DNA from: Albidovulum sp.
GTDB taxonomy: Bacteria > Pseudomonadota > Alphaproteobacteria > Rhodobacterales > Rhodobacteraceae
Reading direction: 5' to 3'
Length of the DNA: 64,000 nt
Assembly (NCBI GenBank): GCA_037046705.1
Contig: JBAOHB010000014.1
Span: forward strand, 3,754-67,753
Shown here: positions 1-64,000 of the stretch, piece after piece
Numbering within the stretch: position 1 is the stretch's first letter
Layout: every line of letters begins with the position of its first letter
Position numbers and translations under genes: made by a program
Notes under the pieces: generated by a model
The model's input: the letters and a program-made list of their open reading frames with translations, nothing else
The model's database searches: none
What the model was told of the DNA's origin: nothing

Positions 1-2791
1 CGCCTCGGCAACATCGACGCCCGCCCGTCGCAGCTCGCCGATGACCTCCGCGACCAGGGATCGAGCGGGCCTGCGGGGCTTGGTCGGCCGGGCGGAGCGT
101 CGGACCGGGCGACATACTCGGCGAGCACAGAGCCTGGCTCGGGCTCGTAGGACAGTTGGAGCACGAGGCGGCGACACGCCCGGGTCAAGAGCACTGCGAG
201 CAGATGGGAGTCCTCTGCGAATCGTCGGGCAGCACGGTCGGCCTCGCCGATTCCCAGCGAGCAGATGATCACATCACGCTCGTTGCCCTGCATGCCCGTG
301 CGCTGTTCCGATGCGCAGGTCGAGGTCGAGGATCGCGCTTGTCGGCAGCGATGCGAGGACTCGGGCCTCGATCTCGTCCGCTTGTGTGCGGAACGGCAAC
401 ACCACGCCGACGCTCGGCGCGCCCGAGGTGTGCAGACGGCGAAGTTCGGTGAGCACGAGGTCAACCTCGGCCCCGAGGACGTTGTGCATCGCCACGCGGA
501 CGAAACGGTGCGTTCGACGCGGACGCAGTCGGACGACTCCGTCGAGAGAGGAGATCGTGTCGCAACGGTGAGCTCGCCCGGATCCAGCGCGCACGGCGAC
601 CACGTCGATCAGGTCGAGGATCACATCGGTGGTGCTCGTCCAGGAGCGACACCACGGCGGCTGCGGCCGCCACGTCGAACACGCTGTTGCGACGCACGTC
701 GAGCTGGGCTCCGGTCGTGGTGCCCAGCAATCCATGAGCGTCGAGCACTAGTTCGGTGACACCGACGGCGACGAACGACACGTGCCGCAGCTGACGGGGG
801 TCGCCGGCGACGATCGCCCTCCACGCGGAGCAGAGCCGGCGCTGCCAGCACTTGCTCCGTGGATGACGCCTCGTCGATCACGACGAGATCGAACAAGGCG
901 GCGGTCGGCGGGAGCAGGTCGTCGACGTCGCCGAGCGTGCCGATCCACAGCGGCAACGCTTCGATGAGGTGGTCGCCGGCGATGCGCTCGAGCTGCACCC
1001 GCCGGGCCTCGCGGCCCGATCGCAGCACAGTAGCGAGCGCGCCGATGGCGGCGATTCCGGCTCGGTCCAGGCGCGTTCGAGACCTCGAGTCGAGGGCGAG
1101 CCACGAGCCGAAGAGTCACGCGTACCCGTGCCTCTGCTGCCTCCAGCTCCGCGTAGTCGGCCACGGTGACATCGACGGCGGCGTCCGAACCCATCGCCTC
1201 GCAGAACGCCAGCGCTCGGCGGACCCGGTCTGGCCCGAGCTCACGTTTCGCGCCGAGTTCGCTCGTCAGACGTCGCAGCCGACCAGACGCACACCGACGC
1301 GGCCACCACCACCTGTGCAGATCACGTTCGATCGCATCGAGCGAGGCGGCAGTTTCGCCGGATCCTGGCGGCTGCGACCGTTGAACAGGCCGGGGAACTC
1401 GGCACGAAGGCGTGCGGTCTCTGCTGACCGGTCGAGTCGGCCGAGCTCGACCTCGAGGGTCGCGAGCAGTGCGTCACGCAGGTGGTCCCGCTCTGCGATC
1501 AGCGAGCGAGCAGCGTGGCGGCGTCAACGAGCTGCTGCGGTCGGGTGGGGTCGAGCTGCCCGGCCGCGAGCCGCTCCGCGAGCCGTTCACGGCGCTCGTT
1601 GCTGCCGAACACCACCGGGGCCGGTCCGGGTTGGCGCTCGAACAGATCAATCGAGCACGTCGACGGCAGCGTCAGTCTTCGCCGTCACCAGCACGGTCTC
1701 ACCTCGCCGCAGCGCATCGCTCACCGCAGCCGCGATCGTGTGCGACTTGCCGGTACCGGGAGCGCCGGTGACGACGGTAAGCGGAGCGGTGCGGGCCCGC
1801 TGGACGGCAGCTCGCTGCGCAGCGTTCAGTGGCAGCGTCGTCTCCAGCGGAATGAGCCGGACCGTCTCGGCGACGGGCTCGGGCGTCGGTCCGCGTAGAC
1901 GGTGTGAAACGCCGTCTGCCGGTCGATGCGCTGCGTCGCCCACGTCCGCAGCGTGTTGCCACACGTGATCGTCTCAGTCTTCTCCGTCGCGTACAAGGCG
2001 ACGCCGACGACGATCCGCAGCCCGTCGTGGCGAATGAGTCGTTCCGGCTCGGTCGGCTCCAGGACGAACTCGTGCGCCGACAACCCGGCTGCAGCGGCGA
2101 GCTCCTTCGCGAAGCGCTGGATCCCCGTCAATCGGGCGAACAACGCAGGGTCGATCTGATCGAGGCGGCCGAGCATGCCCCAGCCCCACTCGGGAGCTTC
2201 GGGCAACGTCCGGGCCACGTCGGGACCGATGAGCGGTGAGCGCTCGAGGTCTCCTGATGCCCTGACCGTCGCGGTGCGAGTGAGGACGTTCGTGCCGTCG
2301 AGCGAGATCCGAACGGATCGTGACAGCAGCGGATGCAGCACCTTGCGCCGCCGGAGCAGACCGGTGGCGTCGGGCAGCTCGGTCGTGCCGGCGACCCACA
2401 GGAATCCGATCCGCATCGGCGAGCCCGAGCGCACCTGCTGCACCGCCATCAGCCGTTCGCCGAGGTTCCGCGGGATCCGGGTGGCCGCCATGGGAACCGC
2501 GACCTGCTTCGGCGGCAGGGCGGCCACGTGGTTCGGGGCGGCAGGCGGTGGCTCGACCCACGCCGGTGGATCTGGCTGGCCGAGCGGCATCACCGGGAGC
2601 GGCATCGGACGCTGTCCCGCGGGCGAGGCCGGGGAACTCGGCGGGTAGACGAAACTGACTCGCACGCTGGTGTCGAGCAGATCCCAGCCCGTCAGGGAGC
2701 CAGGTGAACCAGTCGAGCGGGACGGTGAGCGACTCGGTGGTACTGCCCGCCTTCGGGGTGAGGTGGGCAGACCACGAGGAGCACAGCCCAC
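1..2791 (-). pseudogene. Superfamily-1 helicase (AAA_11/AAA_12, Upf1/DNA2-like), multiply frameshifted; 3' end runs off the window
   Basis: Minus-strand ORF pieces are consecutive parts of one helicase in different frames: 1826..2791; 1647..1964 (Walker A GAPGTGKSH); 621..1028 (Walker B VVIDEAS); 461..781; 274..735; and an unlisted frame reading GMQGNERDVIICSLG near 200-290. Confidence 0.6.
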
Positions 2792-2957
2792 GCCCGATCT
2801 GCGTCGCCGTCAACCTGCACCGCCATCGCTGGCGACGCTAGCCGTCGAACCCGTCCGGTCGTGCTCCGCTCCAGGCATCCCTCCGGCCACCGGCCCGACC
2901 GATAGGCTCTCTCCACGTGCCGAGCGACCCCACTGCTTCGGTGCCCCACGCTACGAC

Positions 2958-3928
2958 GTGGTCGGCATCGGCAACGCCCTCGTCAACGTCATCTCGCATG
3001 CCGGCGACGACTTCATCGATCTCTACGACCTCGTGAAGGGCTCGATGACGCTCATCGACACCGAGCCCGCGGTCCTGCTCTACAAGGCGCTCGGCACCAC
3101 GGTCGAGATGAGCGGTGGGTCGGCGGCCAACACGGTCTGCGGTGTCGCGAGCCTCGGTGGGAGGGCGGCCTACATCGGCAAGGTGAGCGCCGACGACCTC
3201 GGCGACGTGTTCGGCCACGACCTGCGCGCCGTCGGCGTGCAGTTCCGCCCGGGGGAGCCCGACGGTGAGACGCCGACCGGTCGTTGCATCATCGTGGTCA
3301 CCCCCGACGCGCAACGCACGATGAACACCTACCTCGGCGTGTCCTCGCTCCTCTGCCCGACCGACATCGACGACCAGACCGTCGCGGCCGGCGCGGTGCT
3401 GTACATGGAGGGCTACCTCTACGACCGCGCCGAGGCCAAGGAGGCCTTCCGCCGTGCAGCCCGGGTGGCCCACCAGCACGGCCGGCTCGTGTCGCTGACG
3501 CTGAGCGACTCGTTCTGCGTCGACCGGCACCGCACCGACTTCCGTGCGCTCGTCACCGACGAGGTCGACATCCTGTTCGGCAACGAGTCGGAGCTGCTGT
3601 CGCTGTACGAGGTGGAGACCCTCGCCGACGCGATCCATCGTGTCCGCGAGGACTGCCACCTCGCGGTCATCACGATCGGCGCCGACGGGTGCATGATCGT
3701 CAGTCGCGACGAGGTGATCCAGGTCGATGCCGAGCCGGTCGAACGGGTGCTCGACACCACGGGTGCCGGCGATCTCTTCGCCGCCGGTTTCCTCTACGGT
3801 TACACGCGGCAGCTGTCCTACACCGACTGCGCGTGCGCATCGGTGCGATCGCTGCCGCCGAGGTCATCTCCCACGTCGGCCCCCGGCCGCTCGTGGAGCT
3901 GCGCACCTTGCTGCCCGAGCGGCTCTGA
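2958..3928 (+). CDS. pfkB-family sugar/adenosine kinase, frameshifted near 3835; start uncertain
   Basis: YDVVGIGNALVNVI N-terminus and TTGAGDLFAAGFLYG motif in ORF 2670..4178. The C-terminus RIGAIAAAEVISHVGPRP continues in the frame of ORF 3284..3928. No clean start lies directly upstream of RYDVV; GTG 2958 is the nearest in-frame start. Confidence 0.7.
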
Positions 3929-3994
3929 ACTGCGGGCGCCGGCCGTCACGGTCCGTCATCACCGAACGTCATCACTCTCCCCCGAGGAGCGACC

Positions 3995-5584
3995 ATGTCT
4001 GATCACCGCGAGATCGCCCAGCGCTGGCTGGGCGCGGAGCCCGACGAGGACATGCGTGCCGAGCTGCGCACGCTGCTGGAGGGATCCGCCGCCGACCTCG
4101 CGCAGCGGTTCACCGGGCGGCTGCAGTTCGGTACTGCCGGCCTGCGCGCGGCGGTCGGTGCAGGGCCCCAGCGGATGAACCGCCTCGTCGTCCGTCAGGC
4201 GGCCGCAGGCCTCGCCGAGTACCTGCTCCGCGAGGTGCCCGGTGCCGTCGAGCACGGCGTGATCATCGGCTTCGACGCCCGCCGCAAGAGCGACGTGTTC
4301 GCGATCGACACGGCGCGCGTGTTCGCCGCTCGGGGCATCCGCGCCCGCGTGTTCGAGCACGTGGTGCCGACACCGGTGCTCGCATGGAACATCACCGGCA
4401 CCGCCTCCGCGGCCGGCGTGGTGGTGACCGCGAGCCACAACCCGCCCGCCGACAACGGGTACAAGGTGTACCTCGGCACGGGATCGCAGATCGTGCCGCC
4501 GGCCGACATCGACATCGCCGCGGCGATCGACGGCTTCGACGCCTGCACGGTCGAGCTCGCGGCCGAGGACGACCCGCTGATCGAGCGGCTCGACCACACG
4601 CTCGTCGATGCGTACCTCGACTCGGTCGCCGGCGTGCGTCTCGTGCCGGGCATCAGCGGCCGCCCGGTCGCGTACACGGCGATGCACGGCGTCGGTGGTG
4701 CGGTGCTCCTCGCCGCGTTCGAGCGGGCCGGTCTCGCCCCGCCGCACGTGGTGCCCGAGCAGCAGCAGCCCGACGGCACGTTCCCGACCGTGAGCTTCCC
4801 GAACCCGGAGGAGCCGGGTGCGATGGACAAGGTGATCGCGATCGCGACCGCGAACGACTGCACCGTGGCGATCGCCAACGACCCCGATGCCGATCGCCTC
4901 GGCGCGGCGATCCCCACCCGCGCCGGGAGCTGGCGGCGGCTGACCGGCGACGAACTCGGCTGGCTGCTCGCCGACCACGTCCTCGAGCACACGACCGGCG
5001 ACGATCGGCTGGTCGTCACGACGCTCGTGTCGTCGTCGTTGCTCGGTCGGATGGCTGCGCACCACGGCATCCACTCAGCCGAGACCTACACGGGCTTCAA
5101 GTGGATCGGGCACACGGTGCTCGAACGGCCGCACCTGCGCTTCGTGTTCGGGTACGAGCAGGCGCTCGGCTACCTCGTCACCGATCGCCCGCTCGACAAG
5201 GACGGCATCACTGCGGCCGTGCTCCTCGCCGAGATCGCAGCGCTCACCGAGCGCGACGGTGTGACGATCGAGGACCGCCTCGACGCCATCGCCACCAAGT
5301 ACGGGCGGCACATCACGGGCGACCTGTCGATCCGCATGACACCGGACGAGGCCGCGGCGGCCGTCGACGGCCTTCGCGCCGAGCCGCCGGCCGAGATCGG
5401 TGGGAAGACGGTCACAGCGACGGCATGGTTCGCCGAGGCCGGCCTGCTGCGCTTCGAGCTGGGTGACGACCTGCGTCTGCAGATCCGCCCGAGCGGCACC
5501 GAACCGAAGGTCAAGCTGTACGCCGAGGGCATCGAGCTCGACCCCACGCCGTACCTGCAGGCCCTGGCTGCGCTCCTCGGCTGA
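3995..5584 (+). CDS. Phospho-sugar mutase (phosphomannomutase/phosphoglucomutase family)
   Basis: Intact 529-aa ORF. Active-site loop TASHNPPADNGYKVY and metal-binding DPDADR. Confidence 0.85.
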   Translation: MSDHREIAQRWLGAEPDEDMRAELRTLLEGSAADLAQRFTGRLQFGTAGLRAAVGAGPQRMNRLVVRQAAAGLAEYLLREVPGAVEHGVIIGFDARRKSDVFAIDTARVFAARGIRARVFEHVVPTPVLAWNITGTASAAGVVVTASHNPPADNGYKVYLGTGSQIVPPADIDIAAAIDGFDACTVELAAEDDPLIERLDHTLVDAYLDSVAGVRLVPGISGRPVAYTAMHGVGGAVLLAAFERAGLAPPHVVPEQQQPDGTFPTVSFPNPEEPGAMDKVIAIATANDCTVAIANDPDADRLGAAIPTRAGSWRRLTGDELGWLLADHVLEHTTGDDRLVVTTLVSSSLLGRMAAHHGIHSAETYTGFKWIGHTVLERPHLRFVFGYEQALGYLVTDRPLDKDGITAAVLLAEIAALTERDGVTIEDRLDAIATKYGRHITGDLSIRMTPDEAAAAVDGLRAEPPAEIGGKTVTATAWFAEAGLLRFELGDDLRLQIRPSGTEPKVKLYAEGIELDPTPYLQALAALLG

Positions 5585-5616
5585 CGCGGCTGCGGGAGCC
5601 CGACGCCGCGAGCGGC

Positions 5617-6530
5617 TCAGGTCTGGCGGGGGAGGAGCGGCGGGGCGCATCCTCGAGGTGGGCAACCCACGCGTCGGGTGTCGCGGGCTCGACGAGCGGG
5701 AGCACCACGAATTTCGAGGTGCCGACCACGACGAACCGGTCGATGAGCGCGAGGAGCGCATCCCACCCACGGGGCACGAGCTCGGACGGGTCGGCGAGGT
5801 CGGGCCGCCGTTTCGGCCAGCCCGGCCAGCAGGGCCTCGGGGACCACATCGTCGGCGCCGACGTAGGGGATGAGCGCGCCGTAGTGATCGGGCTCGATCG
5901 AGCGGCCGTGCTCGGCGAGCCCGGCCTCGATCACCTCACGCCCACGTGCGGCGTCGTCGGGCGTGACGAAGCTCGGCAGCCAGCCATCGCTCAGCCGGGC
6001 CACGCGCCTCAGCTCGAACGGCGCGATGCCGCCGAGCCACACATCGAGGTGCTCCTGCCGGGGCGTCGGCAGCACGCGCAGGTCGTCGTACTGGTACCGG
6101 GCACCATGGTGGTTGACCGGCTTCCCGCTGCCAGCACACACGCGTAGCACCGCCATCGACTCGTCGAACCACGCCGCCCGCTCGGTGCGTGCGACACCGA
6201 AGGCCTGCTGCTCGTGCGGGTCGGCGACACCGAGCCCGAACGCGGGCGACAGCCGTCCGTTCGACAGGCGGTCGAGCGTGGCGAGCTCCTTTGCGAGCAC
6301 CACCGGGTTGCGGCCCGGCAGCACCATCACGCTCATGCCGAACTTGAGCCTGGTCGTGCGGCCCGCGGCGAACGACATGGCGACCAGCGGATCGGGCGCC
6401 TCGCCGCCGAGCCGCTCGCTAGCCAGAGGCTGTCGAACCGGAGCCGCTCCAACGTGTCGACGACCGTGCCGAAGCCGCCGTCGTTGAGCTTCGTGCGGAC
6501 ACCGAAGCCGTACCCGATGCGGACCTTCAC
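5617..6530 (-). pseudogene. Luciferase-like (LLM class) flavin/F420-dependent oxidoreductase with about 3 frame changes
   Basis: N-terminus VKVRIGYGFGVRTKLNDGGFGTVVDTLERLRFDSLWL lies at the end of ORF 6333..6983. The core TTRLKFGMSVMVLPGRNPVVLAKELATLDRLSNGRL is in ORF 5617..6378. A C-terminal piece KRRPDLADPSELVPRGWDALLALIDRFVVVGTSKFVV is in ORF 5511..5849. Confidence 0.65.
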
Positions 6531-6760
6531 GCGCCGGTGGCCGAGCTGCGAGCGGCCACGTCCACGATGAGATCGGCGGTCGCGCCGACGGCCGACACGA
6601 ACGGCGAGTGGTCGGTGTCGAGCGTGATCACCGCGTCGCACCGCTCGGACATGGCCCGCTGGTGGACCGGGTGGATCGCGCGGTCTTCGGTGCACACCAC
6701 GTACGTGGAGGCGATCCACGGTCGCGGGCATCCGGTGGTCTCCTGCGTGCGCATGCGACC
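6527..6760 (-). pseudogene. alpha/beta-hydrolase C-terminal fragment (5' part missing)
   Basis: ORF 6527..6754: STYVVCTEDRAIHPVHQRAMSERCDAVITLDTDHSPFVS is a typical hydrolase C-terminus with the catalytic His. No N-terminal half lies upstream. Confidence 0.5.
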
Positions 6761-6771
6761 GTAGAGCCGCG

Positions 6772-6993
6772 GAGGACCGCCCCTTCGGTGGCCGAGGTGA
6801 TGCGCAGCGTGTCGAGCCGCGCGCCCTCGATGCGCTGGGTGGGCGCCAGCGACGAGATGATCCAGTTGTCGACGACCGAGCCGATGCTGGAGCCGATGAA
6901 CCCGCCGATGGTCGCGGCGCTGACGCCGAGGATCGCACCGCCGATCGAACCGCCGATGGCGGCGCCGGCGACGCCGAGGACAAGCGTTGCCAT
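6772..6993 (-). pseudogene. First ~74 codons of an RcGTA g15-like tail host-specificity protein (3' truncated)
   Basis: MATLVLGVAGAAIGGSIGGAILGVSAATIGGFIGSSIGSVVDNWIISSLAPTQRIEGARLDTLRITSATEGAVL, then the similarity stops and the frame reads through unrelated sequence. Confidence 0.6.
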
Positions 6994-7002
6994 GGTCGGG
7001 TC

Positions 7003-7437
7003 TCAGCGTTGCGGAAACAGGAAGGCGAAGGCGATGCGCCGCCGCCAGCTTTGAGTTAGCGGTTCCTCGATCACGCCGAGCCGCTCATAGGCGTGGAGGA
7101 AGCTGTCGGGACAGGTCAGGATCCCGACATGCTTCGCGATGGCGCGGGGCTTCATGCGGAAGAGGACCAGCGCGCCGGGACCGGCCGCCGCGGGTTCCAC
7201 TTCGATCATCATGCGCCGCGCGCCCTCTGCCAGAACCTCGCGCAGACCGGTCTCGCCCCAGTCGCGGCTGTAGGGTGGGATCGGGAACGGCTCGGGGCCG
7301 ACGATCTCGCGCCAGACGCCCCGCGCCAGCCCGAGGCAGTCGCAGCCGACGCCGCGCAGGCTAGCCTGGTCGTGATACGGCGTGCCGAGCCATGAGCGCG
7401 CAATGGCAATGACGCGCTCGGGATTGCCGGAGGTCAC
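7003..7437 (-). CDS. Phage cell-wall peptidase, NlpC/P60 family (RcGTA g14-like)
   Basis: 144-aa ORF. Has GTPYHDQASLRGVGCDCLGLARGVW (catalytic Cys) and AKHVGIL (His). Confidence 0.85.
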   Translation of the reverse strand: MTSGNPERVIAIARSWLGTPYHDQASLRGVGCDCLGLARGVWREIVGPEPFPIPPYSRDWGETGLREVLAEGARRMMIEVEPAAAGPGALVLFRMKPRAIAKHVGILTCPDSFLHAYERLGVIEEPLTQSWRRRIAFAFLFPQR

Positions 7438-8315
7438 AGCACGCTACCCTCGTGGCCGCCATCCTTGGTGGCGTAGCGGAGGACCGCGTCCTGACCGGGG
7501 ATGTGCGGGAAGCCGCAGAAGTTTGCGCTGTTCGCGAACTTCGCCCCGCAGGTCTCCATCCGCTTGTCACAGCCCGCACGGATGATGAAGGCGTCGTCCT
7601 CGGCGATCGCGCGCACGGGCGCTTCGAGCAGCGTCAGCACAGCAATGCCGTCCGTGACGTCATGGCCCAGCACTTCGGTGCGCCGCCCCGCGTTCGCGCC
7701 GCTGGTCCATTCGAGCGTCCCGAAGGTGAACCAGCCCGCCTCGAAGCCGGAGAGACCGAAGCGGTGAAGGCCCTGTCGCGCAGGAGATCGATGGTGGCGC
7801 CGGTGCCCCTGTAGGCCGGGTCCTCCAGATCGACGCCGCAGCGCGCATCGCCGAGAGCGGCGTCGCAGGTCGCCTGGAAGGTCCGTCCGACTGTCTGGCC
7901 CAGCACATGGGCGAGCGAGCGGACCTCAGCGACGAACGCTAGGCGCCCGCGCCGGATCTGCCCGATGGCCCCGCGCCGCATCAGCACGCGCTGGCCGGTG
8001 TCGGCCCAGTTCACGCGCCAGACCTCGACCTCGGCGTTGTCCCAGCGGCCGTCGAGAATGTCGGTCGGTGATCCGATCCGAGGTCAGCACGCCCTCGGCG
8101 TCCTGCGCATCGACGGAAAGGTCGGAGCCCGAGCGCACCTCGGACGCCGTCAGCCCGCTCTCGGGGTCGAAGTCCGTGCCGTCGAAGCGCAAGACCTGGT
8201 CGTGGTCGGTGAACCCGAAGGTGACGCCATCGGCACGGGTGATGCGCCAGCACCAGGCCAGCGTCGTGGTACCCTCGTCGAGATGGGTCTGAAGGTCGGG
8301 CGAGAGGGATTTCAT
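7434..8315 (-). CDS. DUF2163/BR0599-type tail hub protein (RcGTA g13-like), two frame breaks
   Basis: N-terminus is in ORF 7926..8315 (TTLAWCWRITRADGVTFGFTDHD), the middle in 7634..8014, and the C-terminus in 7434..7673 (CDKRMETCGAKFANSANFCGFPHIPGQD). Confidence 0.8.
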
Positions 8316-8500
8316 CGGCAGGTTCCCGTCATGCGGTCGTCGAGATCGGCGATCCAGTTCGCCCAGTGCGGCGGAACGGCGGCGACCATCTCGGCGGGTG
8401 GTCGGGCGAGCCGGGCCTCGGCGTAGGAGGCGCAGCCAGCGTCACCAGCGCCCATCGTTGCGGCGCAGCCGGTCAGCAGGATTACCGGCAGCGCGGCCAT
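8312..8500 (-). CDS. Putative o-spanin (Rz1-like lipoprotein)
   Basis: Internal ATG at 8498-8500 gives MAALPVILLTGCAATMG with an L-T-G-C lipobox. Its stop overlaps the DUF2163 start (ATGA). It overlaps the 3' end of the i-spanin frame. Confidence 0.55.
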   Translation of the reverse strand: MAALPVILLTGCAATMGAGDAGCASYAEARLARPPAEMVAAVPPHWANWIADLDDRMTGTCR

Positions 8501-8671
8501 CGCGAACCGCGTCGCGCCCGCTCTCGACGCGCTTGCTCTCGTCTTCCATGGCATCGCGTTCGGCCTCCCGTTTGCCCGTTCGTTCTCCTTCCACGCGTCC
8601 CCAGACCCGGCCGAGGATGACACCCCGACGGCGCCCAGAGCCGCGACCAGCCAGATCAGGAACTCAGCCAT
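8442..8671 (-). CDS. Putative i-spanin (Rz-like), apparent 1-nt frame break near 8620
   Basis: MAEFLIWLVAALGAVG continues in the adjacent frame as VILGRVWGRVEGERTGKREAERDAMEDESKRVESGRDAVRDGRAAGNPADRLRRNDGRW (stop 8442-8444). This gives an N-terminal TM helix followed by a charged helix. Confidence 0.45.
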
Positions 8672-8765
8672 CGTCCCGCTCCCCGCGTGCGGCGGCGACG
8701 CAGAGGGCGACGATCAGCACGCCAAGGCAGCCGCCCACGACCAGACCTGCGAGAAACTCAAGCAT
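8667..8765 (-). CDS. Small (32-aa) membrane protein in the lysis cassette
   Basis: Hand translation: MLEFLAGLVVGGCLGVLIVALCVAAARGERDG. It has ATG..TGA overlaps with both neighbours. It is below the ORF-track size cutoff. Confidence 0.35.
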
Positions 8766-8988
8766 CGCCGCGGAACCCGCGCTCGATCCGGTCGCGCAGT
8801 CCGATCAGGCCAAGCCCGAGGAACATGAGGCCAGCGGGAGAGGCGTCGCCGCTGCCAGCAAGGAGAGCAACGAGGCGGGAAAGTTCTGCGAGCGGGCCGG
8901 TAGCGGGCAGCGCCAGGGAAGCGATGCCGGTGAGCATGGCGAGCAATCCTGCCCACCAGGTTAGCGAGGTTGGACGGATGTAGCGCAT
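8758..8988 (-). CDS. Two-TM membrane protein (holin/antiholin-like)
   Basis: MRYIRPTSLTWWAGLLAMLTGIASLALPATGPLAELSRLVALLAGSGDASPAGLMFLGLGLIGL. It lies directly after the endolysin gene. Confidence 0.5.
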   Translation of the reverse strand: MRYIRPTSLTWWAGLLAMLTGIASLALPATGPLAELSRLVALLAGSGDASPAGLMFLGLGLIGLRDRIERGFRGDA

Positions 8989-8993
8989 GGGGA

Positions 8994-9650
8994 TCAGGCC
9001 CTCCGGATCAGGGTGGAGACGAAGGCGGCCAGCCGTGCGAGCCAACCGGTCGGCGCGGTGGGTGAAGGCTCGCGGACCGGCGGCGTCGGCGACGGCCCGC
9101 GAGCCAAGGCCAGCGCCTCATCCTCGGTCAGGCGACGGATCGGTCGCGAGAAATCCACGCGGCCCGTGCGATCCACGGACCAGACCGGGATCGTGCCGCC
9201 GGGATAGCGGCCATGGCGGAACAGGTCGCGCTCGGCTTCCCGCCGCGGAATGATCGCCGCCGGGCGCCGCCAATTGAGAAACGCGTCGGCGGCTGCAACG
9301 CGATTGCCGGCATTGAGGTGCCGGGTGAGCGCGGCCTTCGCGATGCCGCCGGTATTATAGTGGAAGCTGACCAGCGCATCGAACTCGTGCGGCACCAATG
9401 GCACCTTCACGGCGCGCAGGACGGCGGCCTCATAGCGCGCGAGGTCGGCGCGGAAGACCCGGAACGCCTCGCGGATCCCGGCGTCGAGATCGGCGGGCAT
9501 GCCGCGCGGCATGGTGACGGGATCGGGCGGCCCGGCCGCGGCCGTGTGGCCGATGCCGAAGGTCCAGACCTGTTTCACATCGAGATAAGGTCCGGGCACG
9601 AGTCCTTCGTGCCGGACGAGGGCCAGCAGGCCCCGGTCGGTCATGTGCAT
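8994..9650 (-). CDS. Endolysin, GH24 (T4-lysozyme-like) muramidase
   Basis: E-x8-D-x5-T catalytic signature in LVRHEGLVPGPYLDVKQVWTFGIGHT. Also FDALVSFHYNTGG. Confidence 0.85.
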   Translation of the reverse strand: MHMTDRGLLALVRHEGLVPGPYLDVKQVWTFGIGHTAAAGPPDPVTMPRGMPADLDAGIREAFRVFRADLARYEAAVLRAVKVPLVPHEFDALVSFHYNTGGIAKAALTRHLNAGNRVAAADAFLNWRRPAAIIPRREAERDLFRHGRYPGGTIPVWSVDRTGRVDFSRPIRRLTEDEALALARGPSPTPPVREPSPTAPTGWLARLAAFVSTLIRRA

Positions 9651-9654
9651 GGGA

Positions 9655-9786
9655 TTACCTGAGGAGCGAGAGGATCAGGATCAGAGCCGCGACGGCGAGG
9701 CCGATGCGCAGGCGATGAGCAAAGGCCTGCCGGGGGTCGGCAGGGTCGCTGCGAAGGGAGCGCGCGAGGCGGAGAAGTTCATTCAT
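9655..9786 (-). CDS. Small (43-aa) C-terminally anchored membrane protein
   Basis: MNELLRLARSLRSDPADPRQAFAHRLRIGLAVAALILILSLLR. Its ATG overlaps the holin stop (ATGAATGA). Confidence 0.4.
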   Translation of the reverse strand: MNELLRLARSLRSDPADPRQAFAHRLRIGLAVAALILILSLLR

Positions 9787-10129
9787 CGCCGTCGCCCTGC
9801 TTGGCGCGGCGCAGCCGGGCGAGCAGCATCTCGATGAAGGCCGGCCCGAAGACCCCGACGAGATAGGCGGCGGACCCTGCAGCACCGCCTGCCGGGATCG
9901 CCTCGGGCGGCAGGCCCATCCAGGTCGTAATGACGGCCATGGAGAGGCTGCCCATCCCGGCCGCGATAAGCCCGCCGAGCAGGATGTGCCGGAGCGCATC
10001 CCGCAGCCGCATCTTCGTGGTCAATGCGTTCGTGGCGCCGCCGAGCGCGCCCCAGGCAGCGAGGATCACGGCGGTCGAGGCCGCAAGTTCGCGCAGCACG
10101 GCCGCAACGAAGCTGCCGGTGTCGTTCAT
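9779..10129 (-). CDS. Phage holin (multi-TM)
   Basis: 116-aa ORF with 3-4 hydrophobic segments and a charged C-terminus RRAKQGDGDE. It is the first gene of the lysis block. Confidence 0.65.
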   Translation of the reverse strand: MNDTGSFVAAVLRELAASTAVILAAWGALGGATNALTTKMRLRDALRHILLGGLIAAGMGSLSMAVITTWMGLPPEAIPAGGAAGSAAYLVGVFGPAFIEMLLARLRRAKQGDGDE

Positions 10130-10755
10130 CGCCGGATCTCCATCAGCGGAATGGAGGTGATCGAGCCGAGCCGCTCGAGGTCGAGCGTCACGTCCAGCAC
10201 ATCGGTGTCGAAGCGCACCGGCACATCGAACTCGAAGCCCGCGGTGATGGCGACGCCAGCACCCGGCGCAGCGCTGAAGGTGACGACGCCTGTGGCGGTG
10301 TCGACCGACCAGCCGGAGAGCTGCTCGACGCCCGCCAGCGCGATGCGCACGCTGCCCGCCACCGGCTTGGCGATGGCGCGCGTCCAGGATTGCGCGCCGG
10401 AGGCGTAGCGCTTCACCAGCTGGAAGGCGGTCGTCGCGCCGTCGCCGGTGCCGATCGACTGATCGGTGGGCGATGGCGTGCCCGAAGGCAGGCAGGACTT
10501 GTGGTCGCCCCAGTCCTTGAAGCGGAAACCGTGGAGCCTACCGTTGCGCGCCTCGAAGAAGGCAACCACCGCCGCCAGATCGTCGGCGCGGCGAATGCCA
10601 TAGGCGACGTCGTAGCGGCGACGCGAATTGGCCCAGCTGGCGTTCCTCTCCTCGTCGCCCGAGGCGAGCTCGACGATCTGGGTTCGCCGCTCGGGCCCGC
10701 CGTGCGCGCCGCGGCTGATGTTGTCGGGAAAGCGGACTTCGTGAAACGCCATCAC
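10126..10755 (-). CDS. DUF2460 distal tail protein (RcGTA g12-like)
   Basis: MMAFHEVRFPDNISRGAHGGPERRTQIVELASGDEERNASWANSRRRYDVAYGIR. Confidence 0.85.
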   Translation of the reverse strand: MMAFHEVRFPDNISRGAHGGPERRTQIVELASGDEERNASWANSRRRYDVAYGIRRADDLAAVVAFFEARNGRLHGFRFKDWGDHKSCLPSGTPSPTDQSIGTGDGATTAFQLVKRYASGAQSWTRAIAKPVAGSVRIALAGVEQLSGWSVDTATGVVTFSAAPGAGVAITAGFEFDVPVRFDTDVLDVTLDLERLGSITSIPLMEIRR

Positions 10756-13169
10756 ATGCCCCTCCGCCCGAGCGACACGGCGCGGGCGATATCGCTTGCC
10801 ACCTGTGTGCGGGACTGCCGGAAGCTCTCGGCGTCACGGGCCATGATGGTGACGTTGACGCCACCGCTTGCGCCGTAGGTCTGGGCCTCCCGCCGCGACA
10901 GCACCCGCTCGCCGCGCTGCAGGATTGCGGGCACCTCATCATGCCGAAGCCCGGCCATCCCGCCGGAATGCAATCGCGGGGCGGCGGCGAAAGCCATGGC
11001 CGGGACCAGGCGTGAGGGCCCGGCCGATCCGACCATCCCGCCCGCATGCAGCACGTTGGCGAAGATGCCGCCCGCGCCGGCAAACACGCCGGAGAGCGCA
11101 TTGGCGATCGGCCCGAGGATGAACCGCCGCGCCGCCAGCTGGGCGAGATCAGCGAGCAGCGAGGTGACAAGGTCGCGGAAGTTCAGCTTCCCGGTCTTCA
11201 CGAACTGGCCCACCGCGTTCTCGGCGGACTGGAAGGCGCCGACGAGGCTCTGACCGATGTCGCCACCGATGTCGCGGGCCTTGCTGGCGTAATCGGACAG
11301 CGCCGCCGTGACCGCCTGCCAGCCGGTGACAGCAGCCTCGGTCGCGGGCTCCGCCGCAGCGGCGGCAGCCCCGGCCGCCGCGCCTGCATCTGTTGCAGCG
11401 CGCCCGGCTTCACCAAGCGCCGTCTCCAGCAGCTCGGCCGCGCCGGTGGCCTCGGTCAGCGCATCGGTACTGGCTTCGTCGGTGCCGCGCACCGCATCGC
11501 GCAGCGCCTGCCAGCTTTCCAGCGGCGCGCGGGCCCCTTCGGCCAGATCGCGCGCTGCGCCGCGATAGAGGTTCGCGGACTCAAGCGCGCGGTTCGCCGC
11601 CTCGGCCAGACCGAGATCGGGCGCGGTCAGCGGATTGTCCTCGAAGGCCCGGTCGAAGGCCGCCTGCGCCGCCGTGGTCGCTGCCGTCGCTGCGCCCTCG
11701 AAGCGGTTCTCGATCTCGCCGAGGTCGAGGTCCGGCACCAGCGAGATGCGCCGCTCGGACCCGAGGGCTTCGAGACCGGCGTTGATGCCGCCGATGAAGC
11801 CGTTGATGCGCGAGACCACCCCGTTCAGCATCGCCTCGACGCCGTCGACCAGGCTGTTCGCCGCCTGGAACGCCAGGTCCCCGATGGCGGCGGGCAGCAG
11901 ACCCCAGATCGCCTTGATCGCCTCGTAGGCGCCTTCGAAGGTGTTCGCCGCGGTGTTGCCGAAACCGACCACGCTCTCGATTGCGCTCTGCATCCCCGAC
12001 GCGGCGTCGGCCTTCAGGTCGAAGAACATCGCCGTGGCGGCCGCGCCCGCCGCAGCGGCGCCCATCCTGATCCGCTCCCAAACCTCGACCGCCAGGTCCT
12101 TCAAGAGCGACATGGCCTCACCAAAGCCGCCCGCGCCGGAAACAAGCCGGGTGAACTGGTAGACAAGCTCGCCCGCGCCGACGATCAGCGCGCCGATGCC
12201 GGTGCGGATCAGGGCGCCGCGCAGGACGACCAGCGTGGTGGCGAGACCGCGCACGGAGAGCGCTGCGGCGGCCATCCCCGCCACCCAGCGGCCCGCGAGG
12301 AAGGCCGCGAAGGTGGCCGCGTAGGTGGTCAGGCGGCCAATGTTGTCGAAGAGCCCGCGGATCGCGATGCCCAGCGGCCCGCTGCGGCTGGCGACCGCCG
12401 CCATGGCATCCGCGACGGCTTCCAACGCGGGGGCTGCGGCAACCGCGAACTGGTTCGACAGCCCGCGCCAGACCAGCCCGAGCCGAGAGATGGCGTCGTT
12501 CGTCCGCTCGATCTGGTCGGCATCCTGCTCGGAGACGACGACCCCGAAGGCAAGCACGTCCTCCGTCGCCTGGCGCAGCGTCGCAGTATCGATCCGGCTC
12601 ATCGCGATGGAGCCTTCCTCGCCGAAGAGCTGGCCCGCGACGGCCGCACGCTCGGCGGCAGGCACGAAGCTCTCGATCGCCGCGTTGATCTCGCCGACGC
12701 GCTGGTCCAGCGGCAGGGCGATCAGGTCGCTGGCGGAAAGGCCCAGCCGGTCGAGCGCGTCGGCGGCGGGGCCGGTTCCGGCGGCCGCCTGGCTCAATCG
12801 CCGCGTCAGATCCTTGGTCGCCTGCTCGATGCCGGACATCGACACGCCAGCCAGCTCGCCCGCGCGCTCCAGCGTCTGGATCGAGGCGACCGTGGTCCCC
12901 AGCGATTGCGCCAGCTTGGCCTGCGCATCGACCGTCTGCAGGCCGGAGCGCACCATCGCCACGCCAGCGGCGGTCGCGGCCGCAACGGCGGCAGCGGCGG
13001 CCACACGCACCCGCCGCGAGAAGGCCGCAAGCCGGGTGTTGGCTGCCTCCATCTCGCGGCTGAGCCGCCCGAAACCGCGCGACCCGGCCTCGCCGACGCC
13101 TTCCAACTCGGCACGCACCTGCCGTCCGCCCACGGCCGCGAGGCGGACGCTGACGCGTTTCTCGGCCAT
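10752..13169 (-). CDS. Tail tape measure protein
   Basis: 805-aa Ala/Gly-rich helical ORF in the position between the chaperone and the distal tail gene. Confidence 0.8.
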   Translation of the reverse strand: MAEKRVSVRLAAVGGRQVRAELEGVGEAGSRGFGRLSREMEAANTRLAAFSRRVRVAAAAAVAAATAAGVAMVRSGLQTVDAQAKLAQSLGTTVASIQTLERAGELAGVSMSGIEQATKDLTRRLSQAAAGTGPAADALDRLGLSASDLIALPLDQRVGEINAAIESFVPAAERAAVAGQLFGEEGSIAMSRIDTATLRQATEDVLAFGVVVSEQDADQIERTNDAISRLGLVWRGLSNQFAVAAAPALEAVADAMAAVASRSGPLGIAIRGLFDNIGRLTTYAATFAAFLAGRWVAGMAAAALSVRGLATTLVVLRGALIRTGIGALIVGAGELVYQFTRLVSGAGGFGEAMSLLKDLAVEVWERIRMGAAAAGAAATAMFFDLKADAASGMQSAIESVVGFGNTAANTFEGAYEAIKAIWGLLPAAIGDLAFQAANSLVDGVEAMLNGVVSRINGFIGGINAGLEALGSERRISLVPDLDLGEIENRFEGAATAATTAAQAAFDRAFEDNPLTAPDLGLAEAANRALESANLYRGAARDLAEGARAPLESWQALRDAVRGTDEASTDALTEATGAAELLETALGEAGRAATDAGAAAGAAAAAAEPATEAAVTGWQAVTAALSDYASKARDIGGDIGQSLVGAFQSAENAVGQFVKTGKLNFRDLVTSLLADLAQLAARRFILGPIANALSGVFAGAGGIFANVLHAGGMVGSAGPSRLVPAMAFAAAPRLHSGGMAGLRHDEVPAILQRGERVLSRREAQTYGASGGVNVTIMARDAESFRQSRTQVASDIARAVSLGRRGM

Positions 13170-13239
13170 CGGTCAGACTCCTTGCTTTCGCCGTACGGGC
13201 GTCTTACGTTTATGCCATCGATCAAGTGAAGGTATGACC

Positions 13240-13452
13240 ATGGCCGAGACCGCGACCCTGTCCTCGAAGTTCCAGATCTCGATCCCCAAGGCGATCCGGG
13301 CGGCGCAGCACTGGGAAGCAGGGCTGACCTTTGCCTTCATCCCGAAAGGCACGGGCGTCCTGCTTGTGCCGGTGCCCAAGCGGGAGGTGCTGAAGGGGCT
13401 CGCGCGCGGCGCGTCCGCCACCGATTATCGCGACCGGACGGATCGGTTCTGA
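13240..13452 (+). CDS. vapB: AbrB/SpoVT-fold antitoxin
   Basis: MAETATLSSKFQISIPKAIRAAQHWEAGLTFAFIPKGTGVLLVPVP. GAAGG lies 8 nt upstream of the start. Its stop overlaps the vapC ATG (TGATG). Confidence 0.75.
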   Translation: MAETATLSSKFQISIPKAIRAAQHWEAGLTFAFIPKGTGVLLVPVPKREVLKGLARGASATDYRDRTDRF

Positions 13453-13832
13453 TGATCCTCGTCGATACGTCGGCCTGGATCGAATGGCTGATCGACTCGG
13501 CAACCGGCGCCAAGGTGGCCGAGCACCTGCCCGAACAGGCGGAGTGGATCGTGCCGACCATGGTCCAGCTCGATCTGGCGAAATGGCTGACCCGCGAGGT
13601 CGGCGAGGACAAGGCGGATCAGGTCATCGCTTTCACGCAGGTCTGCCACGTCGTCCCGCTCGACACCGAGATCGCGCTGGCGGCCGCGGAAGCCTGCCGC
13701 GAGCACAAGCTCGCCACCGCCGACGCGATCATCTTCGCAACCGCCCGCGCACAGGGCGCGACGCTCCTGACCTGCGACGCGCATTTCGAGGGGCTGCCCG
13801 GCGTCTCGCTGATCGAGAAGATCAAGGTCTGA
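13452..13832 (+). CDS. vapC: PIN-domain toxin
   Basis: MILVDTSAWIEWL begins the protein, with further acidic residues (EACREHKLATADAIIFATA, LLTCDAHF). Confidence 0.8.
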   Translation: MILVDTSAWIEWLIDSATGAKVAEHLPEQAEWIVPTMVQLDLAKWLTREVGEDKADQVIAFTQVCHVVPLDTEIALAAAEACREHKLATADAIIFATARAQGATLLTCDAHFEGLPGVSLIEKIKV

Positions 13833-14501
13833 CCCCCGGGCCGCCATTCGCGCTCAGCTCCTCGTTCAGCTTCCGCACCATCACCGCCTCGATGACGGGC
13901 AGCAGTTCGGCCATGGCGAGGGGCGGCACATCGAGGGCGTCACCCAGCGCGAGCGCCGCCGACATGTCCCAGCCGATCACCGCGCCCGGCAGCACGCGCA
14001 GCTGGCCGCCGAGGCGGCCGACGAGGTCCCAGACCTGCCAGCCTTCATAAGTCCGAGGCCGGTTCAGCCGCTCCGGGCAGTCCGCGCACGGGCTCTGGCA
14101 GGCCTCGCAGTAGCGCTCGCCCCCGCCGAAGGACCATTCGGCGAGAGCGCGGAGGCGTTTTTTTCCTGCTCCAGCAGCAGACCCTTGGAGACGTAGGTCA
14201 GCTGGAAGGCCTCGAAGATCGGCCAGACATCGAGCAGCGCGTCGATGGCCTCAGGGCTGGGATCAATCGGCTTTCCGTCCGCATCGCCGATGCCCTCCCA
14301 GGTGAGCACCGCCCGCCGCGCGAGCGCCTTGGCGAAGGCGACGGCGCGCTCCTCGTCGGAGGCCTCCCCCGTTACCGCCTCGACGGCCGGATCGCTGCGC
14401 GTCGCCACCATCAGCGCGGTGGTCAGCGGTCGCAACTGCACCCGGACGCCGGGGGCGAGGTCGTGCCAGCGCGGCGCATTGGTCAGGTCGAGCGTCAGCA
14501 T
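13822..14501 (-). CDS. Tail assembly chaperone -1 frameshift product (gpGT analogue)
   Basis: The -1 frame is open from the slip site to TGA 13822-13824: KKRLRALAEWSFGGGERYCEACQSPCADCPERLNRPRTYEGWQVWDLVGRLGGQLRVLPGAVIGWDMSAALALGDALDVPPLAMAELLPVIEAVMVRKLNEEL. Confidence 0.6.
14064..14501 (-). CDS. Tail assembly chaperone (gpG analogue, 0-frame product)
   Basis: 145-aa ORF between the tail tube and tape measure genes. It contains the slippery heptamer. Confidence 0.7.
   Translation of the reverse strand: MLTLDLTNAPRWHDLAPGVRVQLRPLTTALMVATRSDPAVEAVTGEASDEERAVAFAKALARRAVLTWEGIGDADGKPIDPSPEAIDALLDVWPIFEAFQLTYVSKGLLLEQEKNASALSPNGPSAGASATARPARARARTARSG
14157..14163 (-). promoter_or_regulatory. -1 programmed ribosomal frameshift heptamer A AAA AAC
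   Basis: The minus strand reads cag gaA AAA AAC gcc in the chaperone 0 frame. The plus strand shows a T7 run at 14158-14164. Confidence 0.6.
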
Positions 14502-14503
14502 CG

Positions 14504-15445
14504 TCAGTACACCTCAATGTCGTTGATCAGGGTTGCGGTGCACATCCGGCCGACGACGCTGTCGCGGGCGGCCTGCCAGTCGAAGGTCGCCTGCACGCCC
14601 TGCGGCCCGGAAATCTCGATGCGCGGGCGCGGCAGGTAGACGGCGTGCACGGTGAAGGTGAAGCTCCCGCCCGAGGGCAGGACGTAGGTGAACTCCATCT
14701 CGCAGGCCTCGCCATTGATGGCCTGCGTCACCAGCGTCTGGTCGGCGAAGCGCACCTCGATCCGGCCGGTCAGCGCGGCGATGGACGGGTCCGCCCCGTC
14801 GATGCGCCCGTCCGAGCGGATGGTCTCGATCCGGTCGAGGTTGTTGGCATAGGTGATCTCGGCCGAGACCACGTTGCCGAGCGCGGTCCCGTTTCGCGTT
14901 ATCGCGCCGTTGAAATGGCCGAAGCGCTTCAGTTCCAACGCGGCGGGCGTTCCGGCGCTGGTCGTGGTGCCGACCGTCTCGCCCTGCGCCACCAGCCGCG
15001 CGGTGGCCGTGAGCAGTCCCGAGCGCTGCATCTGCCAGGTGATCTGGTCGAGCACGCAGCCGGAATACATCGCGTATCGCGGCACCTCCGGCATGCCGGT
15101 CTCGATCGACATGCTGGGCAGCGTCCACGACCCCGACTGGAACTCGTGGCTGTACGGCGCTTCCGCACCCGTGGTCGTGGGCGCGCCGAAGGCCGCCTTC
15201 AGCCAGAAGCCGAAGGCTTCGGCGTCGAGCGGCACGACGACATCGCCGTCCGCCGTGACCGCGTCCTTGATCGGCGCCAGCGGATCGCGGCCGTAGCCGA
15301 GAAGCTCCGAGTTGAGCAGCGGCTGCTCCGCCCCGAGCGAAGTGCTGGCGAAGGGCATGCGGGTGAAGCCGCTGGCGGGCGGCGTTCGATATGTCGTCTC
15401 GAACGCAAGCGCCATCAGCGCCCGCGCCCCCTGGGCTCGTGCCAT
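14504..15445 (-). CDS. Major tail (tube) protein
   Basis: 313-aa ORF immediately upstream of the chaperone pair. Assignment rests on position and size. Confidence 0.6.
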   Translation of the reverse strand: MARAQGARALMALAFETTYRTPPASGFTRMPFASTSLGAEQPLLNSELLGYGRDPLAPIKDAVTADGDVVVPLDAEAFGFWLKAAFGAPTTTGAEAPYSHEFQSGSWTLPSMSIETGMPEVPRYAMYSGCVLDQITWQMQRSGLLTATARLVAQGETVGTTTSAGTPAALELKRFGHFNGAITRNGTALGNVVSAEITYANNLDRIETIRSDGRIDGADPSIAALTGRIEVRFADQTLVTQAINGEACEMEFTYVLPSGGSFTFTVHAVYLPRPRIEISGPQGVQATFDWQAARDSVVGRMCTATLINDIEVY

Positions 15446-15469
15446 GGTGTTCTCCTCGGGTTGTCGGGG

Positions 15470-15889
15470 TCAGGCCAGTTGGTCAGCCGTGGAATAGTGC
15501 AGCACCACCGGGATCACGGCGGCCTTCAGGCTCGCGGCGCCCTCAACCGGCAGATCGACCGGCCGCGGCGCTTCGGCCTCGACCCAGTCGCAGAGCCCGC
15601 CCAGCGTGCGGTCGGCAGCGAGCGCCGCGCCGATGCTGGCGGTCAACGTGTCGAAGGCGGCGTCACGGTCGGCACCCTGCACGACCGCCTCGATCTCGGC
15701 GCGGTGCTGGTAGTGGTAGGCCAGCGGCGAGAGGGTCACCTCGGGCGCGCCCGGTTCGCCGTCGCGCAGGATCAGCAGCCCCTCGGTCGGCACGCGCTCT
15801 GGCAGCACCTCGCCGCGGAGGGCGGTGGCGGGCAGCGCCGAAAGCCGCGCGTGCAGCGCGGTGAGGATGGTTTCGCGGGGGGTGGGCAT
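15470..15889 (-). CDS. Tail terminator/tail completion-like protein
   Basis: 139-aa ORF directly upstream of the tail tube gene. Assignment is based on position. Confidence 0.45.
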   Translation of the reverse strand: MPTPRETILTALHARLSALPATALRGEVLPERVPTEGLLILRDGEPGAPEVTLSPLAYHYQHRAEIEAVVQGADRDAAFDTLTASIGAALAADRTLGGLCDWVEAEAPRPVDLPVEGAASLKAAVIPVVLHYSTADQLA

Positions 15890-16015
15890 CTCTGACTGTT
15901 ACCTTGGACGCGCGGCAAGAGCGCCACGTTGTGACCATGTTCTTGAAAGGCATAAGTTCTTGACCACCATCATCTCTATCGCGACGATGGTGCCGAAGAT
16001 CGGCGGGAGACTCGG

Positions 16016-16765
16016 TTGTCCTACATCATTGCGCACGTAATTTTTGACAACACGGGAAACACTTACCCTGTGAACTGTCTCCGGACCGACTTGAAAATCG
16101 GAGATGAGGTTGTAGTCAAGATGAGCAACCGTCCACTTAAGTGGGCAAGGATTGCTGATATCAACTATCTCAATTGGAATTGCCAAAATACCATCGAGTG
16201 CTTGGCTTCGGAGGCCAAATTCACAAAAGATGGTATCGTCCTGCCGTCTGGAGACTCTCGAAGCGTTAACGGCTTGGCGCGCCCCTACGATTTAGCCGTT
16301 TTCCTATACAAGATTGGTTGGGTGCCTCGTCGCGCTGCCAGCAAGATGTACAGGATGGCCTATTCAGCGCAGAACAGAACTCAAACCTCTTTGATCCTCA
16401 TGCGGAAGAATGGCATTGATGTTCAGATCATAAACGACACCTCAATGGATAAGATGATTCCTAATTCAGCCTTGTCAATTAGCCGAAGCGATGGCCCGTT
16501 CATTGGACAGCCGTTCCACGGCAGCCTGTCCAACATTCTTGAGCGCACGGCTGATTTTGCGCAAGCGTTTCTGCGAAATGAAGAAAATCTCGAGGCCATG
16601 GTGGAGCCGTTACAAACCACCAAAATCTTGCCGAAGCCGCCGCCCAAAGTGCGAGAAGGCGAGGACGACCTCTATTCTGCCTTAGGGGGTGCAGGCGAAC
16701 CAATCTACCTTTCCGATGGTGTATGGCTGACCTCTGACGGTGGCGCACATGACTGGGGGAGATAG
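16016..16765 (+). CDS. Hypothetical protein, low-GC insert gene 1 (249 aa)
   Basis: TTG start with GGGAGA 5 nt upstream. No motif recognised. The C-terminus is DDLYSALGGAGEPIYLSDGVWLTSDGG. Confidence 0.6.
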   Translation: MSYIIAHVIFDNTGNTYPVNCLRTDLKIGDEVVVKMSNRPLKWARIADINYLNWNCQNTIECLASEAKFTKDGIVLPSGDSRSVNGLARPYDLAVFLYKIGWVPRRAASKMYRMAYSAQNRTQTSLILMRKNGIDVQIINDTSMDKMIPNSALSISRSDGPFIGQPFHGSLSNILERTADFAQAFLRNEENLEAMVEPLQTTKILPKPPPKVREGEDDLYSALGGAGEPIYLSDGVWLTSDGGAHDWGR

Positions 16766-16815
16766 CAACTCAATCTCGCACTTTTTCCGAAAAATGAATT
16801 GAAGGGATTGGCACT

Positions 16816-17274
16816 TTGGCTGACATCAGCAGGTCCGACAAACTCACTACTTCTGATCGTGACGAGCAAACCAAGATGGTTTCTGGTCAGTATGTCTTGC
16901 TGCGTATTCTCCATGAAGGAGACAGCTACACGCTCATGACCGCCACAGCTAAGGAAGATGACGATTTATATCAAGCATATCCCAACCTCGAGAAACTGGT
17001 TGCTGCTGCTGAGGAGGTGCTAGGTCGGGGCGAGCACCACACCGACAATTGGGGGCGGCCGTACCTTTTATGCCGGGGGTTTGATCACCCCAAGGCAATT
17101 CGGGGCCTGGCGAACCTGATTGCGACGAAACTCGGACTTCCTTCCGTCGACGAGCCTTGGGCCGACGAAGAAATGCGAGAGATTTACGACGAGTTTTCGG
17201 TCGGCGACGATGGTGAACCTGCCTACCTCTCGGACGGTGTTTACATAAGCAAGCGTGGCCGACTGTTTGAGTAG
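16816..17274 (+). CDS. Hypothetical protein, low-GC insert gene 2 (152 aa)
   Basis: TTG start; alternative ATG at 16876. The C-terminus is EIYDEFSVGDDGEPAYLSDGVYISKRG, the same motif as gene 1. Confidence 0.6.
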   Translation: MADISRSDKLTTSDRDEQTKMVSGQYVLLRILHEGDSYTLMTATAKEDDDLYQAYPNLEKLVAAAEEVLGRGEHHTDNWGRPYLLCRGFDHPKAIRGLANLIATKLGLPSVDEPWADEEMREIYDEFSVGDDGEPAYLSDGVYISKRGRLFE

Positions 17275-17358
17275 GATCGCTGCCGACCCACAGTTTCGAA
17301 TAGTGTGCGAGCCAGGATGCGTTTTTTCTGGCACGTCTCTGGCCGTGGTGATTTCCTT

Positions 17359-17991
17359 TCAATTCATCCGCCGCTCCACCCAGTTCGCCACGATCAGCCC
17401 CGGCACGCTGTCCAACGCCCGCTCCGCGTCCCGAGCGAGAGCCAGCCGCTTTGGCAGTTTCACCTGCGGCACGAGCAGGAAGATCGGCGCGGTGACCTTT
17501 CCGCGCCCGGTCTTCGATCGCGAAACCACCGCCTGGCCTTTCGTGTTCAGCCGCCCCTCGGCCACCAGCAGGCTCGGTCCGGTGCGGCGATAGACGAAAC
17601 GCAGGCGCAATCCGCGGCGTCGTTCCCATTCGCCGGGCGTGATCCGGCCGCCGCGCAGGGACTTGCCCGCAGCGGGCAGAGGGATCGCCAGCCAGAACCC
17701 GTCTTTCGACCGGATCAGCGGGCCGGTGTCGTGGGCGCCGATGATGACCGGGGCCTTGGACCAGACCAGCGCCGCGGCGTTCAGGCTCTCGCCGGCCTTC
17801 GGATAGGTCTGGCTACGGATCGAGTTCGCCAGCCGCCGGCCGAGCCCCGCGCCGGTGATCTGGCCGCGCCAGGCGGTCTTCAGCCCGGTCCCCGCCTCGC
17901 GCATCGCGGCAGTGACGGCCTTCTCGCCGGCCTTCACCTCGGCAGCCATGGCGGCGACGAGATCGGGTGTGATGTCGAGCTTCAGCTTCAT
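17359..17991 (-). CDS. Head-tail connector module protein (hypothetical)
   Basis: 210-aa ORF between the head-tail joining gene and the tail genes. Confidence 0.5.
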   Translation of the reverse strand: MKLKLDITPDLVAAMAAEVKAGEKAVTAAMREAGTGLKTAWRGQITGAGLGRRLANSIRSQTYPKAGESLNAAALVWSKAPVIIGAHDTGPLIRSKDGFWLAIPLPAAGKSLRGGRITPGEWERRRGLRLRFVYRRTGPSLLVAEGRLNTKGQAVVSRSKTGRGKVTAPIFLLVPQVKLPKRLALARDAERALDSVPGLIVANWVERRMN

Positions 17992-17996
17992 CGCGG

Positions 17997-18308
17997 TCAG
18001 GCCGGGCGCAGGTCGACGGTCCAGACGAGCCGCTCGCGGTCGCGGACGGGCTCGCCCTGGATGAGGAAGGCCTCGCCGTCGATCTCGATGCGGTCGCCGG
18101 GGCGCGGGTTCGCGACCTCGGCGAGACGCAGGTCCAGCCGGGTGGTTTCCGACCAGAGGCGCGCCTCGCCGAAGTCGGTGACGTCGTCCGGCCGGCGCAG
18201 GATCGCGCGGACCAGCGACGGTGCCCCGCCCTCGGTAGTGTAGACGACGTCGCGCGCCAGATGCGCGTCAGCGAAGAGCGCATCCAGTGCCGCGGCGAAG
18301 GCGGTCAT
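17997..18308 (-). CDS. Head-tail joining protein (hypothetical, 103 aa)
   Basis: MTAFAAALDALFADAHLARDVVYTT, the internal start of ORF 17997..18695. It abuts the capsid gene stop. Confidence 0.5.
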   Translation of the reverse strand: MTAFAAALDALFADAHLARDVVYTTEGGAPSLVRAILRRPDDVTDFGEARLWSETTRLDLRLAEVANPRPGDRIEIDGEAFLIQGEPVRDRERLVWTVDLRPA

Positions 18309-19321
18309 CAGGTCCGCCTGGCCTGTCGCAGCACCTGCGGGCGGGTGCAGATCGGGAGCGGGTTGCTCTCGATCTCGAGCCGCACCCACTCGTCGCGATC
18401 CCGGTCGGGGATCGTGCGGGCGTAGAGCGGCTGGCCGAGCGTGTTGACCGTCTCGAAGGTGTCGGCGGGGGCGTAGTAGATCTCGAAGAGCCCCTCGATG
18501 CCCTCGGGATAGATGAACGCCTTGTCGGTCGGGACCGTGAACCCGACGCCGCCCCGGTAGCGGCGGAAGGTGATCCCGCCGAAGCTGACCTCGTCGGCCA
18601 CGCGGCCCCGCAGATCGGCCGCCGCGGCGGTGTTGAGATAGGTCTCCCGCACCTCCTTGTGGGCCACGAGATCGGCGAAGAAGGCCGAGCCGCATTCCGC
18701 GCGGATCTGCACGGCCCCGGCCGAGAGCCCGCCCATCGAGTCCTCGACGCTCTCGATGAGCGCCTGGCAGCGCTTTCGCAGTGCTCCCGAGGCGGGGCTC
18801 GCATTGTCGAGGTCGAAGTCGATCTCGGCCGCCGGCGTGATGCCGAACTCGGTGAAGTAGTTCACGACCGTGGCGTGGTCTTTCGGATCCTTCACCAGCC
18901 CCTGGATGCCGTTCAGCAGGTGGTACTCGAAGGTGGTCTCGGCGTCCTGGCGGAGCTTGCGCAGGCGGTAGGCCACCTCGGTCTGCACCTGCTGGGTAGC
19001 ACTCTCCGAGCCGAAGTCGCGGACGGACTGGATTTCGGAGGCCCAGAGCACGTCCTGCTTCTTGAACTGCCGGCAGACGAAGGCGCGCATCTCGCGCCGG
19101 TCGGGCACCTGCTGCTCGTAGGCCGAACCGCGCTCCGAGAACGGGATCAGCGACAGCGTGCCGTCGCGGCTCTCGATCACGACGGTGCGGGAGCGCACGC
19201 CGCGCGGGCTGAAGAGGTTCGAGCCCGAGAGCAGCGCGGGCTTGTAGGGGATGTTCTCGAGCGCACGGGTGAGCTCGACAATGGTGAAGGCATCGCCTTC
19301 GAAGATGTCCATGGTGGCCAT
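18308..19321 (-). CDS. Major capsid protein, lambda gpE-like family
   Basis: MATMDIFEGDAFTIVELTRALENIPYKPALLSGSNLFSPRGVRSRTVVIESRDGTLSLIP. GGAGG lies upstream of ATG 19319-19321. Confidence 0.85.
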   Translation of the reverse strand: MATMDIFEGDAFTIVELTRALENIPYKPALLSGSNLFSPRGVRSRTVVIESRDGTLSLIPFSERGSAYEQQVPDRREMRAFVCRQFKKQDVLWASEIQSVRDFGSESATQQVQTEVAYRLRKLRQDAETTFEYHLLNGIQGLVKDPKDHATVVNYFTEFGITPAAEIDFDLDNASPASGALRKRCQALIESVEDSMGGLSAGAVQIRAECGSAFFADLVAHKEVRETYLNTAAAADLRGRVADEVSFGGITFRRYRGGVGFTVPTDKAFIYPEGIEGLFEIYYAPADTFETVNTLGQPLYARTIPDRDRDEWVRLEIESNPLPICTRPQVLRQARRT

Positions 19322-19403
19322 GAGGATGCCTCCTGTCTGGAGCGCGCCCAGCAAAAGTGGATGCCGGTTTTGCGTCCGGGCGCGCGTGAATATGGGGATT
19401 GGG

Positions 19404-19769
19404 TCAGCGGACGAGGATGCCCGCGGCGAGGAGCGCCGTGTGTGCGGCCGCGATCTCGCCCTCGCTGGGGGTGCCCGCGAAGACGAGGTCGTGGCGGTTG
19501 ACGATGGCGGGGCCGCGGACGACGGCGACGGCCGGTGCGTCGCCACCGGACGCATCCGCCTTGCCCCAGAGCACCGTCACGGCGGTCTCGGTGCCGTCGA
19601 CGGCGGCCGGGTCGTGGGCGGCGTACTTGCCCGAGGCGGTGATCTTGCCCAGCACCGTTCCGGGCTCGAGCGTGCCCGCGGCGACAGTGATCGTCTCGCG
19701 GGTGTAGTCGCGGAAGGCTTCCCAGACGAGGAAGCCGCCGGGGTGTTTGCCTTCGACCAGCGTGGTCAT
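19404..19769 (-). CDS. Head decoration protein (lambda gpD-like)
   Basis: 121-aa ORF between the protease and capsid genes. Contains GKHPGGFLVWEA and GTVLGKITASGKY. Confidence 0.75.
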   Translation of the reverse strand: MTTLVEGKHPGGFLVWEAFRDYTRETITVAAGTLEPGTVLGKITASGKYAAHDPAAVDGTETAVTVLWGKADASGGDAPAVAVVRGPAIVNRHDLVFAGTPSEGEIAAAHTALLAAGILVR

Positions 19770-19773
19770 GGTG

Positions 19774-20799
19774 TCATCCTTTCAGCTTGAAGGTGCGGGC
19801 GACGATCTCGCCCCAGGGGCGCGCGGCCGAGGACCGGCCGGGCTGCGAGTGATGTGGCGCGATCTCGGGCTCGGCCTCGGCCTTGGCAGCAAGGAGCGCA
19901 GCGCGCACCTCGTCGAGGCTCGCGTCCTCTTCGAGGAAGCGGCCGGCCATCTGCGGATGGCCCGCGAGGCGGCAGAGATCGACCACGGCGCGGGCATGCC
20001 CGATGGCCTGCGCGCGGATCGCGGCGGGATCGGGCGGCGCGCCGCTCGGCGGCGGGGTTTCGGCGGGCGGCTGCGGGGCATTGGAGGCGGCCGCCGGCTC
20101 GTCCTCGGCGTCCGCGACCTTGTCACCTTCGGTGGCGTCGTCGGTATCCTCGTTCGCTTCGACCTCGGCGCCATCGGCCGCGTCGTCTGTCTCCGGCTCA
20201 ACCTCGACCGCTTCGACCAGCACCGGCGGCGCGTTGCAGAAGCGGCCGATGTCGAAGCGCGCGGCGATCCGGACGGGCTCGATCAGCCGGTCGGCAAAGC
20301 CCTGCGCCACAGCGTCGGCGGCGTCGAACCAGGTCTCGGACGCCATGAGCGCGGATACCTCGCCGGGCGTCCGGCCGGATTTCGCGGCATAGCCCGCGAC
20401 GAGGCTGCCCTTCACCTTGTCGAGCGCCTCGGCCATGGCGCGCATGTCCTCGGCCGTGCCCATCACGAGACCGGCGGGGTCGTGGATCATCAGGAAGGCG
20501 TTCTCGGGCATGACGATCTCGTCGCCCGCCATGGCAATGTAGGAGGCAGCCGAGGCGGCGATGCCGTCGATCCAGACCGTGACCGGGCCCTCGTGGCGCT
20601 TCAGCGCGTTGTGGATCGCCACCGCATCGAAGACCGATCCGCCGGGGCTGTTCAGCCGCAGATCGACGGGCGTGCCGTCGGGCAGCGCGCCGAGTTCGGC
20701 GAGAAAGCCCTTCGCGGAGACCCCGTAGGCGCCGATCTCGTCATAGATCGCCACTTCCGCGCCGGTCCCCCGGGCGCGGATCGCATACCAGCTTGCCAT
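19774..20799 (-). CDS. ClpP/S49-type head maturation protease with C-terminal scaffold-like region
   Basis: MASWYAIRARGTGAEVAIYDEIG, LNSPGGSVFDAVAIHNAL and AASAASYIAMAGD, followed by an acidic/Pro-rich tail. Confidence 0.85.
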   Translation of the reverse strand: MASWYAIRARGTGAEVAIYDEIGAYGVSAKGFLAELGALPDGTPVDLRLNSPGGSVFDAVAIHNALKRHEGPVTVWIDGIAASAASYIAMAGDEIVMPENAFLMIHDPAGLVMGTAEDMRAMAEALDKVKGSLVAGYAAKSGRTPGEVSALMASETWFDAADAVAQGFADRLIEPVRIAARFDIGRFCNAPPVLVEAVEVEPETDDAADGAEVEANEDTDDATEGDKVADAEDEPAAASNAPQPPAETPPPSGAPPDPAAIRAQAIGHARAVVDLCRLAGHPQMAGRFLEEDASLDEVRAALLAAKAEAEPEIAPHHSQPGRSSAARPWGEIVARTFKLKG

Positions 20800-20803
20800 G
20801 TCG

Positions 20804-22381
20804 TCACTCCTGTTCGGTGGCCGGATCGGTCGCCGCGGCGCCGTCGTCCGTATCGTTGCCGGCGCCATTGCCGGGCTCGGCCCGGGTCGCCGGTGTCGCG
20901 CGGGCGCCCTGCGTCTCGCCGGGGCTGGTGCGGTAGCGCAGGCCGAGCCCAGTCGCGCGCGCGGCGTCGGCCGCGTTCTCGCGGTCCACTTCCTCGATGT
21001 CGTAGCCGGTGGCCTCGACCACCTTGCGCCGCGAGGTGATACCGGCCTCCATCGCCAGCACCTGCGCCTGGATGTCCTTCAGCGGATCGACCCAGTCCCA
21101 GCGCGGCGGGATCCACTGCACCGGCCGCACTTCTGCCGGATCGGCGTCGAGCGCGCCCGAGAGCACCGCCGTCTCCAGCCATCGCCGCCAGACCGCGCGG
21201 CAGAGCTGGTGCACGATCACGCCATGCTGCAGCTGGCCGATGCGGCGGCGGAACTCGACAAGCTCGGCCCTGAGGCTCGAGTAGTTCGCCTGCCGGACAT
21301 CGCCGGTGACGAGGTGATAGGGCAGCCCCAGCGAGGCGGCGACCGAGAGCAGCGTCCGGTACTGGAACGCCTCGTAGCCGCCGCCGACATCCGCCGGCGA
21401 CGAGAACTTCACGTCCTCGCCGGGCAGCAGCACCTGCATCGTGCCGGGCTCGAGGCTTGCGATGGCCGCGCCATCCAGATCCGCCTCCGCCTCGCCCAGC
21501 ATCGGCTCCTCCGGCGCGGTCTTGGTGATGAAGCCGGCGAACATCGCCGCGGTCTTCTTCCGGTCCAGCTCGGCGTCGTCATACTGATCGAGCAGGAACA
21601 GCCGCACCATGGCCGGCGCGATATGCGGCAGCCCCCGGATCTGGCCCGCGTCGATGGGGCGATAGATGTGCAGCACGTCCGTCGCGGGCACGCGCACGGT
21701 CTCCGGGATCGCCATGCCCATGACCGGGCCGCCCTGATCGGTGCTGTCGCCCGGATGGCGCCGGCGGAAGTGATAGGCCACGCGCCGGCCGATCGCGTCG
21801 AACTCAATCCCGCAGCGGATGCGGTTGCCGTTGGCCGCCGTCTCCGTCTTCTCGAAGGGCAGCATCTCGGACTGGAGAAGCTGCAGCTGCAGCGGCACCA
21901 GCAACCCGTCCTCGGCCCGGCGCGGGCGCAGCCGGACGAAGCACTCGCCGGCGACGAACATCTCCCGCGCCACCATGGCCTGCAGGCCGTAGAAGTCGGT
22001 CAGACCGTCGGCGTCGGCCTCGTCGGTCCAGGCGAGCCAGAGCTGCTGCACCCGGTCGCGGAGATCCGCGTCTCCGATGAGCGACGAGGGCTTGATCCCG
22101 TCGCCGACAAGGTTCGCCGCGAAGGCCTCGCAGGCGTTGGCGGCATAGCCGTTGGTCACCACCAGCTCACGCGAGCGCGCCAGCAGCCGTGGGCCACCGG
22201 AGGCGACCAGCGCATTGATGTTTTCGAGCGGCGGGTTCCAGCCGCGCAGCCGGCGCTTCGCCATGGCGCCTTCGAGACGGGCGCGCAGTCCGGAGGGACC
22301 GTGGCTCCGGGGGAGCCGCGTAAGCCCGGAGGACGCGGGGCCGCTGGGACCGCGGCGGCGGAAGCGGTCGAAGAGGCCCAT
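20804..22381 (-). CDS. Portal protein, lambda family
   Basis: 525-aa ORF in the position between gpW and the protease. Contains NGYAANACEAFAANLVGDGIKP. Confidence 0.85.
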   Translation of the reverse strand: MGLFDRFRRRGPSGPASSGLTRLPRSHGPSGLRARLEGAMAKRRLRGWNPPLENINALVASGGPRLLARSRELVVTNGYAANACEAFAANLVGDGIKPSSLIGDADLRDRVQQLWLAWTDEADADGLTDFYGLQAMVAREMFVAGECFVRLRPRRAEDGLLVPLQLQLLQSEMLPFEKTETAANGNRIRCGIEFDAIGRRVAYHFRRRHPGDSTDQGGPVMGMAIPETVRVPATDVLHIYRPIDAGQIRGLPHIAPAMVRLFLLDQYDDAELDRKKTAAMFAGFITKTAPEEPMLGEAEADLDGAAIASLEPGTMQVLLPGEDVKFSSPADVGGGYEAFQYRTLLSVAASLGLPYHLVTGDVRQANYSSLRAELVEFRRRIGQLQHGVIVHQLCRAVWRRWLETAVLSGALDADPAEVRPVQWIPPRWDWVDPLKDIQAQVLAMEAGITSRRKVVEATGYDIEEVDRENAADAARATGLGLRYRTSPGETQGARATPATRAEPGNGAGNDTDDGAAATDPATEQE

Positions 22382-22384
22382 CGA

Positions 22385-22609
22385 TCAGAGCCCCTTCACC
22401 GTCGTCACGCGGACCTGCCGGACGATCCGACGCCCCTCGGCCGCGGGGATCTCGCGATCCAGCGCCTCGACGGCCCGGTCGATCTCGGCGACGCTGCGGT
22501 AGTCCACGGTCTTGCCGTCATAGCTGACCCGCGCCACGCCCGAGGACCGCTGCGCGGTCAGCGCGTCGCGGCGGGCGCGGAGACTCTGCGGCCGTGGCCA
22601 TTGGGTCAC
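22385..22609 (-). CDS. gpW-like head-tail joining protein
   Basis: 74-aa ORF between terL and the portal gene. Contains RDALTAQRSSGVARVSYDGKTVDYRSVAEIDRAVEALDREI. Confidence 0.75.
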   Translation of the reverse strand: MTQWPRPQSLRARRDALTAQRSSGVARVSYDGKTVDYRSVAEIDRAVEALDREIPAAEGRRIVRQVRVTTVKGL

Positions 22610-24601
22610 CTCATGTAGCTCGAGCGCACCGTGCGTCGGCGCGGCGTCGTTCGGGTTGGGGCGGATGGCGCCGTCGCTGGACCGGGCTCAGACCCGTCCT
22701 GCTTCGCCACCCCGAGCTGCGCTTCCAGATCGGCCCACCGCGCCTCGGGCCAGCGATCCGCCCCGAGGATCCACGCGGCCGCGCGGGCATAGACGCGCGT
22801 ATCCAGCGCCTCGTTGCGTTCGCGCATCTTCTGCCATTCGAGCCGCGCGAAGCCACGCCTGGTCCGGACCGTCACCAGCTGCTCGGCGGTCAGCTGCTTC
22901 AGCCATTCACCGTCCGCCCAGTCTGGCAGGTGGATCGTCCCGGGCGGGCACAGTGCGCCCACCGCCTGTTCCTCCCGCGTCGGCCGGTCCTGCCGCAGGA
23001 AGCGATAGGTCTCGGCCTTGAAGGTCGAGGTGGCCACGGTCCAGAGCCGGGCGCCGCGCCGCAGCCGCTTGCCCGCGACGGTGGCGTCGACATAGGTCGG
23101 CCCGGTCACCGGGCTCGTCCGCGTGAACCCCTCGACGCCCTTCACCGGCGCGACTTGCGCGAACCCCACCTGGCGCGACCAGGCATAGACCGCGCTGGTC
23201 TCGTAGCCCGTGTCGATCGCGAGCCGGGCCATCGCCATCGGCTGACCCGAGGCATGCGTCCATGTCCGCCCGAGCAGCTCCGTCAGTTGCTGCCAGCAGG
23301 CCGGATCGCCGGGGCCGCCCTCGAGTACGAGGTGGTCGACGAGCCAGCTTTCCAGACCACGGCCCCAGGCCCAGACGTCTACCTCGATCCGGTCCTTCTG
23401 GACGTCGGCGCCCGCGGTCAGGAAGAGCCCGCGCTCGGGCACCGTTCCCGCCGGCCATGCCTCGCGCCGGTCCGCCAGCCGTTGCCAGTCGGGCAACTCG
23501 CCGGTTTCCATCCAGGTCTCGCCAAGTATGGTGTTCCGGAACGCCCGCATCGCCTCGTCGCTGCCCCGTGCCGCCTCATGCGCCCGCGCGATCCGCTGCC
23601 AGTCTGAGCCACCCCACTGGCGAGTAGAGCGCCGAGAGGTGGTAGCCGACCGTCGCCGGATCGGTGGTCGTTGCCGTTGCGCGCCATTCGCCGCGCTCGA
23701 GCATCCGCGTCTTGTGGTGCTCCGCGATGGGCCGCTCGCAGCCCTCGCAGTGATATTCCGCCGTCTCGGGGCGGCCTTTCTGCCAGCGCAGTCGGTCGAA
23801 CTTCAGCCACTGCATTGCGCCGCAATGCGGGCACGGCACGAAGAACCGCCGCTGGTCGCTGGCCTCGTACTCGCGCTCGATGCGCGACAGCCCCCGGATG
23901 GTGGGCGTCGAGACCAGCAGCACCTTGCGCCGGTGGGCGAAGGTCAGCGAGCGCGCCTCGGCCAGCGTGACCGGGTCGCCTTCCTCGTCGGCCGAGGCTG
24001 GATAAGCATCGACCTCGTCGAGGAAGATGTAGCGCGCCGGGGTCGATCGAAGCCCCACCGCCGAGTTCGCCCCGGTCATGATCAGGATGCCGCCCGCGAA
24101 CTCCTTCGACAGCATCGTGTTGCCCGCATCGCGGGATCGCGCCGGCTTCACCCTCTCCCGCAGATCGGGGCTCTCGTCGATCAGCGGGTCGATCCGCTGG
24201 CGCGAGTTGCGTTTCGCCAGCTCCACCGTCGGCTGGACCGCGAGCATCGGCCCCGGCGCCTGATGGATGATGAAGCCGATCCAGTTATTGCCGGCCTCGG
24301 TCGCACCGACCTGCGCGGCCTTCATGAACACGATCCGCTGCGTGGGATCGCCGGGCGAGAGCCGGTCCATGATCTCGCGCATGTAGGGCGTGCGCGCGGT
24401 CCGGTACTGCCCGGGTTCGGCCGACGCGCGCGAGGCGAGTTTCCGGTGGCGGTCGGCCCAACTCGAGACGGTCAGGTCCGGGTCGGGGCGCAGGCCCCGC
24501 GACCAGGCGCGGAGCAGCGCGGCGGCGCCGTCGAACCCGACGAGATCGTCAGGCAAGCCCGGGTCGGATCTCCGCGAGGCTGTCGAGCTGGGCGCGGACA
24601 T
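22606..24601 (-). CDS. Terminase large subunit (lambda gpA-like), frame break near 23590
   Basis: N-terminal ORF 23576..24601 and C-terminal ORF 22606..23550. The junction reads SPVGWL/(S)DWQRIARAHEAARGSDEAMRAFRNTILGETW if one base is removed. Confidence 0.8.
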
Positions 24602-25133
24602 GGGCCTCCAGAACCTTCTGCATCAGCGCCGCCTCCACCTCGCACGCGTCCCCAAGCGCCGCGGTGAGTTCCGAGGCCATCAGCGCAGCAACCCGCGCCG
24701 GCCAGGTCACCCAAGCGTCGCGCTCGTCGCGCGCGAGCCGGAACATCAGCGTCTCCGCCCGGGCGCGGTCGACCAGCTCCCCCTTCAGCTTCTGGAGCCG
24801 GATGCGACGCTCCTGCGCCTTTAGCACCTCGTTCGCGGTCTTGGCCTGCAGGAACGTAGTGCCGCCGCCGACGGCTGGCGCAGAAAGCCCCTGTTCCCGC
24901 AGCACGTCGCTCACGGCGGCGACAGCGGCTTCCGGGACGGGCTTCAGCTTCGGCGCCGGCGCTTTCCTGGTCTTCGATGGGTCCGTCGTCTCGGCCCGCC
25001 GCTTGTCGGATGCGACAGCGTCGATGCTGCCATCCTCGTGCAGGACGAGCCGCCGCGCCGTCTTCGCCTTCTGGATCGCGCCGCGTGACAGCCCGACATG
25101 GGCGGCGTACTGGCGCTCGCTCATGCCCTGCAT
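24549..25133 (-). CDS. Putative terminase small subunit (HTH)
   Basis: MQGMSERQYAAHVGLSRGAIQKAKTARRL. It lies immediately upstream of and overlapping terL. Assignment rests on position plus the HTH. Confidence 0.5.
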   Translation of the reverse strand: MQGMSERQYAAHVGLSRGAIQKAKTARRLVLHEDGSIDAVASDKRRAETTDPSKTRKAPAPKLKPVPEAAVAAVSDVLREQGLSAPAVGGGTTFLQAKTANEVLKAQERRIRLQKLKGELVDRARAETLMFRLARDERDAWVTWPARVAALMASELTAALGDACEVEAALMQKVLEAHVRAQLDSLAEIRPGLA

Positions 25134-25245
25134 CGACAGCCTCCGATTATCATTCAAGATCATGTGGTTATCGAGTTGATAAGCCTCCGAGACAGAGCGA
25201 ACGTCCATCCCACAAGGACGATGCAACTCACCCGGAGCCACCACG

Positions 25246-25518
25246 ATGACCACGCGCCTGAACCCGATCACCACCCCGCGCCACGAACTCCGCGCCGACA
25301 AGGCCCGGCACAACAAGGAAGCTGCGCTCGCCGCCTTCATCGGAAAGAAGGCCGAGATCGACGAGATGCTCACGCGCCTGCAGGCGCTGAGTGAAGACCA
25401 CTTCAACGCCCACCCCGACGAAGTGAACTGGGGCCATGTCGGCACCCTCGAACACTACGCAAGCCTCCTGAAGCGCATCACCGACAGCGCCTTCGGCGAG
25501 GGCGAGCACGCCCGCTGA
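25246..25518 (+). CDS. Hypothetical protein (90 aa)
   Basis: Plus-strand ORF with plausible composition. No motif recognised. Confidence 0.5.
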   Translation: MTTRLNPITTPRHELRADKARHNKEAALAAFIGKKAEIDEMLTRLQALSEDHFNAHPDEVNWGHVGTLEHYASLLKRITDSAFGEGEHAR

Positions 25519-25613
25519 CCTCCGGCACTGCCGGAACTCCTGCCGCGCCCCCTGCGCGGCTCGGGGTCGTAGGAGGGTCGCGACGGTCGCGGCCCCGAAA
25601 CCGGAGACCCCAG

Positions 25614-26198
25614 ATGACCAAGCTTTCCGACACGCAAGCCGTGATCCTCAGCGCCGCCGCGCAGCGTGAGGACCGCAACGTCCTGCCGCTCCCCGGCTCC
25701 CTTCGCGGCGGCGCGGCTGCCAAGGTGGTCGGCGCGCTCCTTACCCGCGGGCTGATCGCCGAAACCACGACCGACAGCCAGACCAAGGCCGACGCCGCGC
25801 TCAACCGCATCTGGCGCAACGACGAGGACGGGCGGGCCATCCTCCTGCACATCACCGACGCAGGCCTCGCCGCCATCGGCATCGAGCCGGAGGACGGCGA
25901 CAGCGCGCCCACGGGCGCCGACGCGGCGCCGAGCGCAAAGCCCCCGCAGGACGCTCCCACAGAGGCCGTCCCCGCGCCTAAGGCGCACACGCCGCGCACG
26001 GGCACGAAGCAGGCCAAGCTGATAGAGATGCTCCGCGCCGAGGGCGGAGCGACCATCAACGAGATCGTCGCCGCCACGGGCTGGCAGCCGCACACGGTCC
26101 GCGGGGCATTCGCCGGCGCGCTGAAGAAGAAGCTCGGGCTCGAAGTGACCTCCGAAAAGGTTGAGGGCCGCGGGCGGGTCTACCGCTTGGAGGCCTGA
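25614..26198 (+). CDS. DUF3489 domain protein
   Basis: C-terminal TKQAKLIEMLRAEGGATINEIVAATGWQPHTVRGAFAGALKKKLGL. Confidence 0.7.
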   Translation: MTKLSDTQAVILSAAAQREDRNVLPLPGSLRGGAAAKVVGALLTRGLIAETTTDSQTKADAALNRIWRNDEDGRAILLHITDAGLAAIGIEPEDGDSAPTGADAAPSAKPPQDAPTEAVPAPKAHTPRTGTKQAKLIEMLRAEGGATINEIVAATGWQPHTVRGAFAGALKKKLGLEVTSEKVEGRGRVYRLEA

Positions 26199-26500
26199 TC
26201 TCGTCTGATCGCAGGACCGAAATCGCGCCGATAAGGCAGTCGACGACGAACATGGCCGCCGCTCGCATCGAGCGGCGGTCTTGTCGTTCTGACCCGGATC
26301 GCCTCAAAGAGCCGCCGCAAGGCGAAGGACCGCGCGATGCTCACCACCGTGAACACCGCCCCCATCTTGAGGTTCTGCGCCAGCGTCGTGTGCAGCCCGA
26401 AGACCGGGAAGAGCAGGATCTGCGTCACGACCGCGACGCCATAGCCCACCGCCACGTTGGCGACGGCCTCGACCAGCGACATGGCCCGGCTCTGCTTCAT
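26180..26500 (-). CDS. Small membrane protein; 3' end uncertain
   Basis: MKQSRAMSLVEAVANVAVGYGVAVVTQILLFPVFGLHTTLAQNLKMGAVFTVVSIARSFALRRLFE. The tail after residue ~80 looks non-protein-like. Confidence 0.5.
   Translation of the reverse strand: MKQSRAMSLVEAVANVAVGYGVAVVTQILLFPVFGLHTTLAQNLKMGAVFTVVSIARSFALRRLFEAIRVRTTRPPLDASGGHVRRRLPYRRDFGPAIRRDQASKR
26256..26290 (+). terminator. Possible intrinsic terminator hairpin
   Basis: Perfect 10-bp stem ccgccgctcg/cgagcggcgg (26256-26265 / 26269-26278) with a 3-nt loop, followed by the T-rich tcttgtcgttct. It lies 58 nt after the DUF3489 stop. Confidence 0.35.
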
Positions 26501-26509
26501 TGCGCCCCC

Positions 26510-27532
26510 TCATCCATCGGCCAGCAGTTCAGCTGCGAGAGTTCGGAGCGCATGCGCCGCGACCAGCGGGACCACTCCGTTGCCACAGAGCCGAAGCCGG
26601 TCCACCCGGTGGGCCAGCCCATCAGCGCCTCGACGAACAGCGGGTTCAAGGTTCGGCGCGGATCGGAGGTATCGCTCCCAGCCATCGGCGTCACCAGGAC
26701 CTGGCGGCCAAGCAGCCCGTTCACCGGCGTGTTCGCGAGGCTCGTCGCCCCGTCCTTGTGATCCCGCGCCGTCGGCGTCATCCACATTCGCGTCGCATCG
26801 CAGAGCGTCGTCCCGTCGTTGCGCGGGCGCGCCGTCTCGCTGCGATTGCTGGTCCGGTTCCGCGTCCCCTTGCTGTCGTCGGCCAGCGGCGTCGGCCAGA
26901 GGCGCATCATCTCCGTCCGGTTGCCTCCGCTCGAGCGCGTCCCCGAGCAGGCGCGCGGGGTCGGCCAGGTGGTCGCGCTCGCGGTGGGCGAGGATGAAGA
27001 GCCGTTCGCGCCGGTGGGGTGCGCCGACTTCCGCCGCCGTGAAGAGGCCCGCCGCAAGGCGGTAGCCCATGCCGACCAGCCCTCCGGCGACTTCGGGGAA
27101 GCCGAGGCGGAGATGATGGGCGACGTTCTCGAGGAAGACGAAGGGCGGCTCGACCTCTCCAATGATCCGAGCAACATGCGGCCAGAGGTGCCGCGGGTCG
27201 TCCGCACCCCGACGCTTTCCCGCGACGGAGAACGGCTGACACGGATAGCCCGCAGTGACGATGTCCACCGCGCCGCGCCACGGACGGCCGTCGAAGGTTG
27301 CAACGTCGTCCCAGACAGGCGCCCGATCCAGGGCCGTGTCTTCCATCCGCGCCACGAGGATGGCCGCGGCGTAGGCGTCCCGCTCGACATGACCCACAGT
27401 GCGATATCCGGGGAGTGCGAGGTGCAGCCCGAGGTCGAGCCCGCCGGCGCCGGAGCAGAGCGAGAGGCCGAACAGGCACACGTCGTCGGCTCCGGCAGGC
27501 AGGCCGGAGGAAGCTAGAGCCACGCCATCCAC
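26510..27532 (-). CDS. DNA cytosine-5 methyltransferase
   Basis: Motif I LCSGAGGLDLG, motif IV GYPCQPFS, ENV (FLENV), RRERLF, and C-terminal CGNGVVP. Confidence 0.85.
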   Translation of the reverse strand: MDGVALASSGLPAGADDVCLFGLSLCSGAGGLDLGLHLALPGYRTVGHVERDAYAAAILVARMEDTALDRAPVWDDVATFDGRPWRGAVDIVTAGYPCQPFSVAGKRRGADDPRHLWPHVARIIGEVEPPFVFLENVAHHLRLGFPEVAGGLVGMGYRLAAGLFTAAEVGAPHRRERLFILAHRERDHLADPARLLGDALERRQPDGDDAPLADAAGRRQQGDAEPDQQSQRDGAPAQRRDDALRCDANVDDADGAGSQGRGDEPREHAGERAAWPPGPGDADGWERYLRSAPNLEPAVRRGADGLAHRVDRLRLCGNGVVPLVAAHALRTLAAELLADG

Positions 27533-27536
27533 GTCG

Positions 27537-28976
27537 TCAGGCCGCGTGGGCCCCCTCGGCCGCGGCCGGGGTCTCGCCCAGCCGCTTGGCCTTCACCTCG
27601 GCGAAGGTCCGGCCGTCGCCATCGAGGATCGCGTCGCGGCCGGTCTCGGCCTGCCAGCGTTCGACGGCGACATCGATATAGGCGGGGCTGATCTCCATCG
27701 CGAAGACGCGGCGGCCGTTTGCCTCGCCCGCCATGATTTGTGAGCCGGAGCCCGAGAACGGCTCGTAGCAGAGCCCGCCGCGGGCGACGTGCTGGCGCAT
27801 CGGGATGCCGAAGGCGTCGAGCGGTTTCGGCGTCGGATGGTCCGGGCGCTCGTCCTTCGCGAAGGACGGCATTTCCCAGGTCGAAGGCAGCGTTTGCTCG
27901 GCCACCTTCGGCGGCCGGTTCGGGCGGCGCCAGCCCATGAAACAGGGCTCGTGCTTCCAGAGGTAATGCGAACGGGTGAGCACCCCGCGGTCCTTCACCC
28001 AGATGATCTGCTGGTGAACGAAGGCGCCCGCCTTCTCCCAGCAAGCCTCGAGCATCGCCTGGCGGCGGGAGGCGTGCCAGCAGTACCAGGCAGCGTCTTC
28101 GGCGATGGCCCCGGCGACCGCCGCCGCGATGAAGCCGTCGTAGAGTTCCGCGCCCTGGCTGCTGTCGTCCCAAGTGACGCCGTAGGACTGCGACCAGTCC
28201 TTGATCCGGGTCGGGTGGTTCGAGCCGTCGTAGTCGACGAGATACGGCGGGTCGGTCGCGAACAGCACGGCGCGCTCGCCGTTCATCAGCCGGCGGACGT
28301 CGTCGTGCGAGGTCGAGTTGCCGCAGAGCAGCCGGTGGTCGCCAAGGATCCAAAGATCGCCGGTGCGCGAGGCCGGGTTACGCGGCGGTTCGGGGATGGT
28401 CACCGAAGGCACCGAGCCCCCGGCGCCACCTTCCTCTTCACCGTCGTCTTCCGCGACGTAGGCCAGCAGCTTGTCCAGCTCGCCCTCCGAGAAGCCGACC
28501 AGCGACAGATCGTAGTCGTCCGCCAGCAGGTCCTGCAGCTCGGCCGAGAGAAGCGCCTCGTCCCAGCTGCCGAGTTCCGTGAGCTTGTTGTCCGCGATGC
28601 GATAGGCCCGGCACTGCGCCTCGGTCAGGTGGCCCAGCACGATTACCGGCGCCTCGGTCAGCCCGAGCTGCGTCGCGGCCAGCACCCGGCCATGGCCCGC
28701 GATCAGCTCCCCGTCCTCGGCGACGAGGCAGGGCACGGTCCAGCCGAACTCGGCCATGCTTGCGGCGATCTTTGCGACCTGGTCGGGCCCGTGCACCTTC
28801 GCGTTCTTCGCGTAGGGTTGGAGGCGCGCAAGCGGCCACATCTCGATCCGCTCGGGGGCGAAGGCGAGGTTCATGCAGGTTCCTGTCGATGATAGGTCGG
28901 CATCCGCCGGACTGGACTCCGGAGCGATGGGGTCCGCCGGCTTCCGGCTGGACTTCGGCATCCGCGGGGTGTCCAC
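27537..28976 (-). CDS. ParB-like nuclease domain fused to an N6/N4 DNA methyltransferase
   Basis: ParB-N block LQPYAKNAKVHGPDQVAKIAASMAEFGW..IAGHGR and the catalytic DPPY motif (LFATDPPYLVDYDG). Confidence 0.8.
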   Translation of the reverse strand: MDTPRMPKSSRKPADPIAPESSPADADLSSTGTCMNLAFAPERIEMWPLARLQPYAKNAKVHGPDQVAKIAASMAEFGWTVPCLVAEDGELIAGHGRVLAATQLGLTEAPVIVLGHLTEAQCRAYRIADNKLTELGSWDEALLSAELQDLLADDYDLSLVGFSEGELDKLLAYVAEDDGEEEGGAGGSVPSVTIPEPPRNPASRTGDLWILGDHRLLCGNSTSHDDVRRLMNGERAVLFATDPPYLVDYDGSNHPTRIKDWSQSYGVTWDDSSQGAELYDGFIAAAVAGAIAEDAAWYCWHASRRQAMLEACWEKAGAFVHQQIIWVKDRGVLTRSHYLWKHEPCFMGWRRPNRPPKVAEQTLPSTWEMPSFAKDERPDHPTPKPLDAFGIPMRQHVARGGLCYEPFSGSGSQIMAGEANGRRVFAMEISPAYIDVAVERWQAETGRDAILDGDGRTFAEVKAKRLGETPAAAEGAHAA

Positions 28977-29326
28977 CCCGCGCGGCCGGTCAGACTTTTG
29001 AATTCACGAGGATTTCTTGGCGTTGCAGCTGAACGCTGGACTCCGGTGGCTTCCCAAAAATCTGGCCCTGTCGCTGGCGAAATGCCGAGCCAAGCCCGCC
29101 AGCATACGTTTCGGCCCGGAAAGGAACCGGAAAACAATGGCTTGGCTGCCTGGACCCCGGCTGGACCCCGGAAGCCAGCCCCGGTGTCCACCTCGGGATC
29201 AGCGTCGGTTCGCCTGAGCGCACGACCCCGAGTATATCGCCATGGATAGCGTCAGCGGGGCGATCCGTCTCGCCGTCCGGTGTATCGCCGAAAATTGTCT
29301 CACGAGCCCGTCGAGCCTTGACACAC

Positions 29327-29752
29327 TCAGTGCGCCGCCTGCGCCACCACGAACTCCATCGACCGCTTCCTCGGCACCCGCTTCCCGTTCAGTCGCCAGA
29401 CGATGACCGCGATCCCGTACTGCCAGCGCCGGTTTGCGGTGGCACGGCTGAAACCCAGCTCCCAGCAGATCGGCTTCCACGGCTTTCGGTTCGCCCGGCG
29501 CCAGAGCAGGCGCGCATCGGCAGGGTCGAGCCAGCGCAGCCAGAGCAGAGCATCCTCGGCCTGCGTGATGTCACGCGGCCCGGGCTTGGGTCGGCGCATC
29601 CGAGGCTCTTGGCCGACCTGGTCGGCGAAGCTGTGGAAGTACTCGGGCCAGGCGTTGAAGTAGCCTTGCGGCTTCACCTCAGGCAGCGAGCGGAACACGT
29701 CGGCCGCGCTCTCGAGCTGGTCCTCGACCATGGTGGGTGTCCAGTCAGCCAT
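29327..29752 (-). CDS. Conserved phage hypothetical protein
   Basis: MADWTPTMVEDQLESAADVFRSLPE, the internal start of ORF 29327..29785. Confidence 0.5.
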   Translation of the reverse strand: MADWTPTMVEDQLESAADVFRSLPEVKPQGYFNAWPEYFHSFADQVGQEPRMRRPKPGPRDITQAEDALLWLRWLDPADARLLWRRANRKPWKPICWELGFSRATANRRWQYGIAVIVWRLNGKRVPRKRSMEFVVAQAAH

Positions 29753-29945
29753 TGGCGGCCTCCGGGTCGTTCGCCCGAGGCCCATACAGCTTCTCCCCGA
29801 GCTGACGCACCAGCTCGCGCTCCGGCCAGGTCAGCCGGTCGTCGTCGACGGAGACGGCGAGTAGACCCTCGTCATGCCAGCCATCGCGCTTCACCTGGTC
29901 CGGATCCCGGCGCGTGCCGCCGTAGCCTTTCGGATACCACCTCAT
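29745..29945 (-). CDS. Hypothetical protein (66 aa)
   Basis: ORF coupled to its neighbours by overlapping start/stop codons. Confidence 0.4.
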   Translation of the reverse strand: MRWYPKGYGGTRRDPDQVKRDGWHDEGLLAVSVDDDRLTWPERELVRQLGEKLYGPRANDPEAANG

Positions 29946-30463
29946 CCCAGGCCCCCGTTCGTCTCGATCGCCCAGTGCAGAATGGCGATGGCGTCGGCCT
30001 CATTGTCGTCTGCGGGTGAGAACCCTCGTGCTCGCGCCGCGGCGATCATCGCCTCCTTGGGCGCGTTGCCCTTGCCGGTGGCGTGGCGCTTGATTGTGCC
30101 GACCGGAACACCCTCGTACGGAACGCCGCGCAGCTCGGCCCAAGAAGTCAGGGTTGCCATCAGCCCGCCGTAGATGTGGGCCGCGTCGGTGCCAGCGTGG
30201 CGGCGCACCTCCTCGAACCAGATCGCGGCGATGGGCCCGGACAGACGGTCGAGTTCGGTCAGCCAGTTGGTGAAACGGAGGTATCGCATGCCGCCGCCGT
30301 CGAAGCGTCCGGGACGAAAGCTGACCGTACCGCTGGTGATCAGTCCGTCATGGCTGCGAAGCGCCCAGCCGGTCGTGGTGCCGAGATCGAGGGCGAGGAT
30401 ACAGGACCGGGAGATCGCGCCCGTTTCGGGGCTCAGGTCCTGCGCGGGGATCGGTGTGTTCAT
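29942..30463 (-). CDS. RuvC-like Holliday junction resolvase
   Basis: ILALDLGTTTGWAL (first catalytic Asp) and C-terminal DDNEADAIAILHW. Confidence 0.7.
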   Translation of the reverse strand: MNTPIPAQDLSPETGAISRSCILALDLGTTTGWALRSHDGLITSGTVSFRPGRFDGGGMRYLRFTNWLTELDRLSGPIAAIWFEEVRRHAGTDAAHIYGGLMATLTSWAELRGVPYEGVPVGTIKRHATGKGNAPKEAMIAAARARGFSPADDNEADAIAILHWAIETNGGLG

Positions 30464-30592
30464 CGTGAAGGCTCACAAGCTGTGGGCCTTCGGCTTCGGT
30501 CACCGCAAGATTTAGCATCCGGCGGGTCGGCGCCAAAGCGAAAACGACCAGGGACGACGCGGCGGGCTAAGATCGACGCGCTGCCCGTCCCG

Positions 30593-30889
30593 GTCCCAAC
30601 CTCCGAGCGCGTGGTCCCAACCTTCGAGGGGGTTGGGACAAGCCTTTATTGTTTTACTCCAATGGCTTGAACGGATGCGGTCCCAACCTCGGTTTCCCCA
30701 ACGGGGGTCCTTCTCTTTTCGTATAGAAAAACATGTTCCCGACCTTTTCCGTTCTCCCACATGAATGTGTAGCAAAAGGTTGGGACCACAAGGCGAGGTT
30801 GGGGACACCGTTGTTTTTGAACGGCTTTTCGTGTCCCCAACCTCCTCGGGAGGTTGGGACAGGGTTGGGACTACTGGGGAGGTTGGGAC
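30593..30889. repeat. Iteron-like array: 10 copies of GGTTGGGAC / GTCCCAACC around an AT-rich core (putative phage origin or operator cluster)
   Basis: GTCCCAACC at 30593, 30614, 30680 and 30833 (the last with an extra C). GGTTGGGAC at 30631, 30778, 30797 (extra G), 30852, 30863 and 30881. 30797-30808 and 30831-30842 form a 12-bp inverted repeat. Confidence 0.7.
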
Positions 30890-31162
30890 AGACGATCCGG
30901 CAGCCATGTAATCCACGGTGCCTTGAAGCCGGAAGCAAGCCGGTGTTCGACCAAGACGTCACTGGACTGAGTGCAGGTGTATCGGCGGACTGCTTGCTGC
31001 CGTGTCGACCTCGGCTGTCAGGGAGAAAGCCAAATCCGGTATGCGAACACATCGCCGCTTGTTACTATATCTGGGAGTGCGAAGAGGGTCTCTCCTCAAC
31101 GCGTTGTAGCCTTAGGGTTTGGAAATGCGAGTATTGGCGTGCCAATCGAAGAAGTTGCCGTG

Positions 31163-34100
31163 ATGATCGACGAGGTGCCCTCACCGTCGGAGTTCATGCG
31201 AATGCGGCGTCCAGAGCAGTTCTCGGATAGCTCTGAACGGTCGCTTTATCGCTTGTCGCGCGACGTGCTGGAACAACGACTGGAGACGCTCACAGCACGA
31301 AACGACATGCAGGCGTTTGAGCGGTTCGCGAGGGCTCTCTGCGAGCGCTTTGTCTGTCCGTTCCTGAAGCCGGCAACGGGTCCGGAAGGTGGGGGAGATG
31401 GCAAGGTCGATACTGAGAGCATCAGGACCGCCGAGGAGGTCGTCGAGCGCCACTTCGAGGGCCGCGCTGACCGCGGCAACGAGAGGTGGGGTTTTGCTTT
31501 CAGTACCAAGAGGGATTGGAAGGCAAAGGCACGCGCTGATGTGGCTGGGATGGTCGGAACTCGGCGAGGCTACAAGACGGCATTCTTCGTCACATCTCGT
31601 TACGCGCGATCAAAAGATCGCTCTGAGTGCAAGATGCGCTGGCGGCCGAGCATGGCATCTTGGTGGAAATTCTCGACCGGAATTGGATTGTAGACAACGT
31701 CATTGAAAAGGATGCCCGCGATCTCGCCTATATCCATCTCGGCATTGGCGAAAAGGTCGAGGAATCGAAGATTGGGCCGCGCGACAGGGAGCGCCGGGAA
31801 AGGTTGGCGTCGTTGGATCGTGACCTCGAAGCTCCCGACCGGGCAGCGGAGGCGCCGCTAGCCGTAGTGAAATGCGCGCTGGACGCCGCAATCCTGTCCC
31901 GAGAACTTGAGCGACCACGATATGAGACTGACGGCCGCTTCGAGCGAGCCATACGGCTCGCCGACCGCCATGGAGCGGACCGACACAGCCTCGCGGCGCG
32001 CTACGAGAAGCTTTGGACGGCACTGCACTGGTTCGACGATATTGGGGCCGTCCGCGATGGCTACCGCGACATCGAGGAGCGCGCCCTCGCTCTCAATCAC
32101 GCATCCGCAATCGAGAGGGCCACGAACCTGCTTTTCGGGCTGTCAGGACCGTTTGCCCAAGCCACCTCAGACGGTGTGGATGTCGACGTACAAGCGGCAT
32201 GGGAACGTCTGGAGGCCAGTCTTGAGTCGATGTGGAATGACGAGACTTCTGCCCAACAACAGGCTGACCGCCCGGACGCTTCTGTTGATGCGTGGCATTA
32301 TGGTGGACCTGGCAGCCAGCGACCTGAGTTCGATCGAGACACGACTATCGCAGATCATCGAAATCATCGACGCCGCCCGCGGATTGATGGAGTATGACTT
32401 TGATCGCTTGGAGCAGCTCGTGGAAATGCTCGGCGAGACGCTCGGAGGAAACGCAACGTTGTCCCGCGTCGTCGACCATCTTGGCGACGCGCTTCAACAA
32501 CGGCGCGGTGAGACGGCACGTGGTATGCTTTTCTTGCGCCGCGCTCGGCAACTTGACATCGAACGGGATCGGTTCGAGGTTATTCGCCGCCTTGGCACCG
32601 TTGTCGAATGCCTGACAAAGGAAGAGCACCTCGATGAGTTGGTGGAAGCGGCATACCTGCTCGCTGTAGCCTATCGCGGGGCCGGGCTACCATGGGCGGC
32701 TAGAGCCACCGCTTTGTTCGGTCTATCAGCAATCGTGATACAAGCCGAAAAGTCGTCGGTGCCCCCGAGTGAGATACTTCCCACATTCCTCCTGTTGGGA
32801 TGGATCGATCTGGAACTTGGTCTTGTCGCGGAGTTACTGGACGTCGTCGCAGTCTCACGCGGCATCCTTGGATCGTTGCCCTTCGACGAAGATTCGAAGA
32901 ATAGAGCACGCGAAACACTTCAGACTTTCGACTTCTCACTCGGAGGCAAATTCCTGAATGCGCGGGAGGCGGATCTGTCAGCCTTCCAGAGCTTGCCCGA
33001 TGTCCTCATGGCAATCGAGTTACCGGCAGCATCCACTTGCCTCTTATATGCTCTTGGCCACGAAGACGAAGCTCTCGGCCCGGCGATCGAAGATCGCGCA
33101 ACAAATCTTGAAATGCTTGCTCAGCTTTCGGCGCAACCCGCTTGCGCCCTGCCTCGCCATGGCCTGATCGGAGAATTCGACGGTCCATTCGCCTTCACAA
33201 CGGATGTCCTCGGGCTGCAGCTGACGATCTCCGGCGACAAGGGAGCGAGATGCGCCTTGGTTGCGCAACTCCTGATCTCAATGGCTGAAACGCTTCTGGC
33301 GACCGGTTTCGAAGCCGGCTTCGCCGCACATCGCGAGCGCTACGAGGTGCGTGTAGTGTTGAGCGATGTGATTGCGGCTCCTTTCCCGAAGTTTGACGAG
33401 ACCGCGTCGCAGGACCTGCTCGAATGGCCAGCCGATTGGAATCCGGCTGAGCCAAGGACAGCATCGGATGCGCGAGATGCATTGCTGACGACAGTCGCGT
33501 ACATCATTGGTCAGACCTGCATCTTGAAGGACGGGACCGAGTCGCTTGAGACGCTCCTCGACAGCGATACGGCAATCAGCCGGATCATGACTTCGCTCGG
33601 ATTGGGTGTCAGCATGAGCCGGGTATTGAAGGAGACGCCGGTCACGCCTGCCAGCATCGCGGATCATTTTCGTGCTGATCCCCCACGGCCTTTTCCTTTT
33701 CGAGCGGTTCTTCCATTGCCCGAAGTTTCCGCGCCAGAAGGACCGACGTCAGGTGACACGACGGATCAGCCATTCGGGGCAATACGCAGCCATCGAGAAC
33801 TGAAGACCCGATCTCTCATTGACGTCCCGCTCTGGAACGCCGCGAAATGGAGGGGTGTCGCGGTGATGAAGCTGTCACTTGTCGGTCTGCCCATTCTGGC
33901 TTTGATGTTCGAGAATTCCGATGCCGGTTATCGCATCTTCGAAGCCTGGCGGGAGAGGCTGGGGTCGGAAGATGAAGCCGGTGAACTCCTGGTGACTATC
34001 GTGACGGACCTGCCGGGTCGTCCGAGATCGCACTACGCCGTCATTCTGACGACCAACTTGGAAGCGCGGCCGGTGATCGGCGAGATGTTTTTCGTGGTCG

Positions 34101-34330
34101 CAAGATCACTGATCATGGAACCGAGTTCGGGAGAGAACCTGCAGCTATTCCTCCGTGATTGGGGGCGCAACGGAGCTTTCCTTATCGGCGGTGCTTCAAT
34201 GCCCCAAGATGTCAGGCCACCTGAACTGCGGAAGGAAACCACGATCCTCAAGAGGCACCTGCGGGTGGCGCGGCACGAGGATCTGGAAGAGTACGAAGTC
34301 GGTTTTCTTGGCGGCTCGAAGGGAGTCTAG
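31163..34330 (+). CDS. Large (~1,055 aa if merged) protein: Mrr-like PD-(D/E)xK nuclease N-terminus plus helical/unknown C-terminal region. Read as 3 overlapping ORFs in the track.
   Basis: ORFs 30971..31693, 31627..32397 and 31907..34330 follow each other in three frames. Protein-like sequence hands over at ~31625 and ~32265. The N-terminal motif is FERFARALCERFVCPFLKPATGPEGGGDGKVD .. WGFAFSTK. Confidence 0.55.
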
Positions 34331-34353
34331 ATCGTCCCATGGTTTAGGGTCAG

Positions 34354-36950
34354 TCAAGTCCGATCCTGCCCCCTCCGATACCGCCACTCCCGCGGCGCCT
34401 CACGGCCGCCCTCGTCGCGGCGTCGGTACCGCTCCCAGCCATTTGCCTTGAGGTAGGCCGAGACGCGCATCTGGTCGCCTCGGGTCCAACGGGCGGGTTC
34501 GAGCCCGATGGCCTCCTCGAGGATCTCGCCGACCGACACATCTCTCAGCGGCTCCGGGCGCGGCACGCTCTCGGTGCGGGAGTTGTCGTAGTCGGGGAAG
34601 CCATCGGAGACGGTGCGGATCTCGTGCGTCAGCCAGTGTTCGATCAGGTCGTCCCAGGCGTCCGACTGGTAGCGGCGGTCCTGTTCCTCGCGGGCTTCCT
34701 CCAGCAGCGCCGGGTCGTCGATCCACCAGATTGCGCCGGCGCGGAAGCGGTGGACGGCCTCCGCCCAGAGCTGGTCCCGGTCACGCGCGAGCGCAGCGAT
34801 GTCTATGGCGCCGCAGCGCAACGGCCAGAAACGACGATTGCCGGTCTCGTCGCGAAGGTAGGTGTCGGGGTTCACGGTGCCGGCAAACACGCACTGTCGG
34901 GGCACCTCGACGGTGTAGCGGCCATAGGGCGGACGGAAGCGGTCGGTGGTGCGGGTCAGGAAGGCCTTGATGCGCGAGACTTCGGCGCGACCAATGGCAT
35001 CGAGTTCGGCGATCTCCACGATCCAGACGCCCTGCATGTGCAGCGCGGCGTCCTTCGACCCGAGCTCGGGCAGTTCGTCGGTGAACCATTCCTCACCGGC
35101 CAGCACCTTGATCGCCGTGGACTTGCGCGCGCCCTGCGGCCCCTCGAGGATCAGCATGTGGTCGGCCTTCACGCCGGGCCGGTAGATGCGGGCGATGGCC
35201 GAGATCAGCCAGAGCGCGCCGATGGTGTGGTTGAACGCCGTGGGCTCGGCGCCGAGACAGGCGCTCGTCCACGTCTCGATCCGGGGCGTGCCGTCCCATT
35301 TCAGGGTGTCGAGCCAGTCGCGGACGGGATGGATGCGCACTCGCGGGCGACGGCGCCGACAGCGCGGCTCACGACCACCGGGGCGACGTTGATGCCGCGG
35401 AGTTGCAGCCATTCGGCGGTGCGGATGTCGTCGGCGTCCTCCCAGGGGCGCGGGAGGGGGGCGATTCCGGCGTCCCACGGCAGCGGCTGGCGCACCACGA
35501 TCTCCTGCCCGAACTCATCGAAGGCGAGCACGCCGGCAAAGGCCGGATCGGAGGTCAGTGCGACGATGACGTTAGCTTCGTTTCGCTCGGGCGCACCCGC
35601 GAGGTCGAGCCGCAGGCGCCTGAACCAGGAAGGCTTCGGGATCGGCGCGTTTGGATCGCCGGTGGCGTTTACGCGGCGGCGGAGCTCGGCCAGCTGCTGC
35701 GTCAGGACCGACATGCCGATCCCGGTCGCGGACTTGATCCGCGCGATGACCTGCCGTTCGGGCAGCGGGTCGAGCCTTGCCAACGCGATGCGCCCGAGCA
35801 GCGTGGACAGGGCTTCGAACTCGGGCGGATTGGTCAGCGCCTCGGCAGCGGCGATCAGGGTCGCGGGATCGTCTGCGGAGGCGACGACGGGTGTGACCGT
35901 TTCAGGGTCGACCGTATCTCCGGCCTGCGGCTCGGCTGCGGTATCTGTCTCGTGCGCGTAATCCTCGGCGCGAGCGCCGCGCTGCAGATCGTCGTTGAAG
36001 TCGTCGCCGTGGAGCGGCGCGACGATCTCGTTCGGGATGTCGGCCCTGTTCAAACGGTCCGAGAGCGTTGCGGCCGCCTGGCGGCCGGCGTCTCCGGCAT
36101 CGGCGTAGATGGTGACGCGCCGGGCACCCTCGGGCCACTGGAACCGCGCCAGACCGTCGGCCGACAGCGCCGCCCAGACCGACATGCCGAAGAGCGCGTG
36201 CGCGGCGAGCGCCGTCTCGATCCCCTCGGCGATGCCGATTTGACCATCCTCCGGCATCGGTAACAGCCGGACCACGGCATCCTTCACGCTGCCCAGCATC
36301 TTCTTGCCCGGAGGCGCCTTGGCGCTGCCGTCGTCGAGCAGGAAGGTGCGATGGATACCCGGCGCGCGCTCCCCGCCCGGCAGCCGCAGGATCGCGATGA
36401 GGCCGGGCCAGCCACGGCAGCTGTCGAAGTCCGGCAAGTCGGGATGGAACAACAAGTCGGACGATCCGGGATCCGACAGCCCGCGCGCGCGCAGATAGGT
36501 CTCGCCCAGCGTGCCCGCGAGTGGAACGGCCCCGTCGACGAGACGTGCGATCTCGGAAGAATGATCCGGGCGCGCGCGCAAGGGCGCCGCCGGCGCAGGC
36601 CGCGGCGCTGGATGGACCATACCCGCGAGCCGCGCCGCCTCGTCGAAGAGCGCGCCATCGCAAAGGCCGGTCGCCTGGGCGATCAGGTCGATGGGACCGG
36701 CCCGCTCGCCGGTGGCGTAGTCGAAGCCCCAGCCGGCATAGGGCCCGTCGAGATGGATGGTGCAGGAGCCCTCCTTCCGTGGCGGGCGCCCGGAGAGGTC
36801 GGCGCAGCGCAAGGAACGACGGTCGCGCGCCAGCCGGGCCTCCGGGAAGAGCCCCGGCAGCCAGTCGGCGGCGGTGCAGGCCAGCCGCTCCTTCACCGCC
36901 GCGAGATCGTGCCGGGTCTTCGGGACCGCGATGTCGTTGAGGTCGATCAT
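34354..36950 (-). CDS. Toprim-domain primase fused to a VirE-family P-loop NTPase, frame break near 35340
   Basis: ORF 35301..37073 (start MIDLNDIAV at 36950; GIAEGIETALAA..IYADAGDAG Toprim). It continues in ORF 34354..35478 (RIHPVRDWLDTLKWDG, Walker A GPQGARKST). Confidence 0.8.
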
Positions 36951-36958
36951 CGCGCCCC

Positions 36959-38278
36959 TCAGGCCAGCAGGACGAGCCCGCGCTCGGCGCGGGTGATCGC
37001 GGTGTAGAGCCAGCGGCGCCGGTCGATCTCGCTGCGGCCCAGCCCGTCGTCCCAGACGATCACGTTCTCCCACTGCGACCCCTGCGCCTTGTGAGCGGTG
37101 ATCGCCCAGCCGAAGGTCGCCTCGGTCAACAGGCGCTTCTCCTTGTAGTCGCGGTCATGACGCTTGTCGTCGTAGGCGACGTGGTCCTCGAAATGCCCCT
37201 TGTAGATGCGCAGCCGGCCCGGACGCCCGTCCTCATAGGGCTCGCCGATGTGGCGCCCGTCCTCGTCGTGGACGACGGCGGAGAAGTAAAGGCTGCCCTC
37301 GTCGACGATGTCCTCGAGCGTCACGAACATGCCGTTGATCAGCCCCAGATCGTTCTGGTTCTTGAGACAGATGATCTTCTCGGCCGGCCCCGTGGGTAGC
37401 CAGGTCCCGCCGAGACCGGCGGCCGCGCGCATGGCGTTGTTGATCTGCAGCCGCGTGGCGTTCAGCCCGCAAATCAGCTGGCCGCCGCGCAGCGCCTGTT
37501 CCGGCGTGATGTCGCCCTTGCGGAGCTTCGCGACATGATCGTCGTAGACGCCGAAGCCGATGGGCCGCCCCTCCCGCGCCATGGTGGCGAGGCGGATGAT
37601 CGCGCTCTCGGCCGCCTGGCGGTGGATCTCGGTCAGCATCACGTCCGGCTCGTCGCGAGTGAAGGCGCCTTCGCCCCGGATCGGCGGCAACTGGCCCGGA
37701 TCTCCGAGGACGAGGATCGGCTTGCCGAAGCTCATCAGGTCGCGCGCCATTTCCTCGCCGACCATCGACACCTCGTCGAGCACGATCAGCCGGGCGTCGG
37801 CCGCGTCGCTCTGCGGGTTCAGGGCGAAGCGCGGGTGCTTCATCGCCGAGAGCCCCTGGCGCATCGCCTCGATCGCGGCATCGGCCGTGGTGCGCGCGAA
37901 CCCGGTGAGACGGAGGGCGTCGCGTTCGGCCAGCGCGATCTTTCGGGCGGCCTCCTCGATCTCCTCCTCGGTCGACTCGATCACCGAGTAGATCAGGCTG
38001 TGAATGGTGCGCGCGGGCGTGCCCTTGCGGGTCAGCACCAGCGCGGCCTTGCCGGTGAAGGTGGCGGTGACCACGCCGGGCACGCATCGGCCGTCCCGCG
38101 CGCTGCGGTGGGGCGAGAGGCCGAGCTCGTCGAGCGCGAACTTCAGGACGGTGCTCTTGCCCGACCCGGCATAGCCGAAGAGGCGGAATACCTGCTGCTG
38201 CTCGGTTCGGGTCTCGAACCACTCCTTGATCTCGCGGATCGCGGCGGCCTGGGTGGCGGATGGGGTGAACTCGGTCAT
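36959..38278 (-). CDS. RecD/Dda-like SF1 DNA helicase
   Basis: MTEFTPSATQAAAIREI, Walker A GYAGSGKST, LIVLDEVSMV, LVLGDPGQLPPI, and C-terminal AITAHKAQGSQWENVIV. Confidence 0.85.
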   Translation of the reverse strand: MTEFTPSATQAAAIREIKEWFETRTEQQQVFRLFGYAGSGKSTVLKFALDELGLSPHRSARDGRCVPGVVTATFTGKAALVLTRKGTPARTIHSLIYSVIESTEEEIEEAARKIALAERDALRLTGFARTTADAAIEAMRQGLSAMKHPRFALNPQSDAADARLIVLDEVSMVGEEMARDLMSFGKPILVLGDPGQLPPIRGEGAFTRDEPDVMLTEIHRQAAESAIIRLATMAREGRPIGFGVYDDHVAKLRKGDITPEQALRGGQLICGLNATRLQINNAMRAAAGLGGTWLPTGPAEKIICLKNQNDLGLINGMFVTLEDIVDEGSLYFSAVVHDEDGRHIGEPYEDGRPGRLRIYKGHFEDHVAYDDKRHDRDYKEKRLLTEATFGWAITAHKAQGSQWENVIVWDDGLGRSEIDRRRWLYTAITRAERGLVLLA

Positions 38279-39024
38279 GGCTGGGGCATCTCCACTGCGT
38301 AATCCTTGACGATCCCACCGCGGGTTGGATCGCCCACCTCGCACGGACGGACGAAGACCCGGCGCCCGTCGGCGAGCTGCCGCCAGTGACCGCGTCGGAT
38401 ATGCCAGCGCGGGCTGGCGTGACTGCCGCCCTGCGGCGGTGTCGCTGCCTGAAGGCGAGCGGGATCGATGGCGACCTGACGCCAGACCCAACCGCGTACG
38501 CCCTCACGGGACAGGCGGGACCGTTTCGCGAGCGACACCTTGCGGTCGCGGATGTCCGGGGTCGCGCCGAGAATGGTCAGTGCGCGCCACACGATGCCGG
38601 CGGCGACTTCGCCGTGACCGCGGACCGTCTCGTCGCTCCGCTCGGCCGGGTTGCCCTCGATCTCCGCCTTGCCGTCCGGATGCATCCAGATCCGCACCAG
38701 GCAATCCGTCCAGCCGCGCGGCGCCCGCTGGCGCATGAGGAACGTGGCCTCGACGATGTCGCCGTCGGCGCGGGCGCAGACGATCAGGCCCGAGGGAGAC
38801 GCGCGCTGCTCGCGCACCTCGAAGATCACGGACGAATGCGGCAGCCGGAGCGGACCGGTAAAGACCCGGGTCATCGCGCGGTCGACGATTTCGCCATCGA
38901 AGGCGGCCTGATCGTCGAAGAAATAGATCGGCGCGAACTCCGCCGCTCCGAGCAGGTCGGAGCACCAGAACCGCTCGCGATGCGCGCGCACGATCCGCTT
39001 GAGCTCATACGCATCGGGGATCAT
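38275..39024 (-). CDS. Hypothetical phage protein (249 aa)
   Basis: Coupled ORF with no motif recognised. Confidence 0.5.
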   Translation of the reverse strand: MIPDAYELKRIVRAHRERFWCSDLLGAAEFAPIYFFDDQAAFDGEIVDRAMTRVFTGPLRLPHSSVIFEVREQRASPSGLIVCARADGDIVEATFLMRQRAPRGWTDCLVRIWMHPDGKAEIEGNPAERSDETVRGHGEVAAGIVWRALTILGATPDIRDRKVSLAKRSRLSREGVRGWVWRQVAIDPARLQAATPPQGGSHASPRWHIRRGHWRQLADGRRVFVRPCEVGDPTRGGIVKDYAVEMPQP

Positions 39025-39818
39025 GGCCGCTCACTCCAGCATCTTTTCGCCCAGGCGCAGGGGGCGTGCCACTTGCCGGCCGCCATGCCGCCGCGGCAGA
39101 GGACTGCGGTGGGTTCGGCGGCGGCGCGCGGCAGCCATTCCGCGGCCTCGGAGGCCCGCACCACGGCGACGGCGCGATCCGACATCTCCTGCGCGAGATG
39201 CGCGTCGAAGGGCACGAGCTCCGCGTGCAGCTCCATCGTGTCGCGGTTCAGCGCGGTGAAGAGCGCCGGGGCGGGCAGATCCATGTAGGCCTGATAGAGC
39301 GCGATCTGGGCGGCATAGACCGGCCGCGCGAGGCTGACGCCTCGCTTGACGACGTCCTTCCAGCTGGCCGCCCCGAGCGCCTTGTTCTCCCAGAGCGCGG
39401 GATAGTCCATCGCGACCGGGCCCGAGACGAAACAGCCGTCGATATGGCCCTTGAAGCGCCTGCCGAGCGCTTCGAACCCGAACTGGCGGCCGTCGGGGCG
39501 CTCGGTGCGCAGGTCGAAGCCAGCGATCCGGAACCAGTTCGCGACGATGTCCTCGGCCCTATGGCCCGCCTCGAAGATGCGCAGCGTGCGCGGCGCGAAC
39601 TCCTGGCCCTCGTCCTTCGGCACCGCGAGGAAGTCGTACTGGATCTGGCGCAGGCAGTCGCGGCCGAGACCCGAGGAACTGACATAGGTGCGCGGACGCT
39701 CGGCGCGGTGGCGCGCGGTCAGCGCCGTGTCGATGGCGACGGACACGGCTTCCGCGATGGGCGGACGCGGCGCGTCGGCGCCGTAGAGGAAGCCCGAGCC
39801 ATGGTTCAGGTCGATCAT
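39021..39818 (-). CDS. PD-(D/E)xK (Cas4/RecB-like) exonuclease
   Basis: GHIDG .. LWENKAL (D..ExK), plus an N-terminal Cys (GRDCLRQ) and a C-terminal Cys cluster (LCRGGMAAGKWHAPCAWAKRCW). Confidence 0.65.
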   Translation of the reverse strand: MIDLNHGSGFLYGADAPRPPIAEAVSVAIDTALTARHRAERPRTYVSSSGLGRDCLRQIQYDFLAVPKDEGQEFAPRTLRIFEAGHRAEDIVANWFRIAGFDLRTERPDGRQFGFEALGRRFKGHIDGCFVSGPVAMDYPALWENKALGAASWKDVVKRGVSLARPVYAAQIALYQAYMDLPAPALFTALNRDTMELHAELVPFDAHLAQEMSDRAVAVVRASEAAEWLPRAAAEPTAVLCRGGMAAGKWHAPCAWAKRCWSERP

Positions 39819-40030
39819 CGCTCGCGCTCCCAGAACCCGCCGGCCTGCGCGATGCAGGTCAGCTTGTGGAACTGCGCGTCCGTCAGCCGGGCGCTCTCGC
39901 CGAAGCGCGCGAGCTTCTCGCGGAGGCTGTCGCAGAACTCGATCTCGAAGTCGGTGACGGCGTTCCCGGTGGCCGCCTCGAGCAGAGGCTTCCAGCTGCT
40001 GGACGCGGTGTCGTCGTTCAGGTCGATCAT
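39815..40030 (-). CDS. Hypothetical protein (71 aa)
   Basis: Coupled small ORF. Confidence 0.4.
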   Translation of the reverse strand: MIDLNDDTASSSWKPLLEAATGNAVTDFEIEFCDSLREKLARFGESARLTDAQFHKLTCIAQAGGFWERER

Positions 40031-40041
40031 CGCGCGCCCCC

Positions 40042-40269
40042 TCAGAACGGAATGGGGTCGTCGAGGCCCGTGCCGGTGCGCTCCTTGCGCGCGGCCTGGT
40101 CCTGCATGCTGTCGATGTAGCCGGTGACCGCCGCCTCGATCAGGCGGTCGATGTCCTCGGCGCTGCGGTGAAAGAAGGGCTCCATGAGCCCGAGTTCGGT
40201 GAGCGCTTCGGCGAAGAGCGTCCGCGCATCGCGGATCGCACGGGCCTCGCGCGCGGTCTTGTCGATCAT
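40042..40269 (-). CDS. Small protein ending in an SSB-like acidic tail (LDDPIPF); true start may lie upstream
   Basis: MIDKTAREARAIRDA...TGTGLDDPIPF. The same frame is open upstream through a Cys-rich stretch (CAVCAREARGFGYCH..FCSRRC) but has no canonical start there. Confidence 0.4.
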   Translation of the reverse strand: MIDKTAREARAIRDARTLFAEALTELGLMEPFFHRSAEDIDRLIEAAVTGYIDSMQDQAARKERTGTGLDDPIPF

Positions 40270-40409
40270 GCCGTTGTTCCTTTGGGCGATGGCGCTGCCC
40301 ACGTCCTGACAGCGGCGCGAGCAGAAGCGGTGGTAGGGATGGCGATCCCAGCGGAGGCCGTGGCAGTAGCCGAAGCCGCGCGCCTCGCGGGCGCAGACGG
40401 CGCAGAGCG

Positions 40410-40640
40410 CTACCCGAGCAAGAAGGTCGCGATCGGGTCCTCGGGCGGCCAGCCCGCCCTCTGGAGCTTTTCGGACTGGAGCACGATCCAGCGCGAGATC
40501 GCGTTGGTGGCCATGGCTTCGAGGTCGCCGAGGCTGAGGCTTGCGATGGGGGCGTGCAGTCTTCCTCGGGCCTCGAGCCATCGTCCGATCTCCAGCGCCG
40601 CCTCGCGCGTCACGTGCACCTGCCATTCATCCGGGGTCAT
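40410..40640 (-). CDS. Hypothetical protein (76 aa)
   Basis: MTPDEWQVHVTREAALEIGRWLEARGRLHAPIASLSLGDLEAMATNAISRW, the internal start of ORF 40410..41288. Confidence 0.4.
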   Translation of the reverse strand: MTPDEWQVHVTREAALEIGRWLEARGRLHAPIASLSLGDLEAMATNAISRWIVLQSEKLQRAGWPPEDPIATFLLG

Positions 40641-40719
40641 CGGCCCGGCAGGATCGCGCCGGGCCTCGGGCGGCGGCGAAGGCCGGGTTGACCTCCGCCG
40701 CCGTGCTGCCGACCGCGCC

Positions 40720-41493
40720 TCACCCATTGAGCCAGGCGGGCATGCCGGTCGCCGGCGCTCCGCCCGACGCGGACGGCGGGGACGCGGGCGACTGCTGGGC
40801 GGGCGACTGCTGCGTGGGCTGCGGCGCGGGCGCCTGTGCGCCCCAGGCCGGAGCCGCCGCCGGGGCTTGCGGTTGCGCATCCCATGCCGGCGTAGGCGCC
40901 TGCCAGCCCGGCGCCGGCGCGCTCGCGGCTTTCCGCGGCGGCGCGTTGACGGGCTCCGGGGGCACGGTTTCGCCGCGCATGATCGGGCCGTGCTGCGGCT
41001 CGTCGGGCAGAACGACGTTCGCGATCCGGTTCTGGTCGCGGTATTGCGGGTTGGAGGCGGGCTCCACCATGATCCGCGCGGCGAAGACGATGCCGTCGAG
41101 ATGCTTGAGCCCGGGCAGCACCCGCTTGGCCTTGGCGTCGGGGCTCTCGTCCCTGGGATCGAGCCCGAGAGCGCTGTCGACCATCGCCCGAAAGGTGGAC
41201 TTGGAGATCTTCCAGCCGATCGACTGGCCCTTCTCGTCGACCTTGCCGCCCGCCACAGTGAAGCTCTGCCAGAACTTCCGCCGGGCATGTGGCCCCTCGA
41301 GGATGGTGAACTCGCAGTCCAGCATCTTCGCGTCGCTCGACTGCGAGGCCTTCAGGAGCTTCGTGTCCATCGGGGTGGCGCCGTCCACGCCGCCGGGGCG
41401 CACGGTCAGGCGGACCTTGGCGAAGGTGCCGTCGGGGATCAGCTCGCCGATGGGGGCCATCTGCGGCTGGGCGTCGTTGAGATCGTAGCTCAT
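40720..41493 (-). CDS. DUF669-like putative ssDNA-binding protein with Pro/Ala/Gln-rich tail
   Basis: MSYDLNDAQPQMAPIGELIPDGTFAKVRLTV..CEFTILEGPHARRKFWQSF. It lies directly downstream of the Sak4-like gene, the usual pairing. Confidence 0.5.
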   Translation of the reverse strand: MSYDLNDAQPQMAPIGELIPDGTFAKVRLTVRPGGVDGATPMDTKLLKASQSSDAKMLDCEFTILEGPHARRKFWQSFTVAGGKVDEKGQSIGWKISKSTFRAMVDSALGLDPRDESPDAKAKRVLPGLKHLDGIVFAARIMVEPASNPQYRDQNRIANVVLPDEPQHGPIMRGETVPPEPVNAPPRKAASAPAPGWQAPTPAWDAQPQAPAAAPAWGAQAPAPQPTQQSPAQQSPASPPSASGGAPATGMPAWLNG

Positions 41494-41515
41494 GGATCTG
41501 TCCTTTGCGTCTGGA

Positions 41516-42373
41516 TCAGGAAGGGGTGGCGGTGTGGGCGGGTGCACGGCCGTCGATCTTGGCGATCAGCGCGCCGAGATCGGGCGCCTCGGTCACATCG
41601 AGGCGGCCGGAGCGGTCCTTAGCGGGAACGCCCCAGGGATTGCCGGAGCGGCAGACGAGGCGGCGGTCGGCGGAGGTCTCATCCAGGGTCCAGTCGCCCT
41701 TGGCGTCGCGGCCGAAGAGTTGCATCGAGACCACCTGATCGACGATGCCCGGCAACTCGCGCCCGGCCTTGGTGCCCTCCATCTGCGGCTGCCAGGTCGC
41801 CGTGCCGAACTCGTCGGTCACCTTCTCGAGCACGCCGACGAAGATCACCGTCTTGCCGCGGGCGTGCTGCAGGTGCTTCAGCGCCTGGATCACCTCGCGG
41901 CCCAGGAGCCCGTAGGCGCCGCGGACATCGGGCTTCCCGGTCCGCTCGGAGAAGGCCTCGGGCTGCTGGCGGGCATAGGCCATGGCCTGCCGCGTCAGGT
42001 CGGTGATCGAGTTCGACGAAGACGATCCGTTTCCGGGCGAGAAAGTCCTCGATGCCGGTGCCGAGATACTGCTGCTGCAGCCAGGCGTGATACTCGGCGC
42101 CGTACCAGGACTTCGGATGCTGGGCCGGATCGTGCCCGCCGATCAGTACGGCGAGGTCGCGGAAATCGGTGAAGCTGCGCACCGGGATCGAGTCCCGCGC
42201 CAGTCCTGCACCGATTTCATGCCGGCCTCGAGGTCGAGGCAGACCGTCTCATCGGCGGGCAGGGATTTCAGGAGCGTCGTCTTGCCGACGCCGGGCGGAC
42301 CGAAGATGGCGAGCGAGGTCTTGTTCTCGGCGGCCGAGAGCCGTTCGTCGGCGGTGATGATGCGGAAGGCCAT
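41516..42373 (-). CDS. Sak4-like AAA ATPase (ssDNA annealing/recombination), two frame breaks
   Basis: N-terminus is in ORF 42143..42373 (Walker A FGPPGVGKTT), the middle in 41679..42182, and the C-terminus in 41516..41983. Confidence 0.7.
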
Positions 42374-42477
42374 GGGGTTCTCCGAAGGTTGCGTTCAGGG
42401 TGCGCGGCGGCGGGGGTGACCGGGTGCCGAAGGGGAACCTGCCCGGCGTTGCCGCTCGGGCGTCCCGCCGCCGCGCG

Positions 42478-42999
42478 TCACCGGTCTCGAACCTCGAGCC
42501 GGAAGGCGGGTTTGCCGGTGGTCTCGCTGCGCGCGTCCGCGAAGCCCTCGCGCATCGCCACGGGCCAGGCGCCGTAGCGCCGCTCGGGGACGCGGTAGGC
42601 GATCTCGAGATACTCGGTCGGATCGTCGCCGGCGGCGCGGATGCGCTCGGCCATGGCGGCGAGCTGGTCCTGATCCCATGTGACCTTCTTCGGCAGGTCC
42701 GCGATAATCACGACACCCTCGTCCTCGACCCGCACGGTGCCGCTGGTCTTGCCTTGCGCAGCCCGTTCCGCCGCGGCGGCGGTCTCGTAGCGCCGCGCGA
42801 TCCCGGCCTCGAGCCGGTCCCGCAGCCGCTTCACGCGGGCAGTCTCGGCGAGCGCTGTCGTCTGCAGATCCAGCAGCATCTCGGGCGGCAGCGCCGCGAT
42901 GTCGCCTATGGCGAGACCTTCGAGATCGTCGAAGCGGGGGGCATTGTTGGGGTGCGGCATGGCGGGGTCTCCGTTGGAAGGGAATGGCAGGGCCATCAC
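42478..42999 (-). CDS. Hypothetical phage protein
   Basis: 173-aa ORF; alternative start MPHPNN at 42960. Confidence 0.45.
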   Translation of the reverse strand: MMALPFPSNGDPAMPHPNNAPRFDDLEGLAIGDIAALPPEMLLDLQTTALAETARVKRLRDRLEAGIARRYETAAAAERAAQGKTSGTVRVEDEGVVIIADLPKKVTWDQDQLAAMAERIRAAGDDPTEYLEIAYRVPERRYGAWPVAMREGFADARSETTGKPAFRLEVRDR

Positions 43000-43349
43000 G
43001 CGGCGCGCTCTTCGAGGAGCAGCGCCGAGAGCGAGGTGGCGGCGGCTTTGGGTCTCGGACGGGCGACGGCGATGTAAGCGAAGCGATCGGGGCCCACGCG
43101 CTCCTGCACGAGGTGGACGAGGCCCTTCTCGAAGGCGCCCAGCGCGGCCTGACCGAGGTCGGCGAGCTGGCGGCGCTCGGGCTCCGGCAGGGTCGAGATC
43201 ACCGGCGTGACATCGATCCCGAGAAAGCCGCGGTGATACTCGATCCGGGCGCCAGCCTCGGCCTGTGCGATCCAGGCGTAGAGCTCGACATCGGTGACCT
43301 TCGGCGTCGCCACGCGGGCGCCGATCGGGGTTGCGGCGACCATCAGCAT
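42996..43349 (-). CDS. Hypothetical phage protein
   Basis: 117-aa coupled ORF. Confidence 0.45.
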   Translation of the reverse strand: MLMVAATPIGARVATPKVTDVELYAWIAQAEAGARIEYHRGFLGIDVTPVISTLPEPERRQLADLGQAALGAFEKGLVHLVQERVGPDRFAYIAVARPRPKAAATSLSALLLEERAA

Positions 43350-43609
43350 ACCCGTGCGGCCCGCGCGGGGTCAGCGGTCAGCCGGCGGGGCGAATGACCG
43401 ACGCGCGCGACCGCCTCGGTGATCTTCAGGGCGCGCTGAAGCTGGCTCTGCTCGAAGGCTTCGATGTCGGCGAGCCGGTAAAGCACGCGCCCGCCGAGTT
43501 TGAGGAAAGTCGGCCCCTGGCCGTTGTAGCGCCAGCGTTCCAGCGTCCGGTGGGAGATTCCCCAGCGCCGGGCCAGCTCTTTCTGGTTCAGGCAATGCCT
43601 CTGCAGCAT
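43343..43609 (-). CDS. Helix-turn-helix (excisionase/AlpA/MerR-like) DNA-binding protein
   Basis: LNQKELARRWGISHRTLERWRYNGQGPTFLKLGGRVLYRLADIEAFE. Confidence 0.7.
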   Translation of the reverse strand: MLQRHCLNQKELARRWGISHRTLERWRYNGQGPTFLKLGGRVLYRLADIEAFEQSQLQRALKITEAVARVGHSPRRLTADPARAARVC

Positions 43610-43807
43610 CGGTGTCTCCTCTCGTTGTCGAGGAGACCATGCGAAATTCCGCTGTGGGATGTCGTCAGGATCAGCGGGGGATGTAGAGGGGGATCAGCTG
43701 ACCCTTGCAGGACTGGCGTTTGGCCGCCGGCGGGGTGCCGTCATCCCCCACCATCCCTCACTCGTCCCCCACCCGATCCCACGGGGAACCGGGCGGAGGG
43801 GGATCGG

Positions 43808-44491
43808 TCAGTCGAGATTCAGGCGGTAGCCGCCCCGCCGATCGGACCGGATCAACTGCCGCCAGTCCTTCTGCGACTTGAAGACGTCGGCCATGCGCAG
43901 GCTCTTGGAGCCGGCGCGCGACAGGATCGCCTTGCCGTTCTGCCAGGGCGCGCCGGCCTGCGCGGCCTCGTGCAGCGCGCGCACGACTTCCGCCTGGATC
44001 GGGCCCAGCTTGAACCGGCATCCATTGCAGCGGACCTCGAAGTAGTCGGCCGAGTGGATGAAGGGGGCCTCCTCCATCGGCTGTCCACCAGGCGAGAACC
44101 CGGTCTCGATCTCGAAACGGTCACGTTCGTCACGTCTTAGGAGGAGATCGCCGATCATGACGAGGACGGGCTGCGCATCGCCCCAGGTCTTCGCGTAGTC
44201 GGCCTTCGGCGTCCGAAAGCTGTCGAGATGGACCTCGCCGCATCGGAAAAGCTGGAACACGTCGCGGGCGTGGAGATCGAGCAGACCGCTGTAATGGCTC
44301 TGTTCCCGCGGCACGCGGTAGGGTTCGCCGTCGGCGCCTTCCTCGTAGTCGCCGAACTCGATCGGCACGCCGAACACGCGCACCGACAGGCGGAGCTTGT
44401 CGTTCTCAGCAAGGTAGATCAGGTCCGCCTCCGTGATCTGCCACCGCTCGAGGATCTCGGGGAGCGTGAAGTACGATTTGTCGATGTGCAT
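43808..44491 (-). CDS. First early-operon protein, N-terminal HTH-like (Cro/antirepressor position)
   Basis: MHIDKSYFTLPEILERWQITEADLIYLAENDKL. It is divergent from the CI gene. Confidence 0.45.
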   Translation of the reverse strand: MHIDKSYFTLPEILERWQITEADLIYLAENDKLRLSVRVFGVPIEFGDYEEGADGEPYRVPREQSHYSGLLDLHARDVFQLFRCGEVHLDSFRTPKADYAKTWGDAQPVLVMIGDLLLRRDERDRFEIETGFSPGGQPMEEAPFIHSADYFEVRCNGCRFKLGPIQAEVVRALHEAAQAGAPWQNGKAILSRAGSKSLRMADVFKSQKDWRQLIRSDRRGGYRLNLD

Positions 44492-44607
44492 TCACTGCCC
44501 TCCGCGCCGATTCCCGTGTAAGATGTTTACTTTATGTTCTTATTCGCTTGACGGGCTTCGATCAATCCGATTTTATCCTATTTTATCCACAGATGGGTGG
44601 GGATGAC
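44492..44607. promoter_or_regulatory. Divergent immunity-region promoter/operator interval
   Basis: AT-rich 116-bp gap between divergent genes. TTGAC at 44547-44551. Tandem ATTTTATCC-T-ATTTTATCC at 44570-44588. Confidence 0.5.
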
Positions 44608-45285
44608 ATGACCGAGCACCACACGCTTTCCGACCGCCTCAGAGCCCGGGCCAATCAGCTCGGCATCAGTCCCGCCCACGTCGCCGAGATGGCCGGCGTG
44701 AACCGCTCCTTCGTCTACGACATCCTCCGTGGTCGCTCCGCGCGCCCCGGCATCGACCGGCTGGCCGAGGTCGCCCGCGTGCTGAAGGTGGACCGTGACT
44801 GGCTGATCCACGGCATCGGAGAGGTCGAAGGCACGCCCCCCTTCGTGGACAATCCCGACGACGCCTTCGTGGCCATCGCGCACGCCACCCCACGCCCCGC
44901 GATGGGCGGCGGCGCGGTCGTGACCGAAGACGGCGACACGCCCGGGCGCGTCTATCACTTCCGCCGCTCCTGGATCCGCAACAGCCTGAAGGCCACCCCG
45001 TCGCAGCTGCGCATCATGCATGTGGAGGGCGACAGCATGGCGCCGACGCTGCTGAGCGGCGACGCGGTCCTGGTCGACATGACCCGCCGCGCGCCGAACC
45101 CGCCCGGCATCTTCGTACTGGACGACGGGATGGGTCTGGTGGCCAAGCGACTCGAGCACATCCCCAACAGCGACCCGCCCGCGGTGCGCGTCATCTCCGA
45201 CAACAAGCACTACCCCGAATACGAAAGAACGGCCGACGAGATCCACATCGTCGGCCGCATCCGCTGGTTCGCGCGGGAGATCTGA
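44608..45285 (+). CDS. CI/LexA-type repressor (XRE HTH plus S24 peptidase)
   Basis: LGISPAHVAEMAGVNRSFVYDILRG (HTH), GDSMAPTL (Ser) and LVAKRL (Lys). Confidence 0.85.
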   Translation: MTEHHTLSDRLRARANQLGISPAHVAEMAGVNRSFVYDILRGRSARPGIDRLAEVARVLKVDRDWLIHGIGEVEGTPPFVDNPDDAFVAIAHATPRPAMGGGAVVTEDGDTPGRVYHFRRSWIRNSLKATPSQLRIMHVEGDSMAPTLLSGDAVLVDMTRRAPNPPGIFVLDDGMGLVAKRLEHIPNSDPPAVRVISDNKHYPEYERTADEIHIVGRIRWFAREI

Positions 45286-45286
45286 G

Positions 45287-46018
45287 GTGATCGCGTTCCG
45301 GGAGATCAACGATACCGAGCCAGCGCTGGCGCATTCACCGCTGGTGCGCGGGGTCGAGAAGACGTTTGCCTGGATCGGTGAGCATGGCGGCATCCCCCTG
45401 ACGCCGTCCAAGGCGTTCAAGCGGGTCTTCGTGCACTGGGCCGCGGCAGAGTTCGACTGGCCCGGCCACACCGAGGCGGACCTCTTCGCCGTCAACAAGG
45501 TGCTGAACGAGCCTGACTTCGCCCCGCTTATGGTGCTGCACGACCTGATGATCGCGATGAAGCTCGGGCGGCACTACAAGGGTGAGTTCCGCCTGACCAA
45601 GACCGGCCAGGCGCTGACGGGCCATCCCGGCCGGATTTTCGGCACGGTCGTCCCGTTCTTCTTGTTCCGGATCAACCACGCCAGCATGTCGCGGTTCGAC
45701 GACGCGCCGATCCTGGGCAACTGGGACGTGTTCCTGAACGTGCTCAACGTCGAGACCGAGGACGGCGCCACGGGCACGCACCTCCGCCGCGTGTTCTTCG
45801 GCGAGCCCGAGACAGGACCTCTCCCACGGTACGACGAGGTGATGGGCCAGCTCTACATCCAGGTGTTGCGTCCGCTCTGCTGGGCGGGCCTGTTGCAGCA
45901 GGAGCGGGGAACGGCCAGCTATCGCTTCGAGGAGGCGGTGTTCATGAAGACGCCGCTCTGGAGATCGGCGCTGGTTCTAGACACCGATGCACAGGTCGCG
46001 CCGGCGACACGTCACTGA
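45287..46018 (+). CDS. Hypothetical protein co-transcribed with the repressor
   Basis: GTG start 1 nt after the CI stop. 243 aa, no motif recognised. Confidence 0.55.
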   Translation: MIAFREINDTEPALAHSPLVRGVEKTFAWIGEHGGIPLTPSKAFKRVFVHWAAAEFDWPGHTEADLFAVNKVLNEPDFAPLMVLHDLMIAMKLGRHYKGEFRLTKTGQALTGHPGRIFGTVVPFFLFRINHASMSRFDDAPILGNWDVFLNVLNVETEDGATGTHLRRVFFGEPETGPLPRYDEVMGQLYIQVLRPLCWAGLLQQERGTASYRFEEAVFMKTPLWRSALVLDTDAQVAPATRH

Positions 46019-46341
46019 TGCTCCGCCGGTTCCTATCCTCTGCGCAGGATTACGCGGGAATCCCATAAGTCTTTGAATCCGATTGTTTTCGGAGGGTGCG
46101 CGGGTAGCGTTTCCCTCATGCGAAACGTGCCGACAAATCCACAGCGGGGTTCAAACCCGCTGCCGCCCGACCAGATGACCCCCGCCGAGCGCCGCGCCGA
46201 GTTGTGCGGCCTGCTGGCGCTCGGGCTGGTCCGACTTCGACTGCGGGAAGAGGGCGAACCTTCTGACGATACTGGAGAAATTCGCCTACACTCTCCGGCC
46301 GACCGATGCCGTCATGCAACTCCAACTTACCGGAGACCCGC

Positions 46342-46794
46342 ATGACGACCCACGATCCCATTCCCGCTCGCCTGGCTGCGCTGAAGACCGCCACGACGCC
46401 TGAACTGAAGGCGCAGTGGCGTGATCTGTTCGACAGCGAGCCGCCGCCGTTCAACCGACGCTACCTGGAGAGCCGGCTGGCCTATCGCATCCAGGAACTC
46501 GCCTATGGCGGGCTGAAACCCGAGACCGTCCGGCGGCTGGAGCGGCTCGGCGAGGAACTGGACGGCGGCGACCGAAAGAAGAGCCGCGTCCGCGCCGACG
46601 CCATGCCCATCGCCGGCACGCGGCTGATCCGCGAATGGCAGGGTTTCGAGCACGTCGTCACCGTGACCACGGACGGCTTCGAGTGGCAGGGACGGCCCTA
46701 CAGGTCGCTATCGGCCATCGCCCGTGCCATCACTGGCACGCGCTGGAACGGCTGGGTGTTCTTCGGCCTGAAGAACCGGAGGGCGCGGACATGA
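46342..46794 (+). CDS. DUF2924 domain protein
   Basis: LKAQWRDLFDSEPPPFNRRYLESRLAYRIQELAYGGL. Its stop overlaps the recombinase ATG (ATGA). Confidence 0.75.
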   Translation: MTTHDPIPARLAALKTATTPELKAQWRDLFDSEPPPFNRRYLESRLAYRIQELAYGGLKPETVRRLERLGEELDGGDRKKSRVRADAMPIAGTRLIREWQGFEHVVTVTTDGFEWQGRPYRSLSAIARAITGTRWNGWVFFGLKNRRART

Positions 46795-48116
46795 CGAAGG
46801 CGCCGGCAAAATCAGGAATGATCCGGAAACAGCGCTGTGCAATCTACACGCGCAAGTCTTCCGAGGAAGGGTTGGAGCAGGAGTTCAACTCGCTCCACGC
46901 CCAACGCGAGTCATGCGAGGCCTTCATCGCTAGCCAGCGATCCGAGGGATGGGTGCTCGTCCGCGATCAGTATGACGACGGCGGCATCTCGGGCGGGACG
47001 TTGGAACGCCCAGGCCTGCAGCGGCTGCTGGAGGACATCGAGGACGGGCTGGTCGACGTGGTCGTGGTCTACAAGATCGACCGGCTCAGCCGCTCGCTGG
47101 CTGACTTCGCCAAGCTGGTCGAGGTGTTCGACCGGAACGGCGTGACGTTCGTCTCGGTGACGCAGTCCTTCAACACGACCACCTCCATGGGCCGGCTGAC
47201 GCTGAACATCCTGCTGTCCTTCGCCCAGTTCGAGCGCGAAGTGACCGCCGAGCGCATCCGCGACAAGGTCGCAGCCAGCCGGAAGAAGGGGATATGGATG
47301 GGCGGGGTGCCGCCCTACGGATATCGCGTCGAGAACCGCAAGCTGGTTGTGGACGAAGAAACCGCAGAGCATGTCCGCTGGATCTTCGCCCGCTTCCTCG
47401 AGATCGGATCGGGGACGGAACTGTCCCGCGAGGTCGCGAAGCGCGGCATCCGCACGCCCCGCGGCAACCGGATCGACAAGAAGTACCTGTATCGGATGCT
47501 GAACAACCGCGCCTATATTGGCGAGGCGGTCCACAAGGGCGAGAGCTATCCCGGCGAGCACGACGCCATCATCGACCGCGAGACGTGGGACCGGGTGCAT
47601 GCTATCCTGCAGGAGAGCCCGCGCAAGCGGGCGATGCGGACCCGCGCCGAGACGCCCGCGCTGCTGAAGGGGCTGCTGTTCGGACCGGACGGCGCGGCCT
47701 TCTCGCCGACGCACACCCGCAAGGGCGACCGGCTCTACCGCTACTACGTCAGCCAGACGGTGCTGAAGCACGGCGCGGGGGCCTGTCCGGTCGGCCGAGT
47801 CCCCGCCGCCGAGATCGAGGCGGCCGTCATAGACCAGCTCCGCGTCGTGTTTCGCCAGCCGGAGATCGTTGCAGGAACGTGGAAGGCCGCGCGCGCACGC
47901 GCCGACGACATCACCGAGGCAGACGCCCGCGCGGCGCTGCAGCAGCTCGATCCGCTGTGGGACGAACTGTTCCCAGCCGAGCAGGCCCGCATCGTCGCGC
48001 TTCTGGTCGAGCGCGTCGATATCGGCACGAACGGGCTGAACGTCCGGCTCCGGATGGACGGCCTCAGCAGCCTCGCGCGAGAGATGCTGGCTGGCGGCAT
48101 CGAGGCGGCCGCATGA
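46791..48116 (+). CDS. Large serine recombinase (prophage integrase)
   Basis: RCAIYTRKSSEEG (catalytic Ser), VVVYKIDRLSRS, and a recombinase domain GGVPPYGYRV. Confidence 0.9.
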   Translation: MTKAPAKSGMIRKQRCAIYTRKSSEEGLEQEFNSLHAQRESCEAFIASQRSEGWVLVRDQYDDGGISGGTLERPGLQRLLEDIEDGLVDVVVVYKIDRLSRSLADFAKLVEVFDRNGVTFVSVTQSFNTTTSMGRLTLNILLSFAQFEREVTAERIRDKVAASRKKGIWMGGVPPYGYRVENRKLVVDEETAEHVRWIFARFLEIGSGTELSREVAKRGIRTPRGNRIDKKYLYRMLNNRAYIGEAVHKGESYPGEHDAIIDRETWDRVHAILQESPRKRAMRTRAETPALLKGLLFGPDGAAFSPTHTRKGDRLYRYYVSQTVLKHGAGACPVGRVPAAEIEAAVIDQLRVVFRQPEIVAGTWKAARARADDITEADARAALQQLDPLWDELFPAEQARIVALLVERVDIGTNGLNVRLRMDGLSSLAREMLAGGIEAAA

Positions 48117-48500
48117 ACCGTGGAGCGACGATCCCCGAGACGGTGACGCTCCACGTGCCCTTCCGCGTCGTGAAGCGCGGCGGGCGGAAGGAGATGCAGT
48201 TGCCGGAGGGCGCCACGCACTCACGGCGCGCGGACAGCACGCTCGTCAAGGCGCTGGCCCGCGCTTTCCGGTGGAAACGGATGCTGGAGTTCGGGCGAGT
48301 TCGCCACCGTCGCCGAACTGGCCGAGCGCGAGGGCATCGCGGCCTCCTACATGACCCGTGTCCTGCGCCTGACGCTGCTCGCGCCCGACATCGTCGAAGC
48401 GGTCCTCGACGGGAGGCAGGGACCGGAGGTGACGCTCACGCAGGTGCTGGAGCCGTTCCCGCTCACGTGGCAGCACCAAGCCCAGCATTTTACTCTGTAG
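48113..48500 (+). CDS. Conserved partner of the DUF2924/serine-recombinase cassette, frame break near 48290
   Basis: MNRGATIPETVTLHVPFRVVKRGGRKEM..ALARAFRWKRMLE, then in the next frame GEFATVAELAEREGIAASYMTRVLRLTLLAPDIVEAVLDG. ATGA overlap with the recombinase stop. Confidence 0.55.
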
Positions 48501-48582
48501 AGCCAAAACTGCATCTGGGAGGATTGACTCACGAGGCGAGCTCACTTATATCTCTGTAAATCACCGTACAGAGGTTTCTTTC

Positions 48583-49173
48583 ATGCGGCTCGCGGAGCTC
48601 TCGGACATTCACTCCGGCTACACGGCACGCGGCAGGCTCGATCCGCTGTCGGAGGGTGGCGTGCCGGCGCTTCAGCTGCGTGACGTCGGAACGAACGGCG
48701 AAGCGCCAGGACCGGACTTCCAGAGGTACGACCTGGACAAGCTGTCCGACCGATACTTCGTCCGCGGTGGCGAGGTCGTCTTTCGATCGCGTGGCGAGCC
48801 GAACGCCGCGGCGGCCATTCCCGCTTCGCTGCCGGAGCCCGTCGTGGTCATCGTTCCGCTGGTGATCGTTCGCCCTGACAGGGCCCGCGTTCTCCCAGAA
48901 TACCTCGCTTGGGCCATCAACCAGCCCGACGCGCAGCGCAGGCTCGGCGCGGAAGCGCAGGGCACAAGCCTCAGGATGATCCCGATGGCGGTCCTCGAGA
49001 ACCTCGAGATTGCCGTGCCTGACCTGCCCACGCAGAAACGTATCGTTGAACTCGATGCCCTCGCCCGGCAGGAGGGGCAATTGCTACGTCAACTCGCCGC
49101 TCGCCGAGAAGAACTCGTAAGCGCCATTCTCGGCGAGGCCGCAAAGGGCGCCGACCAGAAGGAAATTGCCTGA
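48583..49173 (+). CDS. hsdS: Half-size type I R-M specificity subunit (single target-recognition domain)
   Basis: 196 aa, one TRD plus one conserved helix (LPTQKRIVELDALARQEGQLLRQL). Its stop overlaps the hsdM ATG. Confidence 0.7.
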   Translation: MRLAELSDIHSGYTARGRLDPLSEGGVPALQLRDVGTNGEAPGPDFQRYDLDKLSDRYFVRGGEVVFRSRGEPNAAAAIPASLPEPVVVIVPLVIVRPDRARVLPEYLAWAINQPDAQRRLGAEAQGTSLRMIPMAVLENLEIAVPDLPTQKRIVELDALARQEGQLLRQLAARREELVSAILGEAAKGADQKEIA

Positions 49174-50690
49174 TGACCGATCAGATTACCCAACAGCAGA
49201 TCAACCAGACCGCCTGGGCGGCCTGCGACACCTTCCGGGGCGCCGTCGATGCCGGCCAGTACAAGGACTACATCCTCGTGATGTTGTTTCTGAAGTACAT
49301 ATCGGACCTCTGGAACGACCACCTCGAAACCTACCGCAAGCAGTACGGCGGCGACGAGGCCCGCATTCGTCGACGCCTCGAACGCGAGCGGTTCATTCTG
49401 CCCGAGGGCGCCAGCTTCTACGACCTGTATGCCAAGAGGAACGAGCCCAACATCGGCGAACTGATCAACGTCGCTCTGGAGGCTATCCAAGACTCGAACC
49501 TCGCGAAGTTGGATGGCGTATTCCGCAACATCGACTTCAACTCCGAGGCCAACCTCGGCCGCCCGAAGGATCGCAACCGCCGCCTCAAGAACCTCCTCGA
49601 GGACTTCGCCAAGCCTGCCCTCGACCTGCGCCCGTCGCGGGTGACCGAGGACATCATCGGCGAGTGCTACATCTACCTAATCTCGCGCTTCGCTTCGGAC
49701 GCCGGGAAAAAGGCGGGCGAGTTCTACACGCCCACGGCCGTGTCGCGCTTGCTGGCCAAGCTGGCCGCGCCGCAGCCCGGCAACACGATCTGCGACCCTG
49801 CCTGCGGCTCCGGCTCGCTGCTGATCCAGGCCTCGCAGGAGGTCGGGTCCGAGAACTTCGCCCTCTACGGGCAGGAGGTAAACGGGGCAACCTGGGCGCT
49901 GGCCCGGATGAACATGTTCCTGCACGCCAAGGACGCCGCCCGCATCGAGTGGTGCGACACGCTCAACAGCCCGGCGCTGGTTGAGGGCGACCACCTCATG
50001 CGCTTCGACGTGGTGCTGGCCAATCCACCGTTCTCGCTCGACAAGTGGGGCGCGGAGGACGCCGACAGCGACCAGTACAAGCGCTTCTGGCGCGGCGTGC
50101 CGCCCAAATCCAAGGGCGACTACGCCTTCATTACCCACATGATCGAGATCGCCAAGCGGCAGTCCGGCCGCGTTGCCGTGATCGTGCCGCATGGCGTGCT
50201 GTTCCGGGGCGGCGCCGAGGGGCGCATCCGCCAGCAGCTGATCGAGGAAAACCTGCTCGATGCCGTCGTCGGCCTGCCCGCCAACCTGTTCACCACCACG
50301 GGGATCCCGGTCGCCATCCTGATCTTCGACCGCTCGCGCGAGGAAGGCGGCGCGAACGCGGACCGGCGCGACGTGCTGTTCATCGACGCCAGCAAGGAGT
50401 TCACGCCGGGCAAGACCCAGAACGTGATGGACGAGACGCATGTGGCCAGGGTGCTGGAGACCTTCGGCACCCGCGCCGAGGTCGAGCGGTACTCGCATCG
50501 GGCCAGCCCCGAAGAGATCGCCGAGAACGGCTACAACCTCAACATCCCCCGCTACGTCGACACGTTCGAGCCGGAGGAGGAGATCGACGTCGCCGCCGTG
50601 CAGAAGGACATCGTGCGGATCGAGGCGGAGCTTGCCGACGTCCGGGCGAAGATGGCCGGGTATCTGAAGGAACTGGGTGTCGATGTCTGA
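49173..50690 (+). CDS. hsdM: Type I R-M N6-adenine DNA methyltransferase subunit
   Basis: N-terminal HsdM domain (YKDYILVMLFLKYISD), DPACGSGSLL (motif I) and LANPPFS (motif IV). Confidence 0.9.
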   Translation: MTDQITQQQINQTAWAACDTFRGAVDAGQYKDYILVMLFLKYISDLWNDHLETYRKQYGGDEARIRRRLERERFILPEGASFYDLYAKRNEPNIGELINVALEAIQDSNLAKLDGVFRNIDFNSEANLGRPKDRNRRLKNLLEDFAKPALDLRPSRVTEDIIGECYIYLISRFASDAGKKAGEFYTPTAVSRLLAKLAAPQPGNTICDPACGSGSLLIQASQEVGSENFALYGQEVNGATWALARMNMFLHAKDAARIEWCDTLNSPALVEGDHLMRFDVVLANPPFSLDKWGAEDADSDQYKRFWRGVPPKSKGDYAFITHMIEIAKRQSGRVAVIVPHGVLFRGGAEGRIRQQLIEENLLDAVVGLPANLFTTTGIPVAILIFDRSREEGGANADRRDVLFIDASKEFTPGKTQNVMDETHVARVLETFGTRAEVERYSHRASPEEIAENGYNLNIPRYVDTFEPEEEIDVAAVQKDIVRIEAELADVRAKMAGYLKELGVDV

Positions 50691-51710
50691 TGGCGAAATC
50701 ATCCTCTACAGCACCGAGGACGGACAGGCCGAGATTCAGCTCCGGGCCGTCAACGGGACCGTCTGGCTGACGCAAGCGCAGATGGCCGACCTGTTCGACA
50801 CGACGAAGCAGAATATCAGCTTGCACCTTAACAACATCATCTCGGACGGGGAGCTTGCGCCGGAGTCAGTTGTCAAGGAATCCTTGATACCTGCTGCGGA
50901 CGGGAAGGCATACCGGACGAAGACCTACAACCTGGATGCGATCCTTGCGGTCGGGTACCGCGTGCGAAGCCCTCGCGGCGTGCAGTTCCGCCGCTGGGCC
51001 ACCACCACGCTGAAGGAGTATCTCGTCAAGGGCTTCGTCATGAACGACGAGCGCCTGAAGGATCCCGCCTGGGACTACTTCGACGAACTGCTGGAGCGCA
51101 TCCGCGACATCCGGGCGTCCGAGGCGCGGTTCTATCAGAAGGTCCGCGACATCCTCGCCCTGAGCGAGGATTACGACGCCAAGTCGCCGACCGTGAACAC
51201 CTTCTATGCAACGATCCAGAACAAGATGCTCTACGCGGTCACCAGCCACACGGCCGGCGAACTGATCCGCGCCCGGGCCAATCCAGATCAGCCGAACATG
51301 GGGCTGACGACGTGGAAGAACGCCGACAGGGGGCGCCCGCTGCGCAAGTCCGACGTCGGCACGGCCAAGAACTATCTTGGTGAAGCCGAGATCCGGGACT
51401 CAACCTGATCGTCGAGACCTTCCTGAACACCGCCGAGCTGCGGGCCACGCGACGGCAGACCATGCGGCTGGCCGAGTGGGAGGGGGTGCTCGACACCTTC
51501 CTGACCTCGAACGAACTGCCGAAGCTGCAGGGCGCCGGTTCGATCTCGGCAGATGCAGCGAAGCGCATCGCCCACGATCGCTATGACGCGTTCGACGCCA
51601 AGCGGAAGGACGCCGCGCGGCAGGCTGCGGCCGAGGTGGACGACTTCGAGGAGCTAAAACGCATCGCCGATGCCGCGAAGGCCGGGAAAAAGGGGCGTGG
51701 CGATGCGTGA
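50683..51710 (+). CDS. rhuM: RhuM-family protein, frame break near 51398
   Basis: MSDGEIILYSTEDGQAEIQLRAVNGTVWLTQAQMADLFDTTKQNISLHLNNI. It continues as LNLIVETFLNTAELRATRRQTMRLAEWEGVLDTFL in the next frame. Confidence 0.75.
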
Positions 51711-52911
51711 TGGGTGGAGTAACAGGTGTCTGGGTGACTTAGGCGAGTGTAAAATCGGCCTAACCTATTCACCCGATGATGTGGTCGAGTCCGGAGGAAC
51801 ATTGGTTCTTCGCTCGTCAAACATCAGGGATGGGCGACTTGCCTACGACGACAACGTTTATGTCTCTTGCAAAGTGCCGAACGGCGCAATCGTTCGCGAG
51901 GGGGATATTCTCATCTGTGTCAGAAACGGCAGCAGGGCCCTGATCGGCAAGGCTGCGCGGATTGACGCACAAGCTGACGGGAGTGCCTTCGGAGCATTCA
52001 TGGCCGTCTTTCGCAGCCAAATGAACGACTACGTCTTTCAACTTCTCAATACTGAGCAGTTCGTGAGACAAGTTCATCGCTCGCTCGGCGCGACGATAAA
52101 CCAGATCACCAATGCGGATCTGAAATCATATCGGTTCCTATTCCCGCCAGTTCCCGAACAGCGTCGGATCTCAGAGCTGCTCCGAACATGGGATACAGCG
52201 CTGGATAGGCTTTGCGCACTCCGCGCGGCGAAGGAACAACGCCTCGTAGGCCTTCGTGCAGCCCTCTTGTTCGGAGAGCTCCGCCTGAACGGCCAGCGGC
52301 GCAACTGGGCGCCGACGCGCCTCGGCGCTGTGACTCACGAACTTACCAAACGGAACGGGGCCAAGGGGCTTGGGCGCGACTTCGTCATGGGCGTCACGAA
52401 GGCCGAAGGCGTCGTCCCCATGCGGGAACAGACAATCGCTGGCGACATCAGCCGCTACAAGCGCCTGCCGCCGCGCGCCTTCGCCTACAACCCGATGCGC
52501 ATCAACGTCGGCTCCATCGCCATGAACGAGCGCGAAGACGCGGTTCTGGTCAGCCCCGACTACGTGGTTTTCGCTTGTAACGCGGACGGACTCGACCCCG
52601 ACTATCTCGACCACCTGCGCAAGACGTCTTGGTGGGCCCACTACATCAACAGCGGCGGCTCGGGCAGCGTGCGGCAGCGGACCTACTACGATGACCTCGC
52701 CGCGCTGAAACTGCCCCTGCCAGAACTCGACGAGCAAAAGGCCATCGCCGCCGTCCTGAACACCGCGCGCGCCGACCTGGCCGCGACAGAGCGCGAGATC
52801 GAAGCCGTCACGCTGCAAAAGCGCGGCCTGATGCAGAAGCTCCTGACGGGCGAATGGCGCGTGCCGCTCGACCCCTCCGCAGCCACCGAGGAGACCGAAC
52901 ATGCCGGATAA
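51703..52911 (+). CDS. hsdS: Full-length type I R-M specificity subunit (two TRDs)
   Basis: MRDGWSNRCLGDL. Central and C-terminal conserved helices (PPVPEQRRISELL; LPELDEQKAIAAVL..QKLLTGEWR). Confidence 0.85.
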   Translation: MRDGWSNRCLGDLGECKIGLTYSPDDVVESGGTLVLRSSNIRDGRLAYDDNVYVSCKVPNGAIVREGDILICVRNGSRALIGKAARIDAQADGSAFGAFMAVFRSQMNDYVFQLLNTEQFVRQVHRSLGATINQITNADLKSYRFLFPPVPEQRRISELLRTWDTALDRLCALRAAKEQRLVGLRAALLFGELRLNGQRRNWAPTRLGAVTHELTKRNGAKGLGRDFVMGVTKAEGVVPMREQTIAGDISRYKRLPPRAFAYNPMRINVGSIAMNEREDAVLVSPDYVVFACNADGLDPDYLDHLRKTSWWAHYINSGGSGSVRQRTYYDDLAALKLPLPELDEQKAIAAVLNTARADLAATEREIEAVTLQKRGLMQKLLTGEWRVPLDPSAATEETEHAG

Positions 52912-53131
52912 GAAGAACTACTGGACCCAGCAGCGCCCGGACGGGAAGTGGGAGTCCAAGCGCGAAGGCGCGACGCGCGCCAGCAAGGTCACGGACACCC
53001 AGTCCGACGCCTGGGCGCATTCGCGCGGGAAGGCCGCCGAAACCAAAGGGGAAGCTTTCCTGAAGGGCCGCGACGGCAAGATCCGTGAGCGGAACACCTA
53101 TGGAAAAGACCCCTATCCGCCGAAAGGGTGA
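52901..53131 (+). CDS. DUF2188 domain protein
   Basis: 76 aa with RDGKIRERNTYGKDPYPPKG at the C-terminus. Overlaps the hsdS stop by 11 nt. Confidence 0.6.
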   Translation: MPDKKNYWTQQRPDGKWESKREGATRASKVTDTQSDAWAHSRGKAAETKGEAFLKGRDGKIRERNTYGKDPYPPKG

Positions 53132-53134
53132 CGC

Positions 53135-54205
53135 ATGGCAGACCTCCTGACATTCGATGAAGCCATTGAGCATTCAGCGCAATTCAAGAAGCGGCACTTG
53201 TTGCTTGGCAACGGTTTCAGCATTGCCTGTCGTCCGAAGATCTTCACATACGGCTCGCTGTTTGAGCAGGCGGATTTTTCATCGGCGCCCCGCCTGCCTG
53301 CGGTATTTGACGCAGTCGGAACGACGGACTTCGAGCATGTCATCAAGATGCTGGAGGACGCTTCGCGTGTTGTCCCCGTCTATTCAAAGGAGGCAACGGA
53401 GGCGGCCGCTCAAATGGCCGCGGATGCCGAAGCCCTGAAAGATATCCTCATTCAGACGGTGGCCAACAATCATCCTAATATTCCGAATGAGATCAACGAC
53501 GAGCAGTTCTGGGCGTGCCGACGGTTTCTGGCTCACTTCCTTGGGGATGGGAACAAAGACGGAAAGGTTTACACCCTAAACTATGACCTCTTGCTCTACT
53601 GGACCTTGATGCACGAGGACATGGGTTTCGACGATCCCATCAGCCTTGCTGCCAACGATGGCTTTGGCCGCGACGAGGACACGGAGCCGGAATATGTGAA
53701 CTGGATGGGCGAGAGCGGCGCGCACGGACAGCGCGTTCATTACCTCCACGGCGCTTTGCACCTGTTCGATGCTGGTGCGGAGCTCCAGAAATACACCTGG
53801 GTCAACACTGGGAAACCCCTGCTTGAGCAAGCTCGCGAAGCCATGGGAGCGCGCAAGTTCCCGCTTTTCGTAGCCGAAGGCAAAAGCAATCAGAAGCTGG
53901 CCAAGATCAAGCACAGCGCCTACTTGCACCATTCATACAAGAGCTTCTCCTCGCAAATGGGTCAGAGGAATGATGCGCTCTTCATATTTGGGCATAGCCT
54001 GGCCGAGAACGACCAGCACATTCTGAAGAAGATTGCTCGCGGCAAGATCGGGCAGATCTACGTCGGTCTCTATGGCGATCCCAATAGTGATGGCAACAAG
54101 GCGATCAGGTCGGCTGCGAACGCCCTTGGGGCTCACCGTGATGAACGTGTCCCGCTGTCTGTTGCGTTCTTCGATGCCGGATCCGCCCAGGTGTGGGGGG
54201 CGTGA
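53135..54205 (+). CDS. DUF4917-like protein (possible SIR2-like Rossmann N-terminus)
   Basis: 356 aa with RHLLLGNGFSIA near the N-terminus. Lower GC than its neighbours. Its stop overlaps the hsdR ATG. Confidence 0.55.
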   Translation: MADLLTFDEAIEHSAQFKKRHLLLGNGFSIACRPKIFTYGSLFEQADFSSAPRLPAVFDAVGTTDFEHVIKMLEDASRVVPVYSKEATEAAAQMAADAEALKDILIQTVANNHPNIPNEINDEQFWACRRFLAHFLGDGNKDGKVYTLNYDLLLYWTLMHEDMGFDDPISLAANDGFGRDEDTEPEYVNWMGESGAHGQRVHYLHGALHLFDAGAELQKYTWVNTGKPLLEQAREAMGARKFPLFVAEGKSNQKLAKIKHSAYLHHSYKSFSSQMGQRNDALFIFGHSLAENDQHILKKIARGKIGQIYVGLYGDPNSDGNKAIRSAANALGAHRDERVPLSVAFFDAGSAQVWGA

Positions 54206-57200
54206 TGGATCGAGGCCATGGGTTCGATACCCGCGAAAAACACCAGTCCCAGGTTCCGGCGCTGCAGCTGCTCGTGGCGCTCGGGTTCACCCCGCTCTCG
54301 CAAGAGGAAGCGCTGCGCCTCCGCGGCGGGCGCCTCCGGAACGTGGTGCTGGACGATGTGCTCGCCGAACAGCTCATGCGCATCAACCGCTTCACGCATA
54401 GGGGCCGTGAGTACGGTTCGACCTCGAGGACGCGCACGAGGCGATGCGGCGGCTCAAGCCCACGCCAGATCGGCTGAAGGGTCTGCGCGGCACGAACCAG
54501 GACATATACGACACGCTCGTCCTCGGCACGACGATTACGAAGTCCATCGACGGCGACTCGAAGAGCTACTCGTTCCGCTACATCGATTGGGACCGACCGG
54601 AGAACAACGTCTTCCATGTCAGTGCCGAGTTCTCGGTCGAGAGGACCGCGTCGAGCCAGACCAAGCGCTGCGACATCGTCGCGTTCGTGAACGGCATCCC
54701 GATCATGGTGATCGAGAACAAGCGGCCGACAGAGAGCCTGAAGAAGGCGGACAGCCAGCTGATCGGCTACCAGAACGAGGACAACATCCCGCAGCTCTTC
54801 CACTTCGCTCAGCTGCTGATCGGCATGAACCGGAACGAGGCGCGCTACGCTACTGTCGGGACGCCGCGGAAGTTCTGGCAGACCTGGCGCGACGAGGAAG
54901 ACACTGACGAGGCCATCGCGCCCTTTGCGAACCGCGTTCTCACCGGGGCGGAGAAGGACGCCATATTCTCCGGCGACTTCGCAGGCGCACGTGCATACTT
55001 CGACGCGATGGCCGCCGAAGGCGAGCGCGCGGTCACGGTTCAGGACCGGACAGTCTACGCGCTATGCCGCCCCGAGCGGCTTCTCGATCTCATCCGTCGC
55101 TTCACGGTGTTCGATGGCGGTGTCCGCAAGGTCGCGCGCCATCAGCAGTTCTTCGGGATCCGGCGCGCCGTCGAGACGGTCAAGCAGCATGATATCAGCG
55201 GCGCCCGAAAGGGCGGCGTGATCTGGCACACGCAGGGTTCAGGCAAGTCGCTGACCATGGTGATGCTGGGGCGCTCGCTTGCCTTGGAACGCAGCATCGA
55301 GAACCCGCGGATCATCATCGTCACGGACCGCGACGATCTCGACAAGCAGATCAAGGACACCTTCAAGTCCTGCGACCTCGAGCCGGTCCGCGCGACGAGT
55401 GGGGCGCATCTTCTGGAGCTCGTCCACAACAAGGCTCCGCTGGTCACCACAATCATCAACAAGTTCGACACGGCGCTGAAGAACAGCAAGCTGGCGGACG
55501 AGGATCCGAACATCTTCGTACTAGTCGACGAGAGCCACAGGACGCAGACGGGGCGCTACGGCGGCCACAGCCAGTTCGCCGCCAAGATGCGGCGCCTTCT
55601 GCCCAAGGCCTGCTACCTTGGCTTCACCGGCACGCCCCTGCTGAAGAAGGAGAAGAACACGCTGTCGACCTTCGGGCGGCTGATCCACCGCTACGCCATC
55701 GACGAGGCGGTCGCCGACGGTGCCGTCGTTCCGCTGCTGTACGAAGGACGGCTTGTCGAGCAGCAGGTCTCGGGCGCAGTCATCGACCGCTGGTTCGACA
55801 AGATCAGTGAGGGCTTGACTGACAGCCAGAAGGCCGACCTCAAGCGCAAGTTCTCCCGGATGGACGCGCTGTCGAAGACCGACCAGGCCATCCGAGCCAA
55901 GGCGTTCGACATCTCCGAGCACTATCGCCAGCACTGGCAGGGGACTGGCTTCAAGGCGCAGCTCGTTGCTCCTTCGAAGGCGGCGGCGGTCCGCTTCAAG
56001 GAGGTTCTCGACGAGATCGGCCACATCTCGAGCGCGATCGTCATCTCCCCGCCGGACGAGAACGAGGGCAACGAGGAGGTAGACCAGGAGTCCAAGGACC
56101 TCGTGCGCCGCTTCTGGTCGCAGATGATGGCGCGGTACAAGACCGAAGAGGAGTACAACCGCCAGATCATCGATGCCTTCAAGGGCTCCGGCGATCCGGA
56201 GATCCTGATCGTCGTTTCCAAGCTCCTCACCGGCTTCGACGCCCCCCGGAACACGGTGCTCTACGTCTGCAAGTCCCTGAAGGAACACAACCTTCTCCAG
56301 GCGATTGCGCGCGTGAACCGTCTTTACGAGGATGGCGGCTCGGAGAAGCAGTTCGGTTTCATCGTCGATTACGAGGGGCTGCTGGGCGAGTTGGACAGCG
56401 CCCTGACGACGTACAGCGCCTTTGAGGGTTACGAGGCGGCCGACCTCGCAGGGACGGTCCATGACGTCCGCGAGGAGATCCGCAAGTTGCCCCAGCTGCA
56501 CGACCAGCTCTGGGACCTCTTCAAGCCTGTGCGGAACAAGAAGGACATGGAGCAGTTCGAGCAGCATCTCGCTGACGAGGCTTTGCGCCATGAGTTCTAC
56601 GCACGCCTCAAGGCATTCAGCCGGTGCCTGCACATCTCGCTCTCATCCGACAAGCTTTTCGATGTCTTCGACGAGGCCAAGGTCGATGCCCTGAAGCGCG
56701 ACTGGAAGCAGTTCTCCGAACTCAAGCGCTCGGTCCAGCTTCGCTATCAGGAGACGGTGGATGTCGGAGAGTTCGAGCCGAAGATCCAGAAGCTGCTCGA
56801 TGACCACGTTGTGGCGATGCCGGCGGAGACCATCATCGAGGTGGTCAACATCAACGATCCCGATGCGTTGAAGGCTGTCGTCGAGGAGACTGGGGTCTCC
56901 GAGGCCTCGAGGGCCGACCGCATCGCCAGCGCGACCCGCCGGGCAATCACCGAGAAGATGGATGAGGACCCGACGTTCTACAAACAGTTCTCAGAACTGC
57001 TCGAAGAGAGCATCCGTGCCTACCGCGAGAAACGGCTGTCCGAGCGCGAGTACCTGAACAGCGTCGTGGACCTCGCGAGCAAGGTGGCCCGCAAGGATCG
57101 GGGACGGGATGTTCCGGAAAGCATCCGAGGCGACGAGGATGCACAGGCGTTTTTCGGGATCCTGGACGGTCGGCTCAGGACCAAGGGAGACACGCTGGTT

Positions 57201-57431
57201 GGATGCGACGATGCCGCATCGATCGCACAACAGATCATCGACATCATCAAATCGCACCTGATCGTCGACATTTGGTCGAACGAAGTGGCCCAGAACAATC
57301 TACGCAACGCCATAGACGACTACTTCTTCGACGTTCTCCGCGACAAGCAAGGCATAGACCTCCCCGTTGAGGTGCTCGACGATCTCGAACTGAAGATCAT
57401 GGACCTCGCCCGGGCCCGGTTCGCGGCATGA
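54205..57431 (+). CDS. hsdR: Type I R-M restriction/helicase subunit, frame break near 54418
   Basis: The N-terminus MDRGHGFDTREKHQSQVPALQLL switches frame before FDLEDAHEAMRRL. Has CDIVAFVNGIPIMVIENKR (nuclease), GSGKSLTM (Walker A) and VLVDESHR (DEAH). Confidence 0.9.
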
Positions 57432-58144
57432 CGCGCGAGTTGCACTGCATGCGTTACGGCGAGCAGGAGATCCGATACGAAATCGTCCGCCGCCCGAGGA
57501 AGACACTGGAGATTGCCGTCGAGCCGGATGCGTCGGTGGTGATCGCAGCCCCGGAAGACGCGACGCTGGAAGCCATAGAAGCCAAGCTGCGGAAGCGGGC
57601 AGCCTGGGTGACAAGGCAGCAACGGTACTTCTCACAGTTCCTGCCGCGGACGCCGGAGCGCAGGTTCGTCGCCGGAGAGACGCATCTCTACCTCGGGCGC
57701 CAGTACCGGCTGAAGGTCGTGCCGCATGTGCAGGAAGGCGTGAAGCTGATCCGCGGCTTCATCGTCGTGCAGACTCATCGGCCGACAAGGCCGGAAGTAA
57801 CGCGCGAACTGGTCGATGCCTGGTACCGGGATCGGGCCCACATAAAGTTCCCGGAGCGGATCGAACTCTGTCTCGGTCTCTTCCCGGATCCCGAGACATT
57901 TCGGCCGAAGGGGCTCATCGTGCGCCAGACCAGGCAGCGATGGGGATCCATGTCTCCGGCAGGCCGCCTCCTGCTGAACCGCCGCCTCGTGCAGGCGCCT
58001 GTCGACGCCATCGACTATGTCATCACCCACGAGCTTTGCCATGTGGCCGAGCCACATCACGGCCCCGCATTCTTCGAGCTCCTCGACAAAGTGATGCCCG
58101 ATTGGGAGCGTCGGAAACAGAGACTGGAACGGGCAATGGCCTGA
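57428..58144 (+). CDS. M48/YgjP-like (DUF45) metal-dependent hydrolase
   Basis: HExxH in YVITHELCHVAEPHH. Its ATG overlaps the hsdR stop. Confidence 0.8.
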   Translation: MTRELHCMRYGEQEIRYEIVRRPRKTLEIAVEPDASVVIAAPEDATLEAIEAKLRKRAAWVTRQQRYFSQFLPRTPERRFVAGETHLYLGRQYRLKVVPHVQEGVKLIRGFIVVQTHRPTRPEVTRELVDAWYRDRAHIKFPERIELCLGLFPDPETFRPKGLIVRQTRQRWGSMSPAGRLLLNRRLVQAPVDAIDYVITHELCHVAEPHHGPAFFELLDKVMPDWERRKQRLERAMA

Positions 58145-58475
58145 GAACTTCCGAACCCGGTCGCGGCAGACGCAAACGCAACTCCAATTCAAGAAATTTC
58201 CGCGGCTTGAAATTTCCCTCTTTCTACAACAGCTTACAAGAAATTCACCAAATCCGCACAGTCATGAGGTCCGGAGAATATCGGCCCTGAGAGACCGCTC
58301 CTATGCCTCCTGGCGCAGGTGCCAGTGCTCAGCCCCTCCCGCATAACCCTCGAAAACAACGGGAAAATCCGGCCGCCGCCGGATGGGGAGAACGCTTTCG
58401 CGAGGGCAAGTGGCGGAGGGGATGGGCCTACCGCCGAACCTTCTCCAAATTAACATATTGATTATATTCACAAAA

Positions 58476-59455
58476 TTAAGACGCGCTTGAACTCACACTA
58501 TGACGGCTGGGACGATTGTCCCGCTTCTCGACCTCACAGTCGGAAGCGCAGGGCAGCATCATCTCCGCGGTGAGGCCGCTTGTAGCGCCGGGGCGCGGAG
58601 AGGTCAGATGCAGGCGTGATCCGATGCGCTCGGCGATGGTGGCGACGATGGCGAGGCCGAGGCCGCTGCCTTCGGCGCTGCTGCCGGCGCGGGTAAAGCG
58701 GGTGGCGAGACGGGCAAGCGTTTCGGGAGGGATGGGCAGGCCGTCATTGGACACACGTAGGATGCCCTCTGAGGTGAGCGTCACGTCGACCGGTTTTGCC
58801 GGATCGCCGTGGCGCAGTGCGTTGTCGATCAGGTTGCGCAAGATGATGGCCAGCGCATCCGGGTCGAGGTCGGACAGAACCGCCGCTTCGGGCAGGCGAA
58901 GGCGGATGCGCTCGTCGCCCGCGTCGCGGCCCTGTTCCTCGACCAGTATCCGCACCACGGGGCACAGATCGGCGGCGCTGTCCCGGCGCAGCCTCGCCCC
59001 CTCGGCGCGGGCAAGCTGCATCAGGCGCTCGCTGACCCGTAGCAGGCGTTTCAGCGCCGCCTCCATCGCGGCCGCGCGCATCCGCGCGGCCGGGTCCGCC
59101 GTCTCGGCCTGAAGACGCTGTGCCTGGGCGATGGCGCCGGCCAGCGGGGTGCGCAGCTCATGCGCGGCGTTGGCGGCGAAACTCCGCTCGGCCTCGAAAG
59201 CGGCGGACAGGCGGCAGAGCACATCATCGAGCGTGGCGGCGATCGGGGCGAGTTCCGAAGGCAGATCGCCCGCGGACACCGGCGACAGATCCCGCGCGCC
59301 ACGCGCCGCCAGCCGCTCGCGCCAGCGTTGCAGTGGCGCAAGTCCCGCCCGCAGCGCCAGCCATATCGCCGCGAAGGCCAGCGGCACCACCACCAGAAGC
59401 GGCAGCAGCAACATCCACAGCGCCTCGCGCGCGATGCGGGCGCGGCGGGCAAGGG
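58476..59455 (-). pseudogene. Sensor histidine kinase lacking its 5' (N-terminal sensor/TM1) part
   Basis: TM2-HAMP onwards is present: H-box AHELRTPL, N-box LIDNALRHG, G2 GSGLGLAIV. Homology stops at ~59455, where glgX-derived sequence begins on the other strand. Confidence 0.7.
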
Positions 59456-59964
59456 CGCTGATGGCCACGCTGATGCTGTCGCAGGGCGTGCCGATGATCC
59501 TTGCCGGCGACGAGATGGGCAATTCGCAGGACGGCAACAACAACGCCTATGCCCAGGACAACCCGACCGGCTGGCTGGACTGGTCCGGCGCGGGCGGCGA
59601 GCTTGAACAGGTCCTGCGCGATCTGGTGGCCTTCCGCCGGCAAAGCGGCCTGTCGCAGGATGCCTTCCTGAAGGGCGAGGGCGAAGGCCCGGTCGCCTGC
59701 TGGCTGCACCCCCGCGGCGGGCCGATGGCAGAGGGCGACTGGCAGGACGGCGATCTGCGCGTCTTCGGCCTGCGGCTCGATCTGGCCGCCGGGCCGTTGC
59801 TTTTCCTGTTCAATGCCGGGGGCGATGCCGATTTCGCCCTGCCCGAGGGCGCGTGGCGCTGCGTTCTGGACACCTCGGCCGGGCAGGTGTTGCGCGACGA
59901 GGCGGCGGAAGGTGTCCGCAGGGTCGAGGGCCAGTCGGTCGCTGCGCTGCAGCCCGCGCCCTGA
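59455..59964 (+). pseudogene. glgX: Glycogen debranching enzyme 3' fragment
   Basis: ALMATLMLSQGVPMILAGDEMGNSQDGNNNAYAQDN is the conserved GH13 region VII onwards. The upstream part of ORF 59131..59964 is antisense to the kinase. Confidence 0.7.
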
Positions 59965-60001
59965 CTGGCCTGCGGAAAGGGCCTGCGGAAAGGGGAAGAC
60001 C

Positions 60002-60616
60002 ATGGCGAACCGCGGATTGATCCATGGCCCGCTGAAGCCCGGTGCGGTGCATCTTTGCGTCGACATGCAGCGCCTTTTCGCTGCGGGTTCGCCATGGGAG
60101 GTGCCCTGGATGGACCGCATCCTGCCCGCGGTGGAAGCCATCTGCGCCCACTGGCCCGAACGCACGGTCTTCACCCGCTTCATCCCCCCGGCCGCGGCCA
60201 AGAAGGCGGGCGGCACATGGCGGCTTTACTGGCGCAAGTGGCAGGAGATGACGCTTGAGGCCAAGGGTGCCGGAATGATCGGCCTGCTGCCGGCTCTGGA
60301 GCGGTTCGCGCCGCCGGCGCGGGTGGTGGACAAGCAGGTCTATTCCCCGTGGCTCGACCCCGCGCTGGACGGGATATTGCGCGGGATGGACGCCGACACG
60401 CTGATCGTGACCGGCGGCGAGACCGATGTCTGCGTGCTGGCCAGCGCGCTTGGCGCCATCGACCGGGGCTATCGCCTCGTCATGGTGGCCGATGCCCTGT
60501 GCAGTTCCTCGGACCGCACGCATGACGACCTGATGGAACTTTACCTGCACCGCTTCTCGGTCCAGATCGAGACCGCCGGGGCCGAAGAGGTGCTGGCAGC
60601 ATGGGGGCGGGCATGA
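60002..60616 (+). CDS. Isochorismatase-family cysteine hydrolase
   Basis: MANRGLIHG (internal ATG of ORF 59813..60616) and TGGETDVCVLASAL. Confidence 0.75.
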   Translation: MANRGLIHGPLKPGAVHLCVDMQRLFAAGSPWEVPWMDRILPAVEAICAHWPERTVFTRFIPPAAAKKAGGTWRLYWRKWQEMTLEAKGAGMIGLLPALERFAPPARVVDKQVYSPWLDPALDGILRGMDADTLIVTGGETDVCVLASALGAIDRGYRLVMVADALCSSSDRTHDDLMELYLHRFSVQIETAGAEEVLAAWGRA

Positions 60617-62436
60617 CGCCGCCCCCGGCCCGCGTCCACCGGATGCGTTTCGGCGCCGAGGTCCATGACGGGGGCACCCGTTTTCGCCTCTGGGCGCCGA
60701 AATGCCGCCGGATCCGGCTGCAGATCGGGGAGGGCGCGCCGCTGGCGATGGATCGTGACGATCAGGGCTGGCATCGGGTGGATGTGAAGGGGGTCCGCGC
60801 AGGCGCGCGCTATGCGTTCCTCATGCCGCGCGGCAAGCCCTTCGCCGATCCCGCCTCGCGGTTCCAGCCCGGGGGGCTGGAGGGACCAAGCGAGGTGATC
60901 GACCCCGCCGCCTACCGCTGGCGGCACAGCGGCTGGCGCGGCCGGCCCTGGGAAGAGGCGGTGATCTACGAAATCCACCCCGGCGCCTTCACGCCCGAGG
61001 GCACATGGTCCGCGGCGGCGAAGCGGCTGGACCACCTTGCGGCGCTGGGCGTCACCGCGGTGGAGTTGATGCCGCTGGCGCAATGCCACGGCGATTTCAA
61101 CTGGGGCTACGACGGCGCGCTGTGGTTCGCGCCCCATGCCGCCTATGGCCGGCCCGAGGCGCTGAAGGCCTTCGTCGATGCCGCCCATGGCCGCGGGATC
61201 ATGGTCTTCCTCGACGTGGTCTACAACCATTTCGGCCCGGTCGGGAACATGCTGCCGAAGCTCGGCCCGTTCCTTACCTCGCGCCACCGCAGCCCCTGGG
61301 GCAAGGCGGTCAACTTCGACGGCCGCGGCTCGTCGGTCGTGCGGGAGTTCGTGGTGGAGAACGCGCTTTGCTGGCTGACCGAGTTCAACCTGGACGGGCT
61401 GCGCTTCGACGCCACCCATACCTATGCCGACGACAGCAACACCCATATCCTGGAACTGCTGTCGGCGCGGCTGCGCGCGGGCGATCCGCAGCGGCAGGTC
61501 CACCTGATCGCCGAGAATTCCGAGAACCGCGAAAGGTGGATCCGCCGCGACGCGCTTTTGCGCCCGGTGCATTGCACGGCCCAGTGGAACGACGACCTGC
61601 ACCATGTCCTTCATGCCGCGGCGACCGGCGAAACTGGCGGCTACTATGCCGATTACGACAACGACACCCCGGCCTTCGAAAAGCTTGGCCGTGCGCTGGC
61701 CGAGGGCTTCGCCTATCAGGGCGAGGTGAAGAAGCACGAGGGCGGGCGGCGGGGCGAGCCCTCGGAAGGGCTGCCGCCGACGGCCTTCGTCGCCTATGTG
61801 CAGAACCACGACCAGATCGGCAACCGGGTGCGGGGCGACCGTATCCATAAGCTTGCGCCGCCCGCGGCGGTCGAGGCCTTCGCGGCGGTCTGCACCTTGT
61901 CGCCGCAGATCCCGCTGATCTTCATGGGCGAGGAATTCCGCGCCGCCAGCCCGTTTCCCTTCTTCTCGGCCATGCCCGAGGGAATGCGGGCAGAGACGCT
62001 GAAGGGGCGGCGGCAGGAACTGAGGAAGACGCCCGAGCCGCATGAGCCCGGCAAGCCCGACGTGGACGACACCCCCGATCCCGCCCTGCGCGAGACCTTC
62101 CTTTCCGCCAAGCTGGACTGGCGCGAGGTGACGCATGCCGAGGGCCGGGCGGCGCTCGGGCTTTACCAGGCGCTTCTCGACCTGCGCCGGCACGAGATCG
62201 TGCCGCGGCTTGTCGGGATGGAGGGCTTTGCGGGGGCCTACGAGCGGCTCGGGGAGGATGCGGTCCGCGTCCACTGGCGGATGGGCGACGGCACGTCTTT
62301 GCACCTGCGCCTGAACATGAGCAGCCGATGGCAGGCGGGCGCGGGCGATTGTCCCGGCCGGCGATTGTGGCTGAGCGGCGCGGTGGAGGGCGACCGGATG
62401 GCGCCCTGGACCGTGCTGTGGACCATCGAGACCTGA
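60613..62436 (+). CDS. treZ: Malto-oligosyltrehalose trehalohydrolase (GH13)
   Basis: FGAEVHDGGTRFRLWAP, YEIHPGAFTPEGTW, GIMVFLDVVYNHFGP, LDGLRFDATH. Confidence 0.85.
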   Translation: MTPPPARVHRMRFGAEVHDGGTRFRLWAPKCRRIRLQIGEGAPLAMDRDDQGWHRVDVKGVRAGARYAFLMPRGKPFADPASRFQPGGLEGPSEVIDPAAYRWRHSGWRGRPWEEAVIYEIHPGAFTPEGTWSAAAKRLDHLAALGVTAVELMPLAQCHGDFNWGYDGALWFAPHAAYGRPEALKAFVDAAHGRGIMVFLDVVYNHFGPVGNMLPKLGPFLTSRHRSPWGKAVNFDGRGSSVVREFVVENALCWLTEFNLDGLRFDATHTYADDSNTHILELLSARLRAGDPQRQVHLIAENSENRERWIRRDALLRPVHCTAQWNDDLHHVLHAAATGETGGYYADYDNDTPAFEKLGRALAEGFAYQGEVKKHEGGRRGEPSEGLPPTAFVAYVQNHDQIGNRVRGDRIHKLAPPAAVEAFAAVCTLSPQIPLIFMGEEFRAASPFPFFSAMPEGMRAETLKGRRQELRKTPEPHEPGKPDVDDTPDPALRETFLSAKLDWREVTHAEGRAALGLYQALLDLRRHEIVPRLVGMEGFAGAYERLGEDAVRVHWRMGDGTSLHLRLNMSSRWQAGAGDCPGRRLWLSGAVEGDRMAPWTVLWTIET

Positions 62437-63393
62437 TCAGCCCAGGCCCGGCAGCACCTTTGCGCCGAAGGTTTCGATGAACTCCCGCTGGTTGCGGCCG
62501 ACGCAATGCAGATGCACCACGTCGCCAAGGTCGCACAGCGCGGCGATGCGGTCGCGGTGCCAGCCGGGATCGGCCGAGACGGCGATGCAGGCCCGCATCG
62601 CATCCTCGCCGACCAGCCCGCCGATGCGGTCGAAATCGGCCGGGCGGCGCAGGTCCCAGTTCACCTCGCCCCCCGCCACCACCGGGGCCCATTGGTCCAT
62701 CGCCAGCGCCAGCGCGCGGGCCTCGTCTTCGGCCCAGGACAGCGCATGCTGGATATGGACGGGCTTGCCCGCGCCGCCGCCCGCCCGGAACGCCCCGATC
62801 ACCCGGGCCACATCCTCGGGCCGGCCGCCGGTGGTCAAAAGGCCATCGGCCCATCCGGCGACCTCTGCCGCCGTTTCCGGGCTGACCGCGGCCCCGAACA
62901 TCGGCACCGGGTCGGCGGGCAGGGTGTAGAGCCGCGCCTCGACCACCGTCACCCGGCCGCGATGGGTGACGGTCTCGCCGGCGAAAAGCGCCCGGATGAT
63001 CGCCGCGCATTCGCGCAGGCGGGCGTTGCGTTCGGCCTTGTCGGGCCAACAGGTGCCGAGGATCGCCTCGTTGATCGCCTCACCGCTGCCGAGCGCCAGC
63101 CAGAACCGGCCGGGGAACATCCGGGCCAGCGTCGCCGCGGCCTGCGCGACGACGGCGGGGTGATGGCGCCAGCCCGGGGCGGTGATCAGGCCGAAGGGCA
63201 GGGCGGTCGCCTGCATCGCGGCGCCAAGCCAGCTCCAGGCGAAGCCGGACTGGCCCTGCCGCTCGCTCCACGGATGGAAATGGTCGGAGGACTTTGCCGC
63301 CGCGAACCCCGCCGCTTCGGCCAGCCGGACAAGGCCCAGCAACTCTTCGGGCGCGAATTGTTCGTGCGAGGCGTGATAGCCGATCCGGGGCAA
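62437..63393 (-). CDS. LLM-class flavin/F420-dependent oxidoreductase
   Basis: MPRIGYHASHEQFAPEELLGLVRLAEAAGFAAAKSSDHFHPW. Intact 318 aa. Confidence 0.75.
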   Translation of the reverse strand: MPRIGYHASHEQFAPEELLGLVRLAEAAGFAAAKSSDHFHPWSERQGQSGFAWSWLGAAMQATALPFGLITAPGWRHHPAVVAQAAATLARMFPGRFWLALGSGEAINEAILGTCWPDKAERNARLRECAAIIRALFAGETVTHRGRVTVVEARLYTLPADPVPMFGAAVSPETAAEVAGWADGLLTTGGRPEDVARVIGAFRAGGGAGKPVHIQHALSWAEDEARALALAMDQWAPVVAGGEVNWDLRRPADFDRIGGLVGEDAMRACIAVSADPGWHRDRIAALCDLGDVVHLHCVGRNQREFIETFGAKVLPGLG

Positions 63394-63483
63394 GGCCGTC
63401 TCCCGCTGCCTGCCGGTGCAACCCCGCAGCGGGCGCGTGGTTCCCCGCAGGACCGGGGATACCCCTTGCGCGCCATCGGCCCC

Positions 63484-64000
63484 TCAGTGACCGCCCATCC
63501 GGCGGCCGATTTCGGCGCGGTCGGTGGTCTCTACCGGCTGCGCCGGGCCAAGCCTGCCTTCGGACATCACGGCGATGCGGTCCGACAGTTCCAAAATCTC
63601 GTCCAGATCCTCGCTGATCAGCAAAACGGCGGCACCGCGATTGCGCTGGTCCATGATCTGCGCCCGGATCTCGGCCACCGAGGCGAAATCCAGCCCGAAA
63701 CAGGGGTTGGCGACGATCAGCACGTCGACCTCGCCCGACAGTTCCCGCGCCAGCACCGCGCGCTGCACATTGCCGCCCGACAGCGTTTCGATCGGCGCAT
63801 CGGCAGAGCTGGTCCTGACGTTGTAGCGCCGGATCAGATCCTCGCCCTCGGCCCGCAGTCTGGCCGGCGAGATCAGGCCAAGGCGCCCGGCCAGTGGCGG
63901 CTTGTCGAAGCGGCGGAAGGCGATGTTCTCGGCCACGCTCATCCGGGGGACGACGGCGTTGCGCAGGGGCTCTTCGGGCAGGCCGAAGACCCTGAAGCGA
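63484..64000 (-). CDS. ABC transporter ATP-binding protein, C-terminal part (5' end beyond window)
   Basis: Signature LSGGNVQRAVLAREL, Walker B DVLIVANPCFGLD. The frame stays open upstream of the listed M to the window edge. Confidence 0.75.
   Translation of the reverse strand, partial: RFRVFGLPEEPLRNAVVPRMSVAENIAFRRFDKPPLAGRLGLISPARLRAEGEDLIRRYNVRTSSADAPIETLSGGNVQRAVLARELSGEVDVLIVANPCFGLDFASVAEIRAQIMDQRNRGAAVLLISEDLDEILELSDRIAVMSEGRLGPAQPVETTDRAEIGRRMGGH

Follow-up and report, generated by a model that had tools for sequence, protein, structure and literature searches.

A foreign two-gene cassette in a phage cargo slot encodes proteins that share an acidic C-terminal module

The stretch of DNA analysed here (the window, 64 kb) includes a phage of a temperate siphophage family with a sister prophage in Jannaschia rubra. 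In this phage the tail-terminator gene and the DUF6441 neck gene are separated by an intergenic gap that is filled exactly by two genes, which we call A and B (Table 1). The cassette that they form (15890-17358) has a GC content of 0.519 versus 0.674 for the whole window and is the lowest-GC 1469-bp stretch in all 64 kb (z = -3.7), while GC3 is 0.59 in A and B versus 0.88-0.91 in the flanking phage genes. A preliminary description of this DNA had reported two plus-strand reading frames in a low-GC foreign insert between the tail-terminator and connector genes. Both frames are present as described, and the G+C counts made by hand (25 in 16141-16200, 42 in 15661-15720) are exact.

Table 1. Features of the cassette and its flanks, with positions in the window.
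Feature	Position	Strand	Details
Tail-terminator gene, left conserved flank of cargo slot	15470..15889	-	phrog_4204, E 1.3e-43
Upstream non-coding part of cassette	15890..16015	+	sequence
Gene A, 249 aa, TTG start	16016..16765	+	62 homologues, dN/dS ~0.05
C-terminal module of A, aa 213-249: REGEDDLYSALGGAGEPIYLSDGVWLTSDGGAHDWGR	16652..16762	+	net charge ~ -6
A-B spacer, 50 bp	16766..16815	+	GAAGGGA ribosome-binding site 16801-16807
Gene B, 152 aa, TTG start, acidic (pI 4.65)	16816..17274	+	25 homologues, dN/dS ~0.10
C-terminal module of B, aa 117-152: DEEMREIYDEFSVGDDGEPAYLSDGVYISKRGRLFE	17164..17271	+	net charge ~ -7
Downstream non-coding end of cassette	17275..17358	+	homology among relatives resumes 17354-17380
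DUF6441 (phrog_6367) neck/connector-region gene, right conserved flank	17359..17991	-	Pfam E 2e-47, PHROG E 4e-80

Purifying selection acts on both A and B (dN/dS 0.05-0.10), which shows that they are real genes. Their TTG starts are supported because the N-termini are conserved in homologues, with MSYIIAHV at the start of A and invariant residues M1, I4, S7 and K9 in B. Some gene callers place the start of B at an ATG at 16876, which gives a protein of 132 aa. A GGGAG ribosome-binding site lies ahead of A at 16006-16010, and the two genes are likely co-transcribed, since the spacer between them has no terminator. A consensus scan found no sigma-70 promoter and no intrinsic terminator on either strand of the cassette. 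Alignment of the upstream part with the sister phage L007 revealed a conserved TTGACC at 15960-15965, and this part may function as a promoter. A search for flanking direct or inverted repeats that might be insertion scars found one notable pair at the cassette, an inverted repeat of 14 nt that brackets B (16794-16807 / 17354-17367); it was rejected because about 0.35 such pairs are expected by chance.

The gap between the DUF6441 and tail-terminator genes is a hypervariable cargo slot, and the cassette is a foreign, horizontally acquired occupant of it. The right-flank DUF6441 gene has 597 relatives in IMG/VR. Of the close phage relatives, 70 have both flanks, and in all 70 the slot is occupied by a different insert (490-3537 bp, median GC 0.56, with 76 unrelated ORF clusters). 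The insert is a dispensable moron. On the left, the relatives cease to be homologous at 15889 in 38 loci and within a few bases of it in most others, and the breakpoints are at 15889 and 17354-17380. Cargo is antisense in 49 of 69 cases (71%), and includes HEPN_RiboL-PSP, PvuRts1I-like/SRA, HipA, NYN and SLFN proteins, methyl-directed restriction, hydrolases and transporters; defence-like matches in it are HEPN, mREase_II/IV, HipA, DrmC-like, PDC-M09A and PDC-S31. Targeted scans of more distant members of the phage family recovered variants with A and B, or with A and a 212-aa protein, in the same slot.

Cargo hot spots of this kind are known from the bor and lom morons of lambda, the defence hot spots of P2 and P4, and Mu-like Pseudomonas phages, whose structural operon contains acr loci. 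Like these, the cassette consists of genes of foreign composition between conserved structural genes, swapped in relatives for unrelated cargo that is often antisense and dispensable for the virion. It differs from known morons in that its cargo comes from unannotated families and no autonomous promoter or terminator was detected. To our knowledge, a slot between DUF6441 and the tail terminator has not been described in this phage family.

Scans of Pfam, PHROGs, NCBIfam and PADLOC matched neither A nor B to any family, in keeping with the earlier remark that neither holds a recognisable domain, and PADLOC-DB v2 returned 0 families even at E<=10. No nuclease, NTPase, TM or toxin domain was found in the Pfam and NCBIfam scans, and no Pfam, NCBIfam or PHROG match linked A or B to anti-restriction or anti-defence families (ArdA, ArdB/KlcA, Ocr, Acr and others). 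Foldseek searches with the confident AF2 models, run against the PDB for both proteins and against BFVD for A, returned no match with E under 0.04. Weak resemblances to a sliding clamp, to PUR, to T3SS chaperones and to LAGLIDADG proteins (TM < 0.33) were rejected. Profile searches of PDB sequences with A, B and the C-terminal module of both gave chance-level matches only. Searching GenBank phages by tblastn returned no match for A or B, nor for a 39-aa free-standing form of the module, for which the low-complexity filter may hide one. Literature searches with the motif strings found no relevant paper, and a look-up of the cluster names found none.

In the AF2 model of A (pLDDT 85.9), a predicted N1 beta-barrel (~aa 1-80) is followed by a predicted basic N2 alpha/beta domain (~aa 88-200, pI 9.7), with a low-confidence linker (aa 201-216; pLDDT < 55 at residues 211-220) between N2 and the acidic C-terminal module. 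N1 and N2 are each found alone, fused to the module, in other proteins. B (AF2 pLDDT 80.6) has an N-terminal alpha/beta domain with an invariant MTATAxED motif, followed by the module. That A or B may bind nucleic acid is only suggested, by the basic character of N2 and by fold resemblances that are weak and not significant.

The similarity between the C-termini of A and B (pairwise BLASTP E = 3e-5 over 37 residues) lies beyond chance. The shared motif singled out in the preliminary description translates to GEPIYLSDGVWL in A (16694-16729) and GEPAYLSDGVYI in B (17212-17247), and is conserved in 49 A-homologues and 26 B-homologues. The terminal peptide is real and kept in homologues of both proteins, and is still best read, as proposed there, as a common interaction element. 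It belongs to a strongly acidic mini-domain of ~35 residues, with a helix (ELYxxL), a hairpin (YLSDGVW) and then DGxxxDxGR, that carries a net charge of -6 to -7 and sits after a low-pLDDT linker. AF2 places secondary structure at H219-222, E230-233, E236-238 and E244-246 in A, and at H116-127, E136-139 and E142-144 in B.

An exhaustive profile search with this module (E<=1e-3) recovered 309 protein clusters, and the module ends at the protein C-terminus in ~148 of the top 150 matches. The N-terminal parts of these proteins form 19 clusters, in addition to 64 mini-proteins. The module follows A-type, B-type, SSB OB-fold, HRDC and Zn-finger domains, or stands free as mini-proteins of 31-47 aa. 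Fusions include SSB (P0187), HRDC/HhH (P0209), PRTase and DUF3268. In P0187, an SSB OB-fold and linker are followed by the module, which replaces the acidic tip. A lambdoid-like prophage encodes the module as an ORF of its own (39 aa), which overlaps a B-type N-domain ORF at TAATG, an arrangement that suggests translational coupling; a megablast search of E. coli genomes with this split-gene region gave no match. Judged from these matches, A and B represent the two largest branches of a so far undescribed superfamily of mobile-element proteins, in which a flexible linker connects a variable N-terminal domain to a constant C-terminal mini-domain. This pattern of variable head and constant acidic tail unites over 300 clusters of unannotated proteins that come from phages, plasmids and defence islands. 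Should the tail prove to be a docking handle, its partner would give a mechanism to all module proteins at once and could expose a hub that mobile elements target during establishment.

Neighbouring genes that both carry the module recur. A and B do so in at least seven contexts. On a Rhizobium plasmid the neighbours are a 482-aa protein and a B-like one, and in a Burkholderiaceae MAG they are an A-like and a 188-aa protein. A comparison of the 482-aa protein with ParB_N-like neighbours found no relationship. A and B occur together in the window and at further loci (L001, L012, L014, L110, L134-136/145/147/148), A occurs without B in L007-like phages (with the 212-aa protein), at L003, L107, L111 and L112 and on Acinetobacter plasmids, and B occurs without A at L002, L006, L132, L133 and L137-L141. 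In sister phages, the same slot holds A beside the unrelated 212-aa protein. The earlier suggestion of a paired sensor and effector is not supported, nor is obligate co-occurrence, as each gene is also found without the other.

The surroundings of both families are mobile elements and defence islands, and both families also have copies on plasmids and chromosomes that carry no phage genes. Loktanella and Actibacterium share the gene order A, B, ParB_N-like, which adjoins T4SS or Toprim/YspA genes, and B-like genes adjoin the TraA relaxase on Agrobacterium and Rhizobium plasmids. In three related viral contigs, B-like genes lie directly downstream of a phage ParB_N-methyltransferase, and in a fourth one gene further down. 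The SSB-module protein is on a KfrA/resolvase plasmid-like contig, family members also occur in an early nin-like prophage region, and Acinetobacter and Rhizobium plasmid homologues sit among RelE/ParE-HigA modules. Elsewhere, A lies with a PDC-M72B/M09A-like protein, with a UvrD/GajB-like helicase, or alone, and B without A is found 76 bp downstream of an Azaca ZacABC system and on plasmids. Because of the neighbouring orphan ParB-methyltransferases, nin-like region and ParB, Toprim and relaxase genes, these contexts agree with a role in establishment or counter-defence no less well than with one in defence.

Samuel et al. (2024, PMC11541004) describe leading regions of plasmids as enriched in anti-defence and toxin-antitoxin genes, SSBs, orphan methyltransferases and families that are uncharacterised. 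Like the content of those anti-defence islands, A and B appear from sequence to be small non-enzymatic proteins of unknown family shared with phages, and on conjugative elements their families keep company with ParB-like proteins, SSBs, TA genes and orphan methyltransferases. Unlike it, A/B homologues show no anti-defence homology, and the likeness is one of gene company.

The insertion, the hot spot, purifying selection, the conserved terminal module, its fusions and the mobile-element and defence-island contexts are shown by these data. On this basis we propose, with a probability of roughly 0.45, that the module of these two cargo proteins is a docking handle and that the cassette acts by binding in mobile-element establishment or conflict. 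The module would be a tethered docking or assembly handle, by analogy with acidic C-terminal interaction tips such as E. coli SSB-Ct (DDDIPF), T7 gp2.5 and the A-domain of T4 gp32. A and B may meet through it, or it may direct both to one conserved protein of DNA transactions, and the cassette would act by binding rather than catalysis. Its role may lie in the establishment of mobile elements or in mobile-element conflict, as counter-defence or exclusion, and we lean slightly towards establishment or counter-defence over defence. Like the tips, the module is acidic, contains aromatic residues, lies at the extreme C-terminus after a flexible linker and is portable between proteins, and in one family member, P0187, it stands in the place of the tip on an SSB OB-fold. 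Unlike them, it spans ~35 residues with a predicted helix and three-stranded sheet, where the tips are peptides of 6-10 residues, and it has no sequence similarity to them. Weighing against this explanation, known SSB-type tips are much smaller and less structured than the module, and A and B are homologous to no characterised family of defence, anti-defence or DNA-binding proteins.

By pattern only, the module also resembles the T4 fibritin foldon, the YLGDG hairpin of NlpC/P60 and intein block A, with an aromatic-x-x-DG-x-aromatic hairpin at the C-terminus. This foldon-like DG turn makes a role in self-assembly possible by analogy. The profile search of PDB sequences gave a foldon relationship no sequence support, returning no foldon match and only local matches of 9-14 residues to an intein and an NlpC/P60 protein (E 0.6).

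A wider version of the docking proposal, which we regard as speculative, is that the YLSDGVW module is a portable docking domain by which diverse small domains, acting as DNA binders or decoys, are plugged into a single conserved hub of the cell or of the mobile element, such as a replication/repair protein or a ParB-type protein. It would be used by phages, plasmids and ICEs across Proteobacteria and Myxococcota, with the free mini-proteins as competitors or regulators. If true, this would define a new modular 'adaptor' class of establishment and counter-defence proteins.

Alternatively, A and B may be a defence or superinfection-exclusion pair expressed in the lysogen, with a sensor and an effector coupled by the shared tail. 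This seems unlikely to us, although the mostly antisense slot (49/69), the HEPN, mREase_II/IV, HipA, DrmC-like, PDC-M09A and PDC-S31 cargo of relatives, and the placement of B beside Azaca and of A beside PDC-M72B/M09A-like proteins and GajB-like helicases all favour it. The orientation bias of the slot, its defence-type cargo and the Azaca, PDC-M72B-like and GajB-like neighbours fit lysogen-expressed defence equally well. Against it, A and B have no PADLOC match even at the loosest cut-off, none of the domains sought in them was found, each often occurs without the other, family members lie co-directionally in conjugative-transfer regions and in phage regions that are early or precede the terminase, and the module is also carried by SSB and HRDC proteins. 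Of the earlier assignment to defence, exclusion or conversion morons, the moron nature of the cassette and the defence-type cargo of the slot in relatives are supported; A and B themselves lack PADLOC matches, and an effector role within the pair is not supported, neither protein having an effector-like domain.

The module could instead be an export or translocation signal, for a conjugative T4SS or for packaging into the virion, which we consider improbable. Its extreme C-terminal position and the family members near relaxase and T4SS genes, and on the plasmid-like contig carrying SSB, speak for this, but it is equally conserved in prophage copies without a nearby T4SS (window, L007, L103, L134-L148), exists as free mini-proteins, and is acidic, unlike the Arg-rich VirB/D4 signals. 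Still less probable is a toxin-antitoxin or addiction module, for which two small co-oriented neighbours and the RelE/ParE-HigA company of plasmid homologues could be cited. A and B match no toxin or antitoxin family, their pairing is not obligate, their products share a domain where those of TA pairs do not, and both appear acidic and non-enzymatic. A virion structural or assembly role at the neck/tail junction, suggested by position between the neck and tail-terminator genes, is effectively refuted by the absence of A and B from the 70 close relatives with the same flanks, their opposite strand and foreign composition, and their copies on plasmids and chromosomes that lack phage genes. The slot itself is a clean natural 'cargo bay': its accessory genes differ in every relative sampled, which makes it a convenient place to look for candidate genes of defence, counter-defence and conversion in alphaproteobacterial phages.

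We could establish firmly that A and B, two low-GC genes lying between structural genes of the prophage, form an acquired, selected and dispensable two-gene cargo in a slot whose contents are swapped among relatives. The preliminary description had placed two plus-strand ORFs between a tail-terminator-like gene and a connector gene, here assigned to DUF6441, and these, along with the coordinates of their C-terminal motif, were as claimed; its hand-counted G+C values (25 versus 42) were exact on recount. The cassette interval, with a GC content of 0.519 versus 0.674 for the window, is the lowest-GC 1469-bp stretch in the 64 kb scanned (z = -3.7), and GC3 is 0.59 versus 0.88-0.91 in the adjoining phage genes. 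A and B are real genes. Homologues number 62 for A and 25 for B in a collection of 5.8 billion proteins, at identities down to ~30%, dN/dS is 0.05-0.10 against homologues from other contexts (with dS saturated), and the AlphaFold2 models are confident (pLDDT 85.9 for A and 80.6 for B). N-termini kept among homologues back both TTG starts. Public gene calls of the identical cassette start B at either TTG 16816 (152 aa) or ATG 16876 (132 aa), and we favor the former because residues 1-10 are conserved family-wide. A 14-nt inverted repeat, 13/14 complementary, brackets B (16794-16807, ATGAATTGAAGGGA; 17354-17367, TCCTTTCAATTCAT), its right arm overlapping the stop codon of the DUF6441 gene; it is probably fortuitous, as chance alone would yield ~0.35 such pairs in the 2.1-kb region.

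Coordinates of the cassette, its flanking genes and other window features
Feature	Position	Strand	Remarks
AbrB/SpoVT-like antitoxin candidate	~13231-13452	+	ahead of VapC
PIN-domain VapC	13452-13832	+	Pfam E 3e-19
Tail terminator, flank of cassette	15470-15889	-	phrog_4204
A	16016-16765	+	249 aa, TTG start
B	16816-17274	+	152 aa, TTG start
DUF6441 gene, other flank of cassette	17359-17991	-	phrog_6367
ParB_N + DNA-methyltransferase fusion gene	27537-28976	-	PDB matches 2zie, 1vz0

The hypervariable slot between the DUF6441 and tail-terminator genes is newly recognized here. Of 80 IMG/VR loci whose DUF6441 is 87-98% identical, all 70 that also keep the tail terminator carry an insert between the two genes, ranging from 490 to 3537 bp (median ~1 kb, median GC 0.56). 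The ORFs of these inserts fall into 76 mutually unrelated clusters, with the longest ORF antisense to the structural genes in 49/69 cases. Relatives fill the slot with both conflict and conversion genes: HEPN_RiboL-PSP (three cases), a PvuRts1I-like/SRA methyl-directed restriction enzyme, HipA, NYN, SLFN/AlbA_2 and DrmC-like proteins, and the PADLOC candidates PDC-M09A and PDC-S31, alongside alpha/beta-hydrolases, sulfate and chromate transporters, LysR regulators and a transposase. Relatives' DNA homology to the window ends at 15889 and restarts at 17354-17380, exactly the two gene ends. This break, the variation among relatives and the diversity of cargo establish the cassette as a moron, as had been proposed, and its site as a hot spot.

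The A cassette occupies the same slot in more distant members of the phage family. Two further A+B variants are found there (A 78-81% identical, B 72-80%), while in another lineage, which includes a Jannaschia rubra prophage, the gene downstream of A (80%) overlaps it by 4 bp and encodes an unrelated, all-helical 212-aa protein (8747-9385 in sister prophage L007; also L108, L109 and L142-L146). This protein lacks the motif and any Pfam or PADLOC match, and the GC content of its gene is even lower, at 0.45-0.49. The window's tail operon holds a second antisense insert, at 13231-13832 (+), separating the tape-measure gene from the tail-chaperone region. Its composition, in contrast to that of the A/B cassette, is phage-like (GC 0.66, GC3 0.90), which marks it as either old or native.

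The remark that neither product shows a recognizable domain was borne out by Pfam, PHROG, NCBIfam and PADLOC models, none of which matched. Foldseek searches of both models against the PDB, and of A against BFVD, gave nothing below E 0.04, and profile searches of PDB sequences returned only chance-level local matches. The two otherwise dissimilar proteins are indeed alike at their C-termini, within the last ~37 residues only (BLASTP E = 3e-5). The GEPxYLSDGV peptide, absent from the searchable literature, proves to be the core of a widespread, unannotated and newly found module of ~35 residues: [DE]-[LI]-Y-x-x-[LF] (predicted helix), G-x-G-E-P, x-Y-L-S-D-G-V-[WY]-[LI] (hairpin) and x3-G, with D-[WR]-G-R at the extreme end in many members. 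An exhaustive profile search of 1.84 billion cluster representatives found it in 309 clusters at E<=1e-3 (57 at E<=1e-10), and the match reaches the protein's last residues in ~148 of the 150 best hits. Within the window, A and B are the only ORFs to carry it. It is firmly shown that A and B belong to one modular superfamily, present only on mobile elements and defined by this constant acidic mini-domain; no source names any of the members looked up.

What precedes the module varies widely, comprising 52 representatives of the B family, 37 of the A family, 17 small clusters and 64 "mini-proteins" with <50 residues ahead of the module, some being the bare module of 31-47 aa. The A family is itself modular, with its N-terminal beta-barrel (N1) or following alpha/beta domain (N2) found alone with the module in other proteins, and a Zn-ribbon sometimes ahead of N2. 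In A itself, N2 is basic (pI 9.7). In P0187, encoded on a KfrA/resolvase plasmid-like contig, an SSB OB-fold and linker end in the module where the usual acidic tip would be; other fusions involve two HRDC/HhH repeats (P0209), a PRTase fragment (P0261) and a DUF3268 zinc finger (P0253). In the nin-like early region of a lambdoid-like prophage (L103 6612-7120; also L104-L106), one ORF encodes a B-type N-domain (129 aa) and another the module (39 aa), the two overlapping in ATGTAATGA, a TAATG stop-start. At least 15 contigs share this layout, suggesting that the two are translationally coupled and not decaying, and that the module may work in trans. Module-bearing genes also tend to adjoin one another, as seen for A and B, on a Rhizobium plasmid (482-aa and B-like proteins) and in a Burkholderiaceae MAG (A-like and 188-aa proteins).

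The tails of SSB, gp2.5 and gp32 act as terminal docking handles. The module is likewise terminal, behind a linker, acidic (net charge ~-6 in A and ~-7 in B, pI ~4.1) and aromatic, as well as portable and able to substitute for the SSB tip. Hence we tentatively read it, at a probability of about 0.45, as a tethered docking or assembly handle, whose constant tail would bring the variable heads together or recruit them to one common partner. A and B, being small, acidic and devoid of catalytic domains, would probably act through binding.

A and B are neither phage-specific nor an obligate pair, and the idea of an always co-occurring sensor/effector pair finds no support. Together they adjoin a ParB_N-like protein in Loktanella and Actibacterium, with T4SS genes alongside in the former and DUF7146-Toprim and YspA-SLOG genes following in the latter, and lie beside integrases and DUF3768 on one metagenome contig. 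A occurs without B in Mesorhizobium (an R-M system and DUF3768 lie close by), on plasmids of Acinetobacter and Klebsiella (the Acinetobacter copies among RelE/ParE modules), in Roseovarius directly upstream of a 524-aa PDC-M72B/M09A-like protein, with DUF429 and NucS_C genes flanking, and in Brevundimonas directly upstream of a UvrD/GajB-like helicase. B occurs without A 76 bp downstream of an Azaca (ZacABC) defense system in Corallococcus. It also does so on plasmids of Agrobacterium and Rhizobium, where the TraA relaxase is its neighbor, and in Frigidibacter, where it lies between relaxase and T4SS genes. Four viral contigs (L138-L141, the first two syntenic with the window phage family) encode B-like proteins (31-37% identity) without A. 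There, between the homologue of window gene 27537-28976, the ParB_N-methyltransferase fusion, and the terminase genes (window region 25445-28976, -), a second variable slot holds the B-family gene. It is co-directional with the phage genes and lies directly downstream of the methyltransferase gene in three contigs and one gene further in the fourth. Close homologues (70-81% identical) come from Rhodobacterales, Hyphomicrobiales and one myxobacterium, which indicates recent horizontal spread.

The cassette is accessory cargo of a phage or mobile element, and the modular family that supplies it is undescribed; gene neighborhoods would place its products in mobile-element conflict or establishment. 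We lean slightly toward counter-defense or establishment, for which speak the family genes co-directional with and following the phage orphan ParB-methyltransferase, the nin-like early location, the conjugative-element settings with many ParB, Toprim, SLOG and relaxase genes, and the module-SSB fusion on a plasmid. Leading-region anti-defense islands have a similar make-up (PMC11541004). Slightly less favored is a role in defense or exclusion, with which the antisense bias and defense-type cargo of the slot, and the Azaca, PDC and GajB-like neighbors of the homologues, would agree. A toxin-antitoxin pair, a secretion signal in the module or a structural role is less likely.

Elsewhere in the window, the large terminase subunit (lambda GpA type; 22606-24601, -), 667 aa in L007, lies in two reading frames split near 23601-23606 (by tblastn, residues 1-334 in frame -1 and 336-642 in frame -2), reflecting either a frameshift in a defective prophage or a sequence error. 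GC falls to 0.58-0.60 at 30000-34400, a stretch containing an 807-aa ORF (31907-34330, +) for which PDB sequences offer no relative; this gene, close to the end of the prophage, may likewise have been acquired. An ORF of 995 aa (54444-57431, +), a relative of the type I restriction subunit HsdR (EcoR124 HsdR, E 2e-35), lies within a lower-GC region (~44-58 kb, GC 0.56-0.65) that is probably a separate defense or genomic island outside the prophage.

What the first reader, a model, noticed from the sequence alone, without database searches (positions are those of the whole stretch)
30971..34330. Reverse-oriented, lower-GC ~3.2-kb gene with an Mrr-like nuclease N-terminus and a long uncharacterised C-terminus: candidate undescribed prophage-encoded defence protein
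Everything around this locus (RuvC-like gene, primase, helicase) is on the minus strand. This locus is on the plus strand and is visibly less GC-rich: by hand count, 35 G+C in 32401-32460 versus 42 in 15661-15720. The track shows three ORFs in three frames (30971..31693, 31627..32397, 31907..34330). In each case the protein-like sequence stops about where the next frame becomes protein-like (~31625 and ~32265), and the overlapping tails look like out-of-frame junk. I therefore read it as one ~1,055-aa protein with two frame breaks. A three-gene operon with overlaps is the alternative. The N-terminus carries FERFARALCERFVCPFLKPATGPEGGGDGKVD followed by WGFAFSTK. That matches the G-x-GDG-x-D ... 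(E/Q/S)-x-K layout of Mrr-type PD-(D/E)xK nucleases. The next ~350 aa look helical and repeat-like, and I recognise nothing in the last ~500 aa. A nuclease effector fused to a large sensor-like body, placed as a moron between the phage origin-like iterons and the replication genes, is the architecture of many single-gene abortive-infection or defence proteins. I cannot place it in any named system.
Basis: partly seen in the sequence, partly recalled or inferred. Interest (0 to 1): 0.8.

Follow-up and report, generated by a model that had tools for sequence, protein, structure and literature searches.

The report
Frameshifted nuclease–TPR gene in prophage defence hotspot
The three overlapping ORFs are one ~1,060-residue gene, broken here by two single-base indels, from a widespread uncharacterised family that fills a cargo slot where related prophages carry known anti-phage systems, so it is a good candidate for a new single-gene phage-defence protein.

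Summary
The plus-strand, lower-GC island (0.59 vs 0.69) and the three ORFs are real, but they use two frames, not three. More than 100 homologues are single proteins of about 1,045–1,090 aa. Four near-identical elements (93% nt), including Plastorhodobacter and Paracoccus isolates, carry an intact 1,063-aa gene at the same place. The window, a MAG of Albidovulum sp., differs by a 1-nt deletion at 31628 and a 1-nt insertion at 32247. It has six more private 1-nt indels nearby, including in the terminase and the primase. The copy is therefore either mis-assembled or decaying.

The family has no hit in Pfam, NCBIfam, PADLOC or PHROGs. AlphaFold (pLDDT 90) gives three parts: a conserved N-terminal α/β domain, a ~450-aa TPR-like solenoid, and a ~380-aa C-terminal α/β region with no PDB fold match. 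The N-terminal motifs run in the same order as E. coli Mrr's, but the similarity is not statistically significant.

In related prophages the same primase/iteron junction is empty or holds Lamassu, Iet, RosmerTA, a GHKL ATPase or thymidine-hypermodification genes. No neighbour is conserved across 78 genomes.

Best reading: a single-protein sensor–nuclease defence gene. This is inferred; nothing has been tested experimentally.

The parts
30892..34370 (.). Variable cargo slot of the prophage. It lies between the iteron/origin-like region and the 3' end of the primase-VapE gene and is lower in GC (0.587).
   Evidence: Relatives with other cargo (L089, L091, L092, L099) align with the window up to ~30890 and again from ~34370. 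GC.
31139..34330 (+). The single gene (3,192 nt, the same length as the intact orthologues), read in two frames because of two 1-nt indels. The start is GTG 31139, as in P0001, or ATG 31163, as called by NCBI.
   Evidence: >100 full-length single-protein homologues, the best 95% identical. DNA alignment to intact L001, L008, L009 and L010. NCBI calls MEI2806835.1 and MEI2806836.1.
31628..31628 (+). Frameshift 1: a window-specific 1-nt deletion (relatives read CTGAGCTGC or CTGAACTGC; the window reads CTGAG-TGC). The original frame then stops at 31691-31693.
32247..32247 (+). Frameshift 2: a window-specific 1-nt insertion that returns the reading to the original frame.
31139..31767 (+). N-terminal α/β domain (P0001 residues 1-210). 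It is the most conserved part (56% mean pairwise identity) and the putative restriction-endonuclease-like (Mrr-like) nuclease.
   Evidence: AF2 secondary structure. Invariant E61, D87, K89, D91, S122, K130, D134; near-invariant E93, K124. Collinear with E. coli Mrr motifs but not significant. Conservation.
31388..31411 (+). GGGDGKVD motif (residues 84-91). D87 and D91 align with D199 and D203 of E. coli Mrr (GDGGID).
31493..31510 (+). FAFSTK motif (residues 119-124). S122-x-K124 aligns with Q219-A-K221 of E. coli Mrr.
31777..33133 (+). TPR-like α-helical solenoid (residues 214-665).
   Evidence: The AF2 model is all-helical here with pLDDT mostly above 90. Foldseek's best PDB matches are the LGN/Pins TPR domains (prob 1.0, TM on target up to 0.55, E 3e-3 to 1e-2). 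BFVD hits are also TPR proteins.
33176..34288 (+). C-terminal α/β region (residues 680-1050, two sub-domains joined by a poorly conserved linker). It is the least conserved part (22-39% identity) and has no known fold match; I read it as the putative sensor.
   Evidence: Domain model pLDDT 87.6. Foldseek against PDB finds nothing at E<1e-3 and TM<=0.22. Conservation.
30593..30889 (.). Iteron cluster: 8 exact GGTTGGGAC/GTCCCAACC copies in both orientations, plus degenerate copies.
   Evidence: no exact copy anywhere else in the 64 kb
29942..30463 (-). RuvC-like resolvase gene, the left anchor of the hotspot.
   Evidence: PHROG 159, E=1.8e-30. Used to find 80 related viral contigs.
34354..37073 (-). 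Primase (Toprim/DUF7146) fused to VapE-like helicase, the right anchor of the hotspot. It is one 906-aa ORF in relatives and is split in the window by a 1-nt deletion at 35340.

Best explanation
Window 31139-34330 is a single accessory ('moron') gene of a siphovirus-like Rhodobacterales prophage. It encodes a ~1,063-aa protein of a widespread, unnamed family. In this MAG the gene is interrupted by a -1 and a +1 single-base indel, so the copy is either mis-assembled or inactivated.

The intact protein has three parts: a conserved N-terminal restriction-endonuclease-like domain, a TPR-like solenoid, and a divergent C-terminal α/β region with no known fold match.

I propose that it is a stand-alone anti-phage defence protein of the sensor-effector type. 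The solenoid and C-terminal region would bind a product of an infecting phage, most likely a protein. That binding would release or assemble the N-terminal nuclease, which would then cut DNA and stop phage replication, possibly at the cost of the cell.

Shown: the single-gene status, the indels, the domain layout, the absence from four family libraries, the solitary and variable genomic context, and the hotspot location shared with known defence systems. Inferred: the nuclease activity, the sensing role of the C-terminal two-thirds, and the defence function itself.
For: (1) Single gene. 156 homologues at E<=1e-3; the 120 listed are nearly all 1,040-1,160 aa and cover 95-100% of the merged translation.
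(2) Intact orthologues. The same prophage at 93% nt identity carries an intact gene at the same place in L001, Plastorhodobacter daqingensis, Paracoccus albicereus and a MAG. The only length differences in the window are the indels at 31628 and 32247.
(3) Accessory cargo. None of 80 IMG/VR relatives of this prophage (RuvC 79-97% identical) has the gene. In the 27 that share the primase, the primase-RuvC gap is 431-511 bp (empty) in 14 and 1.6-6.8 kb in 13.
(4) What fills the slot elsewhere. LmuA (1e-167) + LmuB (3e-199); IetA (2e-138) + IetS (2e-266); RmrA (4e-173); a GHKL ATPase; aGPT-Pplase3 + a thymidylate-synthase-like gene; and two unknowns. These cargos are also low in GC.
(5) Genomic context. 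475 of 185,579 species representatives carry a relative. No neighbour is conserved in 78 loci. Neighbours include AbiEii, type I/III R-M, ArdA, RES-Xre, PtuA/GajA/AriA-like ATPases, integrases and transposases. P0003 sits between a helicase+PLD pair and an nSTAND3 protein next to an integrase. The P. aeruginosa copy is in an integrase-bounded islet. 13 plasmids carry it.
(6) Structure. AF2 pLDDT 90.3, pTM 0.84; TPR fold hits; no fold hit for the C-terminal region.
(7) Effector/sensor conservation gradient: N-terminal domain 56%, TPR 41%, C-terminal parts 22-39% identity.
(8) Nuclease-like signature. E61, D87, K89, D91, S122, K130 and D134 are invariant in 115 sequences. Five motifs run in the same order as in E. 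coli Mrr. UniRef names two orthologues 'Restriction endonuclease type IV Mrr domain-containing protein'.
Against: - No experiment has been done.
- The nuclease assignment is not statistically supported. Pfam Mrr_cat is not detected at E<=10 in any of 22+9 members. hhalign against an Mrr profile gives E=0.1 and probability below 1%. PDB sequence profiles find nothing. I could not run a fold search on the isolated N-terminal domain.
- The acidic or Q residue of the (D/E/Q)xK motif is an invariant Ser, which is unusual for an active PD-(D/E)xK site.
- The hotspot also carries counter-defence cargo (thymidine hypermodification), so location alone does not prove defence.
- Only 4 of 2.9 M viral contigs carry a relative.
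- The window copy is broken, and so are other metagenomic copies.
- Only PADLOC v2.0.0 (2023) was available, so the family may have been named in a later catalogue.
Confidence: 0.6

Rival explanations
1. Three genuinely separate, overlapping genes forming a small operon.
For: Three ORFs with start codons exist. NCBI annotated two of them as separate proteins.
Against: All homologues are single ~1,060-aa proteins. ORF boundaries coincide with two window-private 1-nt indels. The tails of ORF1 and ORF2 and the head of ORF3 have no homologues, and codon-position GC follows the merged reading.
Confidence: 0.02
2. A modification-dependent (type IV) restriction enzyme. The Mrr-like N-terminal domain would cut DNA directly, and the TPR and C-terminal region would read a modified base or recruit the enzyme. 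In that case no phage protein is sensed and there is no abortive infection.
For: The motif layout is collinear with E. coli Mrr. UniRef gives two orthologues an Mrr name. The hotspot in a relative holds thymidine-hypermodification genes, which shows that DNA-modification conflicts occur in these phages.
Against: There is no Mrr_N winged helix and no known modified-base reader (SRA, EVE, YTH) among the fold or family hits. More than 800 residues of repeat plus globular domains is far more than known type IV enzymes use. The same prophage encodes two DNA methyltransferases, which could create a self-targeting problem.
Confidence: 0.15
3. An accessory gene of mobile elements whose role is not host defence, for example counter-defence, competition between mobile elements, or an addiction toxin.
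For: It is found on prophages, plasmids and integrase-bounded islets. The hotspot also carries counter-defence cargo. Neighbours include ArdA and toxin-antitoxin genes. Several metagenomic copies are broken at different places, as might be expected of a costly or toxic gene.
Against: Three of the identifiable alternative cargos are bona fide defence systems. There is no conserved antitoxin-like partner. The large sensor-like architecture and the conservation gradient fit immune receptors better than they fit anti-defence proteins, which are usually small (own knowledge).
Confidence: 0.15
4. The window copy is a real pseudogene in a decaying (cryptic) prophage, rather than an intact gene spoiled by assembly errors.
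For: There are eight window-private 1-nt indels in about 18 kb. They hit the terminase (23603), the primase (35340), this gene (31628, 32247) and others. Most are not in homopolymers.
Against: The source is a MAG. The three isolate or MAG relatives have no coding indels. Every event is exactly 1 nt. Window-branch substitutions are too few to show relaxed selection (5 non-synonymous, 6 synonymous). A test for a methylation-motif error signature at AGCT was negative.
Confidence: 0.45

Closest known systems
Avs (AVAST) STAND NTPases with N-terminal Mrr-like/REase effectors (e.g. Avs4; Gao et al. 2020/2022, as cited in PMC13601566, PMC13581612, PMC9122126)
   Same: Single polypeptide of about 1,000-1,600 aa. 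N-terminal nuclease-type effector and a C-terminal TPR-like repeat sensor. Carried in variable islands and prophage or satellite hotspots.
   Different: There is no STAND NTPase module: no Walker A in the invariant columns, and no AAA/NACHT/nSTAND hit in Pfam or Avs/NLR hit in PADLOC. An extra ~380-aa α/β C-terminal region has no fold match. Activation therefore cannot be by NTP-dependent oligomerisation in the Avs manner.
Dsr1/Dsr2 (defence-associated sirtuins) and other NTPase-less effector-sensor proteins (PMC13581612)
   Same: A large single protein with an N-terminal effector and a long helical-repeat/globular sensor, without an NTPase. Dsr1 senses a phage structural protein.
   Different: The effector is nuclease-like, not SIR2. 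There is no PADLOC Dsr hit. The sensor fold is unrelated as far as tested.
Upx (PMC13099982, PMC13601566)
   Same: A single-protein defence system with a PD-(D/E)xK nuclease and a large sensor that binds phage terminase. No NTPase.
   Different: The domain order is opposite: in Upx the sensor is N-terminal and the ExK nuclease C-terminal (E1176). No hit to any PADLOC model, the library in which a Upx model would be expected.
E. coli Mrr (type IV restriction endonuclease, Pfam Mrr_cat PF04471)
   Same: The order and spacing of five motifs are similar: FE helix; G-x-GD-x-x-(I/V)D; (Q/S)-x-K-(R/K)-x-W; hydrophobic strand ending in T(T/S); (V/I)-x-(I/L)-(L/V)-D.
   Different: No significant sequence or profile match. 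Ser replaces Gln/Glu in the xK motif. A 15-residue insertion lies between the D and SxK motifs. There is no Mrr_N DNA-binding domain, and the catalytic domain is N-terminal rather than C-terminal.
Phage/satellite defence hotspots (P2 and P4 hotspots, Rousset et al. 2022, PMC9122126)
   Same: A fixed junction between conserved phage genes carries mutually exclusive, lower-GC cargo that includes known defence systems.
   Different: The phage lineage is different (Rhodobacterales siphovirus-like prophage) and so is the junction (origin iterons / primase-VapE). To my knowledge it has not been described; two literature searches found nothing.

Membership tests
Mrr_cat / type IV Mrr restriction endonuclease (PF04471) | Significant match to the Pfam Mrr_cat model or to an Mrr profile | tested here: not met
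   No PF04471 hit at E<=10 in window ORF1, in 22 N-terminal domains or in 9 full-length members. hhalign of the N-terminal profile against an E. coli Mrr profile gives E=0.1-0.18, probability below 1%.
Mrr_cat / type IV Mrr restriction endonuclease (PF04471) | Catalytic D ... (Q/E)xK motif | tested here: inconclusive
   Invariant D87 and D91 align with Mrr D199 and D203 in a forced alignment. The xK motif is S122-x-K124, with Ser invariant.
Mrr_cat / type IV Mrr restriction endonuclease (PF04471) | Restriction-endonuclease-like α-β-β-β-α-β core fold | tested here: inconclusive
   The order of AF2 secondary-structure elements (H57-71, E92-94, E117-122, H127-140, E147-152, H158-172, E175-179) is compatible.
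Mrr_cat / type IV Mrr restriction endonuclease (PF04471) | N-terminal winged-helix DNA-binding domain (Mrr_N) | tested here: not met
   No Mrr_N hit. The nuclease-like domain is itself at the N-terminus.
Avs / STAND NTPase immune receptors | Central STAND NTPase (Walker A/B) | tested here: not met
   No AAA/NACHT/nSTAND Pfam hit and no PADLOC Avs/NLR hit. No GK[ST] among invariant or near-invariant columns. Residues 214-665 model as an all-helical solenoid.
Avs / STAND NTPase immune receptors | C-terminal TPR-like repeat sensor | tested here: met
   Foldseek: LGN/Pins and other TPR domains, prob 1.0, about 400 aligned columns, E 3e-3 to 1e-2. The repeat fold is met, but the sensing role is not shown.
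Upx | C-terminal PD-(D/E)xK nuclease with N-terminal sensor; match to the Upx model | tested here: not met
   Opposite domain order (one search compared with PMC13601566). No PADLOC hit of any kind.
Dsr1/Dsr2 | N-terminal SIR2 domain | tested here: not met
   No SIR2 Pfam hit or PADLOC Dsr hit.
Prophage defence-hotspot cargo | Present or absent at a fixed junction between conserved phage genes, with alternative cargos in relatives | tested here: met
   The junction is empty (431-511 bp) in 14 relatives, holds other cargo of 1.6-6.8 kb in 13, and holds the target gene in 5 elements.
Prophage defence-hotspot cargo | Alternative cargos include known defence systems | tested here: met
   Lamassu, Iet and RosmerTA (RmrA) at E<=1e-138.
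Anti-phage defence system (any) | Protection against phage on expression | not testable with these tools
   Requires cloning an intact orthologue and challenging it with phage.

The most novel reading that the evidence does not exclude
The family is a new class of NTPase-independent, single-chain immune receptor. A TPR solenoid plus a C-terminal domain of previously unseen fold would recognise a conserved phage component and switch on a divergent Ser-x-Lys variant of the restriction-endonuclease fold. Its carriage in a previously undescribed origin/primase hotspot of Rhodobacterales prophages, together with independent disruptions in several metagenomic copies, would point to a costly abortive-infection mode of action.
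Probability: 0.4. Interest if true: 0.72.

Novelty: new variant of a known kind. Interest (0 to 1): 0.6.

Why it matters
If the defence role is confirmed, about 475 bacterial species (Alpha-, Beta- and Gammaproteobacteria and Desulfobacterota, with plasmid copies in Nostoc and Cohnella) would gain an annotated single-gene immune system where there is now only 'hypothetical protein'.

The protein would be another case, alongside Dsr1 and Upx, of phage sensing without a STAND NTPase. It would do so with a sensor domain that has no known fold match and an atypical nuclease active site. That makes it a direct route to a new trigger-recognition mechanism.

Separately, the iteron/primase junction of this prophage lineage is a compact, well-delimited hotspot. 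It already yields two further unknown cargos (572 aa and 376 aa) and could be mined for more systems.

For genome annotation, the locus shows how single-base indels in MAGs split long genes into 'hypothetical' fragments.

Tried and rejected
1. Pfam, PADLOC, NCBIfam and PHROGs on the ORFs and on intact homologues: no hits apart from noise such as Spore_III_AB at E~0.1.
2. PDB sequence-profile searches with the full-length and the N-terminal profiles: nothing meaningful.
3. Foldseek of the full model against PDB and BFVD: only TPR proteins, so the N-terminal fold could not be tested that way.
4. Foldseek of the C-terminal model: only weak local resemblance to part of the M1 aminopeptidases (82-118 columns, E>=3e-3). 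The family has no HExxH motif, so I rejected this as meaningless.
5. A profile search with the N-terminal domain, meant to reach Pfam-annotated distant relatives: the 120 listed hits were all family members or fragments.
6. hhalign against an E. coli Mrr profile: not significant. Only a forced (-mact 0.01) alignment is collinear.
7. Upx as an identity: rejected, because the domain order is opposite.
8. The idea that the window's indels are basecalling errors at a methylated AGCT motif: conserved AGCT sites are not enriched for differences (8 of 53, against 10.7% overall), so I dropped it.
9. Branch-specific N/S counts to date a pseudogene: too few changes.
11. E. coli genomes: no copy at nucleotide level.
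12. Accession-number and keyword literature searches: no description found.
13. Promoter and terminator scans: uninformative.
Full report
**1. The observation**

The three plus-strand ORFs (30971..31693, 31627..32397, 31907..34330) are present as described. The region is clearly lower in GC. Sliding windows give 0.56-0.63 across 30.5-34.3 kb, against 0.67-0.74 on both sides. The quoted peptides are in ORF1.

The neighbours are on the minus strand. They are a RuvC-like resolvase, a DUF6362 protein, a ParB-like/N6_N4 methyltransferase, a Toprim-DUF7146 primase with a VapE-like domain, and an SF1 helicase.

One detail is wrong. ORF1 and ORF3 are in the same frame and only ORF2 is displaced, so the locus uses two frames, not three. 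Codon-position GC shows the coding frame switching at about 31.55-31.62 kb and back at about 32.2-32.25 kb.

**2. One gene, two single-base indels**

I merged the three protein-like segments into a 1,054-aa translation. It matches 156 database proteins. The 120 listed are nearly all 1,040-1,160 aa and cover 95-100% of the query. The best are 95, 80, 76 and 64% identical, and the rest 30-41%.

The DNA of the best hit (L001) aligns to the window at 93% identity, from the RuvC gene to the primase. The same element is present in three other assemblies: Plastorhodobacter daqingensis, Paracoccus albicereus and a Pseudomonadota MAG. All three have an uninterrupted 1,063-codon gene.

A four-way alignment over 30990-40030 shows only three length differences, all private to the window:
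- a 1-nt deletion at 31628;
- a 1-nt insertion at 32247;
- a 1-nt deletion at 35340, in the primase-VapE gene.

The operon alternative is therefore excluded.

The window comes from a MAG of Albidovulum sp., where NCBI annotated the pieces as MEI2806835.1 (176 aa) and MEI2806836.1 (697 aa).

The window carries further private 1-nt indels at 23603 (splitting the large terminase), 25142, 25233, 42012 and 42194. Most are not in homopolymers. A test for an AGCT-motif error signature was negative. Window-branch substitutions are too few (5 non-synonymous, 6 synonymous) to show relaxed selection.

I cannot tell whether this is a mis-assembled intact gene or a decaying prophage. Only the reads can decide. 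Other near-identical metagenomic copies are broken at different positions (around residue 190 and around residue 905), while copies from isolates are intact.

**3. What the protein is**

No member matches any model in Pfam, NCBIfam, PADLOC v2.0.0 or PHROGs. Sequence profiles find no relative in the PDB.

AlphaFold2 with a 115-sequence alignment gives a confident model (pLDDT 90.3, pTM 0.84) with three parts.

(a) Residues 1-210: an α/β domain.

(b) Residues 214-665: an all-helical solenoid. Its best PDB and viral matches are TPR proteins such as LGN/Pins (prob 1.0, about 400 columns, E 3e-3 to 1e-2).

(c) Residues 680-1050: two α/β sub-domains joined by a variable linker. Modelled alone (pLDDT 87.6), this region has no PDB match at E<1e-3 (TM<=0.22). 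There are only short local similarities to part of the M1 aminopeptidases, and the family lacks their zinc motif.

Conservation falls from the N- to the C-terminus: 56% mean pairwise identity for the N-terminal domain, 41% for the solenoid, and 28%, 22% and 39% for the C-terminal parts.

**4. Is the N-terminus an Mrr-type nuclease?**

Across 115 homologues, E61, G81, P82, G84-G86, D87, K89, D91, F119, A120, S122, K130 and D134 are invariant, and E93 and K124 nearly so.

Set against E. coli Mrr, five motifs occur in the same order:
- the FE helix;
- GGGD87-x-K-x-D91 against GD199GGID203;
- S122-x-K124-K-x-W against Q219-A-K221-R-W;
- FFVTS against VFITTS;
- V-x-ILDR against IVLVDG.

The order of AF2 secondary-structure elements is compatible with a restriction-endonuclease core. 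UniRef names two orthologues 'Restriction endonuclease type IV Mrr domain-containing protein'.

None of this is statistically supported here. Pfam Mrr_cat is not detected even at E<=10. Profile-profile comparison gives E=0.1-0.18. The collinear alignment appears only when hhalign is forced to extend. The Ser in place of Glu/Gln is atypical.

I therefore treat 'Mrr-like nuclease' as the leading hypothesis for how the domain works, not as family membership.

**5. Genomic behaviour**

The window is a prophage. It has a tape measure, minor tail protein, major head protein, protease, portal, large terminase, RuvC and a Cas4-like exonuclease.

Using the RuvC-like protein, I retrieved 80 related viral contigs (79-97% identity). 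None encodes the target protein.

In the 27 contigs that also have the primase, the distance from the primase stop to the RuvC start varies:
- 431-511 bp in 14;
- about 1.6 kb in 3;
- 2.0-2.6 kb in 7;
- about 4.4 kb in 2;
- 6.8 kb in 1.

The window and its four close relatives have 3.9 kb.

Relatives with other cargo share sequence with the window up to about 30890 and again from about 34370, which delimits the slot. The inserted segments are lower in GC than their phages.

Their genes are:
- Lamassu LmuA + LmuB (E=1e-167 and 3e-199);
- IetA + IetS (2e-138 and 2e-266);
- RosmerTA RmrA (4e-173) with a small neighbour;
- a 671-aa GHKL ATPase;
- an aGPT-pyrophosphorylase with a thymidylate-synthase-like gene (thymidine hypermodification);
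- two proteins with no informative match.

This junction is thus a hotspot for defence and counter-defence cargo, in the sense described for P2 and P4 (PMC9122126). The target gene is one of its alternative occupants.

Outside this phage, 475 of 185,579 species-representative genomes encode a relative. In 78 loci there is no conserved neighbour. Immediate neighbours include AbiEii, type I and III restriction subunits, ArdA, RES-Xre, PtuA/GajA/AriA-like ATPases, integrases and transposases.

The 76%-identical P0003 lies between a helicase+PLD pair and an nSTAND3 protein, next to an integrase. The P. aeruginosa copy is in a small integrase-bounded islet beside pta-ackA. Thirteen plasmids carry it, always as 'hypothetical protein'. 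It is rare in viral collections: 1 of 50,697 phage records and 4 of 2.9 M IMG/VR contigs. It is absent from E. coli complete genomes at nucleotide level.

**6. Mechanism proposed**

The best-supported model is a stand-alone sensor-effector immune protein.

Shown:
- single-gene status;
- a solitary and variable context;
- the hotspot location shared with known defence systems;
- a three-part architecture with a conserved N-terminal domain carrying invariant acidic and lysine residues, and a progressively more variable repeat and globular C-terminal body.

Inferred:
- the N-terminal domain is a metal-dependent nuclease of the restriction-endonuclease fold;
- the solenoid and C-terminal region bind a phage-derived trigger;
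- binding relieves autoinhibition or drives assembly, leading to DNA cleavage that blocks the phage, possibly by abortive infection.

The closest working analogues are three. Avs proteins with REase/Mrr-like effectors are similar, but here there is no STAND NTPase. Dsr1/Dsr2 are also NTPase-less effector plus helical sensor, but with a SIR2 effector (PMC13581612). Upx is an NTPase-less nuclease plus sensor that recognises terminase, but with the opposite domain order (PMC13601566; PMC13099982).

The rivals are:
- a type IV, modification-dependent restriction enzyme with a novel reader;
- a non-defence mobile-element function (counter-defence, competition, addiction);
- an N-terminal domain that is not catalytic.

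**7. Novelty and verdict**

I found no description of this family in the libraries or in the literature. I could not run the newest DefenseFinder or PADLOC releases.

I class it as a new variant of a known kind: a single-protein nuclease-plus-repeat-sensor immune receptor, here without an NTPase and with a C-terminal domain of no known fold match.

Three points remain open: the Mrr assignment, the defence function, and whether the window copy is intact.

Interest is moderate to high. It is a well-delimited, experimentally tractable candidate, together with a new prophage hotspot. But new candidate defence genes are common, and this particular copy is broken.

Noticed in passing
window 15900-17350: A second low-GC island (GC 0.49-0.55 against 0.70-0.74 on either side). 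It has two plus-strand ORFs (16016-16765, 249 aa; 16816-17274, 152 aa) embedded in the minus-strand head/tail module, so it is probably another moron. Neither ORF has a PDB sequence match.
   Followed up: partly
window 22609-24601 (indel at 23603) and 34354-37073 (indel at 35340): The large terminase and the primase-VapE genes are each split by a window-private 1-nt indel. Further private 1-nt indels lie at 25142, 25233, 42012 and 42194. The three related genomes have none in coding sequence. This points to MAG assembly error or to a decaying prophage.
   Followed up: yes
window 30593-30889: Eight exact copies of GGTTGGGAC/GTCCCAACC in both orientations, plus degenerate copies, all within 300 bp and nowhere else in the 64 kb. 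This is an origin-like iteron array directly abutting the cargo slot. It is conserved in relatives that carry other cargo but replaced in the 'empty-site' relatives.
   Followed up: partly
L089 2204-9001; L096 4654-9001; L098 6745-9001; L092 2668-5295; L109 4537-9001; L099 6699-9001; L100 7409-9001: The same primase/RuvC junction in related IMG/VR prophages holds various cargos: Lamassu, Iet, RosmerTA, a GHKL-ATPase protein, thymidine-hypermodification genes, and two proteins (572 aa, 376 aa) with no informative family match. The last two are further defence candidates.
   Followed up: partly
L018, L024, L028, L032, L033, L037, L087 (e.g. L028:13223-14998): In 8 of 78 genome loci, mostly Gammaproteobacteria, a ~590-aa gene with no Pfam, PADLOC or PHROG match follows the homologue on the same strand, about 73 nt downstream. 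It may be an optional partner.
   Followed up: partly
L002-L007 (e.g. L002 8370-15877): In the loci of the 76%-identical P0003, the homologue's stop overlaps the start of a 112-aa ORF, which is followed by a 1,321-aa nSTAND3 protein. Upstream lie an AAA_11/AAA_12 helicase and a PLD protein (Mokosh-like), and an integrase is nearby. This is a dense defence island.
   Followed up: no
proteins P0274, P0265 and P0261 (cluster of P0001): Other near-identical metagenomic copies of the gene are interrupted at different positions (around residue 190 and around residue 905), whereas copies from cultured isolates are intact. This could be recurrent inactivation of a costly gene, or generic MAG error.
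   Followed up: partly
window 26497-28976: Two adjacent phage DNA methyltransferase genes lie just left of the replication module. One (27537-28976, 479 aa) matches N6_N4_Mtase over residues 239-439 only; the other (26497-27390) matches PHROG 1008. They are relevant if the cargo nuclease turns out to be modification-dependent.
   Followed up: no
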